64,000 nt of DNA from a bacterium (GTDB taxonomy: Bacteria; Patescibacteriota; Microgenomatia; JAMCZE01), in NCBI GenBank assembly GCA_021836035.1, contig JAKBJL010000003.1, forward strand, positions 4,135 to 68,134. The letters run 5' to 3'. The notes beneath the pieces are model-generated. The model ran no database searches. It was not told the origin of the DNA and was given only the letters and a program-made list of their open reading frames with translations. Shown here piece after piece: positions 1 to 64,000 of the stretch. The translations under genes were made by a program, and so were the position numbers. Position 1 is the first letter of the stretch. Every line of letters starts with the position of its first letter.

Positions 1-2074
1 CTGGTAATTCCCAAACAAGGGAATTACTGGCTTTATTCCAAGTTACCTCACAATCTGTCCAGGGCTTTCTTAACTCGTAAATTTGATATGCCTGGGTTGT
101 CCCGTTAGTCACATACAAGGACAACTGGGCTCCGACCACTATCGAACCGGCAGGCACGGCACTGATGTCAAACTTAAAAAGGGATGACCGGTCCTTGCCG
201 CTTCCCGAGGATTCGCTTCCGCTGACTTTAACCGTCTGGCCACCGCAATAATTAGTATCGGGAGTGGTTTCACTAATATCGTTATCATTGGCCCCGTAAT
301 TGCTATCCGGAAAGACAGAGGTCCTAAAACTAATGACGGTTGCTCCCGGAGAAGAAGTGGTTGCTGAAACGGCCGGCGTTGGCGCCGATTCATTTCCGGC
401 AGCGTCAAAAGCGGAAATCGTATATGAATAAGCGGTATTTGGGGTTAGATTGGAGTCAAGATAAGAACTGACATTGCCGACAGAGGTTAGAAAAGTTCCG
501 TTACGGTAGATTTTATAGCCGGAGGCGCCGGTGGAACTGGCGTTATCATATGAAGTTCCCCAACGAAGTTCAAATTGATCGGCTTTTTCTAAAACCGCGT
601 CAAACGCCCGAGGGACCGAGGGCGGAATCGTATCTGACCCGTAATTGTCGGGCGGTTCTAAATAAACCGGAGCGCCTGGCCTTTTTAAAACGAAGGCGCC
701 GAATTCTATCGGCGTGTGCTTGGCCGGATAAGCGAGATCCCCAATCGGTTGAGCAACGGCTGTTGATGTCATGGGAATAGCGATATTTCCTCCCTGGTAA
801 GTGCCGGAGGCAATCGCCGGTCCTAAGTAATTCTGAGCGTCTTTAACCTCATAACTATCCCCGGCGTTTAAGACGCTGGAAACATCAACCTCGACCGAGC
901 TGCTGTTTGTCCAATTGTAAACGGTAATATTCGCCCGGCCCTTTTCGTATCTATTAGGCCGGACAAAAATACTGTTGGAAGTTGGACGGGAAGAATAATA
1001 TGTATTATTAGGATAGGTTGATGCTAAAGAACCAAGATTGCCGTAAAAAGTATTGCCAGTCATGGAAATATCTGAACAGTTAACAAAGGTAATTAAAGTT
1101 GAACCACCGGCAAAATAGTTACCGGAGCCGATCCGGGGATGTAGACAACCGCTATTGTAACCCAGGTTAACACCGGTGCCGCCGCCGGAACCTGAATAAT
1201 AAGTATAGTTATCTTTCAAGATAGGCCACTCGGCTAAATCCGGCTGGTAACCACCGATCAAGATGTTCGTTTTACGCGATCCGCCGATTTCGCCATTGGA
1301 AAAAGAAGTGTTACCCTGAACGTTAATATAGTTAATGTAACTGCCTTCAGCATAACCATGAATTCCATATCCGGTATCATTAAACATGATATTGTCAGTG
1401 GCATATTTGGTGCTATTGGCGTTTTGGATATAAATCGCATGGCCTCTTTCACCATTCGGGGCGGTGACACCGTTATAATAAATAATATTTCCGTAAGCTT
1501 CCGCGTAATCACCCCCGTTGGCCATAAAAAAACCAAGTCCGCCATCATGAACAACGAGGTTTATAGCTTTGTTGTTGTGTCCGGGAGCTCCCAAGACGAT
1601 ATCAGTTGCTCGTTTAAATTCGCAGGGCGAATAAGAACAAACCCGATGCGGATCGGAGCTCATAACTTCAAACCCCCGATAGATGGTATAATTGCCGCGG
1701 ATATCGAGAAAAGCTTCTACTCCAGAAGGTAAAACGTCTACTGAATTCCTATTCAAAACTGCCCATTCACCGGGGTAGGATTGGACTTTAATATAAGCGT
1801 TGGCATTGCCGGTTAAAGTCGATCGGAAATAGCCAGTTTGGTTATAAGTTCCGCCCCGCAAATTTATAGTATCACCCGGTAAAATTTTTCCCGCAGCACC
1901 AGATAGAGCCGTTTGTAAATCCCAGGGGTTGCTTATGGAACCGTCACCCGTAGAGAAACCCGTTGGGGAAACAAAATAATCAGTAGCAAAGACTGGTTTT
2001 GACAGGGAAAAACAGAAAATAAAAACCAGCAATGAAACAATATAGCAATAGAACAATGTTTTTTTATTTTCCAT
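1..2074 (-). CDS. Secreted parallel beta-helix protein with FN3 and DNRLRE-like domains; paralog of 2064..3902; runs off the left edge
   Basis: Not in the ORF track. Manual translation from ATG 2074 gives MENKKTLFYCYIVSLLVFIFCFSLSKPVFATDYFVSPTG...DTIPPSVPRAF...GYKIYRNG...DAAGNESA...LFKFDISAVPAGSIVVGAQLSLYV...VTWN, in frame to position 1. Confidence 0.85.
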   Translation of the reverse strand, partial: MENKKTLFYCYIVSLLVFIFCFSLSKPVFATDYFVSPTGFSTGDGSISNPWDLQTALSGAAGKILPGDTINLRGGTYNQTGYFRSTLTGNANAYIKVQSYPGEWAVLNRNSVDVLPSGVEAFLDIRGNYTIYRGFEVMSSDPHRVCSYSPCEFKRATDIVLGAPGHNNKAINLVVHDGGLGFFMANGGDYAEAYGNIIYYNGVTAPNGERGHAIYIQNANSTKYATDNIMFNDTGYGIHGYAEGSYINYINVQGNTSFSNGEIGGSRKTNILIGGYQPDLAEWPILKDNYTYYSGSGGGTGVNLGYNSGCLHPRIGSGNYFAGGSTLITFVNCSDISMTGNTFYGNLGSLASTYPNNTYYSSRPTSNSIFVRPNRYEKGRANITVYNWTNSSSVEVDVSSVLNAGDSYEVKDAQNYLGPAIASGTYQGGNIAIPMTSTAVAQPIGDLAYPAKHTPIEFGAFVLKRPGAPVYLEPPDNYGSDTIPPSVPRAFDAVLEKADQFELRWGTSYDNASSTGASGYKIYRNGTFLTSVGNVSSYLDSNLTPNTAYSYTISAFDAAGNESAPTPAVSATTSSPGATVISFRTSVFPDSNYGANDNDISETTPDTNYCGGQTVKVSGSESSGSGKDRSSLFKFDISAVPAGSIVVGAQLSLYVTNGTTQAYQIYELRKPWTDCEVTWNKASNSLVWELP

Positions 2075-3902
2075 AATTAGCAATCACTTTTGTTAAATCA
2101 AAGATAGTGTACGGATTGTTAAAAGAATTTACTACTGTAAGCATATCATTAATATCAACTTTGCCGTCCAGATTATAGTCTCCCGGAATTCCTCCGGTTG
2201 TCACTGTGCTGGGGGCTGATTGGGCTGATTCGTTTCCGGCATCATCGGTGGCCGAAACCGTATAAATATAAGAAGTTTGGGGGAGGATACTCAAGTCTGA
2301 ATAGGAGCAGTTATTATTGGTCGTACAGATTTGCCCAAGAGTTTTTAAAGCCGCTCCATTACGGTAGATTTTATAACCGGTTGGACCGTTAGAACCGGTA
2401 TTATCATAAGAGCCGATCCAGGAAAGATTAACCAGATTGGAATTTGCCAATCCCGCTTTAAACGACCTGGGAACCGACGGAGGTATAGTATCCGGTCCGT
2501 AATCGTCGGGTGGTTCTAGGTATATCGGTGTGCCCGTTCGTTTTAAGACGAACGCGCCGAATTCCGAAGAAGTATGGGTGACCGAAAGGGTTGGGACTGT
2601 TGGTTGGGCAACAGCCGTCCCCGTCATGGGAATGGTAATCGATCCGCCCCGATAAGTTCCCGAGGCAATCGCCGGGCCCAAATAATCTTGAACATCTTTT
2701 ACTTCGTAACTGTCGCCGATTTGTAAAATATTGGAGACATCGACATCAACACTTGAAACATTGGCCCAATTAAAAACAGTAATATTAGCTCTGCCCTGTT
2801 CATATTTGTTGGGCCGAACAAAAATACTGTTGGTGGTTGGCCGGGCGGAATAATAGGTGTTGTTGGGATAGGTACTTTGTAGGGAACTAACGGAACCATA
2901 AAATGTATTGCCGGTGACGGTAATATCACTGCAATTAACAAAAGTAATTAAGGAACTGCCGCGGGCGATATAGTTACCCGGCCCGACTTGCGGATGATGG
3001 CAACCCGTACTGTAACCAAGATTTATTCCCGTACCGGAAGACCCGGAATAATAAAGATAATTATCTTTTATGATTGGCCATTCCGCTAAGTCCGGCTGAT
3101 TGCCGCCAATTAAAATATTGGCTTTATTTGAGCCGCCGAGACTGCCGCTTTTAAAAATAGTATTGCCGGCGAGATTAAAGTAATTAAGGTAGCTCCCCGA
3201 AGCATAAGCATGAAAACCGTAGGCATAGGAATTGAGAATCATGTTATTGGTGATATATTTGGTGCTGTTGGCATTTTGGGCATAAATACCGTGCTGAAGG
3301 TTGGAAGCGCCGTTGTTATAAAAGATGTTCCCGTAGACCTCGGAATCGTTATGGCCATTAGCAAAAAACATGCCGATGCCGTTATCATGAATGACTAAAT
3401 TAACAATTTTATTATTATGGCCGGGCGCGCCGGGAACCACTCCTGTTACCCGATTAAAACTGCAATCGGGTGCGGCGCAACCAAGGAGAGGACTGGAGTT
3501 CGTTACTTCAAAACCCCGGTAAATAGTATAACTGCCCTCAATTTCGAAAAAACCCTCGGTATTGGCTGGCATCATTGCCGCCGAGGCCCGGTCAACTATC
3601 GCCCATTCACCCGGGTAAGATTGAACTTTAATATAATTGCTTGCGGAACCGGCAAGTGAGGAATGATAATAAATGCTCTGATTGTAAGTGCCGCCACGTA
3701 AGTTAAGCGTGTCTCCCGGGATAATTTTCCCGTTACCTCCGTGAAGAGCCGTTTGCAAGTCCCAGGGATTATTTATTGAGCCATCGCCAAGTGAACTTCC
3801 CCCGGGTGAAACAAAATAGTCAGCGGCAAATACCACCGTAGGAAGCAGCAGGTAGAGGGTGGTAAAAAGCGGAACAATAAAATAACTAAGTAATATTTTC
3901 AT
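2064..3902 (-). CDS. Secreted right-handed parallel beta-helix protein (pectin-lyase-like fold) with FN3 and C-terminal dockerin-like tag
   Basis: Signal peptide ending VVFA; YFVSPGG..GDGSINNPW; PGDTLNLRGGTY; Asn/Gly-rich repeats; FN3 motifs (GYKIYRNG, YTVSATDDAGNES); C-terminal GDYNLDGKVDINDML...IFDLTKVIANYGK. Confidence 0.85.
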   Translation of the reverse strand: MKILLSYFIVPLFTTLYLLLPTVVFAADYFVSPGGSSLGDGSINNPWDLQTALHGGNGKIIPGDTLNLRGGTYNQSIYYHSSLAGSASNYIKVQSYPGEWAIVDRASAAMMPANTEGFFEIEGSYTIYRGFEVTNSSPLLGCAAPDCSFNRVTGVVPGAPGHNNKIVNLVIHDNGIGMFFANGHNDSEVYGNIFYNNGASNLQHGIYAQNANSTKYITNNMILNSYAYGFHAYASGSYLNYFNLAGNTIFKSGSLGGSNKANILIGGNQPDLAEWPIIKDNYLYYSGSSGTGINLGYSTGCHHPQVGPGNYIARGSSLITFVNCSDITVTGNTFYGSVSSLQSTYPNNTYYSARPTTNSIFVRPNKYEQGRANITVFNWANVSSVDVDVSNILQIGDSYEVKDVQDYLGPAIASGTYRGGSITIPMTGTAVAQPTVPTLSVTHTSSEFGAFVLKRTGTPIYLEPPDDYGPDTIPPSVPRSFKAGLANSNLVNLSWIGSYDNTGSNGPTGYKIYRNGAALKTLGQICTTNNNCSYSDLSILPQTSYIYTVSATDDAGNESAQSAPSTVTTGGIPGDYNLDGKVDINDMLTVVNSFNNPYTIFDLTKVIANYGK

Positions 3903-3903
3903 C

Positions 3904-4429
3904 TCATTTTCCGAAATTGGAAATTACCCCGGTGAGGGTAAAGATATTATAGGGATTACCAAAATGGATAATCGCTTCCGGTAAATCATAGATATCTACC
4001 CGCCTGTCGCCGTTTAAGTCTCCAGCAAGGCTTGCGTTTCCCCGGACCGCTTTTACCGGGTCGGTTAAGCCGGAAATATCTTCCGGTGAGGATGCCCAAA
4101 TACCGATTTGCCCGGTTAAATCATTTAACTGTTTTGTTGGTACCATTCTTATCGTTTACCGAAGCGGGGTCAGTAATTTCCCGGTCATAATTGGCAATCG
4201 CCGGGTCAGTCGCCCAGGCAAAAATATTTAATGGTGGGTAAGGCAGAAGACCAAAACGGAGGTTAAGGTAATTGTTTAATGCCGAACTAAGAGGAGAGGC
4301 GTAATTAGAAAAACCCCGAGCTGAAATGGAAAGAGCAAGTCTTTCGGAAACACCCGATATTGCCAGCCAAAAGCTAAGGACTGATAATAAACGGCTGACT
4401 GATGAAACACCCTTCATAGGTTTTCCCAA
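3904..4429 (-). pseudogene. Fragmented secreted protein retaining a C-terminal dockerin-like tag
   Basis: Two overlapping short frames (4121..4429 and 3904..4146); the second ends GDLNGDRRVDIYDL...IFTLTGVISNFGK; much shorter than neighbouring tagged genes. Confidence 0.6.
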
Positions 4430-4485
4430 TTTTTGCGCGGCTTCACCTTTTCCCCGCCCTGTTTCCCAACTTTACCATATTTTGG

Positions 4486-4514
4486 TTGCCAACGCCTCTA
4501 TGAACTATTATAAT
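4486..4514 (+). promoter_or_regulatory. Sigma70-type promoter for glgA (very short leader)
   Basis: TTGCCA (4486)-17 nt-TATAAT (4509); ATG at 4524. Confidence 0.65.
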
Positions 4515-4523
4515 TAGGAAGCA

Positions 4524-6059
4524 ATGTCCCAGGGAAACCTAAAGGTTCTTTTCGTGGCCGCTGAGGTAGCGCCTTTTTCCATGATGGGCGGTTTGGGGCA
4601 GGTAGGTTACTTTCTGCCGCGGGGACTACTCAAAAAGGGTGTTGATGTCCGCATTTTTACTCCCCGCTACGCGAAGATTGATCCGGTAAAATTTCCCCTG
4701 AAGATGGTTGTAGAAGGACTGCGGGTGCCGACCGGAGAACCGCCGGGTACGAATAATCCCACGGAGCTTATCTGCAATATCAAATCTTTCGGTGAGACGA
4801 AAAAGGGCGAACCGACAGTCTATTTTCTGGAAAACCAGGAATATTATGAACAACGGGCAAACGTTTACGGCTACAGCGACGACCATATCCGCTTCGGTCT
4901 CTTATCACGTGGGGCTTTGGAGTTTATCAAAAATGACGGTTTTGTTCCGGATCTGGTTCATTGTAATGATTGGCACACCGGTTATCTGATAAACTTTTTA
5001 GAACAGGAAAGCAAAGAAAGCCGGATTAATAAAATTGCCCGTCTGATGTCCGTCCATAACCTTTACCAGGGCAATTTCGATTTTGCCCATTGTTCGGAGA
5101 TGGATTACGACGACGGTAAAAGTCCCCTGGCGTCTTTTTATACGGAACAGTTTTATAAGCAAAACGCCCTGAAGCGGGGAGTGATTTACGCGGATGCGGT
5201 CAATACCGTTTCCGAAACTTATGCCCGGGAGATCATGACTGACGAGTACGGTAAGGGAATGCACAATTTATTCCGGGAGCTCCGCGGGAAACTATTCGGC
5301 GTCCTTAACGGCTTGGATTATCGCGAATTCAATCCCCAGACCGACAAAATTATTAAAGCTAACTATAGCCTTAACTCCTTGGATAAGCGGGCGGAAAACA
5401 AAAAAGATTTACAGCGACAGTTTGGTCTGGACGAAGACCCGGACGTACCAATTTTATCTTTCTGGGGTCGCATTGATACGCAGAAAGGCGTTACTTTGAT
5501 GCAGGAGACGATGCATTTTCTACTTTCGGAATTTGATGCCCAACTGGTGATGGTCGGCCCGATTGACGACCAATTCAGGGATTATTTTTTACAACTGGAA
5601 AAGGATTTCCCCGGTCGGGTGGGAACGCATTTTCTGTATAACCCCATACTGCCGCGGAAGGTGTCTGCCGGAGGGGACATCGTGCTTTTACCTTCCAAAT
5701 ATGAGCCGGGAGGAATTGTGGCTTTGGAAGCGATGCGCTACGGTTGCGTGCCGGTAGTCCGGGCCACCGGCGGTTTGGCTGATTCGGTGACTGATTATAA
5801 TCCGGCTAAAAATATCGGCACCGGTTTTACATTTAAGAAATTTACCCGGGAAAGTTTTATTGTGGCCGTTGTCCGGGCTCTTGAAACTTACAAAGATAAA
5901 GATGCGTGGAATAAGATTGTCCGGCGGGCGATGCAACAGGATTTTTCCTGGGGGAAAGTCGCGGAGAAGTATCTGGATTTGTACCAGCGGGCGGTGGAGT
6001 TTCGTAAAGAAGCGCTTCTTCCCAATCCGCCCACAGCGTTCAGGCAAATAACAACGTAA
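4524..6059 (+). CDS. glgA: Glycogen synthase (GT5), copy 1
   Basis: KVLFVAAEVAPF..MGGLG, VHCNDWHT, VNTVSETYAREI, GVLNGLD, PSKYEPGG, RATGGLAD, DFSW. Confidence 0.9.
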   Translation: MSQGNLKVLFVAAEVAPFSMMGGLGQVGYFLPRGLLKKGVDVRIFTPRYAKIDPVKFPLKMVVEGLRVPTGEPPGTNNPTELICNIKSFGETKKGEPTVYFLENQEYYEQRANVYGYSDDHIRFGLLSRGALEFIKNDGFVPDLVHCNDWHTGYLINFLEQESKESRINKIARLMSVHNLYQGNFDFAHCSEMDYDDGKSPLASFYTEQFYKQNALKRGVIYADAVNTVSETYAREIMTDEYGKGMHNLFRELRGKLFGVLNGLDYREFNPQTDKIIKANYSLNSLDKRAENKKDLQRQFGLDEDPDVPILSFWGRIDTQKGVTLMQETMHFLLSEFDAQLVMVGPIDDQFRDYFLQLEKDFPGRVGTHFLYNPILPRKVSAGGDIVLLPSKYEPGGIVALEAMRYGCVPVVRATGGLADSVTDYNPAKNIGTGFTFKKFTRESFIVAVVRALETYKDKDAWNKIVRRAMQQDFSWGKVAEKYLDLYQRAVEFRKEALLPNPPTAFRQITT

Positions 6060-6141
6060 GGGGCCAGGAATTAGGGGCCAGGAATTAGAGAATTTTTCGT
6101 TATGCTAACTCCTGAACTCCAGCTGCTAGCCCCTTCGATTT

Positions 6142-7623
6142 ATGGTTTGGGCTAATTTTTTGCATATTTTCCAACCGGCGCACCAGTTGCCGGATATTTT
6201 GGAAAGGATTGTCAATGAATCCTACCGGCCTTTGATGAAAGGCTTCTTAGCCCGTCCGAAGGCGAAGCTGATTTTAAATATTAACGCGGGGCTGGCGGAG
6301 CTTCTGATTGCTCAGGGATACGGAGATATTATCGAAGCGGTTACGACCCTTGCCGAGCGGGGGCAGCTGGAATTTTTAGAAAGCGCGGCTTATCATGCTT
6401 TTCTCCCCATGCTTCCCGAGGCGGAAATCCGTCAACAGATTGCTTTAAATAAAAAAATTAATACCGGAATTTTCGGTAAAGTTTACCAACCAACGGGCTT
6501 TTTTGCTCCGGAAATGGCTTACAGCGAAAAGGTAGGGAAAATTGCCGACGAGCTGGGTTACCGTTATTATCTTCTTGATGAAATCGCCTTCAACGGTCGG
6601 GTGGAACAGGCAGATCTCGCCAAAATTTTTACTTTGCAGGGAACCAGCCTGAAAATTCTTTTCCGCAACCGCCGGATATCGAACCTGATCATGGGCGCGG
6701 TGGTTAGAAACGGGGAAACTTTTATCGAAGCGCTCGGGGAAGCGGGTAAGGAAGATTTTAAAGGTTATATTCTCACCGCGATGGACGGGGAAACTTTCGG
6801 CCATCACCGGCCGGGATTGGACAAGTTACTTTTTGAAATTTATGAGTCCAAAAAAATTCAGCCGGTGCTTTCGCAGGATTTATTAAATATGTATCCGGCG
6901 GGAGGCGAAATTGCTCCCATTGCTTCCACCTGGGCCTGCAGCGCTGATGACATCGCCCGCGGCGCCCAGTTTAATCTTTGGAACGATCCGGAAAATGAAA
7001 TTCACCGCCTGCAGTGGGAATTGGCCGATTTGGCTTTGGAAGCGGGAAGTTTTCTCACCGGAGAGCTCAAAAGGAAACACCAGGAATTGATCCAGGATAA
7101 GCTGGACCGGGCTTTGGATTCCGGCCAGTTTTGGTGGGCTTCAGCCAATCCCTGGTGGAGCCTTGAGGAAATTGAAAGGGGAGCTTGGAATTTATTGGAG
7201 GTAGTGGAGGAAGTCGACCGCCTGGGGGGACGGCAAATGGAAAAGGTAACCCGCGCCCGCCAGGTTTACCAGAAAATTATTTCCATGGCTTTCGATTACC
7301 AGCGCACTGGGCGGATGCGCAAAATTATTGCCGCCCAAAAAAGCTTTTTAAAAATTCCCGTCAAGGAGCGCGATCCGGCGGAATATAAAGCGGCGGTGGA
7401 AATTCTCCGGCGCGAGGAAAAGAATGCCGTCCAACGCGGCGAATACGAACAGGCGATCAAATGGCGCGATGCTGCTTATAAATTAGAAAACGGTTTGGAT
7501 ATTTATGATACAGTCAGTATTATTGACCAACTTCGGGCGCAAAACCGCCACCAGGATTTTGAACAGATTTTGGAAAAATACCGCGAGGAATTCCGCAATC
7601 TTCAATCCGGCCAACCGGAATAA
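6142..7623 (+). CDS. Glycoside hydrolase family 57 protein with a C-terminal UVR-like helical motif
   Basis: NFLHIFQP, ESYRP, AYHAFLP, FAPEMAY, AMDGETFGHH, FWWAS; tail NAVQRGEYEQAIKWRDA. Confidence 0.85.
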   Translation: MVWANFLHIFQPAHQLPDILERIVNESYRPLMKGFLARPKAKLILNINAGLAELLIAQGYGDIIEAVTTLAERGQLEFLESAAYHAFLPMLPEAEIRQQIALNKKINTGIFGKVYQPTGFFAPEMAYSEKVGKIADELGYRYYLLDEIAFNGRVEQADLAKIFTLQGTSLKILFRNRRISNLIMGAVVRNGETFIEALGEAGKEDFKGYILTAMDGETFGHHRPGLDKLLFEIYESKKIQPVLSQDLLNMYPAGGEIAPIASTWACSADDIARGAQFNLWNDPENEIHRLQWELADLALEAGSFLTGELKRKHQELIQDKLDRALDSGQFWWASANPWWSLEEIERGAWNLLEVVEEVDRLGGRQMEKVTRARQVYQKIISMAFDYQRTGRMRKIIAAQKSFLKIPVKERDPAEYKAAVEILRREEKNAVQRGEYEQAIKWRDAAYKLENGLDIYDTVSIIDQLRAQNRHQDFEQILEKYREEFRNLQSGQPE

Positions 7624-7750
7624 ATACAGCTTCAGAGGGCGCTGTCTCCTCAAGGTCAAGCCAATAATAAATTATCGAATGATATCTTTACAGGGAAACA
7701 ATATGGCTTATAATAGCTTCATAAGTTTCTGTCTCAGGAAGTGATAGAAA

Positions 7751-8107
7751 ATGAGTAATCGATATGAAATCAGGTTTCATCAGTGTGATCCGATTGGGGG
7801 AAAGATATTTGCAAAACCCGAAGAGGTGATGGAAATTTCCCGTTTAAATTTTACCGAAAGTATTGAAGCGGTGGAGAAAGCTATGGGAGGATATGCGTGT
7901 GAAGTAAGAGTGGTGGAAATTAATAACTCCGGAGGAGAAGACGTTTTTATCAAATATAACCGGCACAGCGGGGTTCTGGAAATATTGGGAATTGAAATTC
8001 CTCCGGAGACGGACCTTAAAAGGAGAATGAAAGAAACCGGCAAAACAGGGCTTGCCTTATTGGCAGAGTTGGCACGGGAAAGAAATTCCGCTAAGATGGA
8101 AGTGTGA
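7751..8107 (+). CDS. Hypothetical protein
   Basis: 118 aa ORF whose stop overlaps the next start (GTGA). Confidence 0.6.
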   Translation: MSNRYEIRFHQCDPIGGKIFAKPEEVMEISRLNFTESIEAVEKAMGGYACEVRVVEINNSGGEDVFIKYNRHSGVLEILGIEIPPETDLKRRMKETGKTGLALLAELARERNSAKMEV

Positions 8108-9759
8108 AGGTTTTGTATTGCGCTTCGGAGTGCGCGCCTTTTTTTAAACTCGGGGGTTTGGGCGATGTCGCCGGCAGTTTGCCTCAGGCGCTGACTAGGT
8201 TAGGAATAGAAGCAACGGTTGCGATACCTTTCTTCAAACAAATTAGCGAGGGCATAGGGGATGGGGGCCCGCTTCGTTCTGGGGGGAGCGAGGCGCTCCG
8301 GGGATTAGAGAAAACGGAGGAATATGTAGTGCACTTCGGGAAACCGAAAAGACCGGAGAAAGTAACAGTCTACCGTGGTAAACTGCCGGACGGGGAAACC
8401 CCGATTTTATTTTTTGCTAATCCCACCTACCTGACACAATATGTTTCACCCGCGGATTTTGGTGACCAGGATAAGATTGTAGAGCGGTTTATTTTTTTCT
8501 CCGAAGCAATTGCGAAATATTTAAGTCTTGGGGTCCTGCCAAGCGACCATCCCCAAAATGCTAGCTTCGCCAAACGGCGTATCTTTTCGGTTCATTCTTC
8601 CTTGAATTTTATTTCTTATATCTTATCCGGACAAGTAAGACTTCGCAACGCTTTTGGGGTACCCGCAGGTCGTCAACCCTACTTTGATGTTATTCATCTC
8701 AACGACTGGCATGTAAGCATGGTAGCATCAATATTAAATACCAAATTTCAAGATATAAGATACAAACCAAAGACTCTTCTGACTATTCATAATTTATCTT
8801 ATAAAGGCCGGGTGGTAAGCGATATTTTGGCCGATTTGCCACCGGAGATTTATGATGCGGCTTCAGTCGAGTGGGATATCGGGGACGGAATTTTAAACTG
8901 TCTCAAACAGGGAATAGTGGCGGCTGATTATGTCAATACTGTCTCTCCGACCTACGCACGGGAAATACAAACCCCGGAATATGGTGAAGGAATGGAAGAG
9001 CTGCTGCATGGCAGAGAGGGGAGATTGGTGGGGATTTTGAACGGTATTGATGGAAAAGTGTGGGACCCGCGCAAAGACGGGATGATAGCAAAAAGTTTAA
9101 AGACAATGGTAGCAAGTATTGAGTCTCGGGAAAAGGAAATAGGGGGATGGAAAAAAGAAAACAAGAAAGCGCTGCGGCAGGCGGTAGGATTGCCGCAGGA
9201 AGAGGATGTCCCTCTATTCGGAATGGTGAGCCGGATGACGGAACAGAAAGGTATAGATATTTTAAATAAATCAATAAATTCTGTCCTGGGGCGGGGTGCG
9301 GGCCTAAAAAACTTTCAATTGGTCGTTTTGGGGACGGGGGAGAAAGAATATGAAGCCGGGTTGCAAGAGTTGGCCGATAAGTATCCGGACCAAGTGGCGG
9401 TGAAGATCGGATTTGACGAAAAACTAGCCCATCAAATTTATGCCGGGAGCGATTTTTTCCTGGTGCCGTCGAAGTTTGAACCCTGTGGGCTGACGCAAAT
9501 TATCGCCATGCGCTATGGCTCAGTTCCCCTCGTTCGTGATACCGGAGGATTACACGATACGGTTAAAGACGGGGGAACGGGGATCGTATTTAAGGAATAT
9601 AGCTCGGAAGCCCTGACGGAGGCGATGCAAAGAGCAATCGGGATATACGGGGAGCAGGATACAGTACGCAATCTGCGAAATAGGGGGATGCAAGAGGATT
9701 TTTCCTGGGAGCAAAGCGCCCGGGAATATGTTAATCTTTATAAAAGAATATTATCCTAA
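8104..9759 (+). CDS. glgA: Glycogen synthase (GT5), copy 2, with in-frame insertions
   Basis: ECAPFFKLGGLGDV, IHLNDWH, TIHNLSY, VSPTYAREI, SRMTEQKG, PSKFEPCGL, DFSW. Confidence 0.9.
   Translation: MKVLYCASECAPFFKLGGLGDVAGSLPQALTRLGIEATVAIPFFKQISEGIGDGGPLRSGGSEALRGLEKTEEYVVHFGKPKRPEKVTVYRGKLPDGETPILFFANPTYLTQYVSPADFGDQDKIVERFIFFSEAIAKYLSLGVLPSDHPQNASFAKRRIFSVHSSLNFISYILSGQVRLRNAFGVPAGRQPYFDVIHLNDWHVSMVASILNTKFQDIRYKPKTLLTIHNLSYKGRVVSDILADLPPEIYDAASVEWDIGDGILNCLKQGIVAADYVNTVSPTYAREIQTPEYGEGMEELLHGREGRLVGILNGIDGKVWDPRKDGMIAKSLKTMVASIESREKEIGGWKKENKKALRQAVGLPQEEDVPLFGMVSRMTEQKGIDILNKSINSVLGRGAGLKNFQLVVLGTGEKEYEAGLQELADKYPDQVAVKIGFDEKLAHQIYAGSDFFLVPSKFEPCGLTQIIAMRYGSVPLVRDTGGLHDTVKDGGTGIVFKEYSSEALTEAMQRAIGIYGEQDTVRNLRNRGMQEDFSWEQSAREYVNLYKRILS
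8528..8680. mobile_element. MITE-like palindromic element inserted in frame in glgA copy 2
   Basis: Imperfect inverted ends (ggggtcc...ccccaaaatgc and gcttttggggtaccc...aaccc); about 50 extra residues before IHLNDWH compared with glgA copy 1. Confidence 0.6.
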
Positions 9760-9760
9760 T

Positions 9761-9911
9761 TTTGGGGTCCCGGCGCGAACAGCCCCAAAAACAGCATTTG
9801 CTATGGCGACGGCATTATTATCCAGCGTTTTTTTTCCTCTTTTCGTGTCCGATTTTATAAAAAAGAGGGGTTTATTCCATGTTTTACCGGGCGCCCGTTC
9901 GCGTGGCCCTC
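9761..9911. mobile_element. Intergenic MITE-like element related to 8528..8680
   Basis: Left end ttggggtcccggcgcgaacagccccaaaa resembles ttggggtcctgccaagcgaccatccccaaaa; right end gttcgcgtggccc is inverted relative to the left end. Confidence 0.55.
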
Positions 9912-9925
9912 TTTAAAATTAAAAT

Positions 9926-10810
9926 ATGGCTAAATTTGTTCCCGATATTAAGACTAACCGCTGGGTAATTATTGCCCCCGCCCGGAGTACGCGGCCGCAC
10001 AACAACGGCAACAGTAAAGAAATTGACGGCAAGTGTGTTTTTTGCCCGGGTAACGAATATTTAAACCCTCTAGAACTCTACCGGGTAAGCGCCCCGCCGG
10101 GAGCGGGGCAAATGCTTACGCCTGACTGGAAAATTCGGGTAATTGCTAACAAGTATCCCATTACTGATATGCATGAAGTGATCATCCATTCTCCGGATCA
10201 TAATGCCGATGTTGACAATCTGCCCCTGGAACATGTGGAAATGCTTATTCATACCTACCGCCAGCGCTATAACTTCCATACGGAAAACGGTCATGGGACG
10301 GTCCTTATTTTCAACAACCATGACGTCCAGGCGGGCGCCTCGATTAAACATGCCCATTCGCAATTGGTGGTTGTTCCTAAACAAATTAATCTGGATACCG
10401 TGATCCGTGAACCGGTAAACAATTTGGTGGCGGAAACCGATTACTTCTATGTCTATTGCCCGGATTTTTCCCAATGGCCGTATGAAGTCTGGATCGCCCC
10501 GCGGGAGGCGGGACATGCTTTCGGAGAGATTAATGACATTCAGGTTAAAAACTTAGCGTCTTTGCTGCAAAAAACCCTTATCATTATCAATAAGAAATTT
10601 TTACCGCCCGACGGGTCAGGGAAAAAGCCCGAAGACAAAGATATTCCTTACAACTATTATATTTACCACGGACCGGACTGGTACTTGAGGGTTATACCGC
10701 GCCTTATTCACCGCGCCGGGTTTGAGCTGGGAACCGGTCTTTCCGTGAATGTTATTGATCCCACCATGGCCGCGGCCGAGTATCGGGAAGAGATGGACAA
10801 ACTTCAGTAA
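9926..10810 (+). CDS. galT: GalT-like HIT-family nucleotidyltransferase
   Basis: WVIIAPARSTRP, CVFCPGNE, NKYP, HEVIIHSPDH, AGASIKHAHSQ (HxHxQ), AGFELGTG. Confidence 0.8.
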   Translation: MAKFVPDIKTNRWVIIAPARSTRPHNNGNSKEIDGKCVFCPGNEYLNPLELYRVSAPPGAGQMLTPDWKIRVIANKYPITDMHEVIIHSPDHNADVDNLPLEHVEMLIHTYRQRYNFHTENGHGTVLIFNNHDVQAGASIKHAHSQLVVVPKQINLDTVIREPVNNLVAETDYFYVYCPDFSQWPYEVWIAPREAGHAFGEINDIQVKNLASLLQKTLIIINKKFLPPDGSGKKPEDKDIPYNYYIYHGPDWYLRVIPRLIHRAGFELGTGLSVNVIDPTMAAAEYREEMDKLQ

Positions 10811-10858
10811 TTCAATAATTAATGAGGCGTTATTATTGATTTGTCGGGTGCTGAATTA

Positions 10859-11065
10859 TTATTTACCCATTCCCAGAAGCCAAAGGACTGCTTCTTTTTT
10901 GTACCTCCGGTCTCCTCTTGAATTGATACGGATGGCGGGCAGTTTGCCTCTTTTACCCCAGCGCTTAATAGTGAGGACAGAAACGCGCAGGAGTTGGGCG
11001 ACTTCTTTGACCGTGAGCAGATCCGGAAGGTTATCGATTGATATTTTTTGATCAACCACAGACAT
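10859..11065 (-). CDS. Small excisionase/MerR-like helix-turn-helix protein
   Basis: LPDLLTVKEVAQLLRVSVLTIKRWGKRGKLPAIRINSRGDRRY; start chosen at ATG 11065. Confidence 0.85.
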   Translation of the reverse strand: MSVVDQKISIDNLPDLLTVKEVAQLLRVSVLTIKRWGKRGKLPAIRINSRGDRRYKKEAVLWLLGMGK

Positions 11066-11379
11066 AGAAATATGATCTACTATTATTGTATATAACAAAA
11101 TACCACATCAATTGCAAGGGTCTATCTCTCCTGCTATCCTTCTGTTTTCTCCTGCCCGATATTTACGTGGATATGATACTCTCTTAGCGGATAATGTCCG
11201 GTTTAGGGCTACGGAGCACGTGAGACGAAAATATTTAAATGACAAACCGACCATCGCGAAAGCGCTGCTGGTGGCTATGGCGGTTGGGATACTATACGTA
11301 ATAGTAGCAAAGTGTGGGACAAGCCGGTCGCCGGTTTCGCCCCGGGCCATTTCCCAAATTGCGGAAAAAGCTACCTGGG

Positions 11380-12140
11380 GTCTTGCACTAGTCGCCGCCG
11401 GGTACATTTCCTGTAACAGGCAGGATTTCGGAGCTTCGTGCGAACAATTGGCGACTTGCAATATAAAAAGGGCGAGCTGGAGGATTTAGAAATTATTACG
11501 ACCCGACCCGGGGTCGGTTAAAGACAATTGCTTACCCGGCGCCGGAAAACCATGAATATTTAACCGCTGATGCTTCCGGCAATTTTGCCGGCTGGGCCGG
11601 AGACTGGGATAAGGGTTATTGCGTTTTCGACCTGGGCAGCTGGCATTGAATTTCTTTAAACTCGGAACGCAGCCATGCCGGCGGTTGCCAGGCAGGGTCA
11701 TCGCAGGAAACCTGGTTGCGAAACGATTTGCCCCAGCACCCGGGCGCTGGCGTTTTGGCTTTTTGGCATGAACCGCGGTTTAACTCGGGCTTCCATGATA
11801 ATAATGTTGCCTACACCGCTTTTTGGCAGGATTTGTTTGCGGCGTGTGCCACTTTGGTTTTAAACGGCCATGCCCATGGTTATGAGCGGTTTGTTCCCCA
11901 GGATCCTGCGGGGGTAGCCACTTCCTCCGGAATGCGGGAATTTGTCGTGGGGACGGGCGGGAAGAAATTGACCCGTCCGGACGGCTTATTATCCAATAGC
12001 GAAGCGTTTAATAACTCAAGTTTCGGAATCTTAAATTAAACTTTATACCCTAAATCCTACGATTGGCAGTTTACCCCTGTTCCCGGCGAGGCTATTTCCG
12101 GCTCCGGAAGTGGTAATTGTGTCGGCAATACGGGATATTA
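11380..12140 (+). pseudogene. Decayed metallophosphoesterase (calcineurin-like)
   Basis: LVAAG, WHEPRF and VLNGHAHGYERF...EFVVGTGG motifs spread over several frames with stops; bounds approximate. Confidence 0.7.
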
Positions 12141-12177
12141 AAATAATATCGGGCAAAATATCTACCCCTTTACATCA

Positions 12178-12208
12178 AAAGAACTCTTCCTATTGGGAAG
12201 AGTTCTTA
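12178..12208. terminator. Hairpin, probably a bidirectional terminator downstream of rplL
   Basis: aagaactcttcc-tattg-ggaagagttctt between convergent genes. Confidence 0.7.
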
Positions 12209-12232
12209 ATTAATTAGCTTAGGAAACTTAAG

Positions 12233-12625
12233 CTACTTAAGTTCCACCGTCGCGCCTGCAGCCTCTAACTTTTTCTTGGCTTCCTCGGCTGTCGCTTTAT
12301 TCACTCCCGTTACCACTTCTTTTGGCGCGGATTCGACTAAAGCTTTCGCTTCGGTAAGTCCCAGAGTAGGAACTACTTCGCGGACGGCCTTGATAGCCGA
12401 AATCTTATTGGCTCCGGCATTGGTTAAAACCACATTGAACGTTGTTTGCTCCTCTTTCGGTTCGCCGTTAGCAGCGTCTGATGCGGCCGCCTGGGGTGCA
12501 GCTACCGCTACCGGTGCCGCGCTGACTCCGAACTTTTCTTCCAAAGCTTTTACCAAATCAGCCAATTCCAAAACGGAAAGTTCGGATATCGCCTCAATTA
12601 TTTCGTCTTTAGATAATTTTGCCAT
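12233..12625 (-). CDS. rplL: 50S ribosomal protein L7/L12
   Basis: [51 protein letters not shown]. Confidence 0.98.
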
Positions 12626-12746
12626 TAATTATTTCACCACCTTCTGGAAACAGTTAATGAGTTTTAGCGAATTTACTGTTTCTTGAAACCGCCGCTAAAG
12701 CGCAACACGAGCCGTTGTCAATAGATATGAAAGGCGAGCGTTAAGC

Positions 12747-13259
12747 TTAGGCGAGCTTTCCAATGTTGCCCAATACGTAAACTAATTTCTGTAAATTCCC
12801 ATTCAGGGTATGCACCAACCCGTACATGGGCCCGGATAATCTGCTGACTACCTGACCTTGTAGTATTTCTTTACTCGGGAGGGTGGAAATAGCGGCAATT
12901 TGGGCGCTATCATATGTCGTGTTTCCGATAAATCCGCGGCTGACTGCCGGCAACTGAAAATTTTTGATAAATTTATAAAGTTCTTTGATAGGGGTAATTT
13001 CATCACCATAAGCAAGAAGCGCGGCGGTGGGTCCGGGAAAGGCGGTATTCTCCAGATCGAATCCGGAACCCCGGCCGGCAATTTTTAAGAGCGTATTTTT
13101 GACGACAACGTATTCCGCGTCCACTTTGCGGAGAGTCTTGTGAAGTGATTCCAGTTGTTTATGGGTTAAGCCGCGATAGTCTGTCAACACCAGAGCTTTC
13201 GCCCGGCGGACTTTATCGTTAAGGTTGGCAACCGAATCAATATTCCTTTGGTTTGGCAT
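12747..13259 (-). CDS. rplJ: 50S ribosomal protein L10
   Basis: LTDYRGLT, YVVVKNTLL, GPTA, LPSKE; directly upstream of rplL. Confidence 0.96.
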   Translation of the reverse strand: MPNQRNIDSVANLNDKVRRAKALVLTDYRGLTHKQLESLHKTLRKVDAEYVVVKNTLLKIAGRGSGFDLENTAFPGPTAALLAYGDEITPIKELYKFIKNFQLPAVSRGFIGNTTYDSAQIAAISTLPSKEILQGQVVSRLSGPMYGLVHTLNGNLQKLVYVLGNIGKLA

Positions 13260-13273
13260 ACTTTTGTACCAAT

Positions 13274-13358
13274 AAAAAACTTCGGCGACGCCGAAGTAGA
13301 ATTATAAATTCCTGCGTGAGTCTTGCACCCTTCCGGAATGCTCACGGTCTTCGGACAA
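13274..13358 (-). promoter_or_regulatory. L10 leader (autogenous control element) followed by an attenuator hairpin
   Basis: Minus strand CCGAAGACCGTGAG...CTCACGCAGG fits the L10-leader pattern; it is followed by ACTTCGGCG-T-CGCCGAAGT plus a U-tract just before the rplJ ATG. Confidence 0.7.
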
Positions 13359-13365
13359 CCATACT

Positions 13366-13395
13366 ATTATACATTATAACTTCCCGCGGGGTCAA
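13366..13395 (-). promoter_or_regulatory. Sigma70-type promoter of rplJL
   Basis: TTGACC (13395-13390)-18 nt-TATAAT (13371-13366). Confidence 0.6.
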
Positions 13396-14077
13396 CCCCG
13401 ATCGCGATTGGGGCAGGCTCCCTCAGCAGGCTATAACACTGAGCGTAGCCGAAGCGCCGTTCAATTAGTCGCCAGTTTCAGCCGAGATAATCTGGCTACA
13501 ATATCTACGTTTAGGCAGAAATAGACTCCGGCGGACTTCTCGAGTTCAACCGGTACGACCGGCAGCGCGTCCGGAATAAAATTTCTCATGTTATGGTCGG
13601 GGATTTGACCGCCGCGGTATCTATGGCGTCTACCATCGTTTTATCGAAGGTGTTTCTTTAAACCCGGTCCATATTTTGATGCTTCCGCTTCGGCTTCTAA
13701 TCTTAATCTTCGTATTTTGGGCTAAAAAGATTTGCCTGACGGGAATGCCTGTTTATGGATTGCCAATCCCGCCCATACCTGGAAAGCCGTAGCTGACAAT
13801 GCTACCATTACCTTATTCGGTTTTTCTCCCAATCATTCCTCTCCTTTAGCACGGCGGGATAAGATAATTTTACCGCGCAGGTTAATTTTTCTTTAGAACC
13901 AGCAAATGCTACTTCTGATTTATTTCTAATTTAACTTTCGCTCTGGCCGTAAAATCGGTATTTATACGCGGAACAAAGCCGATGATCTAAACTTACACAG
14001 GAAAGTAGATATTACCAATTAAGGATGAAACTACTTGAAACGGGGTACTGAACAATACAAGATTCTCTTTATCATTC

Positions 14078-15334
14078 CTATCTTCGGGGATCTAGCATGG
14101 GGTGTTTGCGGTCAAAGTCTGCGGCCAATTCCGCAGCCCGTTCTTTTAAGAGACGAAAATCTGCCGGAGTGGGTACCCGGATTCCTAACTCCGGACAATG
14201 TTTGGCCAGGAATTTAATTACCTCGTGAGTTCCGTCGATATCGGTGGTAAAGCAAAGCGTTCCCCCTTCCAGTTCCGGCCGGTAAGTTTGGCGCCGTTTT
14301 CTTTCGATTGCTTCCGTTAAGTTTCGATCATAAGCATGATGTGGGGGATGGATTTCCCAGCAAACCGCTCGGCCGGGGATATCGCTGAGGAGAAAATCGG
14401 TTTTAAATCCCCGGTTTTCGTAAGAGGGAACATGCAATCTCCGGGGATCAAATTTTTCTCCGTTTTGCGAAAGATACCAGGTAATAACGGACAACCGTTC
14501 CAGAGAAGAATCGAAGCGGGTAATTTCTCCGGTCCCGAATTGATAAAAAGCCCGGGGGACAAGCGGCTTTCCGGGTTTTGCTTTTTCGGGAAGGGGGCAG
14601 GGGGGAAATTCTTCAAGTAACCGTTCCGTTTGGCCGCAATATTCCGCCTGATACGCGGCAATTAAGTTCGGATCTTTTACTTTATGATACAGCCAGTTGC
14701 GCATTTGCCCTTTAAAAAAACCCGCCAGGGAATTTTTACCGGCAAATATTTTCGGGTGCTTGGGCCAATTAGCCCAGCCGTCGTATTTTTCCCAAAAAGC
14801 GGGATTCAGACGATGATCCAGGAGAAAGGAGACAAAATCAGGATAATAGTAGCGGCTCAGCGGGGGATTGTGGTAAATCCTTTTCTTGGCGATGGTGGCC
14901 TCTTCCGGTCCGGGATAATTTTTCCGGGTAAAAATATCTACGGCGCGGCAAAATCCCGGAGCGTCGGGAGAAAGCCGGGAGGTGAATTCCTCCTCGCTTT
15001 TGCCGGTCCACTCGCGTCGTAAATTAAGATAAAGACTAAAATGGTTAACGGTTTTAAACCTGTCCAGGAAATCGCCGGAGCGCAGCGGCGAAATCCGGCG
15101 GCGGGCGTGATGGCGCAGCATAACTAAGGTGTCACCAACGGTTTCCAGGTCCCAGCCGGTTAGCCCGTAAGGGTGGGGGTTGCCGGTAATTGCTATTGCT
15201 AATTCAATTTCCGCGGGAGATTTTTCCCGATGATACCGCGGTGGAACCGATAGGGGCAAAGGATGGCCAAGAATATACTCCCTGGTAATAGGAAAAACGA
15301 AAAAATTCCCGGAAAGTTCGTTGGTTACCAGCAT
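14078..15334 (-). CDS. Hypothetical protein, possible C-terminal PD-(D/E)xK-like nuclease domain
   Basis: 418 aa ORF; FKTDFLL...VCWEIHP pattern; start uncertain. Confidence 0.6.
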   Translation of the reverse strand: MLVTNELSGNFFVFPITREYILGHPLPLSVPPRYHREKSPAEIELAIAITGNPHPYGLTGWDLETVGDTLVMLRHHARRRISPLRSGDFLDRFKTVNHFSLYLNLRREWTGKSEEEFTSRLSPDAPGFCRAVDIFTRKNYPGPEEATIAKKRIYHNPPLSRYYYPDFVSFLLDHRLNPAFWEKYDGWANWPKHPKIFAGKNSLAGFFKGQMRNWLYHKVKDPNLIAAYQAEYCGQTERLLEEFPPCPLPEKAKPGKPLVPRAFYQFGTGEITRFDSSLERLSVITWYLSQNGEKFDPRRLHVPSYENRGFKTDFLLSDIPGRAVCWEIHPPHHAYDRNLTEAIERKRRQTYRPELEGGTLCFTTDIDGTHEVIKFLAKHCPELGIRVPTPADFRLLKERAAELAADFDRKHPMLDPRR

Positions 15335-15434
15335 TTACCGGGCAGACTTTCAGATATTAATAAATATTTTTAAAAAAAATACAAGAGGAAAATATTTGGA
15401 GAAAAGTACGGAGAATTATGTTAGATTTAAATTA

Positions 15435-17837
15435 ATGGGGCGAAATCTCCGTGTTAAATTTTTTTTAGTAATTACCTTCTTTTTGGCGTTTGTAAAACCG
15501 GTTTGGGCCGCGGATGTTTTCAGCGATAACTTCGAAAATGGTTTGGGGAATTGGCAGATAACGGCTCTGGGAAATGCGGTGGTAAATACTGCTCTGGACA
15601 CCGATCCCGGCTCTACCCATGGCAATATCCTCCATGTTTATTATCCGGGAAATAACTCCGATATCAAAATTATTTTAAAGAATTTAACTAGCTTAATTTA
15701 CGGCAAATCGAATTTAGTGTATGAGGTTGACTTTTATGACGACCCGGCCAGGGATTACGGAATTAGTTTTTATGTTCGCGATGCCTCAGGCAGATACCTG
15801 GAATTTATTGTTGATAGCCTTACCGGAAATTACCGTTTGCGAAATGATTACGGCGCGCAATCTAAATATTTTGATACCCGGATAAGCCGCAAATTAGGCT
15901 GGCATAAAATCCAGATTATCGTCAGCAGCGCGGGTGCCTATCTGGTAATTGACGGCCAGAATTCCGTTTACCTCCGCGGGCAGATTGCTTATCCCAACGT
16001 GAGTGAGATAGATTTCCCCATCTTTAACGGGCTCACGGGAATTTCCGAGGTCGGAATCGAATACCCCGCGTGGAATAAACCCGCCGGTAACAGTTACTGG
16101 GATAATTTCCGGATTTATGAACTCCGACCCCAGGCGAAAACTACTTCCCAAAAAGAGGAAGATTTAATTCTCGAATACCTGAATAGTTACGAGAGCAATC
16201 TCGGCAATGCCAATTTTCTAAACGCCGAGACTACCCTAAAAGGAATTCAGAATTTTCAACTTTCGCGCCTGGGTTTGGCAGCGGCCTATGGGGTTCGTTA
16301 TAGCGCCGGCGGCGATGTTAACGACCTGGCTAATCTGAAAAAGTATTTAACCGCCGTTATCAACGACTATTGGGCTGCCGGGGGTTGGAAAGGGCAACAA
16401 TCGGAAACGCCAATATCCGGCCAGGTTATAGCCGCCATTGCTTCCTGGCAGTGGAGCAACCTGGATACGACTCTCCGGAACAAAATTTCCGGAATATTGA
16501 ATGATATCGGCACCAATACGAACAAAAATAATTGTATAAGCTCCATGGCGGCAGGTTATGATAATAATCAGATTTCGGATAGCCGAGGAGAGGAATTTGC
16601 CTGGATTGCTTCCTACCTTAAATTTGTCTCCGATGTTTATCAGGATAAATCGGATACCCCGTCTTGCGGGGTCAACGATCCGGCTTTAACTAAATGGAGT
16701 GTGCGGGCAGCTAACTTCGCCTGTGTATCGACGACCCATGCACTTGCGACCGATCCTACTAAAATCGACCCGGGCGATATTTGTACCAGCAACCAGGCGG
16801 TCATGCCCCCCAATCCCTCCTTAACAAGTGCCTTTATCATGCGCAATCACGGAATTGATCATCCGGGTTATGCTTTGACTATTGCCTGGGGGTTGGCCCA
16901 GGCGCAACTTTATCAACTGAACCAGGGGAAAACCGAAAGCCAAATCGAAACTGATTATCGGAGGAATTTTGGTAACTTCTACACCAACAATATCTCCAAC
17001 CTCGTCCGCTTTAATAATTATTCCTATAAACCACTTACGCCGGCGGACATGATCTTTGCCTATACAGGGAAAGACGATTGGGATCAGGATGCGACGCTTC
17101 AAGATCAGGCTTGGGCCTACTTTGACATTATTTTTAAGAATCGGCCCGGCTGGAATTGGACAAATAAGCTTGACGGGATAGTTAATTATGCCTGGTTAAC
17201 ACGGGGCGGCAAAGCTTTTTATCCTCCCCTTGTTGACGGAGATTTAGCGGCCCATTGGCTTGAGCCGGAGGTAATTTCCTGCGGTCCGGGATCCTGCAAC
17301 GCTTACAAGATGAACAGCGCTCTCTATTTTTTTCTAAATTCCATGGACGCTATTGACCGCTTTGAAACACTGTTTATTATTAATCCCTCGGTTTATCCCT
17401 TGCATCTGATTTGTACTCCCAGTACCAGTTGCGGAACTAAAAACTGTGGGACAATACCTGACGGCTGCGGAGGCACCCTAAATTGTGGTCCAACCACACG
17501 GGCCTGTACGGCTGCCTTTGGGACCTGCTCTGTTACCGGAACCCAATCCTGCCAAGTCGATAATACCTACAGTCTAACCTGCACCGCTACTGATCCAAGA
17601 ACGGCCAACTGTGTCGGGAAGAACTGTGGCACTGACGGTTGTGGAGGGGTCTGTGGTACTTGTACCCTGCCCCAAGTCTGCGGCGGGGGGGGAACCCCGA
17701 ATGTTTGTGCTCCTCTCCCCGGAGATCTAAACGGAGACGGGAAAGTAAATATTACCGACCTAAAACAGCTTTTATCTTCCTTTACCAATATCTTCAATTA
17801 CAATTTAGTCGTGGCCAATTTCGGCGAAACCCAATGA
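15435..17837 (+). CDS. Secreted multidomain protein: lectin-like beta-sandwich, helical putative catalytic domain, Cys-rich linker, dockerin-like tag
   Basis: Signal peptide ending PVWA; FSDNFENG...WHKIQI...YWDNFRIY; CGTIPDGCGGTLNCG; GDLNGDGKVNITDL...YNLVVANFG. Confidence 0.85.
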   Translation: MGRNLRVKFFLVITFFLAFVKPVWAADVFSDNFENGLGNWQITALGNAVVNTALDTDPGSTHGNILHVYYPGNNSDIKIILKNLTSLIYGKSNLVYEVDFYDDPARDYGISFYVRDASGRYLEFIVDSLTGNYRLRNDYGAQSKYFDTRISRKLGWHKIQIIVSSAGAYLVIDGQNSVYLRGQIAYPNVSEIDFPIFNGLTGISEVGIEYPAWNKPAGNSYWDNFRIYELRPQAKTTSQKEEDLILEYLNSYESNLGNANFLNAETTLKGIQNFQLSRLGLAAAYGVRYSAGGDVNDLANLKKYLTAVINDYWAAGGWKGQQSETPISGQVIAAIASWQWSNLDTTLRNKISGILNDIGTNTNKNNCISSMAAGYDNNQISDSRGEEFAWIASYLKFVSDVYQDKSDTPSCGVNDPALTKWSVRAANFACVSTTHALATDPTKIDPGDICTSNQAVMPPNPSLTSAFIMRNHGIDHPGYALTIAWGLAQAQLYQLNQGKTESQIETDYRRNFGNFYTNNISNLVRFNNYSYKPLTPADMIFAYTGKDDWDQDATLQDQAWAYFDIIFKNRPGWNWTNKLDGIVNYAWLTRGGKAFYPPLVDGDLAAHWLEPEVISCGPGSCNAYKMNSALYFFLNSMDAIDRFETLFIINPSVYPLHLICTPSTSCGTKNCGTIPDGCGGTLNCGPTTRACTAAFGTCSVTGTQSCQVDNTYSLTCTATDPRTANCVGKNCGTDGCGGVCGTCTLPQVCGGGGTPNVCAPLPGDLNGDGKVNITDLKQLLSSFTNIFNYNLVVANFGETQ

Positions 17838-19765
17838 AGAGAATAATTTTTATTTTGTTCTTGGGAATATTTTTACTCCAGGGAAAAAAGGTCTTTGCCG
17901 CGGGATTTGCTGCACCTGCAAGGATATATGCCTCTTCGGAACTGCAGGTATCCGGGTACAACTGGAGCGCTCAAAATGTCCTGGACAACAATCCCCAAAC
18001 TGCCTGGTCGTCTAAACAACTATCCGGTCCGGATAATTCTGAATGGTTGACTTTTGATTTCGGCACTCCCGTATCCCTGGCTAAAATCATAGTCACGCCC
18101 AGAGTTTGGCAAAATCGCATTCAGGCTTTCCCGAAGGCTTTCAATATCGGCTACAGCGACGATGGCTCTACCTGGAAAATTATTCCCGGCTTTGATTTTC
18201 AAAGTTTTCCTGACCCCCAACCTAACTCTGATGGTACCGCGCCACAACTGCCATTTCCTGTTAACTCTACATATCGTTTTTTTGGCCTCGGTTTTTCCAA
18301 AGCTACCACTGACAGCTATGGGGGTTATTTTATTCAGCTGGCCGACGTCCGTTTTCTTACTAGCGAATGCACATTGGACAGCGATTGTTCCGCCGGCCAA
18401 TCCTGCCGGCAGGGAGTTTGCGGTGTCAACACTTTACCGTACTGGAATTTAAAGCCCGGCAGCTACTGGATTTTGTCCGGTACCGATAATTATAGCGGCA
18501 TTCCGCTTTCTTTTCGGCAAAGATACGATTTGGAATTACCGGAAAATATCTGCACTGACGGGTCAAACAAGAGTGTCTTAACCTGGCGCGTTACCCGAGA
18601 TGTCGCTTGCCCCTATCCCCACCAATGTTATTGGGGTAATTTAAGATTTATGTTCGTCGATCCGACAGTTGACACCAGCCCTTTTATCTGGGCCACCGCA
18701 GATAAGCGCTATACACGTAACCCGGACAGTCCATTTGCCGATATCGGTACTCTTTACCAACACAGTTATTTTAGCGGACGGTTGGATACCTCCCAACCGT
18801 ACGTGCCGCCCTATCTTTATTCGCCCAAATTCCTTCCGGGCTTAGGCAATAATCTCGAATACCGCTACAACCAAAACTATTATTGGAACTATGGCCAGCC
18901 CGGGATACCAATCGCCGATGAGAACATGTGCCGTGATACCTCGCTCGGCCGTGACCAGGCAGATTTGATTATGAGATACCAATTGACCGGCATAAATACC
19001 CCGGCGTATCATGGTCCGGCTTTATTAGTCAGTCAGGGGGAGAAGTCAAGCTGGTGTACTAGGGAAGATTGGTACTTAGCACCCAACATCGGCATTTCCA
19101 GGGTTGACCAGTGGAATTGTAATACTACCGGAAATTCCTGTTATGACGGACAGCATTTCGGCAGTTGTAACTGCAATTCCTGGACCATTGATTCCGGAAA
19201 TCACCCGAACTGCTATCAGAATTTGGCTCTACAGGATCCTGCGATGAGCATGTCCCTGGTTAAATATTATCTTGGCCATGCCTTGCAGGCTTCGGTCAAC
19301 AACACCACTTCCGTCCAAACTAACGCAAGGCAAACATTGGCTTTTAACTTTATAGATCCTTCAACCAACTTTACCTATGAGGGGCAGCTGGATACGGAAA
19401 ACAGTTTTATTTCTCCCGACGGTAATTCCCTCGTTGCTGCTGGGAAATGGAATACTTGGGTCGGAACGGACGGCAAAGTGACTATGACCATTGGCCAAAA
19501 TATTCTTCCCGGTACCTACCGCACTCGCTTCCGCCCTCATTTTTTCAGTTCGCCTGACAGCGCCTTACAAACTAATGCCGAATCTGTTACCGGGCAAAAC
19601 AACCTTCCCTGGAGCAACGAAGTAACTCTAACTATCAATCCGATTCCCGGCGACTTAAACGGCGACGGCCAGGTTAATATCGCCGATTTACGGGCCTTGC
19701 TCGGAAACTTTTCCGGCATCTTCAATTACAATTTAGTCGTGGCCAACTTTGGCAAAACCCAATGA
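17834..19765 (+). CDS. Secreted protein with F5/8 type C (discoidin) domain and dockerin-like tag
   Basis: ATGA overlap with the previous gene; signal ending KVFA; ASSE...NVLDNNPQTAWSS...EWLTFDFG...YSDDGSTW; GDLNGDGQVNIADL...VVANFG. Confidence 0.85.
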   Translation: MKRIIFILFLGIFLLQGKKVFAAGFAAPARIYASSELQVSGYNWSAQNVLDNNPQTAWSSKQLSGPDNSEWLTFDFGTPVSLAKIIVTPRVWQNRIQAFPKAFNIGYSDDGSTWKIIPGFDFQSFPDPQPNSDGTAPQLPFPVNSTYRFFGLGFSKATTDSYGGYFIQLADVRFLTSECTLDSDCSAGQSCRQGVCGVNTLPYWNLKPGSYWILSGTDNYSGIPLSFRQRYDLELPENICTDGSNKSVLTWRVTRDVACPYPHQCYWGNLRFMFVDPTVDTSPFIWATADKRYTRNPDSPFADIGTLYQHSYFSGRLDTSQPYVPPYLYSPKFLPGLGNNLEYRYNQNYYWNYGQPGIPIADENMCRDTSLGRDQADLIMRYQLTGINTPAYHGPALLVSQGEKSSWCTREDWYLAPNIGISRVDQWNCNTTGNSCYDGQHFGSCNCNSWTIDSGNHPNCYQNLALQDPAMSMSLVKYYLGHALQASVNNTTSVQTNARQTLAFNFIDPSTNFTYEGQLDTENSFISPDGNSLVAAGKWNTWVGTDGKVTMTIGQNILPGTYRTRFRPHFFSSPDSALQTNAESVTGQNNLPWSNEVTLTINPIPGDLNGDGQVNIADLRALLGNFSGIFNYNLVVANFGKTQ

Positions 19766-22269
19766 GAAAATTTTATCTACTCTCGTGTTTGCTTTTTGTT
19801 GGCATTTTTGTATCCGCGCGGCCGGTTTTTTCCCAAATTACCCTTCCGCCGACAGATCGGGTTGATACTCACACTTTCGTTGTCTTTAATGGCAAGCTTC
19901 GGGAGCTGGTTATCAAAGGCGACAGGGTTTGGTGGCGCGATTCTGCCGACACAACGGAAAAAAGTTTTCCGGCGAACTGGAGTTCTAAATCTTTAGCCGA
20001 AGCTTGGCCGGCAAGTATTTCTCCGATTGGCCACCCCTTGCCTATCTCGGGTATAGACGCCCATGCTTATCAGCGGTTTCCCGGTTGCGGTAATTTCGCC
20101 AATTTTGTCACGGAAATTGTCATTAAGGGTAATGAAGAATGGTACCGCCGGTCATCGGATATCACCGGGAGCGACCTTGGGGGTAAAGTTTTCACCTATA
20201 CCACTCTGCCCGCCGTTTGGGGGAATTCCGGACCGCCGACCGATTTTATTGACGCTTTGAACTATGATATTTTCGACGGAAATCCGCGGGAGTTGGTTCT
20301 TAAGGGCGGTAATATTTGGTACCGGACTATAAATTGTGCCAATTCCCAGCTATCCGGCTGGTCTCAAGTCAGTTTATCTTCGGCTTGGGGGTCTAACCTA
20401 AATCCACCACCTTTAACTGGCGCCATAGATACTTATGCCACAGATTACGCTGCCTCGGACAACTCTTGGGAAATTGTCACCCAAGGTAATCGGGTTTGGG
20501 CGAGACGTTCCTTTGACACTAACAGCCACCACGAAAGTGATGTTTGGCGACCGATGACCTTAAGCGATCTCTGGCAGAGGAATTCTATTTCTCTTTCAGA
20601 TTCCGATATAGCCAGTCGGTTCATTGATAAATTTATGTCAATTTATGGCAGCACTGATTTTTCCGCTGTCATAAATTATCCTTATGCCAGCGCCTTTGAT
20701 TCCCAAAATAATTTCCGGGCTCTTATGGGTCAAGCTTTAGCGCACACCGTCAAATTCCGTTTAAGTAATAATTCTTCGGTATCCGATTTGACAAAGGCGA
20801 AAAGTTACCTCAACGCGACCCTCGACCACTATTCGACGTGGGGCAAAGATTTTCTCTCAGAAGATATTATCCGAAGTACCCTTCTTGCTTCGTGGGTAAT
20901 TTGGGACCAACTGTCGGATGTTGAAAAAGCCAATATTTACAACGTAGCTAAAGCTGATGCCGACTTCTGGTCAGCTAAATTGGCCGAAGCTCAAGCTGGT
21001 GGCCCCTTCTTATTTAAAATGCAGCGGGACTGCCAAGATCCTAACAGCCAGTGTTATTACAACACCAGCGCTGAAGAGAACGGAGGAATTGTGGGCGGGC
21101 TTGCGTTTACGGCTATTATGTATCCGAATGACCCGTCAGCCTGGAAATGGCAACAGGCGGCGAGATGTTTTGCTTTCCACACGATTACTACCGGAGAAAC
21201 TTCCTGCGGAATAACTACGCAGACAGTGGCCAGTGACTTTAGTTTGACCGAACACGGCTTCACCCCCTCGGTTGTTTATACTTTAGCCGCTCTTTCCGAG
21301 CTCGATCAGGCTGGTTTGGGCTACTTTCTCGGCGGATATTATACCCCGCCAGAACTTCACCATAACACGGCCCCTCTTTGGTCCAAATTTTTCACTTATT
21401 TTCATCCGGGAGATTACACTATCTATAATCAATATTTTCGGGGGCAGGACTGGGGCGATATTGATGTTTGGCTGGCTATGACCGATTTTAATTATTTGTC
21501 TTTAATTGACAATCCTTCAGGGTTAAGCGCTGCAAATGTAGGGAATCTAGCTTTTGACATCACGCATTATTTTTACACGATAAAGAAAGACGATCTGCGT
21601 TTTCCTGAAGCCGGACCCGTGATCTCCATGCCGGTAACGGGAACCACCACGAGCAGTTGGTTTCAAAATTCTTTAACTCACGCCAAGGGTTCTGCGGAAA
21701 TAATCATTTACCAAAACCCCGGATATTTCTTTTGTAACGGCAATGTTGACCGGCTTGGCCGGTCAACCCATTTGTGTAACAGTGCCGTCCCGGTACAGAC
21801 TTTTCCGACCTGCACCGCCACTACTTGTACCGCCCAAGGCAAAAACTGCGGGACGATTTCCGACGGCTGCTGGGGAACTTTAAACTGCGGTGCCTGTGCT
21901 GCCACCCATTCCTGTGTCAGTAATGTCTGTACCTGTGATCCGGCCAAATGTACTCTTCCCAATACCTGCAATAACAATGTTTGTTCCTGCATCCCGGAAT
22001 CAGATGTTGCTTTCTGTTCCCGTTTGGGAAAAAACTGCGGCAGTGTGACCGCAGCGGATAACTGCGGAACCCAAAGAACGGTAAGTAGCTGTGGCGGTTG
22101 TAATTTACCCGACGTCTGCGGCGGGGGAGGAACACCAAACATTTGCGGATCCCTCCCGGGAGATCTAAACGGAGACGGGAAAGTCAATATTTTGGATCTG
22201 CGCCAACTTCTTTCCGGCTCCGATACTATTTTCAGTTACAACACCGTGGTGACAAACTTCGGGAGGTGA
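19762..22269 (+). CDS. Secreted protein with repeated N-terminal beta modules, a helical domain paralogous to 15435..17837, Cys-rich linker and dockerin-like tag
   Basis: Four repeats of the type ELVIKGDRVWWR; AEENG/EHG/DWGD motifs; GDLNGDGKVNILDL...VVTNFGR. Confidence 0.85.
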   Translation: MRKFYLLSCLLFVGIFVSARPVFSQITLPPTDRVDTHTFVVFNGKLRELVIKGDRVWWRDSADTTEKSFPANWSSKSLAEAWPASISPIGHPLPISGIDAHAYQRFPGCGNFANFVTEIVIKGNEEWYRRSSDITGSDLGGKVFTYTTLPAVWGNSGPPTDFIDALNYDIFDGNPRELVLKGGNIWYRTINCANSQLSGWSQVSLSSAWGSNLNPPPLTGAIDTYATDYAASDNSWEIVTQGNRVWARRSFDTNSHHESDVWRPMTLSDLWQRNSISLSDSDIASRFIDKFMSIYGSTDFSAVINYPYASAFDSQNNFRALMGQALAHTVKFRLSNNSSVSDLTKAKSYLNATLDHYSTWGKDFLSEDIIRSTLLASWVIWDQLSDVEKANIYNVAKADADFWSAKLAEAQAGGPFLFKMQRDCQDPNSQCYYNTSAEENGGIVGGLAFTAIMYPNDPSAWKWQQAARCFAFHTITTGETSCGITTQTVASDFSLTEHGFTPSVVYTLAALSELDQAGLGYFLGGYYTPPELHHNTAPLWSKFFTYFHPGDYTIYNQYFRGQDWGDIDVWLAMTDFNYLSLIDNPSGLSAANVGNLAFDITHYFYTIKKDDLRFPEAGPVISMPVTGTTTSSWFQNSLTHAKGSAEIIIYQNPGYFFCNGNVDRLGRSTHLCNSAVPVQTFPTCTATTCTAQGKNCGTISDGCWGTLNCGACAATHSCVSNVCTCDPAKCTLPNTCNNNVCSCIPESDVAFCSRLGKNCGSVTAADNCGTQRTVSSCGGCNLPDVCGGGGTPNICGSLPGDLNGDGKVNILDLRQLLSGSDTIFSYNTVVTNFGR

Positions 22270-22291
22270 ATTTTGTGCTAAAGTTAAATTA

Positions 22292-23500
22292 ATGGGCAAA
22301 AGCGTAGGTTTTGTTTTGCGGGTAGTTTTCGTCCTTTCTTTTCTTTCGGCCTTCTTATTTTTATCCTTGAATCCGGTTCAAGCCTACAACATTTTCAATC
22401 AGAGCCTGCATGAGCAAAACTAACTTTCTTTTATTAAGGCCGTTTCCAACCGCTATATAAATATTAATCCGTTTCCGGACTATACAATAGCCAAAAGCGG
22501 AGGGTTAACTGATTATTACCGGGTAGTTTGCAGCCAGGTGGTCATTAGTTCGATCAGCAAACTGGCGGCAGGGCAACCCCTTTCCGCAAATTCTCCGGAG
22601 ATGGGATTGATGATGGCCAATTTCAATAATGATTTCAACCAAATCGCTAGCCCGAATAATCCTTGGTTCTGGCTGGCCTCCGCCCCCGGATTTGATTGTC
22701 TGATTGCTCTTGACCTTAACCGGGACGTTATCCCGCTTCAGGCCAGAAACGCTGCTCTCGGCGAGATAAATATTCTGGCAGACATTATATACAACCCCTT
22801 TAATCGAATTACCTGCTGATTCGACCTGGTTGATGAAATACACTACAGGAACCTGGAGAAATGAAGCTATCGCTAACTACAATTGGACGTCGGTAAACGA
22901 CGACTACCGCCAGGTTACTACGCTTAATCAATTTGGCCTGACTCTTATGGATTCCTCCGCTTTTATGCCAGCTTTTACCGGCTGGCAATATCAAATTATG
23001 ACGGTGACCGATAGTTACCTGGTTGCTTTTAAGGACATGATTCCGGAAGTCGCCAGGCTGTTAGGTGATTACGTTAAAGCCGATGCGGATATATATATAA
23101 ATAAGATAGCGGCGGCTAAATCCGATTGGTACAGTTCGTTGACAGAATCCTACTACGGAAACGAACATGGTCAGGTCTATCCGGTTGATGCTTATCAGCT
23201 TTTCCTGGCCAGGTCCTGGATCGACAAAGAATCTCCTGATAACCCGCGCATTATTTAAGTATTCCCTATACCCCGGTTGGGGACTTCTTTTATATGCAAA
23301 AGCTGGCCGAGACCATTAAAGCTTACCGGGGTTGGGCCTGGTCTGACGGGGGAGGGCCGACTCCGCCGCTGACCCTTGCCGGAGACCTAAACGGAGATAA
23401 CCACGTCGATATTGCCGATTTAAGAATCGCCATTGCGGGGTTCAGCAATCTTTACAACATATATAGTATCTCGGAAATAATCGGTAATTTCGGTAAATAA
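22292..23500 (+). pseudogene. Fragmented secreted protein with dockerin-like tag
   Basis: Signal peptide MGKSVGF...PVQA then stops and frameshifts (pieces 22538, 22830, 23294); ends GDLNGDNHVDIADL...IIGNFGK. Confidence 0.7.
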
Positions 23501-23565
23501 GCAGAACCATATTGGTACTTGCAATGCATGTGAAAAATTTGCTAGGCTGGAATTAGCCTGTAAAA

Positions 23566-24750
23566 ATGAAAATAACGGAGCGGTTGGGGTTACTTAAGTT
23601 AGCGAAACGCAACTGGACAATGTTGTTGGTGGTTGGAATTCTCCTTATCTCTCTCGTGGCTACAGTTTTTCTGGTTCAGCGACAACAGCAAATGCGGGGT
23701 AAAGCGGCCGGAGCCAGCGTTACTTTAGCTATGTCTTCGGCGGTAAATTCTACAAACCATGCGATGGTAGGAACTCCTTTCACTGTCAATGTATCTATCG
23801 GCAATCAAACGGATGCTTACGAAATTTCCGCCGCTAATGTGGTCGTAACTTATGATTCTAATCTTTTAGACCTGGGTACCAATCCGGTTGCCCTGGGCAG
23901 CTTTTTCCCCTTTCCCAGCGGAACGGAAATGCTTAACAAAGTAGATACGGCAACGGCGGGCAGGGTGAGTTTTGCCTTGGGCGCGGCTTGTCCTACCGTT
24001 ATCCCGGCTCCGACCCCCGTCAACGGCCAAACTCCCTGTTCGACTAATAGAGGCTCCGGAATTTTAGCCACGCTCAATTTCGTCCCCAAAGCGGCCGGTA
24101 CAGCCAATGTGGCTATTATTGCGGATAGCGGTAATACCGCGATAGCGGCTGTCGGGCAGACGGCAACCGTACTGACAAGTACTGCTGTTTCTCCGCTCAG
24201 CCTGCCGATCGATCCCGCGCCGGTGACTACTCCCACCCTTTCCTTCTCGGTGACCGTTCAGGAAGCCATTACGATTCCTACCACCCCCCGCGGAACTATG
24301 GCAGCGAATTTGACTCTTTTAAACCCCACAACCGGTGCCGTTGTTGGCTCTCCGTTTAGTATCACCATGAGCCAAAACAGAACCAGCGGTTTGTATGAGA
24401 CCACCTCTCCGGTTGTTCTAACAGGCATAACTCCCGGCTCTTATCGGGTCATGCTTGATGGGGTAGGGCATTTGAAAAAGGAACTGACAAAGGTTAATGG
24501 TGTTTCTACGCCCGTAAATTTAGTTGGTGGATCCAATACTCCCGACTGGAAGGCCCAACAACTTTTTGGTGGCGATGCGATCAAGGATACGGCAAATACG
24601 GTTAACGCTTTAGATTTCGGGAAACTGGCCGGGGATTTCTTAAACTCTGCTACCCAGGGGACCAGTACGGCAGACTTTAACTTTGATGGCCGGGTGGATG
24701 CGCTGGATTTTGGTGCTTTAGCAGGAAATTTCCTGAAAGCAGGAGATTAA
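23566..24750 (+). CDS. Membrane-anchored cohesin-like protein with C-terminal beta module and two-loop dockerin-like domain
   Basis: N-terminal TM; FTVNV...ISAANVVVTYDSNLL...GRVSFA...GSGILATLNF; GDAIKD..VNALDFG...ADFNFDGRVDALDFG. Confidence 0.8.
   Translation: MKITERLGLLKLAKRNWTMLLVVGILLISLVATVFLVQRQQQMRGKAAGASVTLAMSSAVNSTNHAMVGTPFTVNVSIGNQTDAYEISAANVVVTYDSNLLDLGTNPVALGSFFPFPSGTEMLNKVDTATAGRVSFALGAACPTVIPAPTPVNGQTPCSTNRGSGILATLNFVPKAAGTANVAIIADSGNTAIAAVGQTATVLTSTAVSPLSLPIDPAPVTTPTLSFSVTVQEAITIPTTPRGTMAANLTLLNPTTGAVVGSPFSITMSQNRTSGLYETTSPVVLTGITPGSYRVMLDGVGHLKKELTKVNGVSTPVNLVGGSNTPDWKAQQLFGGDAIKDTANTVNALDFGKLAGDFLNSATQGTSTADFNFDGRVDALDFGALAGNFLKAGD
24231..24750 (+). repeat. 520 bp direct repeat, copy 1
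   Basis: Matches 26866..27385; only one difference seen by eye (24279 T vs 26914 C, synonymous). Confidence 0.92.
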
Positions 24751-24754
24751 GAGA

Positions 24755-27385
24755 ATGGAAAAAATAGCAAGCTGGAAAACGATTGGATTATTGCTAGTTA
24801 CTTTATTAGTTGTTATTGCGGTGCCGCTGACGACCCGGCAGGTTAGTAATCGTCAGGAAACAAGAACCAAAGCGGTTTCTGGCCCCGGGGTAGCGGATTT
24901 AGCTCTCAGTCCGGCAAGTTTAACCTCATACTACACAAGTATAACAACAAACTCAACTTTTGATGTAAATGTTACGCTAGACACCGGTACTACCCCCATA
25001 TATGCCGTTGATGTTGCCTTACAATTTGATCCGACGACCCTTCAGGTAGTACCGGATCCTGCAGTAGCGGGGGGAAATGGTATCACTCCGGGAACTATAT
25101 TAGCTCAGATTCTTTATAATAAAATTGACAATGCTTTGGGTAGAATTACCTTTTCTGCCGGATCTTCGCCTATAGGATCTACTTATACCGGTACGGGGGT
25201 AATAGCTTCAATAAAATTTAGAGCTCTTAAAGCTGTGGCTGCTACCAACGTAACTTTCCTTCCTACAACTTTGGTTTCCGACGTAAATAGTTCAAATATA
25301 TTAGGAACTACAACAAACGGTTCTTATACCATCACTTTAGATACGACAGGTCCCGTCGCGCCCACACCGCAGAGCCCGGCCGATGCCGGTTATCAGGTCA
25401 GCGGCAATGTAAATCTTACCTGGTCCGCCTCAACAGATACCCAAAGCGGGTTTGACCATTATGAACTGCAATATGCTAATAACAGTGCCTTTACCAGTCC
25501 TACCACGGTAAATAATATTACCGCAACTTCTGCCTCCATCAGTTTATCTGCCGATAGCCCTTATTATTGGCAAGTCCGGGCTTATGATAAGTTGGGCAAT
25601 GTCAGCAATTGGAGTTCAGCCTGGAATTTTATTTTAGATACTACCCCCCCGGGAGTTCCCGCTCTTTCCGCACCGGCTAATGGTTATTTACAAACCAGCA
25701 GAACGGTTCCTTTAAGCTGGACGATCCCTACCGATGCCAACGGTATTGCCAGCTATAAAATTCAAGTGGCTAATAATTCCAATTTTACCGGAGCAACGGA
25801 ATATACGGTTACCACAAACAGCTACTCTGTAACCGTCGCTACTGACGGTCAATATTTCTGGCATGTTCAGGCAGTCGATCTGGCCGGGAATAATGGCACT
25901 TATTCTGTCAATCGCAATTTTACGATAGATGGTACGGTGCCGACTTTACCTGGGCTTTTAACTCCGACAAATGCATCTAACCTTAACACTCTAACTCCGA
26001 CTTTTACCTGGAACGCGTCCAGCGATACCGGTTCCGGAGTAGACCATTATGATTTACAGACTTCCCTAACCAGTACTTTTGCCACTCCCACTAACAATCA
26101 AATTGTCGGAACAGCTACTTCCTTTACTTTACCGTCTGGGGTAATTACCGCCGATAACGTCTATTATTGGCGCTTGCAGGCGGCAGACGTAGCTGGCAAT
26201 GTAAGCGGCTGGACTGTTTATCGTAGTATGACGGTAGATACTACTGCCCCCGGAGTTCCTACTCTTAATCCCGTGGCTATTACTGCGGGATCCAGGACAG
26301 TAAGTTTTTCTTGGTCAGTGGTCACAGATAGTGGCAGCGGATTAGCCAATTATGAGATCCAGGTTGATGCGGATAGCTCCATTACACCGCCATATACCTA
26401 TAGTGCGACTCCGACATCAACAACCGCTAGTACAACTTTGTCCGCTGACGGCACCTATTATTGGCACGTCCGGGCTATTGACAAAGCGGGGAATATCGGA
26501 GCTTGGTCAACAGCGCAACCGTTTGGCATTGATATTACACCCCCGACCGCTATCAGTAATCTCTCTGCCGGTTCGCCGACTACCACCTCTGTCGTCTTAA
26601 CCTGGACCGCACCTAATGCTAATCCGGGAAATGGTACCGCTTACGATATTCGCTATTCTACCAGTTCGATTACCGGTACTAATTTCTCTTCAGCTACGGC
26701 AGTTGCAAATCCGCCGACCCCTGCGGCTGCCGGATCGGCCGAATCTCTGACGGTTTCTAATCTTACTCCCGGTACTACTTATTATTTCGCCCTCAAAACG
26801 CAGGATGCAAACAGCAATTGGTCCATTATTTCTAACGTCGTAAGCCTGGCTACCAGCCAGCCGATTCCCACCCTTTCCTTCTCGGTGACCGTTCAGGAAG
26901 CCATTACGATTCCCACCACCCCCCGCGGAACTATGGCAGCGAATTTGACTCTTTTAAACCCCACAACCGGTGCCGTTGTTGGCTCTCCGTTTAGTATCAC
27001 CATGAGCCAAAACAGAACCAGCGGTTTGTATGAGACCACCTCTCCGGTTGTTCTAACAGGCATAACTCCCGGCTCTTATCGGGTCATGCTTGATGGGGTA
27101 GGGCATTTGAAAAAGGAACTGACAAAGGTTAATGGTGTTTCTACGCCCGTAAATTTAGTTGGTGGATCCAATACTCCCGACTGGAAGGCCCAACAACTTT
27201 TTGGTGGCGATGCGATCAAGGATACGGCAAATACGGTTAACGCTTTAGATTTCGGGAAACTGGCCGGGGATTTCTTAAACTCTGCTACCCAGGGGACCAG
27301 TACGGCAGACTTTAACTTTGATGGCCGGGTGGATGCGCTGGATTTTGGTGCTTTAGCAGGAAATTTCCTGAAAGCAGGAGATTAA
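24755..27385 (+). CDS. Membrane-anchored cohesin-like protein with about five FN3 repeats and the shared C-terminal dockerin module
   Basis: FDVNVTLDTG...AVDVALQFDP...GRITFSAG...GTGVIASIKF; repeated YYWxVRAxDxxGN. Confidence 0.85.
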   Translation: MEKIASWKTIGLLLVTLLVVIAVPLTTRQVSNRQETRTKAVSGPGVADLALSPASLTSYYTSITTNSTFDVNVTLDTGTTPIYAVDVALQFDPTTLQVVPDPAVAGGNGITPGTILAQILYNKIDNALGRITFSAGSSPIGSTYTGTGVIASIKFRALKAVAATNVTFLPTTLVSDVNSSNILGTTTNGSYTITLDTTGPVAPTPQSPADAGYQVSGNVNLTWSASTDTQSGFDHYELQYANNSAFTSPTTVNNITATSASISLSADSPYYWQVRAYDKLGNVSNWSSAWNFILDTTPPGVPALSAPANGYLQTSRTVPLSWTIPTDANGIASYKIQVANNSNFTGATEYTVTTNSYSVTVATDGQYFWHVQAVDLAGNNGTYSVNRNFTIDGTVPTLPGLLTPTNASNLNTLTPTFTWNASSDTGSGVDHYDLQTSLTSTFATPTNNQIVGTATSFTLPSGVITADNVYYWRLQAADVAGNVSGWTVYRSMTVDTTAPGVPTLNPVAITAGSRTVSFSWSVVTDSGSGLANYEIQVDADSSITPPYTYSATPTSTTASTTLSADGTYYWHVRAIDKAGNIGAWSTAQPFGIDITPPTAISNLSAGSPTTTSVVLTWTAPNANPGNGTAYDIRYSTSSITGTNFSSATAVANPPTPAAAGSAESLTVSNLTPGTTYYFALKTQDANSNWSIISNVVSLATSQPIPTLSFSVTVQEAITIPTTPRGTMAANLTLLNPTTGAVVGSPFSITMSQNRTSGLYETTSPVVLTGITPGSYRVMLDGVGHLKKELTKVNGVSTPVNLVGGSNTPDWKAQQLFGGDAIKDTANTVNALDFGKLAGDFLNSATQGTSTADFNFDGRVDALDFGALAGNFLKAGD
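26866..27385 (+). repeat. 520 bp direct repeat, copy 2
   Basis: Matches 24231..24750 up to and including the stop codon. Confidence 0.92.
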
Positions 27386-27427
27386 CGGTTGACAGCCCGT
27401 AAAATATTATCATAACATTAACTGAAG

Positions 27428-28090
27428 ATGACAAATATAAATAAAAAAGGAGAGTTGATCACGGTAGGTTTATTAGTAATCGCGGTAGCAGCAGTCAGTT
27501 TGGTGGCAGGGATGGTCTTAGGATTAAATAAAATTAACTTAAAACTACCGGTGACTTCTCAAGTAGAAAATAATCAGGGAAATAATAACGGCAAACCACA
27601 GATTCCGGAAGTACGAAATACTCCTGAAATAAAAAATAAGCCCAAGCTCTCTCTGACCGCTGTTCCGAGCACAATAGCGGTCGGCCAAAATACTAACGTA
27701 ACCATTAATATAGATTCCAACGGGAACAAGCTTCAGGTTGTTCAATTAACCCTGAGTTTTGATCCTAAAAAGCTGAAGGTAGTTGACGCTGATCCTAAGG
27801 CTGCCGGGGTACAGATAGAGCTAAAAAATTTATTTGCTAATCAGAATAACCTTGCGAATCGAGCGGATAACGATAAAGGGAAAATAACCTTAGCCATCGG
27901 TAGCCTGACTAATACTTTTGATGGTAAAGGAGTTTACGGAATAATAAAAATGATCGCTTTGCAACCTACTTCTAGTCCGACGATGATTAGTTTTGACCCA
28001 GACCCAGATACTTTGGTTGTTCCCCAGAGGGCTAATCAGGCTGCCAAAATTGAAGAAGAGCCCTTATCTTTAAGCATTAGCCCTAAATGA
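27428..28090 (+). CDS. Membrane-anchored single cohesin-like domain protein
   Basis: N-terminal TM; VTINIDSNG...LSFDPKKLKVVD...GKITLAIG...FDGKGVYGII; TTGACA at 27389. Confidence 0.8.
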   Translation: MTNINKKGELITVGLLVIAVAAVSLVAGMVLGLNKINLKLPVTSQVENNQGNNNGKPQIPEVRNTPEIKNKPKLSLTAVPSTIAVGQNTNVTINIDSNGNKLQVVQLTLSFDPKKLKVVDADPKAAGVQIELKNLFANQNNLANRADNDKGKITLAIGSLTNTFDGKGVYGIIKMIALQPTSSPTMISFDPDPDTLVVPQRANQAAKIEEEPLSLSISPK

Positions 28091-29577
28091 GAAGATACAT
28101 TTCTTTAATTATCCTAACTCTTTTTCTGCTTGCAGCGGTACCGGCGACCTATTATTTAGTACAAAATAGGCAGTTGTTCTTTAAAAAAGCAGCTCCTACC
28201 GCTACCCTCGCTTTAACTCCGGCTTCTGGAAGCCATGCTGTCGGAGATATTTTTGACGTACAAATAGCGATGGATACCGGCGGGAATCTGGCATTTATGT
28301 CACAAACCTCAATTTCTTATAATCCGTCACTGCTGGATGTCGTTGACGCATCAGGAAATCCAGCAACTTCGATAATTCCCGGAACTGTTTTCCCCAGTCA
28401 ATATGTGGCTACTAATACTGTAAACGCTTCAAGTGGGACAATTATGTTAGCGGTAGGAAGCACTGCGGGATTTAGCGGATCGGGAACGGTAGGAACAATA
28501 AAATTCAAAGTCAAGGCGGCAGGAACTGCTGAGGTCAAATTTAATCCTGCCCCGGATACCTTAATTGGAGGTGCTAATGGAGAAAGTTTAGCCGGTACTC
28601 TAAGTGATGCCAGTTATACTCTAGCCGGCGGTGGAGCGGCGTTGGATTGTACCGGAGTGACGATTTCGCCGGCAGGTAATAATGTTACTTTGGGAGCGAC
28701 CAAGACTCTCACGGCTGCAGCTACCGGAGGAACGGGGACAATTACTTACACCTGGGGGGTTACCAGCCCCGGATCAAATAAGGGTAATTTGACTCCGACT
28801 ACCGGTGCGACGGTAACTTGGACTGCGCCTGCAAACCTTAATTCCGCGCAAACCTGGACAATTACCGCTACAGCCCATGACGATACGACGACCGATTCCA
28901 CCGGTTGTATGGTTAATTTGACCTATACGCCGGTTATTAGTACCCCGACCAATACACCGACCAATATTCCTAGCAGTACCCCGACGGATACACCAACCAA
29001 TACCCCAACCAACACTCCGCCGGTAAGCTCCGCACCCGGCCCGCAAACATATCAGCATAAGACTTGCCAAGCAAATAGCTGTGTCACGGTCGATTGTTCA
29101 CCGAAAGACCATTATTGTGCTGACAGCTGTACCAGCGACAGCGGTTGTACGGGCGGTACCGGAGGTTCGGTAAGCGTGACCATTACCAGTATTGCCCAGG
29201 GCGCGGTTTTAACTAATGCCCGACCGACGGTTGCCGGGAAAGCTTCCCCGGGAGCCAGTGTCCAAGTTACACTTTATCCGGCGCCGACTCAAAGCGGAAC
29301 GATCACGGCGGACGGTGTAGGTAATTGGTCCTGGGTGCCCAATGCCGCGCTGGCTAACGGCGCCCACTCCGCGACGGTGATTGCGACTGACGGGACGGGC
29401 AACCGGACACAAGCGCAGATCGACTTTACCATCAGGACAACCACGGCAAGTACCGGTGGCACGGGGGAGACTACAGGGAAAGTTACCCCACCGGAAACTG
29501 CCTCCTATACGCCGACGGTCGTGATGGCGGTTCTCGGCTTTGCCCTTCTCGGTTTGGGACTGGTTTTGGCTTTGTAG
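28087..29577 (+). CDS. Cohesin-like, Ig-like, Thr/Pro linker and Ig-like protein with C-terminal PETA motif and TM
   Basis: FDVQIAMDTGG...YNPSLLDVVD...FSGSGTVGTIKF; TPTNTPTN repeats; PTVAGKASPGASV...ADGVGNWS; PPETAS followed by a hydrophobic tail. Confidence 0.8.
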   Translation: MRRYISLIILTLFLLAAVPATYYLVQNRQLFFKKAAPTATLALTPASGSHAVGDIFDVQIAMDTGGNLAFMSQTSISYNPSLLDVVDASGNPATSIIPGTVFPSQYVATNTVNASSGTIMLAVGSTAGFSGSGTVGTIKFKVKAAGTAEVKFNPAPDTLIGGANGESLAGTLSDASYTLAGGGAALDCTGVTISPAGNNVTLGATKTLTAAATGGTGTITYTWGVTSPGSNKGNLTPTTGATVTWTAPANLNSAQTWTITATAHDDTTTDSTGCMVNLTYTPVISTPTNTPTNIPSSTPTDTPTNTPTNTPPVSSAPGPQTYQHKTCQANSCVTVDCSPKDHYCADSCTSDSGCTGGTGGSVSVTITSIAQGAVLTNARPTVAGKASPGASVQVTLYPAPTQSGTITADGVGNWSWVPNAALANGAHSATVIATDGTGNRTQAQIDFTIRTTTASTGGTGETTGKVTPPETASYTPTVVMAVLGFALLGLGLVLAL

Positions 29578-29608
29578 ACAGCCGGATTCTGTTGTAATAT
29601 TATCTCCA

Positions 29609-30877
29609 GTGAAGAAAATTGTAGCCCTTGCCGTTTTATATTATCTGCGTTTTTGGGCAAAACTGCGGTTGGCCGGATTTAATCCCCGGGTTATCGGTGT
29701 TACCGGAAGCGTCGGTAAAACTTCCACCTGCCGGGCAATTCTCGCGATTCTCGCGGATAAATATTCCTGTCACTATAGCGAACATGCCAACTCCGAAAGC
29801 GGTATTCCTTTGGATCTCCTGGGTATAACTCCCTTAGACTATTCAGCCGGGGACTGGCTAAGGATGTTAATACTCGCGCCACTCGCGCTTCTGAAAGGTA
29901 AACCCGGTTATGGGATTTATATTGCCGAAATGGGGGTGGATTTGCCCGTGTGGCCGAAAAATATGGATTACCTGCTGACAATTTTGCGCCCGGAGATCGG
30001 GGTATTTCTGAACGCACGGCTGGTTCATAGCGAAAATTTTAAAAATTTGGAAGAAATTGCCCGGGAAAAAGGTAAATTAATAGAAAATCTCCCGCCCCGG
30101 GGTTCTGCTGTCGTTAACGCCGACGATCAGCTGGCGCGGGAATATTCAGCAAAATGTACGTGTAAAATGATATTGTATGGTCGTGCACAAGATGCCAATA
30201 TGCATATATTAGATGTTCATAGTTCCGGGCAGGGGTTTTCCCTAGAGTTTGCTATTTTAGATAAGAATTACCGGCTGAATTTACCGGGCCAGATTTTAAA
30301 TCCGGGTTACAGCGAAGTATTTTTAGCAGCAATCGCTGTAGGAATGGTTATGGGAATTGAAATCAAAGAAGCAATTTCCGCGCTGGAAAGAAATTTCCGG
30401 CTGCCGCCGGGTCGGATGAGCGCGATTTCTGGCCTTTATGGAAGTATTCTGATTGATTCTTCTTATAACGCCTCCAAATCCTCCGTGCTGGCCGCGCTGG
30501 AAGTTCTGGCGACTTATAAAGATAAACGGAAAATTGCTTTACTGGGGGACATGCGGGAGCTCGGGGATGCCGCGGCCGGGGAACACGGGGAAGTAGCCAA
30601 AACTGCCAGGGAAATTGCGGATCTGGTTTTGACCGTCGGGCCGTTGACCAAAAAATATTTTCCGCCGGAGATTAAAAATTTTCCTAATTCCTATGAAGCC
30701 GGGAAATATCTTCGGGAAATAATCAGCAAGAACGATGTAGTTTTGATTAAGGGTTCGCAGAATACGATCTTTTTGGAGAAAGCGGTCGAAATGCTCATGG
30801 CTCATCCGGAAGATGCTGATAAATTGCTCTGCCGTCGCGGGGAATTTTGGGAAAAGAAGAGAAATAATTACAATTGA
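29609..30877 (+). CDS. murF: UDP-N-acetylmuramoyl-tripeptide--D-Ala-D-Ala ligase
   Basis: GVTGSVGKTST, EMGVD, PPGRM, IDSSYNAS, LLGDMRELG, LIKGSQ; GTG start. Confidence 0.92.
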   Translation: MKKIVALAVLYYLRFWAKLRLAGFNPRVIGVTGSVGKTSTCRAILAILADKYSCHYSEHANSESGIPLDLLGITPLDYSAGDWLRMLILAPLALLKGKPGYGIYIAEMGVDLPVWPKNMDYLLTILRPEIGVFLNARLVHSENFKNLEEIAREKGKLIENLPPRGSAVVNADDQLAREYSAKCTCKMILYGRAQDANMHILDVHSSGQGFSLEFAILDKNYRLNLPGQILNPGYSEVFLAAIAVGMVMGIEIKEAISALERNFRLPPGRMSAISGLYGSILIDSSYNASKSSVLAALEVLATYKDKRKIALLGDMRELGDAAAGEHGEVAKTAREIADLVLTVGPLTKKYFPPEIKNFPNSYEAGKYLREIISKNDVVLIKGSQNTIFLEKAVEMLMAHPEDADKLLCRRGEFWEKKRNNYN

Positions 30878-30888
30878 CCCGATAACCA

Positions 30889-31261
30889 ATGGCCGATGAA
30901 CAATTGTCAAAAACCAACAAATTTGATATTCACGACAGAATTTTTGACTTTGCAGTTTGGGTTATAAAGATAACAAAAGCTCTTCCCAAGACCCAGCAGA
31001 ACTTGAATATTATTGACCAAATTTCCCGATTGTTCACATCAATGGGAGCCAACAGCCAGGAAGCAGATGGTTTAACCGGCAGAAAACAAATTATAAGTTG
31101 TTTCGCTACCGTAAAACGGGAAACGAAAAGAAACAAAATACCGGTTAAAAATTGTTATCTCAACAAATCCAGGTTTTTCTAGAAGAACGGAAGAATTGGT
31201 TAAAGAGGGTCGGGAAATTGAGGCGATTGTCTGTTCTATCTTAGAAAAAATGAAAAAATAA
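30889..31261 (+). pseudogene. Four helix bundle protein (TIGR02436-like), frameshifted
   Basis: RIFDFAVWVI..LPK..DQI..TSMGANSQEA; the expected ETKYRL...EGREIEAI tail is in another frame after about 31128. Confidence 0.75.
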
Positions 31262-31323
31262 TTATTTTTGAGAAATTGGTAATTGGATATTGGAGTCGGA
31301 TATTGTGAATTGAAATTATTAAT

Positions 31324-32379
31324 ATGAAGTTAAAAGTGGCGGTAATTTTCGGCGGCCGGTCAGCGGAGCACGAGGTATCTCTCCTGTCAGCCCGCAATAT
31401 TATTTCCGCCCTGGACAAAAATAAGTACAAAATTGTACTTATCGGCATTGATAAAAAGGGGCATTGGTATCTGGAGGACCAGGCTCATTATCTTTTGAAT
31501 CCGGATAACCCCAAATTAATCGGGCTTGCCAGATCGGGTAAAGAGTTGGTTTTGCCCCCGACGCCGCTGGCACGGCAAAATCTGTCGGTTGATGTAGCTT
31601 TCCCCGTCCTGCATGGAACCTATGGCGAGGACGGCACAATCCAGGGATTTCTCAAAATGGCGGGGATTCCTTTTGTCGGAGCGGGAGTTTTAGGATCGGC
31701 GGTGGGGATGGATAAAGAGGTACAGAAGAGATTGTTAAGGGATGCCGGCATCCCCACAGCTAGATTTGTCGTTCTTGCTAACCCCTCACCGCTAGCCCCT
31801 AGCCACTTTCTATCTCCGCTTTTTGTCAAACCAGCAAACCTGGGTTCTTCAGTGGGAGTGAGTAAAGTTTATAATCAGAAGGAATTAAAAAGAGCCATCA
31901 AAGAAGCCTTCAAATATGATACCAAAGTCCTTATTGAAGAAGCGGTTGCGGGACGGGAAATTGAATGCGCGGTTTTAGGAAATGAAAAACCGGTTGCTTC
32001 TCTTCCTGGGGAGGTAATTCCGGCGGGGAGCCATGAATTTTACGACTATGATGCTAAATACTTTGATGAAAACGGAGCAACTCTACAGATACCGGCAAAG
32101 TTATCCAAGGAACAAGTGTCCAAGATACAAAAAATATCTGTGAAAGCTTTTAAAGCTTTAAACTGCGAGGGGATGGCGCGGGTAGATATGTTTTTAAAAC
32201 CCGACGGGAAAGTTTTAGTCAACGAAATTAATACCATTCCCGGTTTTACCGATATTTCTATGTATCCCAAACTCTGGGAAGTTTCCGGTTTGCCCCAAAC
32301 CGCCCTGCTGGACCGTTTAATTGAGCTGGCAATTTCCCGGTTTGATAATGAACGAAAACTATCAATCTCACGGAATTGA
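31324..32379 (+). CDS. ddl: D-alanine--D-alanine ligase
   Basis: GGRSAEHEVSL, PVLHGTYGEDG, MDK, KPANLGSSVG, YDYDAKY, NEINTIPGFT. Confidence 0.96.
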   Translation: MKLKVAVIFGGRSAEHEVSLLSARNIISALDKNKYKIVLIGIDKKGHWYLEDQAHYLLNPDNPKLIGLARSGKELVLPPTPLARQNLSVDVAFPVLHGTYGEDGTIQGFLKMAGIPFVGAGVLGSAVGMDKEVQKRLLRDAGIPTARFVVLANPSPLAPSHFLSPLFVKPANLGSSVGVSKVYNQKELKRAIKEAFKYDTKVLIEEAVAGREIECAVLGNEKPVASLPGEVIPAGSHEFYDYDAKYFDENGATLQIPAKLSKEQVSKIQKISVKAFKALNCEGMARVDMFLKPDGKVLVNEINTIPGFTDISMYPKLWEVSGLPQTALLDRLIELAISRFDNERKLSISRN

Positions 32380-32444
32380 GCAAAATTTTATTGACTTCGG
32401 AAGGAAAATTTTTTAGACTGGGGCAAGATATAATTTAATGCTTT

Positions 32445-33680
32445 ATGTTTACAGAAGAACAGTCGAACAATTCCGTTAACAAACAGCCGGTTTCCGGAAC
32501 TATTAACCGGCGGGACTTTCTCAAGTGGTTGGGCAGTTTTTTGGTCAGTACCGTCGGCCTCTCGGTGCTAACCGGGAGCAATAGCCGGGCGGCAGAAGGA
32601 TTTAAGGAAACGGGATCAAAAGTTGGGGGAGATCCTGCCGGTAGCGCGGGATCAGAAGTGGGAACCGTTTCTGGAGTGGGGGAAGCGGCTGCTGGCAGTG
32701 AAGGAAGGGCCGATGTTACCGCCGGTGAATTGGCAATCCCGCGCGAACTATCCATAGCTATTAAAGACGAATTCGGAGAAATTGCGGGTATTTCAACCTG
32801 GCGGGAAATGATGGCGGATTTGGAAAGCCGCAAGTTTATCTGCCTCGGAGAAAACCATTACATCAGGGACGAAAGGATTGTACAGAGGAAAATTATTCAG
32901 GAGATTAGGCAGTTTTTGCCGGAAGTTCCGCTTGTTGTGGGGTTGGAATATTTCGACCAGAAATTGCAACCCAAACTGGATCACTTAAAGGACCTTCCTC
33001 ATGAGGAGGGGATATCCTATCTGCGGGAAGAAATTTTCACTGACCAAGGCTACGTACAAAGGGATACGATCCCGGAAGTTAGCAGGCTTCTCAGTTTGGA
33101 TCAATTTATCGAAACGGTTGAATGGTGTGTTAATGCGGGGATACCGCTAATTGGATTGGAAGACAAAAGTATTAGTTTAGCTCCACCATCAGGCCAGTCC
33201 GACGGTGTCCTAATCTTTAATACAGAAAATATAGATAAGTTTTCCCATGACCGGAGTAATAGCTGGTTTCGGCATTTTCTCACGGTAAAACCGACAATGG
33301 CTCACGGAACTAAATTTATCTTTCTGGGCGGATTCGACCACTTCGATACTCTCGACCCGGAATCTTTCAATGGCTTACTACGTAGTAATTTTCCTCCGGA
33401 AGAAACGGTTTCCGTAGGATTAGGACGCTTGCCGGCAGAGGGGGTACCGGGGAAAGTAAAGGCGGAAGAGGTAGCTGGAAAATACGGTAAGGTCCCCTTG
33501 ATTCTAAAAGCGCCGCAGTATATCGGTTTCTATCAAAGCCCGGAAGGGGAAATGATTCCGGATGTGGCCTCAGCGGATTATTGGCTGCCGTTAGCGGCTA
33601 AAGAGGATCTTTCGCCACTACCCCTTAGGTTGGTGCGGGCCGGAGGAAATAGCCATAATATTACGCTGGCCGGTGTTTGA
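32445..33680 (+). CDS. Twin-arginine-signal protein with ChaN-like domain
   Basis: INRRDFLK plus a hydrophobic stretch; FICLGENH...VQ...VVGLEYF...QPKLD; promoter TTGACT (32391)-17-TAGACT. Confidence 0.65.
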   Translation: MFTEEQSNNSVNKQPVSGTINRRDFLKWLGSFLVSTVGLSVLTGSNSRAAEGFKETGSKVGGDPAGSAGSEVGTVSGVGEAAAGSEGRADVTAGELAIPRELSIAIKDEFGEIAGISTWREMMADLESRKFICLGENHYIRDERIVQRKIIQEIRQFLPEVPLVVGLEYFDQKLQPKLDHLKDLPHEEGISYLREEIFTDQGYVQRDTIPEVSRLLSLDQFIETVEWCVNAGIPLIGLEDKSISLAPPSGQSDGVLIFNTENIDKFSHDRSNSWFRHFLTVKPTMAHGTKFIFLGGFDHFDTLDPESFNGLLRSNFPPEETVSVGLGRLPAEGVPGKVKAEEVAGKYGKVPLILKAPQYIGFYQSPEGEMIPDVASADYWLPLAAKEDLSPLPLRLVRAGGNSHNITLAGV

Positions 33681-33700
33681 AATAATGGTTTAAAGGCTTA

Positions 33701-34444
33701 GGGGACGGTCCTTTAATTTGTTGACAATACAATTAAGACATATCACAATTTGTTAAGTATGCCGCGCGGTCCTCGTCTTGCATTAAAAAATGCATTCTAC
33801 CGTGTTTTTAACCGCGGAATTAACAAACAGGATATTTTTATCCAGCCGGTGGATTACGTTTTTTCCTAAAAAGATTAATAAAATTGAAGGAGAAATATGA
33901 CTTTTCATTGTATGCCGTATGCCTCCTGCCGAATCATTTCCATCTTTCTCTCCAAACGCGCAAGGATCCTATCTTGCAGATAATGTCCTCGTTGGCTACC
34001 GGATTTTCAATGTATTATAACCGCGCTTATTCTCACTTTGGTCCAGTTTTTCAAAATAGATATAAAAGTATTCTCATTCAAAATGAAGCATATTTTATCC
34101 AGCTCTCGCAATATATTTATTTAAATCCTGTGTTAGCGGGATTGGTATCCGACCCGGTAAATTATTCCTACAGTACTTTTGGCGAAGCTATCGGATTACG
34201 CCCTTTGCATCTATTAGACACGGCTATTGTCCGCTTGATCGGCGAAACAAAACATTCGAAAGAGGAGTATAGAAAATTTGTTTATGAAGGCATGAATGCC
34301 GATTTTTCCGGATACGGAAAAGTTATTTATGGAAGAGGAGGCAGTACTCGGGAATAATTTGTTTGCTATGGGGGTCAGGAGAAAATACGTCTCGAGAAGT
34401 CATTAATATAATTTGCCCCGACAATTAATTCTAGGACCGTCCCC
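33701..34444 (+). mobile_element. Decayed RAYT-type (Y1 HUH transposase) element with flanking inverted repeats
   Basis: ggggacggtcct at 33701 and aggaccgtcccc ending at 34444 bracket the transposase. Confidence 0.7.
33759..34406 (+). pseudogene. REP-associated tyrosine transposase-like gene, frameshifted
   Basis: MPRGPR...FNRGINKQDIF, a frameshift, then CLLPNHFHL...GPVFQNRYKS...YIYLNPVLAGLV; promoter TTGACA at 33721. Confidence 0.8.
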
Positions 34445-34713
34445 AATATGGTCCCCATATAAGTTTCTTTTAGACGAAGGTTCTTATTTCCAGACAACCC
34501 TGGATTTGTTTGTAGAGGCTTTAGCTCAACTGGCCGCGGTAGGTACGTTACCCCCCCAAATACAATCCTAAAATTGAAATGCTTTATCTTCAGAGAGCCT
34601 CGCGGGCAGAACATTCACAGGCACGAACTTTAATGCCGGAAACGCAATCGGAAACGCTCCGACCGTAAAAGGGCGATTGACAAGAATGAGCAAATATATA
34701 TAATAAACCTATA

Positions 34714-35295
34714 ATGTTTAAGGAAATTACTAGTCGACGGGAATTCCTCCGACAAGCAGCTTTCGCCGGTACAGCTTTGGCTTTGCCTTGGCTTCGGGCC
34801 AAAGAAATTTTTACTAATTTTCTTGCTACCTCCGAACGCCTTAAAAATCTGCAACCCGGAGAAACCGTAACCGTGAGCCGGGACGAATGTGATACCGATC
34901 CGGTGACCGGCCAATTTTTGCTTGAAAAGGGAAGCAAAAGAGAAGAGAAGGAACAGGTAGGCTTAATGGTAAAAGAAGCGGTTAACAGCCGGAAAGTGAT
35001 GGCTATCGGCCGGACAGTGCATGAAAAGGAAGAGGCTTTGCCGACCGATTATTTCCCGGTCAATAGCATTACTAAAAGCGGATTAAATGAAGATAGCGCC
35101 TTGGGCTTTGAAGTTATGGCCGGACCTAAAGAAAAGGAAGTGTCTGAGGGGCTTTCAGCTTTTGATTTAACCCTGGTAGGCCTAGACCCGAATTGGACGG
35201 AGGCGGAGCGAAAACAAACTTATGAGCGTCTGGCTGCCACGTTCCCCCGCCGCAGCCACGTACTGCGATTATATTTTAAGCTTGAGTCCCGCTAA
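34714..35295 (+). CDS. Hypothetical protein with twin-arginine-like N-terminus
   Basis: TSRREFLRQAAFAGTALALP; TTGACA (34677)-16-TATAAT just upstream. Confidence 0.7.
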   Translation: MFKEITSRREFLRQAAFAGTALALPWLRAKEIFTNFLATSERLKNLQPGETVTVSRDECDTDPVTGQFLLEKGSKREEKEQVGLMVKEAVNSRKVMAIGRTVHEKEEALPTDYFPVNSITKSGLNEDSALGFEVMAGPKEKEVSEGLSAFDLTLVGLDPNWTEAERKQTYERLAATFPRRSHVLRLYFKLESR

Positions 35296-35345
35296 TTTAT
35301 ATTTTTTCGTTTGACTCCTCCCCCGTTTTATGGTTCGATGAATAT

Positions 35346-35960
35346 ATGGTGAGTTGGTTCTTGCGAAAGAGAGTTCTCCTTGTTTTCCTTTTTATATTGG
35401 CGGTTATTATTCTGGCGGAATTTGCCTATTATTTTATCCTTCTTGGGCACAGAAAAGTCCCCCTAACTGCAGGAAAACAAGGCGAGGCGGTAAGTTCCCA
35501 CCGAAATATGCTGCCGGAAGATTACGAAATTCCCTCAAGCGCAACCGGTAAACTAACGGACACCATAAGTTTGGAGAAGGACATAAGCAGTCTTAATTTA
35601 ATTACGGACAAGAGTTTAAAGGCTCTGGCTACTGTCTCCGGAGTATCGGCCTCTTTTAACGGAACTTCTTTTGAAAAGGTAATGGGGGGTAAAGTTATTA
35701 AGGTCGAAGAGACCAACGACAAATACCAGATTACTCTGCAGCAAGAGCAGGGTGCGGTATCGGTACAATTAGCATCGGGTCTAATTCTTTACTCGAAGAA
35801 TAAAGACATATTTATTGCTAGGCAAATTGTTTGGGGTAACAAGGATTTTGAGAAATATTTTTTAGATCAGGTCAGACCGGGTAAAGAAATAATGCTCTCG
35901 GATGTGGCTGGGGAAGCGGGGGGGCAACTTAGTGCCGGGAAAATTATCGTTGTAAATTAA
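35346..35960 (+). CDS. Hypothetical membrane-anchored protein
   Basis: N-terminal TM; 3 nt gap to the next gene. Confidence 0.7.
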   Translation: MVSWFLRKRVLLVFLFILAVIILAEFAYYFILLGHRKVPLTAGKQGEAVSSHRNMLPEDYEIPSSATGKLTDTISLEKDISSLNLITDKSLKALATVSGVSASFNGTSFEKVMGGKVIKVEETNDKYQITLQQEQGAVSVQLASGLILYSKNKDIFIARQIVWGNKDFEKYFLDQVRPGKEIMLSDVAGEAGGQLSAGKIIVVN

Positions 35961-35963
35961 CAC

Positions 35964-38900
35964 ATGAAAAGAATATTATGGCTAATTGCTCTCTTCTTGG
36001 CGATGGTTTGTTTGGGAATTTTCTTTCAAAATAACCCTTCCTTCGTGCGGGCCCAAACGTGTGATCCCAATGACCCCTGCTGCGATCCCTGGCGCCCGGC
36101 TGCCTGCCATTGTTGCCAGCCGGATGATTATACAATAGCATGTGTAATTTCTATGAACTGCGGCAGCAACCCTACTCCGTGTCTCGCAGGAGTTTGCTCT
36201 AAACCTGGCAACAACAGTGAGGCGGAATGCCAAAACGCCGGCGGTTCATGGTATTACACCTGCTGCGATTATAACAACATTTACACCTCGACTTATAACC
36301 CCAATAAAGGTTACTGTTCTTCAGTTTGTAACGGCACCTGCACTTTCTGGGATAACAATATCAGCAATTGGAATTACAATGGCCATTGCAACGTAGACGT
36401 CCAGGGCTGTTACCCTACCTGCACGGCAACTTCCGGGCCTGGGACTGCTTACGTCAATAAAAGTACGGCCCCCAATAACTATAGTGCCAGTCCACAGAAT
36501 GGGGGGACGAGCTACGGAATTTATAAGTTAGCTCCCAGCTCGGACCCGAAATTAGGCACTTCCTGGTCTACTATTTGTGGCCCCGGAGGCTGCCCGGCAC
36601 CGGGTACTTTTTCCAGTACGGGAACTTGGACAGCAACCTGCAATACTTCTCGGTTAATGGACAGGTACGGAGTTTCCACTACCTATGCCTGTTCGGGAAA
36701 CCCCGCTTGTGAATCGGATCCGGCCTGGTGTAGCTCTATAGGAGGTTCGCCGGGTTATAAATGGTGTGGTCCGGGTTCCCGGATGCCAGTCAATGTATAT
36801 AATATTCCTACCTGCAGTATCTCCTGCAGCCCCAACCCTGGAACCCAGCCGAATGCGATTGATATAACTACTAATGCTAACGGGAACGGGGGAGGCATTT
36901 ACGGGGTTAATGTTTATGTCAATCGGGATCCTAACGGGGGTTATTCTACCTGGGACTCAATCGCTAGTGCCAACGGGGGAGGAGCTTCTACTTATTCCAC
37001 TACCAATTCCTGGTCTTCTACCAATACGGCAACCAGCTATACGGTCGGTACTCACCGGGTAGCGGCTAATCTTTATGACACTAGCGGCAATTATCTTTAT
37101 CAATGCGGCAATACCTGTACCCTTAACCCGCCCCCGCCGCCCAGTTGTACTTTAGACCTTCTTCCTGCTACCAATACTATTTACACCAACGGTACGGTTA
37201 ACCTTACCGCCAGCTATACCGCCAACAATGCCATTATTTCTTATGTTGATTTTTCCTCTAACACCAATACTGCCGCGACGACCGTTAATCCCAGCCGTGA
37301 TAGTTATGCTCCTTACATAACCAGAGTTACTGCCGGGAATACGGCGGGTACGGCCATTATTACTGCTGTGGGAACGATGAGTGACGGGAATACAACCTGC
37401 CGGGATACCGCTACCGTAAATGTTATTTATCCTCCTCCCACCTGCGGGACTTTAGCTTGCGCGTTTAATCCCAACGTTTTAAAAATTGGGGATAGCGGGA
37501 GCGGCCAGATCAGCGGCGCCCCGACCAACGGCACAATTACCGGGGGTACCTGGCTTAATCCGCCGTCTACTACTACTTTACCGGTGACCCAGCTTGCCAG
37601 TCTTTCTGCCCCCGGCCTGGCCCCCACCTATCGGGTGGCGGTAACCCCCAAAGCGGTGGGCACGGGACAATCAACGGTAAATGTAAATGTACTCGGGCTG
37701 GATGGAACCAATATTATTTGCGCCCGCACTTGCCAACTAACCATTTCTTCGCCGGATGTTTCCTGCCAATTTAATGTGGATGTTTCGGGCGCGACCGGGC
37801 CGGGAGGAAGCATTATCGTCGATGACTCGCTCACGGTCACGACTACGGTAAGTGTGCCTACCGGAGCTTTATACGCAGCTCCCACTACGGCTGAAATCAA
37901 TTTTGCCAGCAGCGTGCCTGCGGTTATTCGCGCACCGGCCGATGTTACAATGTATAATGCTCCCAGCTCCACTAACATCCAAATTTTATCAGCCGACCAT
38001 ACAGGCTCAACGACTATTACCGCCTCCGGTTATTTGACCAATTTCCAGCCGGGTTTGGGGATTACTTCCATTACCTGTACCCCCGGGCTGTATAACGCCG
38101 TGGTTAATGAATACGGAGGCTGGTGGCAGACGGGGGCAGCTAATGCTTACGGGGATATTTTTGCCAAAGGAACAATTCGTAGCCCGCTCCCCAATGACAC
38201 TACTTTTTTGGATTTAGGCAACAATCCGCTAACTCATTCCACAATCGTCTCAACTGATGTCGGGATAACGGGACATCCGGAAACACCGTCCATTGATCTT
38301 TGGAGCCATGAGGGGAAATTAAGTACTGCACAATATCAGGTGAAAACCGACAGTACCAGCCCTGCCGGGGAAACGGGGAAATATGCCAGTTATACTTACT
38401 GGCATGATCTCTTAACCGGTCAGTTACATACTTTTACCTGGCCCGGGGGACACGTGATTGACTCCATCCACAGTATTCCTAGTATTATTTCCGGTATGGC
38501 CGCAAACGAAACCCGGGTTTATGAAGTCGATGGTGATCTGACCGTCTCTAGTATCCAACAGGTAAACAACGCCGGCGGTTCACCGAAAGCAGTCATCTTT
38601 CTGGTCAAGGGAGATTTGTTAGTCAATGCGATTATTACCTCCCGCGATCCCCAGCTTTTCCTGGGCTTTATCGTCAAAGGCGGGGGGGCGGTAGATGGTA
38701 TTAAAGTCCAGGATGGTTTACAGCGCGGGATAAATACTACCATGGACGGCTTTTTCCTGACTGACGGTACTTTTGATACCGGTACAAATGTTGGCGGCAA
38801 CCAGGATTTTAGCGGCAAAGGTGTCTTTATCGCCCACGATTTCAAATTGCAGCGCACTATGGGAAATCAGAACAAAATCTTCCCGTCGGAAACTTTTATT

Positions 38901-38978
38901 TTCGATCCCGCTTTAATTTTAAACGCTCCTGCGGAGATGATGCACCCCCTCTACTCCTGGAGCGAGATGGTGCCCTAG
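35964..38978 (+). CDS. Large secreted Cys-rich/Ig-like surface protein with conserved C-terminal domain
   Basis: Signal ending VRAQ; Cys-rich N-terminus; Thr-rich Ig-like middle; C-terminal WWQ..AYGDIFA...WSEMVP shared with 39870..41951. Confidence 0.8.
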   Translation: MKRILWLIALFLAMVCLGIFFQNNPSFVRAQTCDPNDPCCDPWRPAACHCCQPDDYTIACVISMNCGSNPTPCLAGVCSKPGNNSEAECQNAGGSWYYTCCDYNNIYTSTYNPNKGYCSSVCNGTCTFWDNNISNWNYNGHCNVDVQGCYPTCTATSGPGTAYVNKSTAPNNYSASPQNGGTSYGIYKLAPSSDPKLGTSWSTICGPGGCPAPGTFSSTGTWTATCNTSRLMDRYGVSTTYACSGNPACESDPAWCSSIGGSPGYKWCGPGSRMPVNVYNIPTCSISCSPNPGTQPNAIDITTNANGNGGGIYGVNVYVNRDPNGGYSTWDSIASANGGGASTYSTTNSWSSTNTATSYTVGTHRVAANLYDTSGNYLYQCGNTCTLNPPPPPSCTLDLLPATNTIYTNGTVNLTASYTANNAIISYVDFSSNTNTAATTVNPSRDSYAPYITRVTAGNTAGTAIITAVGTMSDGNTTCRDTATVNVIYPPPTCGTLACAFNPNVLKIGDSGSGQISGAPTNGTITGGTWLNPPSTTTLPVTQLASLSAPGLAPTYRVAVTPKAVGTGQSTVNVNVLGLDGTNIICARTCQLTISSPDVSCQFNVDVSGATGPGGSIIVDDSLTVTTTVSVPTGALYAAPTTAEINFASSVPAVIRAPADVTMYNAPSSTNIQILSADHTGSTTITASGYLTNFQPGLGITSITCTPGLYNAVVNEYGGWWQTGAANAYGDIFAKGTIRSPLPNDTTFLDLGNNPLTHSTIVSTDVGITGHPETPSIDLWSHEGKLSTAQYQVKTDSTSPAGETGKYASYTYWHDLLTGQLHTFTWPGGHVIDSIHSIPSIISGMAANETRVYEVDGDLTVSSIQQVNNAGGSPKAVIFLVKGDLLVNAIITSRDPQLFLGFIVKGGGAVDGIKVQDGLQRGINTTMDGFFLTDGTFDTGTNVGGNQDFSGKGVFIAHDFKLQRTMGNQNKIFPSETFIFDPALILNAPAEMMHPLYSWSEMVP

Positions 38979-39044
38979 AAGGGGATTCCTTTGCCATACT
39001 TCGACCCGGTTGACTTCTTCTGCTTTCTGAGTTAAGAAAGCCCT

Positions 39045-39800
39045 ATGAAGGGGTTTAGCCCTGAGGGGTTAAGGCACCGCCGGGATACAATTACTTTAGT
39101 GGTATTATTAAATCTGCTGTCCGGGTGCCGTGGGGATTTTACTCCGGTGGCAAACTTTTCCTCGGGAGAGAAGACTCCGATCCCGTCGACAGCCGCGACT
39201 GCCGAAGTAACGGCTACTATCGCCGAATCTACCTCTACGCCGACTGCGTTTCCTTTTCCAACGCACACTTCGGTCCCGACCGCTACCCGCACAGAAGCGC
39301 CGAAACCTGCACCCACCAAAATGCCAACCAAAACGCCGCGGCTCTGGCCGTCAATTCCGCCTTTGGCTTCAGCCGAGATCGTAATTAACTGGCAAAGTTT
39401 TGAAGATGACAGCGGCGCTCGCGGACTGGAAGGAAAATATGTTAATGTAGAAGCTCTTGACGGGCAAATTGTCCGTTTTTGGATTGATGTCAGCCGGGAC
39501 GAAATAGAAAATCCCGTGCCTCTGGAATTTCCGGTTGACCGGGAGAGACCGCTGAAAATTTATGATTCCCTGGTGCAGACTGGTTGGCGAAAGTTTTACG
39601 GTCCAAACGGCGAGCAGTGGTTAACGCCGGTTTACATCAGCGGAGCAGAAGCTTACTCTCCGGAAGAGGTGGTAGAAATGGTTAAACATTATTTCCGCAG
39701 CGGGGATTTTGCCTCTGTTGATTATTTTTCCCGGGGCGTGCCTGCAAGAGGTCCCCTGCAAAATCGCAATGTCAACGAATTAGGTTACCTGGTTAAGTAA
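39045..39800 (+). CDS. Hypothetical exported Pro/Thr-rich protein, possible lipoprotein
   Basis: LLSGC lipobox-like motif followed by a PT-rich linker. Confidence 0.65.
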   Translation: MKGFSPEGLRHRRDTITLVVLLNLLSGCRGDFTPVANFSSGEKTPIPSTAATAEVTATIAESTSTPTAFPFPTHTSVPTATRTEAPKPAPTKMPTKTPRLWPSIPPLASAEIVINWQSFEDDSGARGLEGKYVNVEALDGQIVRFWIDVSRDEIENPVPLEFPVDRERPLKIYDSLVQTGWRKFYGPNGEQWLTPVYISGAEAYSPEEVVEMVKHYFRSGDFASVDYFSRGVPARGPLQNRNVNELGYLVK

Positions 39801-39869
39801 AAGTCGCTTACCGGACTCGTCGGATTTCTCCCATTGTCAGTAATACAGGTAGGTGCTAATCTGAAATTA

Positions 39870-41951
39870 ATGAGGGTTGCCGGGATGTTGGTGTTGGCCA
39901 CGGGGGTAATTGTCGGATTATTTCTTTTCTTCCGTGCCGGTACGGTAAAAGCCCAGACGTGTGGTCTTTGTAACGGGGGTAAAGATTCCACTTGTTCCTG
40001 CGGGATTTACGGCCAAACCCGGGTAGCTCCCTGTTGCGATAGTGCTCCCAGTTGCCGCTTCTTAGGTTTTGAGGGCTGTCATGTAGATCCTTCGGGAACC
40101 GGTTGTGTTCCCACTGGCTGTGCCGGTGGCGGCGGGGGAGGAGGACTTACCTGTAATGAGAACGGAGGTTGGTGTGTGGGCGATTTATGTACAGACGAAA
40201 ATGCCGAAAAAACAGGCTCGTGTGGTTCCTATTGGATTACCGGCGTAAACGCCCAGAACTGGGACGAAACAACCTGCAAGCAGCGTAATTGGACTTATCC
40301 AGGTGTTCCGGTAAAGAAAGATAATGGGAACGGTTACTGGTTGCCGAAAGGACAATGTACGGGCGCCTGTAGACTGTCGGGAAAAACCTGCGGAGAGGGA
40401 ACCTGTAAGGATGTCTGCAATAATGATGTTCCCTGTAACATAGCGTGTCCGTCTCCTACTCCGCCTCCGCAATATCCTGTCTGCGATAGTCTTAACGTCG
40501 CTCAGTCCGGCCCTTATGCTCCGGCGACAATGACTATCAATTTAACCGGGCATACGGTTAATGGCGGCGTCATTAATACTTACGGGTTAGATATTATTGA
40601 CCCGACAGGGAAAACTAATCACTATGAAAATACTACGGGTAAATTCAGCATCTCTTTTAATCTCCCGGGGAATTACCAATTTACCGGTACCGTGATAGAC
40701 AACCTGGGTAAAACTTCTATCTGTAAAAGTACTTCGGTAACTTTACTGAAACCTCCGTTGTCCTGCAATTTAACTTTATATGACGCGCCGACAAATGATT
40801 TGGTTATCGGCGAGATATACCAAGCCTTGAAAGCAAGGGTTGATCTTACAAATAGCACGGACTACAACGATGTGAAAAAAGTGGAATTTACTTCTTCTAA
40901 TGGTCAGGCTATTCAAATTGACCCTGCGGTTATCGATTGGTATGTATATAACGGCATTTACGGGACAGATCTAAATATTAAGGGTGTAGCAAAAAAGATA
41001 TTTATTAAAGCCACAGCTACGTTGAGGAATGGGAAAATTTGTTTCGATGAGGTGGAGATAAATTCAACCTGGTTTCCTGCTTGGTGGCAAGCTAACCAGC
41101 CATCCGCGTACGGTGATATTTTTGCTTTTGACGAAATTAAGGACCCCATTTTTACCGACTTGAGCACCTTTTTGGATCTGGGGAACAATCCCGCGAAACA
41201 CTCTGCTGCCGTAGCTACCAATAGGGGAACCACCGGGTTTCCCACGCCGGACCTTAGCGGGGTCCCGGTAAACAAACTGAATAGTGCTATGTGGAAGATT
41301 AAAACGAATTCCCTCTACCCGGTGGGGCAGGCGGGACAGTATTTAAGCTATGACTACTGGTACAAATATCTAGGTGGGGATAGTTCGGTCCAAACCATGA
41401 CCGATAATGTTAATTCCGCTAATTATCTTGATGACCATTTGACGGAGGGTATATATACCCCCAGTCCTGGTCCGAACCTGCATATTCATCATAAACAGCA
41501 AATCAGTGCCGGGAAATATTTAATCATTTTAGTTCCCGGCAATCTTTATATCGATTATGCGGTGTCTGGCGAGGGGACCTGGATTGAACGTACGGATCCG
41601 ACCGCTTTTATAGCTTTCATTGTCAAAGGAAATATTATAATTGCGAACGGTCTGCAAAATGGGAATAATCCCTTGCTGGACGGGGTATATATTGCCCAAG
41701 GGAAATTCCAGACGGGGACTAGTATTGATTACTCAGGCGATAAAGATCCTAAGGATCCGAATAATCAAAATAAACAATTCCGTGGACGGGGGATTTTTGC
41801 CGCGGGCGGTGGATTTACCCTGGATCGGGATTTAACCAATCTTAATAATAAACAACCGGCAGAGATCTTCGATTATGACCCCTCATTGGTTCTTAACGCT
41901 CCTGCCATTATTCGTCGCTCGCATTACACTTGGGCGGAAATTGCCCCATAA
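39870..41951 (+). CDS. Secreted Cys-rich surface protein, paralog of 35964..38978
   Basis: Signal ending VKAQ; WWQ..AYGDIFA, TFLDLGNNP, FDYDPSLVLNAP...WAEIAP. Confidence 0.8.
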   Translation: MRVAGMLVLATGVIVGLFLFFRAGTVKAQTCGLCNGGKDSTCSCGIYGQTRVAPCCDSAPSCRFLGFEGCHVDPSGTGCVPTGCAGGGGGGGLTCNENGGWCVGDLCTDENAEKTGSCGSYWITGVNAQNWDETTCKQRNWTYPGVPVKKDNGNGYWLPKGQCTGACRLSGKTCGEGTCKDVCNNDVPCNIACPSPTPPPQYPVCDSLNVAQSGPYAPATMTINLTGHTVNGGVINTYGLDIIDPTGKTNHYENTTGKFSISFNLPGNYQFTGTVIDNLGKTSICKSTSVTLLKPPLSCNLTLYDAPTNDLVIGEIYQALKARVDLTNSTDYNDVKKVEFTSSNGQAIQIDPAVIDWYVYNGIYGTDLNIKGVAKKIFIKATATLRNGKICFDEVEINSTWFPAWWQANQPSAYGDIFAFDEIKDPIFTDLSTFLDLGNNPAKHSAAVATNRGTTGFPTPDLSGVPVNKLNSAMWKIKTNSLYPVGQAGQYLSYDYWYKYLGGDSSVQTMTDNVNSANYLDDHLTEGIYTPSPGPNLHIHHKQQISAGKYLIILVPGNLYIDYAVSGEGTWIERTDPTAFIAFIVKGNIIIANGLQNGNNPLLDGVYIAQGKFQTGTSIDYSGDKDPKDPNNQNKQFRGRGIFAAGGGFTLDRDLTNLNNKQPAEIFDYDPSLVLNAPAIIRRSHYTWAEIAP

Positions 41952-42046
41952 AAACTGCATAGCGAGCGTTTGGCGGCCAGTATATAGAAGAGAATAAAAA
42001 TCTGGAATTTCCTTTACGCTACGAACTTCCCGCTTTATGCTTAGAT

Positions 42047-42925
42047 TTAAACCTGTACTCTTACCGCCGGGCTCATGGTGGATTTGAGGAAGAGGGATTT
42101 TATTCTTTCCCGACCGATAGCTTTGATTAAAGCTTCCGCGTTCTCTACTAAATCTTTATCGGCAAAGCTCACTTTACCCAGAATCGTATGGACAATCGGC
42201 GCTTCCGTTTCGGTTTTAAACTGGATCTGGCCGGTAGATAATTTTTTCGCTAACTCTTCCGGGTTTTCGCCTATAGTTCCGGTTTTCGGGTTGGGCATTA
42301 GCCCCTTGGGGCCTAAAATTTTAGCAATTTTAGCCAGTTTCGGCATGAGAGTTGGGTGGGCGACTAGAATATCAAAATCAATATTGCCGCCTTTTTCTAA
42401 ATCCGTAATCAGTTTCTCGTCCGCAATACGGATGCGGATTTCTTTTCCAGTACCGTGGGGGAGGGCAACCACACCCCGAACCCCTTTTTCCGTAAGGTTG
42501 GCGTGCAATTCCATGGTGCCGTCAAATTTGGAAAATGTAGTCTTTTTGACCAATTCGATAGCTTCCGATAGGGGATAAGTTTTGTTTTTGTCCACCAAAG
42601 ATTTCATTTGCAGATACGTTTTTCCATGGGATAATTTTCTGCCCGCGGCAGATCGGCCCAGGGTCGATTTTTCCCCGGTCTTCTTAAGCTTTTTTTCTTC
42701 CGGTGCTTGTTCTTGTACTTGTTCTTTTTCCTTTTCTTTTTCTTTTTCTTGTTCTTGTACTTGTATTTGAACTTGTTCCTTTTCCCCTTTTTCACTATCT
42801 TTATGCTCTATGCTTTCCGCTTTCCGCTTAGTTAGTCTTTTTTGCTCGCGTTTAGCCTCCGACTTCCTGCGGGCGGCTTCCTCTGCTTTTTCATCTCCCA
42901 TGACAACTGTTTTAACTTTTCCCAT
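42047..42925 (-). CDS. rplA: 50S ribosomal protein L1 with charged N-terminal extension
   Basis: RGVVALPHGTGK, ILGPKGLMPNPKTGT, GKVSF, STMSP. Confidence 0.96.
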   Translation of the reverse strand: MGKVKTVVMGDEKAEEAARRKSEAKREQKRLTKRKAESIEHKDSEKGEKEQVQIQVQEQEKEKEKEKEQVQEQAPEEKKLKKTGEKSTLGRSAAGRKLSHGKTYLQMKSLVDKNKTYPLSEAIELVKKTTFSKFDGTMELHANLTEKGVRGVVALPHGTGKEIRIRIADEKLITDLEKGGNIDFDILVAHPTLMPKLAKIAKILGPKGLMPNPKTGTIGENPEELAKKLSTGQIQFKTETEAPIVHTILGKVSFADKDLVENAEALIKAIGRERIKSLFLKSTMSPAVRVQV

Positions 42926-43046
42926 TTTTAGTAAATTCTATAAATCAAATTCCAAGATAAATAGTAAATTCTAAATTAAAAATTATTAAATATTTAAATA
43001 TTTAGATTTACTTTAGATAATTAGATCTGGTTTCTTGGCAATTTTG

Positions 43047-43472
43047 TTACTCAATTTTAATGCCCATTGATCTTGCTGTTCCGGCAACAATTTTCTCTGC
43101 AGCCTCTAAGTTGTCATTGGCGTTTAAATCTTCCATTTTAGCAGTAGCAATTTTTGTAACTTGCTCATGGGTAATAGTTCCCACCGATTCCTGGCCTGGT
43201 TTTTTCGCTCCCTTTTCCAGCTTTAACTCCTTTTTTATTAGCTCGGCTACAGGCGGCAGTTTGGTAATAAATGAGAACGTTCTGTCCTCATAAACAGTTA
43301 TAACGGCCGGTATAACCTGCCCTTTTTTATCGGCTGTTTTTTCGTTGTAAGCCCGCACAAAGTCCATGATCGGCAGTCCGTGTTGGCCCAAGGCGGGACC
43401 AACCGGCGGAGCCGGAGTAGCTTCTCCCGCAGGAAGATTTAACTTAATAATAGTCTTAACTTTTTTTGCCAT
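43047..43472 (-). CDS. rplK: 50S ribosomal protein L11
   Basis: [25 protein letters not shown]. Confidence 0.98.
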
Positions 43473-43475
43473 AGC

Positions 43476-44057
43476 TTATAATTTAGTAACCTGCAGGAAG
43501 TCCAGCTCTACCGGGGTTTCGCGGCCGAAAATAGAAACAAGCACCTTCAGTTTGCCGTGGGCTTCGTCTATAGAGTCGACTGTTCCTAAAAAATCGGCAA
43601 AGGGACCGTCAATAATTTTGATGGCTTCACCGGCGGAAAAGCTGCTCTTAAATTTCGGTGCCGCCAGCTGCGAAAATTTCATGATCGCTTCCACTTCTGA
43701 TTCCGGCAGGGGGGTGGGTTTGTTTCCCGTTCCGATAAAAGCGGTTACCCCCGAAGTAGTCCGTACGGCCAGCCATGAGTCGTCAGTTAAAATCATTCTG
43801 ACGAGAATGTAGCCCGGGAAGATCTTTTCTTTGACTTCTTCTTTTTTGCCGCGTTTGACAGTCATGGTGTCCTTGGTCGGAACCATAACTTCGAATATGT
43901 AATCCATCAAACCCATCGCCTCCGCGCGTTGTTTAAGAGCCGCGGCCACTTTGTTTTCGTGGCCAGAATAAGTATGAACCACATACCACTTAGCTAAATC
44001 CGAAGGCTTGGATTGCGGATTTGCTTCCGTATTTACTTGTGTAGTTTGTTCATCCAT
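43476..44057 (-). CDS. nusG: Transcription termination/antitermination factor NusG
   Basis: WYVVHTYSGHE, IFPGYIL, DGPFADF, IFGRETPVEL; start at MDEQ (44057). Confidence 0.97.
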   Translation of the reverse strand: MDEQTTQVNTEANPQSKPSDLAKWYVVHTYSGHENKVAAALKQRAEAMGLMDYIFEVMVPTKDTMTVKRGKKEEVKEKIFPGYILVRMILTDDSWLAVRTTSGVTAFIGTGNKPTPLPESEVEAIMKFSQLAAPKFKSSFSAGEAIKIIDGPFADFLGTVDSIDEAHGKLKVLVSIFGRETPVELDFLQVTKL

Positions 44058-44086
44058 ACAGTAATTAGAAATTAGATGTTTATTAG

Positions 44087-44317
44087 CTATCTGCTTAATA
44101 TGGCTGCCATTGCTTTGGCAAAAATAAAATCTAATCCTCCTAGGTAAACCCCGACTAAAACCGATACCCCAACAACTACAGCGGTTAATTTTAACACTTC
44201 CGGCCGGCTGGGCCAAGCAACCTTACGCAGTTCCGACCGCACTTCCTTGAGAAAAGTTACCGGATTAGTCCCGAAATTCGGACGGGTAATATTAAAAGAA
44301 TCGCTTATTTGGACCAT
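44087..44317 (-). CDS. secE: Preprotein translocase subunit SecE
   Basis: FLKEVRSELRKVAWPSR plus TM. Confidence 0.95.
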   Translation of the reverse strand: MVQISDSFNITRPNFGTNPVTFLKEVRSELRKVAWPSRPEVLKLTAVVVGVSVLVGVYLGGLDFIFAKAMAAILSR

Positions 44318-44477
44318 AATTAATTATCGGTTTTCAGTTCTCGGTTCTCAGAAATAAGTTTACCGGTTCTCTTTTTATCGGTTACCGATAAACCGAGAAC
44401 AGATAGACTGGAATCCGAAAACCGCCAGCCCAAGGCTGATCCGCCTCGGGCGGGAAAACTGGCAATTAATAACCGCA

Positions 44478-44651
44478 TTATTTTAATTTCTCGGTTTCCT
44501 TGTGCTCCGTGTGTTTTCGGCAATGCCGGCAGTATTTTTTTAATACTAATTTATCTTTGTTTTCCAGCTTGTTTTTGGCCGTCACGTAATTACGGTATCC
44601 GCAGACAGCGCAGACCAAACCTAACTTCACCGTTGCATCTTTTTGGGCCAT
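44478..44651 (-). CDS. rpmG: 50S ribosomal protein L33 (Zn-ribbon type)
   Basis: Below the ORF-track cutoff; manual translation [28 protein letters not shown]...[19 protein letters not shown]; canonical position before secE. Confidence 0.95.
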
Positions 44652-44693
44652 GGGACAATTATACCGAACAACCGGAAAGAGGACAAGTAGCGC

Positions 44694-44867
44694 CTAGATA
44701 TGCCGCGAAATAATGATCGCACCAACCGATCCGGCGACAGCTCCGGCATATTGGAGGATTTGTAGGGGATCGGAGAAATAGCCTGCTCGGATAAAAGTGG
44801 CGATGATGCCGACGGTAAAAACGAGTGCGGGGACGACTTGGTGAATGGGCAGCTTTAGGTTGATCAC
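44694..44867 (-). CDS. Small two-TM hypothetical protein (57 aa)
   Basis: Manual translation from GTG: MINLKLPIHQVVPALVFTVGIIATF...AGAVAGSVGAIIISRHI; TTGACA (44905)-17-TAAAAT immediately upstream. Confidence 0.6.
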   Translation of the reverse strand: MINLKLPIHQVVPALVFTVGIIATFIRAGYFSDPLQILQYAGAVAGSVGAIIISRHI

Positions 44868-44944
44868 TAAGCGGTCATTTTAGAGATCAGCAGCTCTCTT
44901 GTCAAGGACTTAATAAGAAACAGGATAATTTAATGTACGAAGAG

Positions 44945-45247
44945 TTAAAGTCTATCTTTTTCCGGGGGACAGTATGGCCAAAGTTCCTCAATGGATTTGC
45001 CTGCTAATTGTTGGCAAACCCTATCGATGGAGGACACATCCTCGAGGGGATATATGGGTGGTGTAGGCCCGGCTTCGGGGGGCATGGGGTAGTTGTGGAG
45101 TAATTCTTCTGAAAATCGTATGTAATCAGAAGTACCTACGGTAAGCCGGAGTGATTTATCTTCCCGTATTATTAAAATATCCCAACCGACAATTTTATCT
45201 TTATCGCGAATACAACCTAGTTCCTGGCAATGTTGATTCTCATTCAT
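44945..45247 (-). CDS. Hypothetical protein
   Basis: 100 aa ORF, 3 nt after 45251..45907. Confidence 0.6.
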   Translation of the reverse strand: MNENQHCQELGCIRDKDKIVGWDILIIREDKSLRLTVGTSDYIRFSEELLHNYPMPPEAGPTPPIYPLEDVSSIDRVCQQLAGKSIEELWPYCPPEKDRL

Positions 45248-45250
45248 AAA

Positions 45251-45907
45251 TTACATTTTTTTGTTTTTGTTAAAAGAAAGGGCATTATAGACATCGGTCT
45301 CCCGGGTTTTATTATCGCAAACGGCTACTTTGAGATAAATTGGATCCGCAAAATCATAACGATATACCGGATTATATTTTTTTGTTGATCTTTCGACCCC
45401 TCCGATTTTCATATAATACACACGATCGCAACCAGAACCATTGCTGGAGTAATAGATATTGGTATCACCGGGTCCATACGTCCTGGGCTGGTTAACGGTT
45501 TTACTGTTGCGATAACCTAATCCCATATCAAGCCGGGCTATAAGATCACTGTACCAAATCTTATTGTAAATACTTTCTTTTGTTTGCGCTATTTCCAGCT
45601 TTTCTGCTAATTCCTTCCTCCTTATTTCCGATAGGGTTTCATCCCTTAACTTATTTTCAATATCCGCCACCGGATTTTTTATAAACCTTGCCATTTCTTT
45701 AGAGATGGCTTCCCCGACATAAAATATTTTACCGCTGACTGTTTCAACCTTAGAGAGAGCCGCGGTCATTGGCTCCCGCAACCAACCCAGCCGGTCTGGG
45801 CCAATATTGATACGAAGATTTGTAATTTCTTTGCTGATTATACCTTCGTGAAATTTTTCTCTTGATGGGGCGATGGGAGAAATAATAGTATCAGGAAATA
45901 TAGCCAT
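45251..45907 (-). CDS. Hypothetical protein
   Basis: 218 aa ORF with a TTGACT promoter-like sequence upstream. Confidence 0.65.
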   Translation of the reverse strand: MAIFPDTIISPIAPSREKFHEGIISKEITNLRINIGPDRLGWLREPMTAALSKVETVSGKIFYVGEAISKEMARFIKNPVADIENKLRDETLSEIRRKELAEKLEIAQTKESIYNKIWYSDLIARLDMGLGYRNSKTVNQPRTYGPGDTNIYYSSNGSGCDRVYYMKIGGVERSTKKYNPVYRYDFADPIYLKVAVCDNKTRETDVYNALSFNKNKKM

Positions 45908-46100
45908 AACAGATAATTCTAATTTACTACTTCGGAGCGTAAAGTCAAGCAGCTGTCCTGGTCCGGTATATATCGGACTTTGGGTTCTCCTTTAACCTAA
46001 GGACCGCGGGTGTTAAAGACCCTAAGGTCCGGTGCGGCCTTACCGTATTGAAAACATTTCCGTAACTTTTTCAGTTCGGGATATATGTTAAAATAGGGCA

Positions 46101-46322
46101 ATGGAAGAAGAATTTAACAAGACCGAAGAAATTAAAAACGGAGCTACCGGCGGGCAAACAGTACCCGAGGAAGTGAAAAACAAGTTAAGAAGATTTCTCG
46201 CCTTAAGGAAAAAACCGGTAACCCGGGAGAATGCTTCGCCGGAAAAGATTAGAGAGGCTGCAGATCTTGCCCGTAAATTTCGCCCCAATACTCCCGCTGC
46301 GGAAAGCTTTAATAAAAATTAA
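46101..46322 (+). CDS. Hypothetical protein
   Basis: 73 aa ORF preceded by TGTTAAAAT (extended -10). Confidence 0.5.
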   Translation: MEEEFNKTEEIKNGATGGQTVPEEVKNKLRRFLALRKKPVTRENASPEKIREAADLARKFRPNTPAAESFNKN

Positions 46323-46479
46323 TTTATTTTCAACAAGTTTGCTTCAGGAGGCAATGCCTATTAAGGGAAATAAAGGTAAAAGTGTTACGCCATGGCGTAG
46401 TACTTTATAAAGTGTACTCTTTATAGAGTGCGGATGGATTTTGATATTACTAGGATAAAACGAATAAATTTTGACTTTA

Positions 46480-46537
46480 TGAGCCGCCTGACAGAATCGG
46501 ATCCTCAACCCTCCCGCCAAAGGCGGGCGCTCTACCC
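46480..46537 (-). other. tRNA-like 3' remnant with a palindrome in place of the anticodon arm
   Basis: Minus strand GGTAGAGCG-CCCGCCTTTGGCGGG-AGGGTTGAGGATCCGATTCTGTCAGGCGGCTCA parallels the adjacent tRNA-Thr. Confidence 0.55.
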
Positions 46538-46542
46538 ATATG

Positions 46543-46614
46543 AGCCGGGAGAGGGAATCGGACCCTCGACCTAAGTCTTACCAAGACTTCGCTCTACCAC
46601 TGAGCCATCCCGGC
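46543..46614 (-). tRNA. tRNA-Thr(GGT)
   Basis: GCCGGGA/TCCCGGC acceptor; GCTCAGTGGTAGAGC D arm; AAGTC-TTGGTAA-GACTT; GAGGG-TCCGATT-CCCTC. Confidence 0.93.
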
Positions 46615-46850
46615 TTAATAATTTTTTAGAGCATTTCCACCCTTGTACGATTTAATTTGTCTTTCCCTGGGTCTCGCCTCAATTTCTGTGCTATACGTTT
46701 TTAACTGAATTAATTTTCACTTGCCTTCGGTGGCAATTGACCTGGTATGCCCTGAATTATGTTCCTTAAGTATTCGTTCGGTGTCATTGGTCAAACCAAT
46801 ATATTTCCTCTCCGAAAGAACATCTTTATTATATAAGTAAAATATATGAC
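46615..46850 (-). pseudogene. GIY-YIG (UPF0213-like) nuclease with a nonsense codon
   Basis: FYLY...KYIGLTNDTERILKEHNSG...K-TGA-KLIQ...EARPRERQIKSYKGG; the TGA sits where Trp is usual. Confidence 0.75.
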
Positions 46851-46956
46851 TCTCTGCCTCCCAGCCAAAGGCGGGCGCTCGGACTTTATCCGCCTTTGGC
46901 GGAACCGAGCCAAGACGGCAGAAGTTTTGCAGTAATGATATCATAACCCCAGCAAC

Positions 46957-47958
46957 ATGCGAAATATTTGGTTCCTGCCGGTAGCCTTGGTTTTTCTCCT
47001 GGTGACGCTTTCTGGCCTGCTTTTGCTTCCTAGAGGCAAGCGGGATTTTATCTCACCCCTGATTCCTCCTAAACCTAAACCTTTAATTGCCTATACCTAC
47101 GAAAATTTACGACAGAGACAATACCAAGCTTCCGGAATTAATTGGGAAAAAATCCTGACCCAAAATAAGAATTTTACTACCTGGATTTTTTCTTTTACTT
47201 CGGACGGCAAGAGGATTTCTGGAACGGCTGACCTTCCCGCGGGGGTAGCTACCGGAAGCGCTTTGTCCTCACCGACAATCATGATGATTCATGGTTATGC
47301 AGAAGTAGCGGAATATTACCCGGGTTTCGGAACGGAAAAAGTGGCCGGAGAGTTAGCTAAAAATGGATTTGTTACTTTGGCCCCGGACTTTTTAGGTTAC
47401 GGATCTTCCGACAAACCCAGCGGCAATGTGTTTGAAGACCGTTTTATGACCTATACGACCGTACTGAATTTGATTTCTACTTATGAAGAAAATTGTAAAT
47501 TAAAAATTGCAAATTGTAAATTCGGCCTGTGGGGTCATTCTAACGGTGGGCAAATCGCCCTTTCGGTTTTAGAGATTTCCGGGAAAAAGATTCCGGCGGT
47601 ACTTTGGAATCCGGTTTCCAAACCTTTTCCCTACAGCATTTTGTATTACACCGACGAATTTGATGATCGGGGCAAAGCTTTGCGCAAAAACCTGGCGGAA
47701 TTTGAAAATGACTACGATGTGGAATTGTATTCCTTACCCAACTATCTTGATTGGATCGAAGCTAATATTCTTTTACAACAGGGAGCTTTAGATGAATCGG
47801 TTCCCCAGAAATGGTCTGACGAGCTGGCAAAAAATTTAAAAGATAAAAATAAAAAGGTTACCTATATGGTTTATCCAGGGGCCGATCATAACATGCAACC
47901 GCAATGGCAGAATGCCGTGTCAGACGCCGTGAGCTTCTTCAAGGCGGGGCTGGAGTGA
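46957..47958 (+). CDS. Membrane-anchored alpha/beta hydrolase (S9-like)
   Basis: HGY, APDFLGYGSS, GHSNGG, GALDESVP, GADHN. Confidence 0.88.
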   Translation: MRNIWFLPVALVFLLVTLSGLLLLPRGKRDFISPLIPPKPKPLIAYTYENLRQRQYQASGINWEKILTQNKNFTTWIFSFTSDGKRISGTADLPAGVATGSALSSPTIMMIHGYAEVAEYYPGFGTEKVAGELAKNGFVTLAPDFLGYGSSDKPSGNVFEDRFMTYTTVLNLISTYEENCKLKIANCKFGLWGHSNGGQIALSVLEISGKKIPAVLWNPVSKPFPYSILYYTDEFDDRGKALRKNLAEFENDYDVELYSLPNYLDWIEANILLQQGALDESVPQKWSDELAKNLKDKNKKVTYMVYPGADHNMQPQWQNAVSDAVSFFKAGLE

Positions 47959-48105
47959 CCTAAAGCAAATAGCTTAAAGCCATTAGCCGTCAGCTTTAAG
48001 CTAATTAGTAAAATCTTGGGTTAACCCCAGTAACATGCGCACTAGCTCCCGCGTACTATGTGCCGTCGTCGCTGGTTCGCAGTTACGGGGCAAGCGCCTT
48101 CGGGA

Positions 48106-49083
48106 TTAGTTAGTGAAATCTTGTGTAAACATTTTACCGTAGATTCCTCCGTCGATGATACCGATACCGATTTTGTGAAAGTTGGGGTTCAAAATATTTT
48201 CCCGGTGGCCGGGGCTGTCCATTAAACCGTTATGAGCAAGGATCGTGGTCGGGGCATACGCAATATTCTCTCCCGCCTCCGTAAAACTAATCCCGGCAGC
48301 CTGCATGCGGTCAAAGGGGCTTTTGCCGTCCGGATCAATATGGGAAAAATAACCCCGGGCGAACATATCGCGGCTATGGGCGCGGGCGACATCTCGTAAT
48401 TTAACGTCAAATTGGAGCGCGGGAATTCCCCGTGAGGTTCGTTCGTGATTGACCAAGTTCAGCATTTCGCTTTCCGAGGAGGAATCAACAGTGACCTCAG
48501 TAGTCCGAAAATGCAGATTGATATTTTCGCTGCCGCCGGGATTAACAGTAAGAAAGCTGATTGTGTCTTGGGCCGCACCGCCCAAAATGCCGGCAATTGT
48601 TTTTTCCACCCGCCCCGATTGAGTTGCCAGCGCTCCGCCGAGTTTTGACTGGGCGACGGCAGCTTTTAAAGCTCCGGGGAAGGGGAGGCCGATGACTAGA
48701 ATGACAAAGAATGCCGTAACGACTACGGCGTCAATAAAAGCGGGGAAAACGCCGAGCAGACGGTTCCAAAGGGAAGTGAAGAGCTTTTCCGGGATCCGGC
48801 GGTAAACCATATTCAGAAGAAAACCGAGAATAATTTCCGCGAAGAAAGCGATGGCAACAAAGCCTAAGGCATTAGCGATTCCGGGGGAGAAGGAGAAATT
48901 TTCGGTAAAGAGTTGTCCGGCGAGAGGATAGAGGCGCAGGGCGACGGCAAAAGAACCCAAGAAATTAATCATCCGCGCGGTCAGGGAAAGAAACCCTTCC
49001 GGCCAATTGGCCAGGACATAAACGCCGATAAAAAGAATGATCACGAGGTCAACCCAATTGCCGTGCAGCGCTGGAAGGTTCAT
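48106..49083 (-). CDS. CvpA-like membrane domain fused to CAP/SCP domain
   Basis: NWVDLVII..., NRLLG; LVNHER, AHSRDM, GENIA, LMDSPGHRENIL, TQDF. Confidence 0.88.
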   Translation of the reverse strand: MNLPALHGNWVDLVIILFIGVYVLANWPEGFLSLTARMINFLGSFAVALRLYPLAGQLFTENFSFSPGIANALGFVAIAFFAEIILGFLLNMVYRRIPEKLFTSLWNRLLGVFPAFIDAVVVTAFFVILVIGLPFPGALKAAVAQSKLGGALATQSGRVEKTIAGILGGAAQDTISFLTVNPGGSENINLHFRTTEVTVDSSSESEMLNLVNHERTSRGIPALQFDVKLRDVARAHSRDMFARGYFSHIDPDGKSPFDRMQAAGISFTEAGENIAYAPTTILAHNGLMDSPGHRENILNPNFHKIGIGIIDGGIYGKMFTQDFTN

Positions 49084-49274
49084 ACGTTAATTCTAATATA
49101 TAAAGGCAAGAATTGTAATAAAGTTTTACTGAAATCAGGAGCAAAACAGAGCCCGTGTATCTATTTCTACCGTACTTCGGGAAGCAAGCATATCACAGAC
49201 CAAAAGCCATTGGTTGAAAAACATCTTTCAATCAAATAAATAAATATATTGACATGTTGAAATATGTTGGAATG

Positions 49275-49359
49275 TGCCGAGGCTAGGATTCGAACCTAGG
49301 AAGGCCTTTCGGCCGACAGATTTACAGTCTGTAGCGTTTGTCCACTTCGCTACCTCGGC
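49275..49359 (-). tRNA. tRNA-Tyr(GTA)
   Basis: GCCGAGG/CCTCGGC acceptor; ACAGA-CTGTAAA-TCTGT; long variable arm GGCCGAAAGGCC; TTCGAAT loop. Confidence 0.95.
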
Positions 49360-49437
49360 AAGCAAGCTAAATTATACCTAAAAATTCTCCCTTAATAAAG
49401 AATTATCGAACCATGTCAGTGTAAAAGCACTACGCAG

Positions 49438-50021
49438 TTAGGAAACACCTTCATATTTTAAACAGGCTTGAACAGCAACTTTTGCAAGACCTTCCCATTT
49501 CTGACTTTTCTGACAGAAAATTTTATACATCCGAATATGGCCGGCATTTAAGAAACTCGGAATAAACTTTTTCTGATTGTCAGGAGAAATCCTTTCGAGT
49601 TTAGTTATAGACCAGGCTTCAAATCCTTCACTTTTATCTTCTCCAACTTTTAGATCATTACTATTTCCAGCGTACTTGTAAGCAAAAACCTTACGAATAA
49701 CATGGTTGGTTTTGCCTGTCGTTTGGACAAAATGGTTACTCCTAACAGTCTTAACCACTTTAAGTTCGTTGCAGCTAGCTTTTACGCCTGTTTCTTCAAG
49801 TTTTGAATCTATTTCTACATGTCCGCCAACAATAGCGTCGAGTAGGCCGGGAATGGTGTTTTTATCTTTTGCGCGATACTGAAAATTATTTTCCTATTGG
49901 GAGTATAGAACCAAACACGTATCTCTCGATGGAGCAACCCTTTAGCATGAATGTTCCCTCGCGTATCCTGGCCGGTAACTTTTCCCCGTTCATCAACTAT
50001 GTCCAGCATGCCCATATGCAT
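49438..50021 (-). pseudogene. Decayed NUDIX (IDI-like) hydrolase
   Basis: LDIVDERG..G..TR..IH.KGLLHR, a frameshift, then PGLLDAIVGGHVE; the Nudix box is incomplete. Confidence 0.7.
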
Positions 50022-50059
50022 CCATTCTAATTATAAACAACACAGCTTATAATAAGGCT

Positions 50060-50428
50060 ATGATTCATGGGGCTGGGATAATCGTTGTCGGATATGACGG
50101 GGTCGTCTTAATGCAACACCCGTGTTACCCCGCTGGCTCCGTCGGCGAGAGAGAAGACCATAGGGAGGCCGCCAAATGAGAACTTAAAGAAGAAACCGGC
50201 AACGAACAGAACTTCATGAACTTGCCAACGAAATTTATGTACGAAGCGATGGTCAACGGGTTAATCGCTATATTTACTGGACACTTTACGATGGTAAACG
50301 GGAAGTTCAGTATAGCGAAGGGCAGGAAATGCGTTTTGTAAAAACGGAGGAATTTATCCATAAAAAGTTTTTGCCGGGCCAGGAGAGACTATTCAGGTTA
50401 GCTATTGGAAAAACAACAAAAATATAGA
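50060..50428 (+). pseudogene. Decayed NUDIX hydrolase
   Basis: Manual reading PAGSVGE...EAAK-TGA-ELKEETG, and later EGQEMRFV in another frame. Confidence 0.65.
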
Positions 50429-50502
50429 ATCTGGATGGTGTAAGCAATAGGTTTTATGTGTTCGGCCCCGATTTAATCTCGGACAAATACACTTAATTTT
50501 TT

Positions 50503-50724
50503 ATGGTTATAGCGGAATATATCTTAGAAGAAGGTAAATATCTGGTCAATAGGGAACTGCGAGGCCGGAAGATAAGATGGCTCTTCCGCCCCCGGAAACC
50601 GGAGATCGGAGTCTATTATTCCGTAATTGCCGCGAAGGAAAAAGTTATTGAACTGTTGGAGAAGCCGGAGAATAGAGAGAGTTTTTACCGGATAAGAACG
50701 AGAATAACGGGACCACGGCGTTAA
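50503..50724 (+). CDS. Hypothetical protein
   Basis: 73 aa ORF convergent with, and overlapping the stop of, 50721..52928. Confidence 0.45.
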   Translation: MVIAEYILEEGKYLVNRELRGRKIRWLFRPRKPEIGVYYSVIAAKEKVIELLEKPENRESFYRIRTRITGPRR

Positions 50725-52928
50725 AGTAAATTTTTATTGACCTGGTATATATTAACTGTTCCTGACACAAAAACAGGGTTACCTAAAGAGGCAATTTTTG
50801 CTTCGGAAAGTCCGGGATAAGCTTGCCTCTCAAAATTACTGACGACGAGATATTGAACTTTATAAAGTCGCAGAAGGTTTCTGGCTTCCCGGGAGTCAGG
50901 TTGCTCATAGATTGTTCGGACCTGCGCCGAGCGCTCGTTCACAATTTGCGGACCGCTGTGCCAGCCCCATTCGTGTCCCGCCCAGCCCAAAACCGTGGGT
51001 AAACCGGTGTTGCTGCTTATCAATCCTTTGTCGGTATAACTTTCTCCGACCATTTCCAAAACGACAGGTTGCCCGCTGATATTCTTCTTGAGCCAGAGAA
51101 TTGCCTGGTAATCGTCGGGATAAAGGGCGGCTAGGTATTTAAGGCCGTCCAGCGGTTGTGATTTCGTCCGGTTCGGATAGTAGCCGTTAATAGAAAAGTA
51201 AGGGTAAATAAGGATTAAAAATAATTGAGGGAGCAGTAAAATCCCGAATAGCGGATAAAGCCAGCGCCGCCGGAAGCGGAGCCGGAAGACAATATAAGCC
51301 GCAAAAACGCTAAACATAATAGAAGATTGGTAGCCCAGTTTGAACATGGTATTGGCGCGAAAGTGTAAAGGGTAAATATCTTTAAAATAAAAAAATTCCG
51401 GGAAAATAATGAGGAGCAGAGAAAGAACTGTTCCGCTTAAGACATAAAGATCAGCGATCGAAGATTTGGTTTTTTGGCGCAACATCATGATGGCGAAAAT
51501 AGCCGAGGTAAAAATAGGGAAGCCCCAGACAATTAGAAACATAAAAAGGGGTGTTCTTTGACACTTATCTCCCTCAAGGTATAGCGGGCCGTAGTTGCCT
51601 GACGGTAAACCAAGAATCTGCAAAATTCCCTGGCTGCAATTTACCCCGATGCCGCGGGCAAAGGGATCAAAATTTAAGGAAAAGGGCAGAGCAAGAATCA
51701 ACGCGGGGATTAGCACCAGGAAAGTTGCTCCGGTGGCAAGAGCTAGAGCCATAAGGAAGCGCTGGCCGCGGGTAAGGAGAACACCGAGAAGCAGCAGAAA
51801 TAACAACAGAGAGTAAATGGCTCCGTCCAGAGAATTGCCCATATACATGACCGCGACTAAAACGCTCAGGAATAGGAAGTAAGCGCTGAAAGAACGCAGA
51901 AAATTTTGTAAGGAAGGGACTAGGTTTTTGACGGCAACGGTTGACCCGGCAATTTTCATTATCAATGCAAGTAAAACAGTCAGGGTTAGTAATACCGCCG
52001 GGATATCCAAAAGATGGGCGTGCATATCGGAAACAATGAAAGAATAGGAAGGTATTTCGTGAATAGTATAGGGAATAAAGCGGACGGCGCTCGGATACCA
52101 GTACAAGCCTGGATTGGGTGCACCGAGAAGTTCCCACGGGGGTTTAGGATTGTTATCGCCGACCGCGTAACCTTTGGTAAAGGCGTAAATCGTATGCAGG
52201 TTACCGCCAAGGGTAATTAATATAGCTGCCAACAAGCCCACGATAACCGCTGATATATAAGTTTTATGGCCGGAACCATTAGTCTCCTGCTTATGGAGAG
52301 CAAATAAATTAAACCCTAAAGAAAAGACTCCGGAAAAAGTCAGACCGAAAACAGTCGCGATCATCAGGTTGTAAGTGTTCTCGGGAGCTAAACCGGTCAT
52401 TTTGGTCAAAAGCGCCGCTACAAAGTGGCCGAAATAATAATAGTTAATCGATTTTCCGGCCAGCCAGGGGTCGGCGGGCGGGAAGTAGCTACTGCGTAAA
52501 AGCGAGTTGAGGAAGGCAAAATCCATAAATTTTTCCAAACCGTGGATATCCGGATTCCAGGAGCGGACAAATGCCCAAAGAGTAAGGCCGCCCAAAAATA
52601 ATATTTCCTCTAAAAAAATAATTTTTAGGTGGCTTTTTAAACTCCGCTCTGAACGGAAAAATTTAAAAGTTAAAGCCATACTGGCTAAAGTAGCGATTAG
52701 AAAAATTGACCAGGATCCTCTCTGCGAAAACGGTAAAAGATGCAGCGAAGCCAATTCCCAAACCGGAAGAGCGACAAGAAGCAGCCCTGCCACTTTTATT
52801 AAAGCGTATCCCTCGTCGGGAAGATTACGAAATAGTTTCCGGACGAGAAAAATTCCCGGTAGATTAAAGCAGAACATAAGCCCCCACCAGAAGAGAATCA
52901 TTAATAAATTATTATCCGGCATATTCAT
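50721..52928 (-). CDS. DUF2298/YYY-motif polytopic membrane protein (putative GT-C-fold glycosyltransferase)
   Basis: EKFMDFAFLNS, DPWLAG..INYYYFGH, IHEIPSYSF..SDMHAH, RANTMFK, GLPTVLGW.GHE. Confidence 0.85.
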   Translation of the reverse strand: MNMPDNNLLMILFWWGLMFCFNLPGIFLVRKLFRNLPDEGYALIKVAGLLLVALPVWELASLHLLPFSQRGSWSIFLIATLASMALTFKFFRSERSLKSHLKIIFLEEILFLGGLTLWAFVRSWNPDIHGLEKFMDFAFLNSLLRSSYFPPADPWLAGKSINYYYFGHFVAALLTKMTGLAPENTYNLMIATVFGLTFSGVFSLGFNLFALHKQETNGSGHKTYISAVIVGLLAAILITLGGNLHTIYAFTKGYAVGDNNPKPPWELLGAPNPGLYWYPSAVRFIPYTIHEIPSYSFIVSDMHAHLLDIPAVLLTLTVLLALIMKIAGSTVAVKNLVPSLQNFLRSFSAYFLFLSVLVAVMYMGNSLDGAIYSLLLFLLLLGVLLTRGQRFLMALALATGATFLVLIPALILALPFSLNFDPFARGIGVNCSQGILQILGLPSGNYGPLYLEGDKCQRTPLFMFLIVWGFPIFTSAIFAIMMLRQKTKSSIADLYVLSGTVLSLLLIIFPEFFYFKDIYPLHFRANTMFKLGYQSSIMFSVFAAYIVFRLRFRRRWLYPLFGILLLPQLFLILIYPYFSINGYYPNRTKSQPLDGLKYLAALYPDDYQAILWLKKNISGQPVVLEMVGESYTDKGLISSNTGLPTVLGWAGHEWGWHSGPQIVNERSAQVRTIYEQPDSREARNLLRLYKVQYLVVSNFERQAYPGLSEAKIASLGNPVFVSGTVNIYQVNKNLL

Positions 52929-52998
52929 ATTTTACTGAACAATACTCACTAAAGCGAGATGTTGCCAAAACCGAATAGGTAACCTTATAATCCTGATT

Positions 52999-53517
52999 AT
53001 GATTCAGGCCGAAAAGGTTAATTGCAGGCGCTGTCGCGATAGTTCCCATCCTAATTTCGGTATCCGCGGACGGGGAGAAATTAAAATAATGACTGTTTTG
53101 GAGAGATCGGATTATCGTGCTTTACAAAGCAATTACGAAAAAGAGCTGTTTAAAAGCGGTACCGGGAGAACCCTGAAAAAAATTTTAGATGGTTATTTAG
53201 ATAATACGCTTATTACCAATACCCATAAATGTTTATTAAAAGAAGGTCGTCGGGTTCCTAAAGCTTCCGAATTTGTTAATTGTCTGCCGCATTTAAGAGA
53301 ACAAGCCGCCAGATATAGACCGCGGTTAGTTTTATGCCTGGGGGCGCAAGCTGCCAGAGCTTTTTACCCGGAGCAACCGTTTGTTAAAGTAGTCAATAAA
53401 ATAAGTAATATTGAGCGTGGGCAGATTCTTGTATTGCATCATCCCCGGCGGATGGAAGTTTGGGAAAAGAAACGAGCCAGGAGGGTAGTCATAAAAACAA
53501 TGCGACAAAGCGGGTAG
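52999..53517 (+). CDS. Uracil-DNA glycosylase-like protein (family 4/5-like)
   Basis: CRRC, TGRTL, ITNTHKC, CLPHL..Q, PRLVLCLGAQA, LHHP; TTGCCA-18-TATAAT upstream. Confidence 0.7.
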   Translation: MIQAEKVNCRRCRDSSHPNFGIRGRGEIKIMTVLERSDYRALQSNYEKELFKSGTGRTLKKILDGYLDNTLITNTHKCLLKEGRRVPKASEFVNCLPHLREQAARYRPRLVLCLGAQAARAFYPEQPFVKVVNKISNIERGQILVLHHPRRMEVWEKKRARRVVIKTMRQSG

Positions 53518-53531
53518 TATAATTAATTATT

Positions 53532-53602
53532 GCCTCCCTAGCTCAATGGCAGAGCGACGGTTTTGTAAACCGCTGACAACAGTCCGACTCTGTTGGGAGG
53601 CT
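53532..53602 (+). tRNA. tRNA-Thr(TGT)
   Basis: GCCTCCC/GGGAGGC acceptor; GCTCAATGGCAGAGC; ACGGT-TTTGTAA-ACCGC; AACAG-TCCGACT-CTGTT. Confidence 0.9.
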
Positions 53603-53904
53603 CAATATGAATAAGCTTAATACTCTCGCTATGAATTTTTGCTTCCAAAGGGGAAGAACGGCGAAAGATGTTCTCTATGCAACTGGCACCAGAAACACCT
53701 AATTACCGTAAAAGTACCCTTAGAGATCGATCATATTGCCACCCGCTGGGTCCAAATTTTAGAAATCTTAACAGAGGAAAAGGCAGAGAATGGAGGATGA
53801 AAAGTTACTTGAAAAACAATCTATTACTAAAAGTTTCTGATCCTGACCGTCGGCTCTCATATTTTTCTAACCCCTAGCCGCTAACTCCTAAAATCTAAAA
53901 ATTA

Positions 53905-54060
53905 AGGTTCCCTAGAGTCGTAAGAAGAGAAGGTGTTCCCCGGAAAATTTTAAGGTGGCGGCCTGTCCTGCCAACCTAAGTGGGCAGAAACTGCGGCCTC
54001 CGTTTCCGAAAGAACGTTGACCAGGAAAAATTCCTTCCCCCAACGTTTTCTAGAGAACCT
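53905..54060. mobile_element. Intergenic MITE-like element
   Basis: Terminal inverted repeat aggttccctaga / tctagagaacct (11 of 12 match); 156 bp; internal hairpin ctgcc...ggcag. Confidence 0.5.
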
Positions 54061-54124
54061 CTACAATTATTATAGCAAGAGAAGTCAATGGAAAAAATAG
54101 TAGGGCAGTAAGGCAGTTGAGCAG

Positions 54125-54748
54125 TCAGGGAAGGAGGAATTGGAGGAAGGTGTGGATAATTGGGTTGACAACGGCATAAATGATATTGGGGAAAAGGAAA
54201 AGGACAGCAATAATAATGAGCATGCCGAAACGCTCTAGTTCGTACCAGCTCCGGGCATATTCGTCGGGGAGGAGGCCGCCGACTACTTTAAAACCGTCAA
54301 GGGGGGGTATTGGCAAAAGGTTAAATATCGCGAGGATGATATTAATTTCCACACCGTAAGCAGCCAAGCTCTGGGCTGCGGAAAGCAAGCTTTCATTTAA
54401 AATAAATATCAGACTTAGCCGCAGGACGATTCCAAAGATAAGCGCAATTATAATGTTCGTTATCGGTCCGGCAGCCGCGGTTAGCGCGATATCCCGTTTT
54501 GCGTCCTGAAAATAAAGGGGGTTAATCGGTACCGGTTTGGCAGCGCCGAAAACTACTGGGCTGCCGGAGATAATTAAAAGCAGCGGTAGGGCAATGGTCA
54601 TTAGCGGATCAATGTGCGGTATCGGATTAAGGGTCAAACGATGGGCGTTGCGGGCAGTCGGGTCCCCCAGCCGCTCTGCCAGCCAGCCGTGGGAGATCTC
54701 ATGCAGAATGACGGAATAAATGAGAATTGCGAATTGGGCTATAAACAT
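54125..54748 (-). CDS. Site-2 protease family (M50) membrane metalloprotease
   Basis: LHEISHG, LTLNP..HID, AGP..N, FNLLPIPPLDG. Confidence 0.93.
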   Translation of the reverse strand: MFIAQFAILIYSVILHEISHGWLAERLGDPTARNAHRLTLNPIPHIDPLMTIALPLLLIISGSPVVFGAAKPVPINPLYFQDAKRDIALTAAAGPITNIIIALIFGIVLRLSLIFILNESLLSAAQSLAAYGVEINIILAIFNLLPIPPLDGFKVVGGLLPDEYARSWYELERFGMLIIIAVLFLFPNIIYAVVNPIIHTFLQFLLP

Positions 54749-54925
54749 GCTAAAATTATAATCGGCTCGCAGAAAACCCCTGGCTTTAGCCAGGTGATTT
54801 AATGCGAACTGATTAAGACCTTGATATTATAGTACGTATTTTAACAGGTTTGGCCGGGGTTTTCGTGAGCCTTATTAAACCTGTTTTAGAAAGGCTCTGG
54901 CCTTAAGGCCAGAGAGATTTATACC

Positions 54926-55159
54926 ATGACTAAATGTGAAATCTGCGGAAAAGGTGTTCAATATGGCCATAATATCCGCCATATCCACTCCGGTCTTTGG
55001 GAGAAACGGGCGACGAAGAAACAAAGGATTTACAAACCGAATCTTCATGAGGGGAAGGTTAAAATCAACGGCGTGGTGAAAAGAGTTAAAGCCTGCGCTT
55101 CCTGCCTGGCCAAATACCGCGTCAAATATACTCCGAAAATTTCTCCCGTTACGGCTTAA
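54926..55159 (+). CDS. rpmB: 50S ribosomal protein L28
   Basis: CEICGKG..YGHN...KPNL...VKACASCL. Confidence 0.93.
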   Translation: MTKCEICGKGVQYGHNIRHIHSGLWEKRATKKQRIYKPNLHEGKVKINGVVKRVKACASCLAKYRVKYTPKISPVTA

Positions 55160-55183
55160 AAGATCCTTAATCATTTAAATAAT

Positions 55184-55873
55184 TCACAATGAGTTTGAGC
55201 TGGCGACGAGTTGTGAAATGGGTTTAGCGGTAATAATTAGTATCTTGCTTGTGGCCTCCGGCGGCCAACAGGTTTGAAGCACTAAAGTTTCTTCCGTGGG
55301 TTTGGAGAGCAGAACAGTCGGATCTTTGGAGGAATATAGCTCTATATCAGTAATGCGGTAGTTAAAAGATTTTCCCCGATAACCAAGATTGATAATGTCA
55401 TGGACCGAAAGCTCCGCGAGGGCGGAAAAAATCGGACGTACGGATCTACCGTCCCTCGAACGATTACCCGAATGCGCGAAAAGGTAAATTAGGGAATTCT
55501 CACCGGGAAGTTTGCTATTGCTTGCCTGAGCTACATTATTAGCAATTACTGGTAAATAGGCACTCTTATTAAAAGGATCCACTCCGGCAATAATTTTTTC
55601 GGCCAAATTTATTTTGGGAATATTGATGGTAAATTCAGCGGATGGCGCCGCTGCGGGAAGTGCAGGAACCGGGACAGCGGGGGAAGGAGCGGGTATTGTT
55701 GCGGATTTACTTGCCGGCTGCGCAGCCTCCGGCTGACTTGATTTACTTTCTTTGATTTGCTCGGCCCAGACAAAAATATGGTCCGCGAAACTGTTGGTGA
55801 TCCCAATAACCACATAGAGGATTAAAACATAGAGGGACAGGGCAATGAGAGAGTGGCTCCTGCCTTTAGCCAT
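55184..55873 (-). CDS. Sortase-family protein
   Basis: N-terminal TM, INIPKINL, YLFAHS, LVLQTCWPP. Confidence 0.85.
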   Translation of the reverse strand: MAKGRSHSLIALSLYVLILYVVIGITNSFADHIFVWAEQIKESKSSQPEAAQPASKSATIPAPSPAVPVPALPAAAPSAEFTINIPKINLAEKIIAGVDPFNKSAYLPVIANNVAQASNSKLPGENSLIYLFAHSGNRSRDGRSVRPIFSALAELSVHDIINLGYRGKSFNYRITDIELYSSKDPTVLLSKPTEETLVLQTCWPPEATSKILIITAKPISQLVASSNSL

Positions 55874-55898
55874 ATTAGCGGCATTTTACCTCAGGGGT

Positions 55899-56903
55899 TT
55901 AGAAATTCAAGATGGAAGATGGAGACGGCTTTTTTCCTTCATATTGAATAAGTTCGGGTATCAACTTACTGTTTTCCATGCGGCATTTAAGGATTTTCAA
56001 TCGTTTTCCGCTGGGATGAATAGACCATAAGCCGGGCCAAGGGGTCATGGCTTTATAAAACGAGTAAAGTAATTGCGAATTATCCAACCCCTCGACTAAT
56101 GCTCGGGATTGTCCCGAGCGAAGTCGAACGGACAATTTCCCAATTGCTGTTTGCGGATTTTTCATTTTGAGGGCTTCCTGTTGAATGGGAGGTAGTTCAC
56201 TCTCCTCGAGCCGCTCGCCTCGTACGGCTTTTTCCAGGGTTTGCCATTCGGTGAACCCGTCCTGTTTAGTGAGCAGCCTGGTATAGGTTGCTTGGCTATT
56301 ATCCTGCGGTATCAACCTATTATTAGTTGCTGTTTCCTGCCCATACTTACTAATAAGTAGTGGTAATTCCCTGGCTACTTCCTGAAATAGTCTAATGTAA
56401 AGGGTTTCCGTCGTATCCTCCGGTTCCACCGGATATTCTTTTTGCCAAAAAATGGGTCCGGTATCCAGAGCTTTTTCCAGTTTAAATACTGTAACCCAGG
56501 CAGTATTGTCACCACGTAAGAGCGTAAATTGGACCGGGCTAGCACCGCGCAAGTCGGGAAGTTTGCTGAAGTGAATATTAAACATTCCCATTTTGGGTAC
56601 GGAAATAAGATCTTCGGGAATGATTAGGCCATAGTCGGCGACAACAACGAGGTCGGGAGGATTTCGTAACAGTAAGTTTACTAGGTTGGCATGATCGTGA
56701 GAGGCTTTTTTTAAAGTGGCGGGAGTGGCAATGGAAATGTTATGTTCCAGAGCCCATTGTTTGACGGGGGAAGGGGCGAGAATTTTTTTCCGTCCGAAGG
56801 GTTTGTCGGGCTGGGTAATAATAAGTTCTAGGGAAAAATGGGCATGCAAACTTTCCAGTATCGGCAGGCAATACTTAGATGTGCCAAAAAAAACGGTTTT
56901 CAT
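55899..56903 (-). CDS. fmt: Methionyl-tRNA formyltransferase
   Basis: VFFGTS, TQPDKPFGR, VADYG, NIHFSKLPDLRGASP, LDTG, PWPG. Confidence 0.93.
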   Translation of the reverse strand: MKTVFFGTSKYCLPILESLHAHFSLELIITQPDKPFGRKKILAPSPVKQWALEHNISIATPATLKKASHDHANLVNLLLRNPPDLVVVADYGLIIPEDLISVPKMGMFNIHFSKLPDLRGASPVQFTLLRGDNTAWVTVFKLEKALDTGPIFWQKEYPVEPEDTTETLYIRLFQEVARELPLLISKYGQETATNNRLIPQDNSQATYTRLLTKQDGFTEWQTLEKAVRGERLEESELPPIQQEALKMKNPQTAIGKLSVRLRSGQSRALVEGLDNSQLLYSFYKAMTPWPGLWSIHPSGKRLKILKCRMENSKLIPELIQYEGKKPSPSSILNF

Positions 56904-57157
56904 TAATGGATGTTTGGTTTCCGCCAATGCTGATAACGGGCTTCATCGATCATCGCGTCAATTAAACCACAATTTTCGGGACCACAACATTCAACCTCCT
57001 GACAGCATTCACCTTTAAGTAGTTGAATTCGGCAAAGGCTTTTTTGGGCGCTGTTTTTATCTTCCTGTCCGATTAAAAAGCTCAGGATTTCATTTGAATC
57101 CAGAGGTTGACCTTTGATCTCCGGGCTACTTTCATGAACAAATCGTAATTCTTCCAA
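56903..57157 (-). CDS. Small Cys-containing hypothetical protein
   Basis: 84 aa; stop overlaps the fmt start (TAATG); TTG start uncertain. Confidence 0.5.
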   Translation of the reverse strand: MEELRFVHESSPEIKGQPLDSNEILSFLIGQEDKNSAQKSLCRIQLLKGECCQEVECCGPENCGLIDAMIDEARYQHWRKPNIH

Positions 57158-57290
57158 GATATTTCACCCCCTTGTTTAGCCTGTAATCACAAGCTGGGCA
57201 GATACTGTACTTAATTTTAATATAGGCTATAGCTGTTTGTAAAGTTAAATGCCGGCTCGTCCGGGACAGGTAATGATCGGAAAGATAAAT

Positions 57291-58214
57291 TTATCCGGCC
57301 AGATTTTCTTTTTGACCCAAGCGGCCGAGGAAAAAATCTTTGATACCCTCCCGTTGGTATTCCCTTCCGCTGAAAAATAGTCTCACTGCCTCGCGGAGAA
57401 GAGCAAACCTGCTGCGAAGCGATGCATAGCGGAATCCGAAAAGCAACCGGTTCCTCGTGGTATAGTAATCATTTAGCGGACCGCCGATAGCATTCCCGGA
57501 GGTTTGGGATACTTTGTGAGCAATTTTGGCCTTGGGAACGAATAGGAGTTTGAAACCGGCTTTTCTGGCTCTTTGGGAAATTTCCACGTCTTCCAAATAG
57601 AGGTGGTAATTCTCATTAAATAGTCCGATACGGCGGAAAACGGCGCTTTTAAAGACCATAAAAGCACCGGTAATAAAATCCGTTTCGGTTGTTGCAGAAA
57701 ACTGCTCGCGATTAACTTCGTCTACGCCGCGGTGCGAGGGATAAACGTTCGCCCAATCTATTTTCCCTCCGGCATACCAGATAACTTTTCCCAAATCCTG
57801 TTTCTGATATTCCCTTTCGCGGTATTCGAAACCTTTGGCAAAATAAATGAGCGGTGCGGCGATGCCCCATTTGCCGTTTTTCGCCAGCTCTTTAATTAGA
57901 ACCTCTAAACAATTTATTTGTTCAATTAGAATATCATTGTTTGTCAGAACAATATAATCATAATCGTTTACCAAAGCATATTTAATGCCAGCGTTATAAC
58001 CACCGGCGACTCCGAGGTTTTTGGGTTGGGGGAGAACTTTTACCCCCGGTTGAGCAGAAGAAATTATCTCTACGGAATTATCCGTAGAAGCGTTATCGAC
58101 AACGATGACGGATACGGACCAACCCTGCGGCAAAACCTGTTTTTCCAGGTCCCTAATCAGCGAAAGGGTATCGGCGGGAAGATTAAAATTTAAGATGACC
58201 ACGGCAATTTTCAT
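57291..58214 (-). CDS. Glycosyltransferase family 2
   Basis: VVDNASTD, NLGVAGGYNAGI, NND, ITGA, YLEDVE. Confidence 0.92.
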   Translation of the reverse strand: MKIAVVILNFNLPADTLSLIRDLEKQVLPQGWSVSVIVVDNASTDNSVEIISSAQPGVKVLPQPKNLGVAGGYNAGIKYALVNDYDYIVLTNNDILIEQINCLEVLIKELAKNGKWGIAAPLIYFAKGFEYREREYQKQDLGKVIWYAGGKIDWANVYPSHRGVDEVNREQFSATTETDFITGAFMVFKSAVFRRIGLFNENYHLYLEDVEISQRARKAGFKLLFVPKAKIAHKVSQTSGNAIGGPLNDYYTTRNRLLFGFRYASLRSRFALLREAVRLFFSGREYQREGIKDFFLGRLGQKENLAG

Positions 58215-59149
58215 AGATCGTTAGCGACAGCTTTTACCTTGAAGAGGTGCTGCTTCTTCAAGGTAAAAATATTTTGTAAAGCCAAAATATACGTCCGGAC
58301 CATTTCGCGATTATTTGTCAAGGCATAACGGATAATACGCAAAAAACAAGCCAGGGTAATCAGTGCCAAAAGTACAGGCCGCTGCCAGGAGGGTTTATGT
58401 TTGCGATAGAAAGCCAGCCAGCTTTCATACTCCTTAATAATGCCGAATCGCCGCGAGCGAGAACTGGCGAACCCCAGGTGGGTAATATGGATTTCCGGAT
58501 CCAGATAAATTTTATATCCCGCCAGTTTTATGCGGTAACACCATTCCAATTCTTCACCGTACATGAAAATCTTCTCGTCAAACCCCCCGGTGCGGGTAAA
58601 TACCTTCTGGGGAAGCATTAAAAAAGCTCCGGCAACCCACCCTAATTGCCGGACGATGGTAAAATAGCCCGGCCAGCGGATGTGGATCGAGGGCAGAAAA
58701 CGGCGCAGGAAAGGGAGATTATCCAGAAAGGTAGCAATTAAAAAGACCTGATAAAGGTGGGGATGGAAACCGCCGGAAGGCTGAATTGTCCCGTCGCTGT
58801 TACGCAGTTGGGGAGCTACTACTCCGGCATCCGGGTGATTCCCGAGAAATTTTCTCAAAGCCTCAATACTCCCCGGTTCGACAAAAGCGTCAGTGTTAAC
58901 CAAAAGGAGATAGTCACCCCGGGCGATTTTCATAGCCTGGTTGTTCGCCGTGCTGAAACCCAGGTTTTCTTTATTGGTAATCAGTTTGACTTGGGGGAAT
59001 CCTTTTTTCACTAAACCGCTTATATCTTCCGTTGAAGCGTTGTCCACGAGGATTATCTCCGTTTCCGGCGGAGCATTTTTAACGGCCGCGGTAAGGCATT
59101 TTTGGACCAGATCCAGGCGGTTATAGGAAACGATAATTATTGAGACCAT
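58211..59149 (-). CDS. Glycosyltransferase family 2
   Basis: VSIIIVSYN, LVDNAS, NLGFSTANN, VNTD, GGFDE..FMYGEE; start at MVSII. Confidence 0.92.
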   Translation of the reverse strand: MVSIIIVSYNRLDLVQKCLTAAVKNAPPETEIILVDNASTEDISGLVKKGFPQVKLITNKENLGFSTANNQAMKIARGDYLLLVNTDAFVEPGSIEALRKFLGNHPDAGVVAPQLRNSDGTIQPSGGFHPHLYQVFLIATFLDNLPFLRRFLPSIHIRWPGYFTIVRQLGWVAGAFLMLPQKVFTRTGGFDEKIFMYGEELEWCYRIKLAGYKIYLDPEIHITHLGFASSRSRRFGIIKEYESWLAFYRKHKPSWQRPVLLALITLACFLRIIRYALTNNREMVRTYILALQNIFTLKKQHLFKVKAVANDL

Positions 59150-59195
59150 ATCCTTCGACTGCGCCCCGCTATGCGGGGCTTCGCTCAGGGCTGAG

Positions 59196-59783
59196 CTAAA
59201 GTTCGACTTCTTCCCAAGCTTCCTTGCCGTTTTTATCCTTACCGGTAGTTTTATATAGTTTGCTTTTTTGTTCCAGGATTCTTTCAACAAAGATTTTCCC
59301 GTTCAGGTGATCCATTTCGTGTTGAATAATAACCGCCGGGAATCCCGTGAATTGTTCTTCGGTTCTTTCTAACCGCTCGCCGCTCTCAGCTATCCGTTCG
59401 TATCTAACCTTTACCCATTTAAAGCGGCGGACCTGGCCGTAATATTTGGGTAGCGAGAGGCAGCCCTCAAGCGGCGATTTATTGTTCGTATCCTGGAGCT
59501 CTTCGCTATGGGCAATAATTTCCGGGTTGATGAAAGCCCGGATTTCTTCTTCCGGACCGGATTTTTTACCGCCTTTCCTGCCGAAGCGGGCGAGGAAAAT
59601 TTTGTAAGGAAGGCTTACCTGATTTGCTGCCAGTCCTACCCCTTCCGGATCATGCTGGTTAAGGAGAGTCTCTCGCATTTCCGCGATAATTTTCCGTAGT
59701 TCTCTGGGGGAAATTTTCTGCAAATCAACACCACGGGCCGGCTCCCGCAACCTATTGTCCGGTGATCTGATAATCTTATACAT
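59196..59783 (-). CDS. def: Peptide deformylase
   Basis: GVGLAANQ, INPEI, EGCLS, QHEMDHLNG. Confidence 0.96.
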   Translation of the reverse strand: MYKIIRSPDNRLREPARGVDLQKISPRELRKIIAEMRETLLNQHDPEGVGLAANQVSLPYKIFLARFGRKGGKKSGPEEEIRAFINPEIIAHSEELQDTNNKSPLEGCLSLPKYYGQVRRFKWVKVRYERIAESGERLERTEEQFTGFPAVIIQHEMDHLNGKIFVERILEQKSKLYKTTGKDKNGKEAWEEVEL

Positions 59784-59864
59784 CTATCATGATTATAGCA
59801 AAGCCTTATGACGGGCTGTATTTTCAAATAGACAGGGGAAGGAGATCCTGATAGGATACGGATA

Positions 59865-60776
59865 ATGGGTAAATATAGTTCCACCCGGAGAGCTTGGGAG
59901 TTAACGATGTTTATTTTAGGATTGGGGCTTGGAGCGCTGATTATTCTGTGCGCGATTGTATATTATTCCCGGCAACTTCCCGCCGGCATATTGGATTTAG
60001 ATCCCCTGGTCCGGGTTTATACTCCTCCTGGTGTAGAGCCGCTGCCGGCGACAATTTCCGGAACGGTTATTGAAGGGATTTTACCTAGAGCGGCAAAAGC
60101 AATTAAAGTCCCGATACTCCTTTATCATTATGTTGAATATAATCATGACCCCAATGATACCATTCGGATGGGCTTAACCGTTACGCCATTTTGGTTAGAG
60201 CGCCAGCTACAGTTTCTGAGAAGTAATAACTACGTGACTGTTTCCCCGGCGCAATTGGTGGCGGCGGTCAATAGTGGAAGGACCCTGCCTCCCAAATCGG
60301 TCATGCTTACCTTTGACGATGGCTACCGGGATTTTTATACCGATGCTTATCCGTTGCTGCTTAAATATAAAGCAAAAGCCACGATTTTTGTCATTCCGGG
60401 ATTTTTAGACCGACCTAATTTCATGTATACCCGGCAGTTGCAGGAAATTGCTACACAAAGTTCCGGTTTAATTACCATAGGCGCACATACGGTGCATCAT
60501 GCAGCTTTGACGTCGGAAAAGACTACCAAGGCTTGGGATGAGGTTTATGGATCTAAAGAGGGCTTGGAAAAAATTATCGGACGGAAAGTGGAGGTCTTTG
60601 CTTACCCTTACGGTTTTTTTAATCAGGAAACGATTAAGATCGTTCGCCGCAGCGGTTTTACGATAGCGATGTCCACAATTTTCGGCACGACGGAAAGCCG
60701 GGAAAATTTATTTTATCTGCCGCGGATCCGGGTAGGTAACTATGCGGGTGAACAATTCGCCGCGAGGCTGAAATAA
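59865..60776 (+). CDS. Membrane-anchored polysaccharide deacetylase (CE4)
   Basis: PILLYH, LTFDDGY, GAHTVHH, FAYPYG, LPRI. Confidence 0.9.
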   Translation: MGKYSSTRRAWELTMFILGLGLGALIILCAIVYYSRQLPAGILDLDPLVRVYTPPGVEPLPATISGTVIEGILPRAAKAIKVPILLYHYVEYNHDPNDTIRMGLTVTPFWLERQLQFLRSNNYVTVSPAQLVAAVNSGRTLPPKSVMLTFDDGYRDFYTDAYPLLLKYKAKATIFVIPGFLDRPNFMYTRQLQEIATQSSGLITIGAHTVHHAALTSEKTTKAWDEVYGSKEGLEKIIGRKVEVFAYPYGFFNQETIKIVRRSGFTIAMSTIFGTTESRENLFYLPRIRVGNYAGEQFAARLK

Positions 60777-60798
60777 ACTCTTTTTTTCGGCTATAAGA

Positions 60799-61640
60799 TT
60801 ATTTTTCTGCATAGAAAAGGATATGGCCCCCTAGGCCGCGTTTAATAGCGTCATATTCCGCGATACCTGTATCGGTATTTTCTTTAATCACAGGTAAAAT
60901 TAAATGTAATTTAGTAAGCACTATTGCTAGAGGTCGTTCCCACTTTGAGTAATTATGCATCCGCATAATAGAAGATATAGCTTCGGATGTTTTATCCCGC
61001 ATCTGGATATTTTTAAATCCAACGTAAACCAAGTCTTCCCGGAAGGAATCCCAAGTAGCTAGATTATCCAGACGAAATCCGGTATAAAAGCGGCCTAACA
61101 ACTTTTTCTCTTCTTCATTTTCAGGCAAGCGATTCAAAAATCCATCGGCCACAATTAAATGTCCGCCCCTTTTTAGTAGGCTATATGTTTCTCTAAGAAA
61201 GTCTATTTTTTTGGAGTAGCATGGCAGACACTTTCGATAGCCTATAGGACATTAAAGAAGTTATCTGCAAAAATAGTTTTGGTAAAGTCCATTTCTACAA
61301 ATTGAGTCGAATTACTCACACCGGACCTTGTTGCAAGTTGCTCGCCGTTTCGGTTTGTTTTGAGGGAAGAGTAACACCTGTTACCTGTACTTTTAAAAAA
61401 TGAGCTAATCAAATAGCGCTGCCACCGAAACCACATCCGGCCTCGAAACTATTTCTCCGGATTTATTTTTCGCAGTTTCAGCTAAAACCCGATTAGTGTT
61501 AAGAATTTCTTCCACAGCGCACCTGGTTAAGGGGCTATGGTAGCCATGGTGGAGGCCGTAGCTTTTCCCATGATAAATTAGGAAATACGAAGGCAAAGTA
61601 TAGTCGTAATAATCAGAAATAACTTTATTTTCTATTAATA
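60799..61640 (-). pseudogene. Fragmented SAM-dependent methyltransferase (sterol/tocopherol-methyltransferase-like)
   Basis: ISDYYD...GLHHGY, MDFTKT.FADNFF and LLKRGGHLIVADGF pieces in different frames; bounds approximate. Confidence 0.7.
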
Positions 61641-61999
61641 TATTCCCCGTTTTTAACAAAATATATTTTCCGGAAACGACGGTTATTTTGATAACCATGG
61701 TACATAATAATTGTAATAAGCGGAACAATAATTGCACTTAATAATCCAAAAATAATATCTTCAATTGGTAAATGGAGAAAGCGGATACCAATAATTTTTT
61801 TTGAGGACATATCATATAAACCCAAGCTATAACCAATCTCGTTTACAACAAAAACCGGGGGCATTAATAGTAATATTACTTTAACAATTAGTTTCCAATA
61901 TCTCTTAAACGAGCTCGGATGCAGAAATATGGTTATCGCCAGGGGAATAGCGCAGAAAATAATACCCAAGATAGCATAGGATAAATTATGGTTTAGCAT
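61625..61999 (-). CDS. Lycopene cyclase domain-like small membrane protein
   Basis: Three TMs; IGIRFLHLPIEDIIF motif. Confidence 0.7.
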   Translation of the reverse strand: MLNHNLSYAILGIIFCAIPLAITIFLHPSSFKRYWKLIVKVILLLMPPVFVVNEIGYSLGLYDMSSKKIIGIRFLHLPIEDIIFGLLSAIIVPLITIIMYHGYQNNRRFRKIYFVKNGEYINRK

Positions 62000-62294
62000 T
62001 TTCTAAAAATAGAAGAGTTACAAAAGTTAGTAGAAATGTAAGCATTAAAATAAATAATATTTCTTCCAAAGGAACATAAAAGATTTCAAAACCGATAAGT
62101 GGTTTAAGAAAATACCAAATTCTATTACCTATCGCTAGCGAATACCAAGGAAAGGCAAAAATTAGGCTACCTATAGCAGTTTTAAGAAATATCTTACGAT
62201 ATTTATTAAGGAAATGTTTTTTAGTAATCAATAAAAGAGATATGGGTAGACAACCAGAAAACAGCAATAACTCTAAATAACTGAAATTTGACAT
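61986..62294 (-). CDS. Lycopene cyclase domain-like small membrane protein
   Basis: SYLELL, W..LAI...IWYF, IGFEIFYVPLEEILF motif. Confidence 0.7.
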   Translation of the reverse strand: MSNFSYLELLLFSGCLPISLLLITKKHFLNKYRKIFLKTAIGSLIFAFPWYSLAIGNRIWYFLKPLIGFEIFYVPLEEILFILMLTFLLTFVTLLFLENAKP

Positions 62295-62306
62295 TAGCGG
62301 CTAATA

Positions 62307-64000
62307 TTATTTATTTTCCTCTAAAAATTTTTGGGCATCGTTATCGGGTCCGATATGCTGAAGAATATATTCCATCTGTTGCCGTGCTAAGTTTATTTTT
62401 CCCGCTTTTTGGTATAAAAGCCCTAGTTGGTAGCGGGCGTCGCGGTAATTTTCTTTCATAGCGACGGTTTCTTCCAAAGCGGTAATGGCGGCATCGTTTT
62501 GCCCTACTGCGTCTAAAAGGAGAGCGTAGTTGTAGTGTACTTTCGCGTCCGTGGGAGCCAGGCTGACGGCATGGGTGATAGCTTCCAGGGCTTGCCCGGC
62601 CATCTTCGGGTCAAGGCTGGTCAGCTGGTAAAAAACTTTAGTCCGGGTTTTCCAGAAGTTGACATTATTCGGGGAGGTGGTCACGGCGATATTGCTATTT
62701 TGAATTGCCTGATCAGCTAGCTGGGCGGAAAGTGTCGCTTGGTTTTCTTTTTGAGCCGCGGAAGCAAGAACGGCGGCGGAGTAAGAGAAATCATCACGAT
62801 ATAGCGGCTCACCCGGATTGAGGGAAATAGACTCCTGGTCTCTTCTGTAGCTTTCCACGTATTGCCCCGCTTTAGCGTAATTTTGCGCTAAAGCATAATC
62901 GGTATCCGCTTGCCACATGGTAAGAAGATTGATTTCCATATATCCTGCCAGTAGGGTGAGACCGGCGATTAGGGACCAGGAGAAGAGCCCCGGAATCGCC
63001 TGTTTAACCGGCGGGGATTTACCGAAACGAGGGTTTGGGACCATAGAGATCGCTGGCACCGGCTCTAAAAGGATTAGATAGCAGACGGCGGGTATGAGGA
63101 AAAAGAAAATGCCGATGATAACCACGGAGAAGCCAAAGAAATTAGTGATAAGTATGGTTATATAAGCGCCGAATAAAGCAAATATCAAATAGTAATTAGT
63201 GACTGGCGGCTGGTGACTCGCCTCGCTTTGCGGGCGAAGTGAACTAGTATGGTTACGGGTTTGTACATACGTATTTATTCGTAAATAATTCGTGAAAATT
63301 CGCATGGTCCAGATAGCGAAAACTAAAATAACCGCAAGATAAGTTAACATTCCTACGGAACCGGTAGTTGCGAGGAGATTAAGATATTCATTGTGTGCTT
63401 TATTGTAAAGGAAGTCCCATTCTGATAAGAGATTGTGGGCAGCTGGGCGGTCTTTATAATAAGCGTAAGCGAAAGTTTCTACTCCGGAGCCGAAGACCGG
63501 ATAGCGTTCCCAGACTTTAATCGCCCCTTCCCAAACCACCTTGCGGATATCTCCGGATTCGGAGATTTCAATTTCGGGGTTGGATACCGTGGCTGGGGCG
63601 GTTGCCGTGGCGGGTGCGGAGGAGTTTCGGGAGAACAAATTACCAAGAGTGAACTTTTCCGTCTGCGAAAAAGGCAAACCGAAAATCAAAGAAAATAGCA
63701 AAAAGAAAAAAGAAAAAAGCAGGAAAGGCTGCAGGGATCTCAGATTACGCAGGTTATTAATAATTAAAAGTCCGCCAAAAAAGGCTAAGCCGACAATTAA
63801 TCCTCCGACTCCCGAGCGGGATTTGGTAAAAAGCAGAGCGATAAAATAAATTATGGCCAGGGAGAGGTAGGTAATTTTAGAAAAATTTAAGAAGGGAACT
63901 TTTTGATCCGTCTTCTTTCTGACATCCTCCTTTTTATATTTTACATTTTCGTTTTGAACAGGCTGACTTTCATTTTTGCCTAGAAATCCGAGAGCGGCTA
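62307..64000 (-). CDS. O-antigen ligase-like membrane protein with C-terminal TPRs; start lies beyond the right edge
   Basis: Frame is open to the edge (LLFTKSRSG); RKVVWEGA...GSGVETF, KAHNEYL; TPR helices. Confidence 0.88.
   Translation of the reverse strand, partial: AALGFLGKNESQPVQNENVKYKKEDVRKKTDQKVPFLNFSKITYLSLAIIYFIALLFTKSRSGVGGLIVGLAFFGGLLIINNLRNLRSLQPFLLFSFFFLLFSLIFGLPFSQTEKFTLGNLFSRNSSAPATATAPATVSNPEIEISESGDIRKVVWEGAIKVWERYPVFGSGVETFAYAYYKDRPAAHNLLSEWDFLYNKAHNEYLNLLATTGSVGMLTYLAVILVFAIWTMRIFTNYLRINTYVQTRNHTSSLRPQSEASHQPPVTNYYLIFALFGAYITILITNFFGFSVVIIGIFFFLIPAVCYLILLEPVPAISMVPNPRFGKSPPVKQAIPGLFSWSLIAGLTLLAGYMEINLLTMWQADTDYALAQNYAKAGQYVESYRRDQESISLNPGEPLYRDDFSYSAAVLASAAQKENQATLSAQLADQAIQNSNIAVTTSPNNVNFWKTRTKVFYQLTSLDPKMAGQALEAITHAVSLAPTDAKVHYNYALLLDAVGQNDAAITALEETVAMKENYRDARYQLGLLYQKAGKINLARQQMEYILQHIGPDNDAQKFLEENK

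What the first reader, a model, noticed from the sequence alone, without database searches (positions are those of the whole stretch)
15435..29577. Candidate cohesin-dockerin surface assembly system (cellulosome-like architecture) in a CPR bacterium
Seen: four consecutive secreted genes (one broken) end in the same GDLNGDxxVxIxDL...NFG tag, followed directly by four membrane-anchored genes that each carry a cohesin-like beta-sandwich. Two more tagged genes lie at 2064..4429. The cargo domains differ: beta-helix, discoidin, lectin-like and helical putative lyase. Known: cohesin-dockerin pairs assemble enzymes on cell surfaces in cellulosomes. Inference: this is a plug-in display system for glycan-binding or glycan-cutting proteins, possibly aimed at a host envelope. 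Each anchor has only one cohesin, unlike a classic multi-cohesin scaffoldin.
Basis: partly seen in the sequence, partly recalled or inferred. Interest (0 to 1): 0.85.

Follow-up and report, generated by a model that had tools for sequence, protein, structure and literature searches.

The report
Mini-dockerin surface display in Microgenomates
A tiny uncultured bacterium encodes a row of proteins with export signals that end in a shrunken version of the cellulosome 'plug' (dockerin), directly followed by four 'socket' (cohesin) proteins, which likely snap together in two tiers to hold predicted sugar-polymer-binding or -cutting proteins on the cell surface; the parts are known, the shrunken plug is a new variant, and binding is untested.

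Summary
Observation largely confirmed. Three intact secreted genes and one chimeric remnant end in a 36-39 aa tag; four cohesin genes follow (Pfam over cut-off; model of the first matches solved cohesins, Z 16.4). The tag is a dockerin lacking its second calcium loop: homologues of one cargo carry two-loop, one-loop or loop-less versions, and one relative has it at the N-terminus. Cohesins occur in 270 of 401 class genomes, the reduced tag in at least 13; 8 of the 9 genomes with the tag type of this cluster hold a two-cysteine-loop cohesin, the likely receptor. Binding was not modelled (tool unavailable) or measured; a host-envelope target is unsupported. Closest known: Ruminococcus flavefaciens adaptors, ScaE and group-2 truncated dockerins. 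No paper on this in CPR was found; this scan noted the same kind before on other DNA. New variant of a known kind.

The parts
15435..17837 (+). Cargo 1 (P0002, 800 aa): signal peptide, N-terminal beta-rich domain (no Pfam hit), helical domain, Cys-rich linker, short-class tag (17721-17834)
   Evidence: homologues end in two-loop, one-loop or loop-less dockerin
17834..19765 (+). Cargo 2 (P0007, 643 aa): signal peptide, F5/8 type C (discoidin) domain, unassigned domain, short-class tag (19649-19762)
   Evidence: PF00754 E 1e-15; middle domain unassigned
19762..22269 (+). Cargo 3 (P0006, 835 aa): signal peptide, repeat domain, helical toroid-like domain, Cys-rich linker, short-class tag (22159-22266)
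   Evidence: Atlas model likeness to lyase/six-hairpin glycosidase folds, TM 0.55-0.63, no family named; 87% identical to a tagged gene of G003, another genus
22292..22819 (+). 5' remnant of a tagged cargo gene, in-frame stop at 22421
   Evidence: same letters in a second DNA run
22770..23500 (+). 3' remnant of a different cargo gene in two frames, ending in a long-class tag (23381-23497)
23566..24750 (+). Adaptor 1 (P0004, 394 aa): N-terminal hydrophobic helix, cohesin with a two-cysteine loop (23710-24216), X-module and two-repeat dockerin (24238-24747); likely tag receptor
24755..27385 (+). Adaptor 2 (P0005, 876 aa): N-terminal hydrophobic helix, cohesin, about five FN3/Ig repeats, the same X-module and dockerin
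27428..28090 (+). Small single-cohesin protein (P0001, 220 aa) with N-terminal hydrophobic helix
28087..29577 (+). Anchor (P0003, 496 aa): cohesin, Ig-like domains, PT linker, C-terminal PPETA motif plus hydrophobic helix (LPVTG or similar in counterparts)
2064..3902 (-). Tagged cargo (612 aa), beta-helix-like plus FN3-like, long-class tag
   Evidence: (NosD-like hit below cut-off)
3904..4429 (-). Remnant ending in a long-class tag
1..2083 (-). Tagged cargo running off the window (tag at G000:C2:3752-3874), followed outside the window by three more cohesin genes (G000:C2:83-3298)
55184..55873 (-). Sortase, one of four in the genome; link to this system inferred only
   Evidence: PF04203 over cut-off

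Best explanation
The locus encodes signal-peptide-bearing cargo proteins ending in a reduced dockerin and four single-cohesin proteins, and these likely assemble a two-tier surface display: cargo tags are predicted to dock on the adaptor cohesin of 23566-24750, whose X-dockerin would in turn bind a cohesin held in the envelope (28087-29577 or 27428-28090). Shown: cohesin fold, X-dockerin homology, dockerin derivation of the tag, conserved gene order. Inferred: export, every binding step, which cohesin takes which tag, sortase use, and that the cargo acts on extracellular glycans. The tag is a dockerin that lost the linker and second calcium loop but kept two similar helices 13 or 16 residues apart, so it would bind as a compact helical hairpin, one tag per cohesin. 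Cargo cassettes appear to be gained and lost quickly.
For: Cohesin: AF2 model pLDDT 89.6; top 19 VIA rows of 48,161 chains are cohesins, best Z 16.4, rmsd 2.1-2.2 over 133-139 residues, first non-cohesin Z 11.8; Foldseek E 1e-8. X-dockerin: profile of 10 tails hits scaffoldin X-dockerins 4wi0_B, 4u3s_B, 2b59_B at E 1e-12 to 8e-12 across both modules. Tag: best PDB hits are dockerins (2y3n_B, E 1.6e-8); calcium-loop positions 1,3,5,9,12 are D,N,D,D/N,D in 10 of 11 genome copies; second helix repeats the first, better than shuffles in 41 of 44 tags. Interchangeability: of 7 homologues of cargo 1, 4 end in a two-loop dockerin and 3 in a one-loop tag, and a fragment in G014 ends in a loop-less tag. 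Gene order: a tagged gene or remnant lies directly upstream of a cohesin gene in 9 of 13 tag genomes, against 3 cohesin clusters among about 987 ORFs in this genome; the same order with two-loop dockerins in G093, G106, G118, G193 (4 of 6 loci read). Fusion: a tagged cargo of G012 is 47% identical over 314 aa to a domain fused behind the Cys-loop cohesin in G008. Receptor: 6 Cys-loop cohesins were picked by adjacency; two more, unlinked to tags, were then found in tag genomes G060 and G007. 86 of 89 genomes with a dockerin-like match have a cohesin, against 184 of 312 without (hand tally; kin not independent). Truncated dockerins can bind cohesins (PMC12270676).
Against: No binding was measured. 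184 of 312 class genomes have a cohesin but no match to my tag/dockerin profile, so many cohesins may work without dockerins, or my profile misses them. Tags fall below the Pfam cut-off. 16 of 44 tags lack even the first calcium loop, which could be decay. G014 has such tags but no Cys-loop cohesin among its matches (86% complete); 4 tag genomes of the other type (G069, G284, G295, G331) showed none. This genome has 8 long-class tags and the pairing of classes to cohesins is unresolved; the cohesin tree was quick, poorly bounded and mostly unresolved. The anchor here reads PPETA and has no basic tail, a poor LPXTG match. PMC12270676 reports that most artificial truncations lost part or all of their binding. 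3 of 11 tagged loci in the genome are broken. No cargo in the window has a glycoside hydrolase or lyase Pfam hit.
Confidence: 0.66

Rival explanations
1. Same plug-and-socket principle but other wiring: tags bind the envelope-held cohesins (27428-28090, 28087-29577) directly, or two tags share one cohesin as R. flavefaciens group-2 dockerins do on ScaE; the cohesin-X-dockerin proteins would then chain among themselves as spacers.
For: Group-2 dockerins bind the anchoring ScaE cohesin 2:1 (PMC12270676). In G069, G284 and G295 the tagged gene is followed by a cohesin without Cys loop and without dockerin. This genome has two tag classes and ten cohesin domains.
Against: The tag keeps two similar helices, whereas the group-2 module has one recognition helix plus a non-homologous one. 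The Cys-loop cohesin tracks the tag type in 8 of 9 genomes.
Confidence: 0.17
2. The tag is a dockerin-derived module that no longer binds a cohesin: an amphipathic hairpin that sticks cargo to the own envelope, to other cargo or to another cell, while the cohesins serve as stalk or adhesion domains.
For: Cohesins far outnumber dockerin-like matches in the class (270 vs 89 of 401); calcium loops lost in 16 of 44 tags; the cohesin fold is also akin to adhesin and pilin domains (Z up to 11.8); tag arrays in G060, G007, G014 and at G000:C1 lie away from cohesin genes.
Against: Adjacency in 9 of 13 genomes, cargo-cohesin fusion in G008, all 13 tag genomes hold a cohesin, co-occurrence with the Cys-loop cohesin.
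Confidence: 0.12
3. The tag is a C-terminal export or sorting signal (like PEP-CTERM or a type IX secretion tail) that merely resembles a dockerin.
For: 43 of 44 aligned tags are C-terminal, on unrelated secreted proteins, with a conserved final NFG(K/R).
Against: One copy sits directly behind the signal peptide of a GH26-like protein (L065:9024-9122); no transmembrane helix; homologous cargo carries canonical dockerins in the same place; graded series to the two-loop form.
Confidence: 0.05

Closest known systems
Ruminococcus flavefaciens cellulosome anchoring tier: sortase-anchored single-cohesin ScaE, single-cohesin adaptors (ScaC, ScaH) and group-2 naturally truncated dockerins (PMC12270676, PDB 9GVB; PMC2930009)
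   Same: Single-cohesin anchor and adaptor proteins; a dockerin with one calcium loop at the C-terminus of varied proteins; the Cys-loop cohesin profile's best PDB sequence hit is the ScaC cohesin (5lxv_A, E 8e-4).
   Different: Group-2 modules keep one recognition helix plus a group-4-specific helix and have Gly-Arg at positions 10/11; this tag has two repeated helices, Ile-x at 10/11, and exists without any calcium loop in relatives. No multi-cohesin scaffoldin, no cellulase set.
Type II cohesin / X-dockerin anchoring of Clostridium thermocellum CipA and Acetivibrio cellulolyticus ScaA (PDB 2b59, 4u3s, 4wi0)
   Same: The tails of 23566-24750 and 24755-27385 and of counterparts in six other genomes are X-module-dockerin dyads (E about 1e-12).
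   Different: Here the dyad follows one cohesin (plus FN3 repeats), not a string of cohesins with a cellulose-binding module; the cohesin model is closer to type I and non-cellulosomal cohesins.
Non-cellulosomal cohesin-dockerin systems: Clostridium perfringens glycoside hydrolase cohesins (2vo8, 2w1n), Archaeoglobus fulgidus (2xdh); predicted cellulosome-like structures of Cloacimonadota (PMC8542988)
   Same: Cohesin-dockerin modules reused for non-cellulolytic enzymes; 2vo8 is the joint top fold match (Z 16.4).
   Different: Those use full two-repeat dockerins (recalled for C. perfringens and A. fulgidus, not checked); Cloacimonadota has a 3,755-aa multi-cohesin scaffoldin.

Membership tests
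Cohesin (PF00963) | Nine-stranded beta-sandwich matching solved cohesins; Pfam score over cut-off | tested here: met
   All four over cut-off (3 of 4); fold tested for 23710-24216 only
Canonical dockerin (PF00404) | Two repeats, each a calcium loop plus helix | tested here: not met
   For the cargo tags: only one loop, Pfam positions 1-23 of 57, below cut-off. Met for the adaptor tails (25.9 bits over 22.9; 21-22 bits, just under)
Canonical dockerin (PF00404) | Calcium ligands at loop positions 1,3,5,9,12 | tested here: met
   10 of 11 genome tags; one has Ser at position 5. Calcium binding itself not measured
Type II X-module-dockerin dyad | X-module directly before a two-repeat dockerin, homologous to CipA/ScaA tails | tested here: met
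   Profile positions 30-161 hit 4wi0_B, 4u3s_B, 2b59_B at E 1e-12 to 8e-12; the single sequence alone gave only E 0.11
Cellulosome (strict sense) | Primary scaffoldin with many cohesins and a cellulose-binding module | tested here: not met
   Nine cohesin ORFs in the genome, at most two cohesins in one; no CBM3 hit in the window proteins or the three left-cluster proteins
Cellulosome (strict sense) | Dockerin-bearing cellulases and hemicellulases | tested here: not met
   No GH Pfam hit in this genome's tagged proteins. Among 30 proteins from relatives' tag loci: weak GH5, GH26, GH39, polysaccharide deacetylase, beta-helix, S8 and C1 peptidase hits; 15 had no hit at E 1e-6
Cellulosome (strict sense) | Measured high-affinity cohesin-dockerin binding | not testable with these tools
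   Needs ITC, SPR or pull-down
R. flavefaciens group-2 truncated dockerins | Single calcium-binding repeat at the C-terminus | tested here: met
R. flavefaciens group-2 truncated dockerins | Gly-Arg at positions 10/11 and homology to group-4 dockerins | tested here: not met
   Ile-x at 10/11 in 11 of 11; no 9GVB chain among the 60 of 78 PDB hits shown
R. flavefaciens group-2 truncated dockerins | Two dockerins per cohesin | not testable with these tools
   Needs stoichiometry by ITC or a structure
Sortase (LPXTG-type) substrates | LPXTG-like motif, hydrophobic helix, basic tail; sortase in genome | tested here: inconclusive
   PPETA plus helix, no basic tail here; LPVTG/LPQTG-like in counterparts; four sortases in the genome
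Microgenomates (CPR) | Small genome, no uL30, no bL9 | tested here: met
   1.06 Mb, 97.9% complete; neither found (pattern per PMC9297842); a homologue is named from a Microgenomates group bacterium

The most novel reading that the evidence does not exclude
Microgenomates run a class-wide, cellulosome-like plug-in system for their surface, and one set of lineages has shrunk the plug stepwise to a roughly 28-residue two-helix peptide that needs no calcium and is read by its own disulfide-looped cohesin. That would be the smallest natural cohesin ligand, with a binding mode unlike the only characterised truncated dockerins, and it would let enzyme cassettes be swapped between genera as ready-to-mount modules.
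Probability: 0.4. Interest if true: 0.78.

Novelty: new variant of a known kind. Interest (0 to 1): 0.6.

Why it matters
How CPR bacteria, most of them presumed epibionts, equip their surface is an open question. Two thirds of the sampled class carry cohesins (270 of 401), and this locus gives a small, expressible set of domains (40-aa tags, 150-aa cohesins, one X-dockerin) with a named first pair to test. PMC12270676 calls the R. flavefaciens group-2 modules the only known functional natural truncated dockerins and points to short dockerins as tools for designer cellulosomes; a second, differently built and partly calcium-loop-free family would bear on both. The parts and the principle are known, so this is a variant, not a new kind of system.

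Tried and rejected
Single-sequence AF2 of 23710-24747 failed (pLDDT 37); not used. The search for related loci with the tag alignment could not run; with cargo 3 it gave one locus. Cohesin tree: domain bounds too wide, quick method, 25 of 45 forks open; used only as a lead. The Cys-loop profile search scored only its six training genomes high and listed G007 as no match although it has such a cohesin with long insertions, so its blank in other genomes is weak; 24 further loci checked by pattern had no Cys loop. Fisher test is not quoted because kin are not independent. Tag profile over a phylum sample: no full-length match outside this genome in 300 genomes at E 1e-7; not proof of absence, and earlier scan notes report other short dockerins in Parcubacteria and archaea. 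Homologue search for adaptor 1 found only itself. Atlas search for the middle of cargo 2: nothing over TM 0.5 by query. Cargo-1 family profile against PDB hit only dockerins. No RNA holder listed; the one RNA run laid nothing: no evidence on expression. Promoter and terminator scans were near shuffle level. Sequencing error as cause of the broken gene rejected: a contig of a second DNA run spans 21695-24260 without difference (same study). Pilin or isopeptide-stalk reading of the sandwich ranked below cohesins. Paper searches for cohesin/dockerin with Microgenomates, Patescibacteria, candidate phyla radiation, sortase and phylum names listed no paper on such a system in CPR; only listings were seen for most hits, subscription papers are missing, and no supplements were read, where Pfam tables of CPR genomes may list these domains.
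Full report
ORGANISM. The window is G000:C2:4135-68134 of a 1.06-Mb genome, 97.9% complete. uL30 and bL9 were not found, the pattern given for Microgenomates in PMC9297842 (passages); a homologue of the first cohesin is named from a Microgenomates group bacterium. CPR/Microgenomates is therefore well supported.

WHAT IS THERE. Eight units lie head to tail between 15435 and 29577 with gaps of -4 to 65 bp. Three intact genes with signal-peptide-like starts and a broken stretch end in a 36-39 aa tag. A profile from 10 copies finds 11 in the genome at 65-86 bits with the next hit at 15.8: six in the window, one just left of it, three on C1, one on C5. Eight are intact, three are broken. The broken stretch in the finding is two remnants: a 5' piece 75-82% identical to the start of an intact tagged gene of G003, and a 3' piece of another gene; a second DNA run of the same study has the same letters.

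THE SOCKETS. All four downstream genes carry one cohesin over the Pfam cut-off in the genome search (3 of 4). An AF2 model of the first, from a 68-row alignment, has pLDDT 89.6; the top 19 rows of a search over 48,161 chains are cohesins (best Z 16.4, rmsd 2.1-2.2, 133-139 residues), the first other fold scores 11.8. The other three were not folded. The first two also end in an X-module and a two-repeat dockerin: a 10-row profile hits the X-dockerins of cellulosomal scaffoldins at E about 1e-12 over both modules. Their last 471 nt are identical and show double depth. Such proteins read as adaptors. The third is a bare cohesin with an N-terminal hydrophobic helix; the fourth adds Ig domains and a C-terminal PPETA motif plus helix, LPVTG-like in counterparts. 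The genome has four sortases; their use here is inferred. A second cluster of three tagged loci and three cohesin genes lies at G000:C2:83-8289.

THE PLUG. Pfam Dockerin_1 matches only the first third of its model, below cut-off. The calcium-loop pattern is intact in 10 of 11 copies and the best PDB hits are dockerins. The second half repeats the first helix at a period of 13 (25 of 44 tags) or 16 (16 of 44), scoring above shuffles in 41 of 44: the linker and second loop are gone, both helices remain. Relatives show the series: two-loop dockerin; second loop deleted with near-identical helices (G069, G284, G331); both loops gone (16 of 44 tags; G007, G012, G014, G029, G060). Homologues of cargo 1 end in a two-loop dockerin (4 of 7), a one-loop tag (3 of 7) or, in a G014 fragment, a loop-less tag. 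One loop-less tag stands right behind a signal peptide (L065), which argues against a C-terminal sorting signal.

DISTRIBUTION. In 401 genomes of the class, 270 have a cohesin match and 89 match my tag profile; by my reading of the listed spans at least 13 have the full reduced tag (69 weaker matches were not listed), the rest mostly ordinary dockerin repeats. 86 of the 89 have a cohesin, against 184 of the other 312 (hand tally; kin are not independent; these tallies include the unpublished genome G078 as one count). A tagged gene or remnant stands directly upstream of a cohesin gene in 9 of the 13; G331 has the cohesin inside the array on the other strand; G007, G014 and G060 have none adjacent in the stretches read. 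Four of six loci read from genomes without the tag show the same order with two-loop dockerins. In 300 further genomes of the phylum no full tag was found.

THE LIKELY RECEPTOR. The cohesin of 23566-24750 has a two-cysteine loop shared with five cohesins next to tagged genes; these six were chosen by adjacency, so that count is circular. As a test I looked in tag genomes without an adjacent cohesin: G060 and G007 each hold such a cohesin on another contig or region; G014 (86% complete) showed none. That makes 8 of 9 genomes with the IxDLRxLLxxF tag type; the four genomes with the other type showed none in the cohesins read, nor did 24 other loci, but the profile search missed G007, so the negatives are weak. 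In G008 a domain that is a tagged cargo in G012 is fused to this cohesin (47% over 314 aa). Cargo 3 is 87% identical in DNA to a gene of another genus while the cohesins of the two genomes are 32% alike, which points to recent transfer of cargo with its tag.

CARGO. Cargo 2 has an F5/8 C domain. Cargo 1 and 3 share a helical domain (28%) whose Atlas model resembles lyase and six-hairpin glycosidase toroids at TM 0.55-0.63, with no family named. Tagged proteins elsewhere include beta-helix, LamG, weak GH5/26/39, deacetylase, phosphoesterase and S8/C1 peptidase hits; 15 of 30 proteins from relatives had no hit at E 1e-6. Activity on glycans is inferred; nothing here identifies a host envelope as the target.

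MECHANISM. Most likely (0.66): cargo and cohesin proteins are exported; tags dock on adaptor cohesins; X-dockerins dock on envelope-held cohesins. With one cohesin per protein this gives short chains with one enzyme each, spaced by FN3 repeats, not a multi-enzyme scaffold. Shown are folds, homologies and gene order; every binding step is inferred. Rivals: other wiring or 2:1 binding (0.17), a tag that no longer binds cohesin (0.12), a sorting signal (0.05). Against the best reading stand the excess of cohesins over dockerin matches, the loss of calcium loops, three broken loci and the weak sortase motif.

KNOWN SYSTEMS. It works like the anchoring and adaptor tier of the R. flavefaciens cellulosome but fails the strict cellulosome test (no multi-cohesin scaffoldin, no cellulase set). 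The tag shares the single loop with group-2 truncated dockerins but differs in helix make-up and recognition residues (PMC12270676: abstract, first part of Results, first part of Discussion read; PMC2930009: passages). PMC8542988 and bioRxiv 10.1101/2023.11.21.568195 (passages) describe dockerin systems in Cloacimonadota and Omnitrophota, not CPR. Seven searches listed no paper on this in CPR; supplements were not read. This scan noted cohesin-dockerin operons and short dockerins in other CPR genomes before; those notes gave me the group-2 paper and are not independent support. Verdict: real, new variant of a known kind, interest 0.6.

Noticed in passing
G000:C2:83-8289 (window 1-4429 and left of it; L002): Second cluster: remnant, two tagged beta-helix-like paralogues (60% identical), then cohesin-dockerin, two-cohesin-X-dockerin and cohesin with C-terminal hydrophobic helix. 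All tags here are long-class.
   Followed up: partly
G000:C1:162092-166985 (L001): Three tagged secreted genes (beta-helix, LamG) with no cohesin gene seen next to them, downstream of ftsE/ftsX-like genes.
   Followed up: partly
G000:C5:5753-8541 (L003): 892-aa secreted DUF5060 protein whose tag lies in another frame just behind its stop; frameshift near a C run, real or assembly error not checked.
   Followed up: partly
G000:C4:61580-62717 (L024): Pair of single-cohesin genes without tagged neighbours, one ending in LPQTG plus helix and basic tail, the best sortase motif among this genome's cohesin proteins.
   Followed up: partly
window 55184-55873 and three other loci: Four sortases in a 1.06-Mb genome; only a few LPXTG-like tails found by a rough scan.
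   Followed up: no
window 24280-24750 and 26915-27385: Exact 471-bp duplication of the X-dockerin end in two adjacent genes: recent duplication or gene conversion.
   Followed up: yes
window 21779: A contig of run X2 leaves the window sequence here and reads on like the G003 allele that lacks the Cys-rich linker, so a linker-less allele or relative is in that sample.
   Followed up: partly
window 4524-10810: Between the two tagged clusters: two glycogen-synthase-like genes, a GH57-like gene and a GalT/HIT-like gene (labels recalled from the sequences, not searched).
   Followed up: no
window 11500-12040: Broken piece resembling a secreted metallophosphoesterase (recalled likeness, not searched).
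   Followed up: no
window 14078-15334 (-): 418-aa ORF divergent from the cluster, no meaningful Pfam hit.
   Followed up: no
window 29540-30877: Mur ligase gene overlaps the end of the anchor gene; in relatives the cluster sits beside def/fmt or the dnaK operon instead.
   Followed up: partly
L057:124-15256 (G060): Array of nine tagged secreted genes, one-loop and loop-less tags mixed, including S8 and C1 peptidases and a deacetylase.
   Followed up: partly
L063:9453-12249 (G295): Tagged GH5-like protein and its neighbouring cohesin protein share a 66% identical SLH-like region.
   Followed up: no
P0014 C-terminus: A one-loop tail of different sequence on a cargo-1 homologue, perhaps an independent loss of the second loop.
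   Followed up: no
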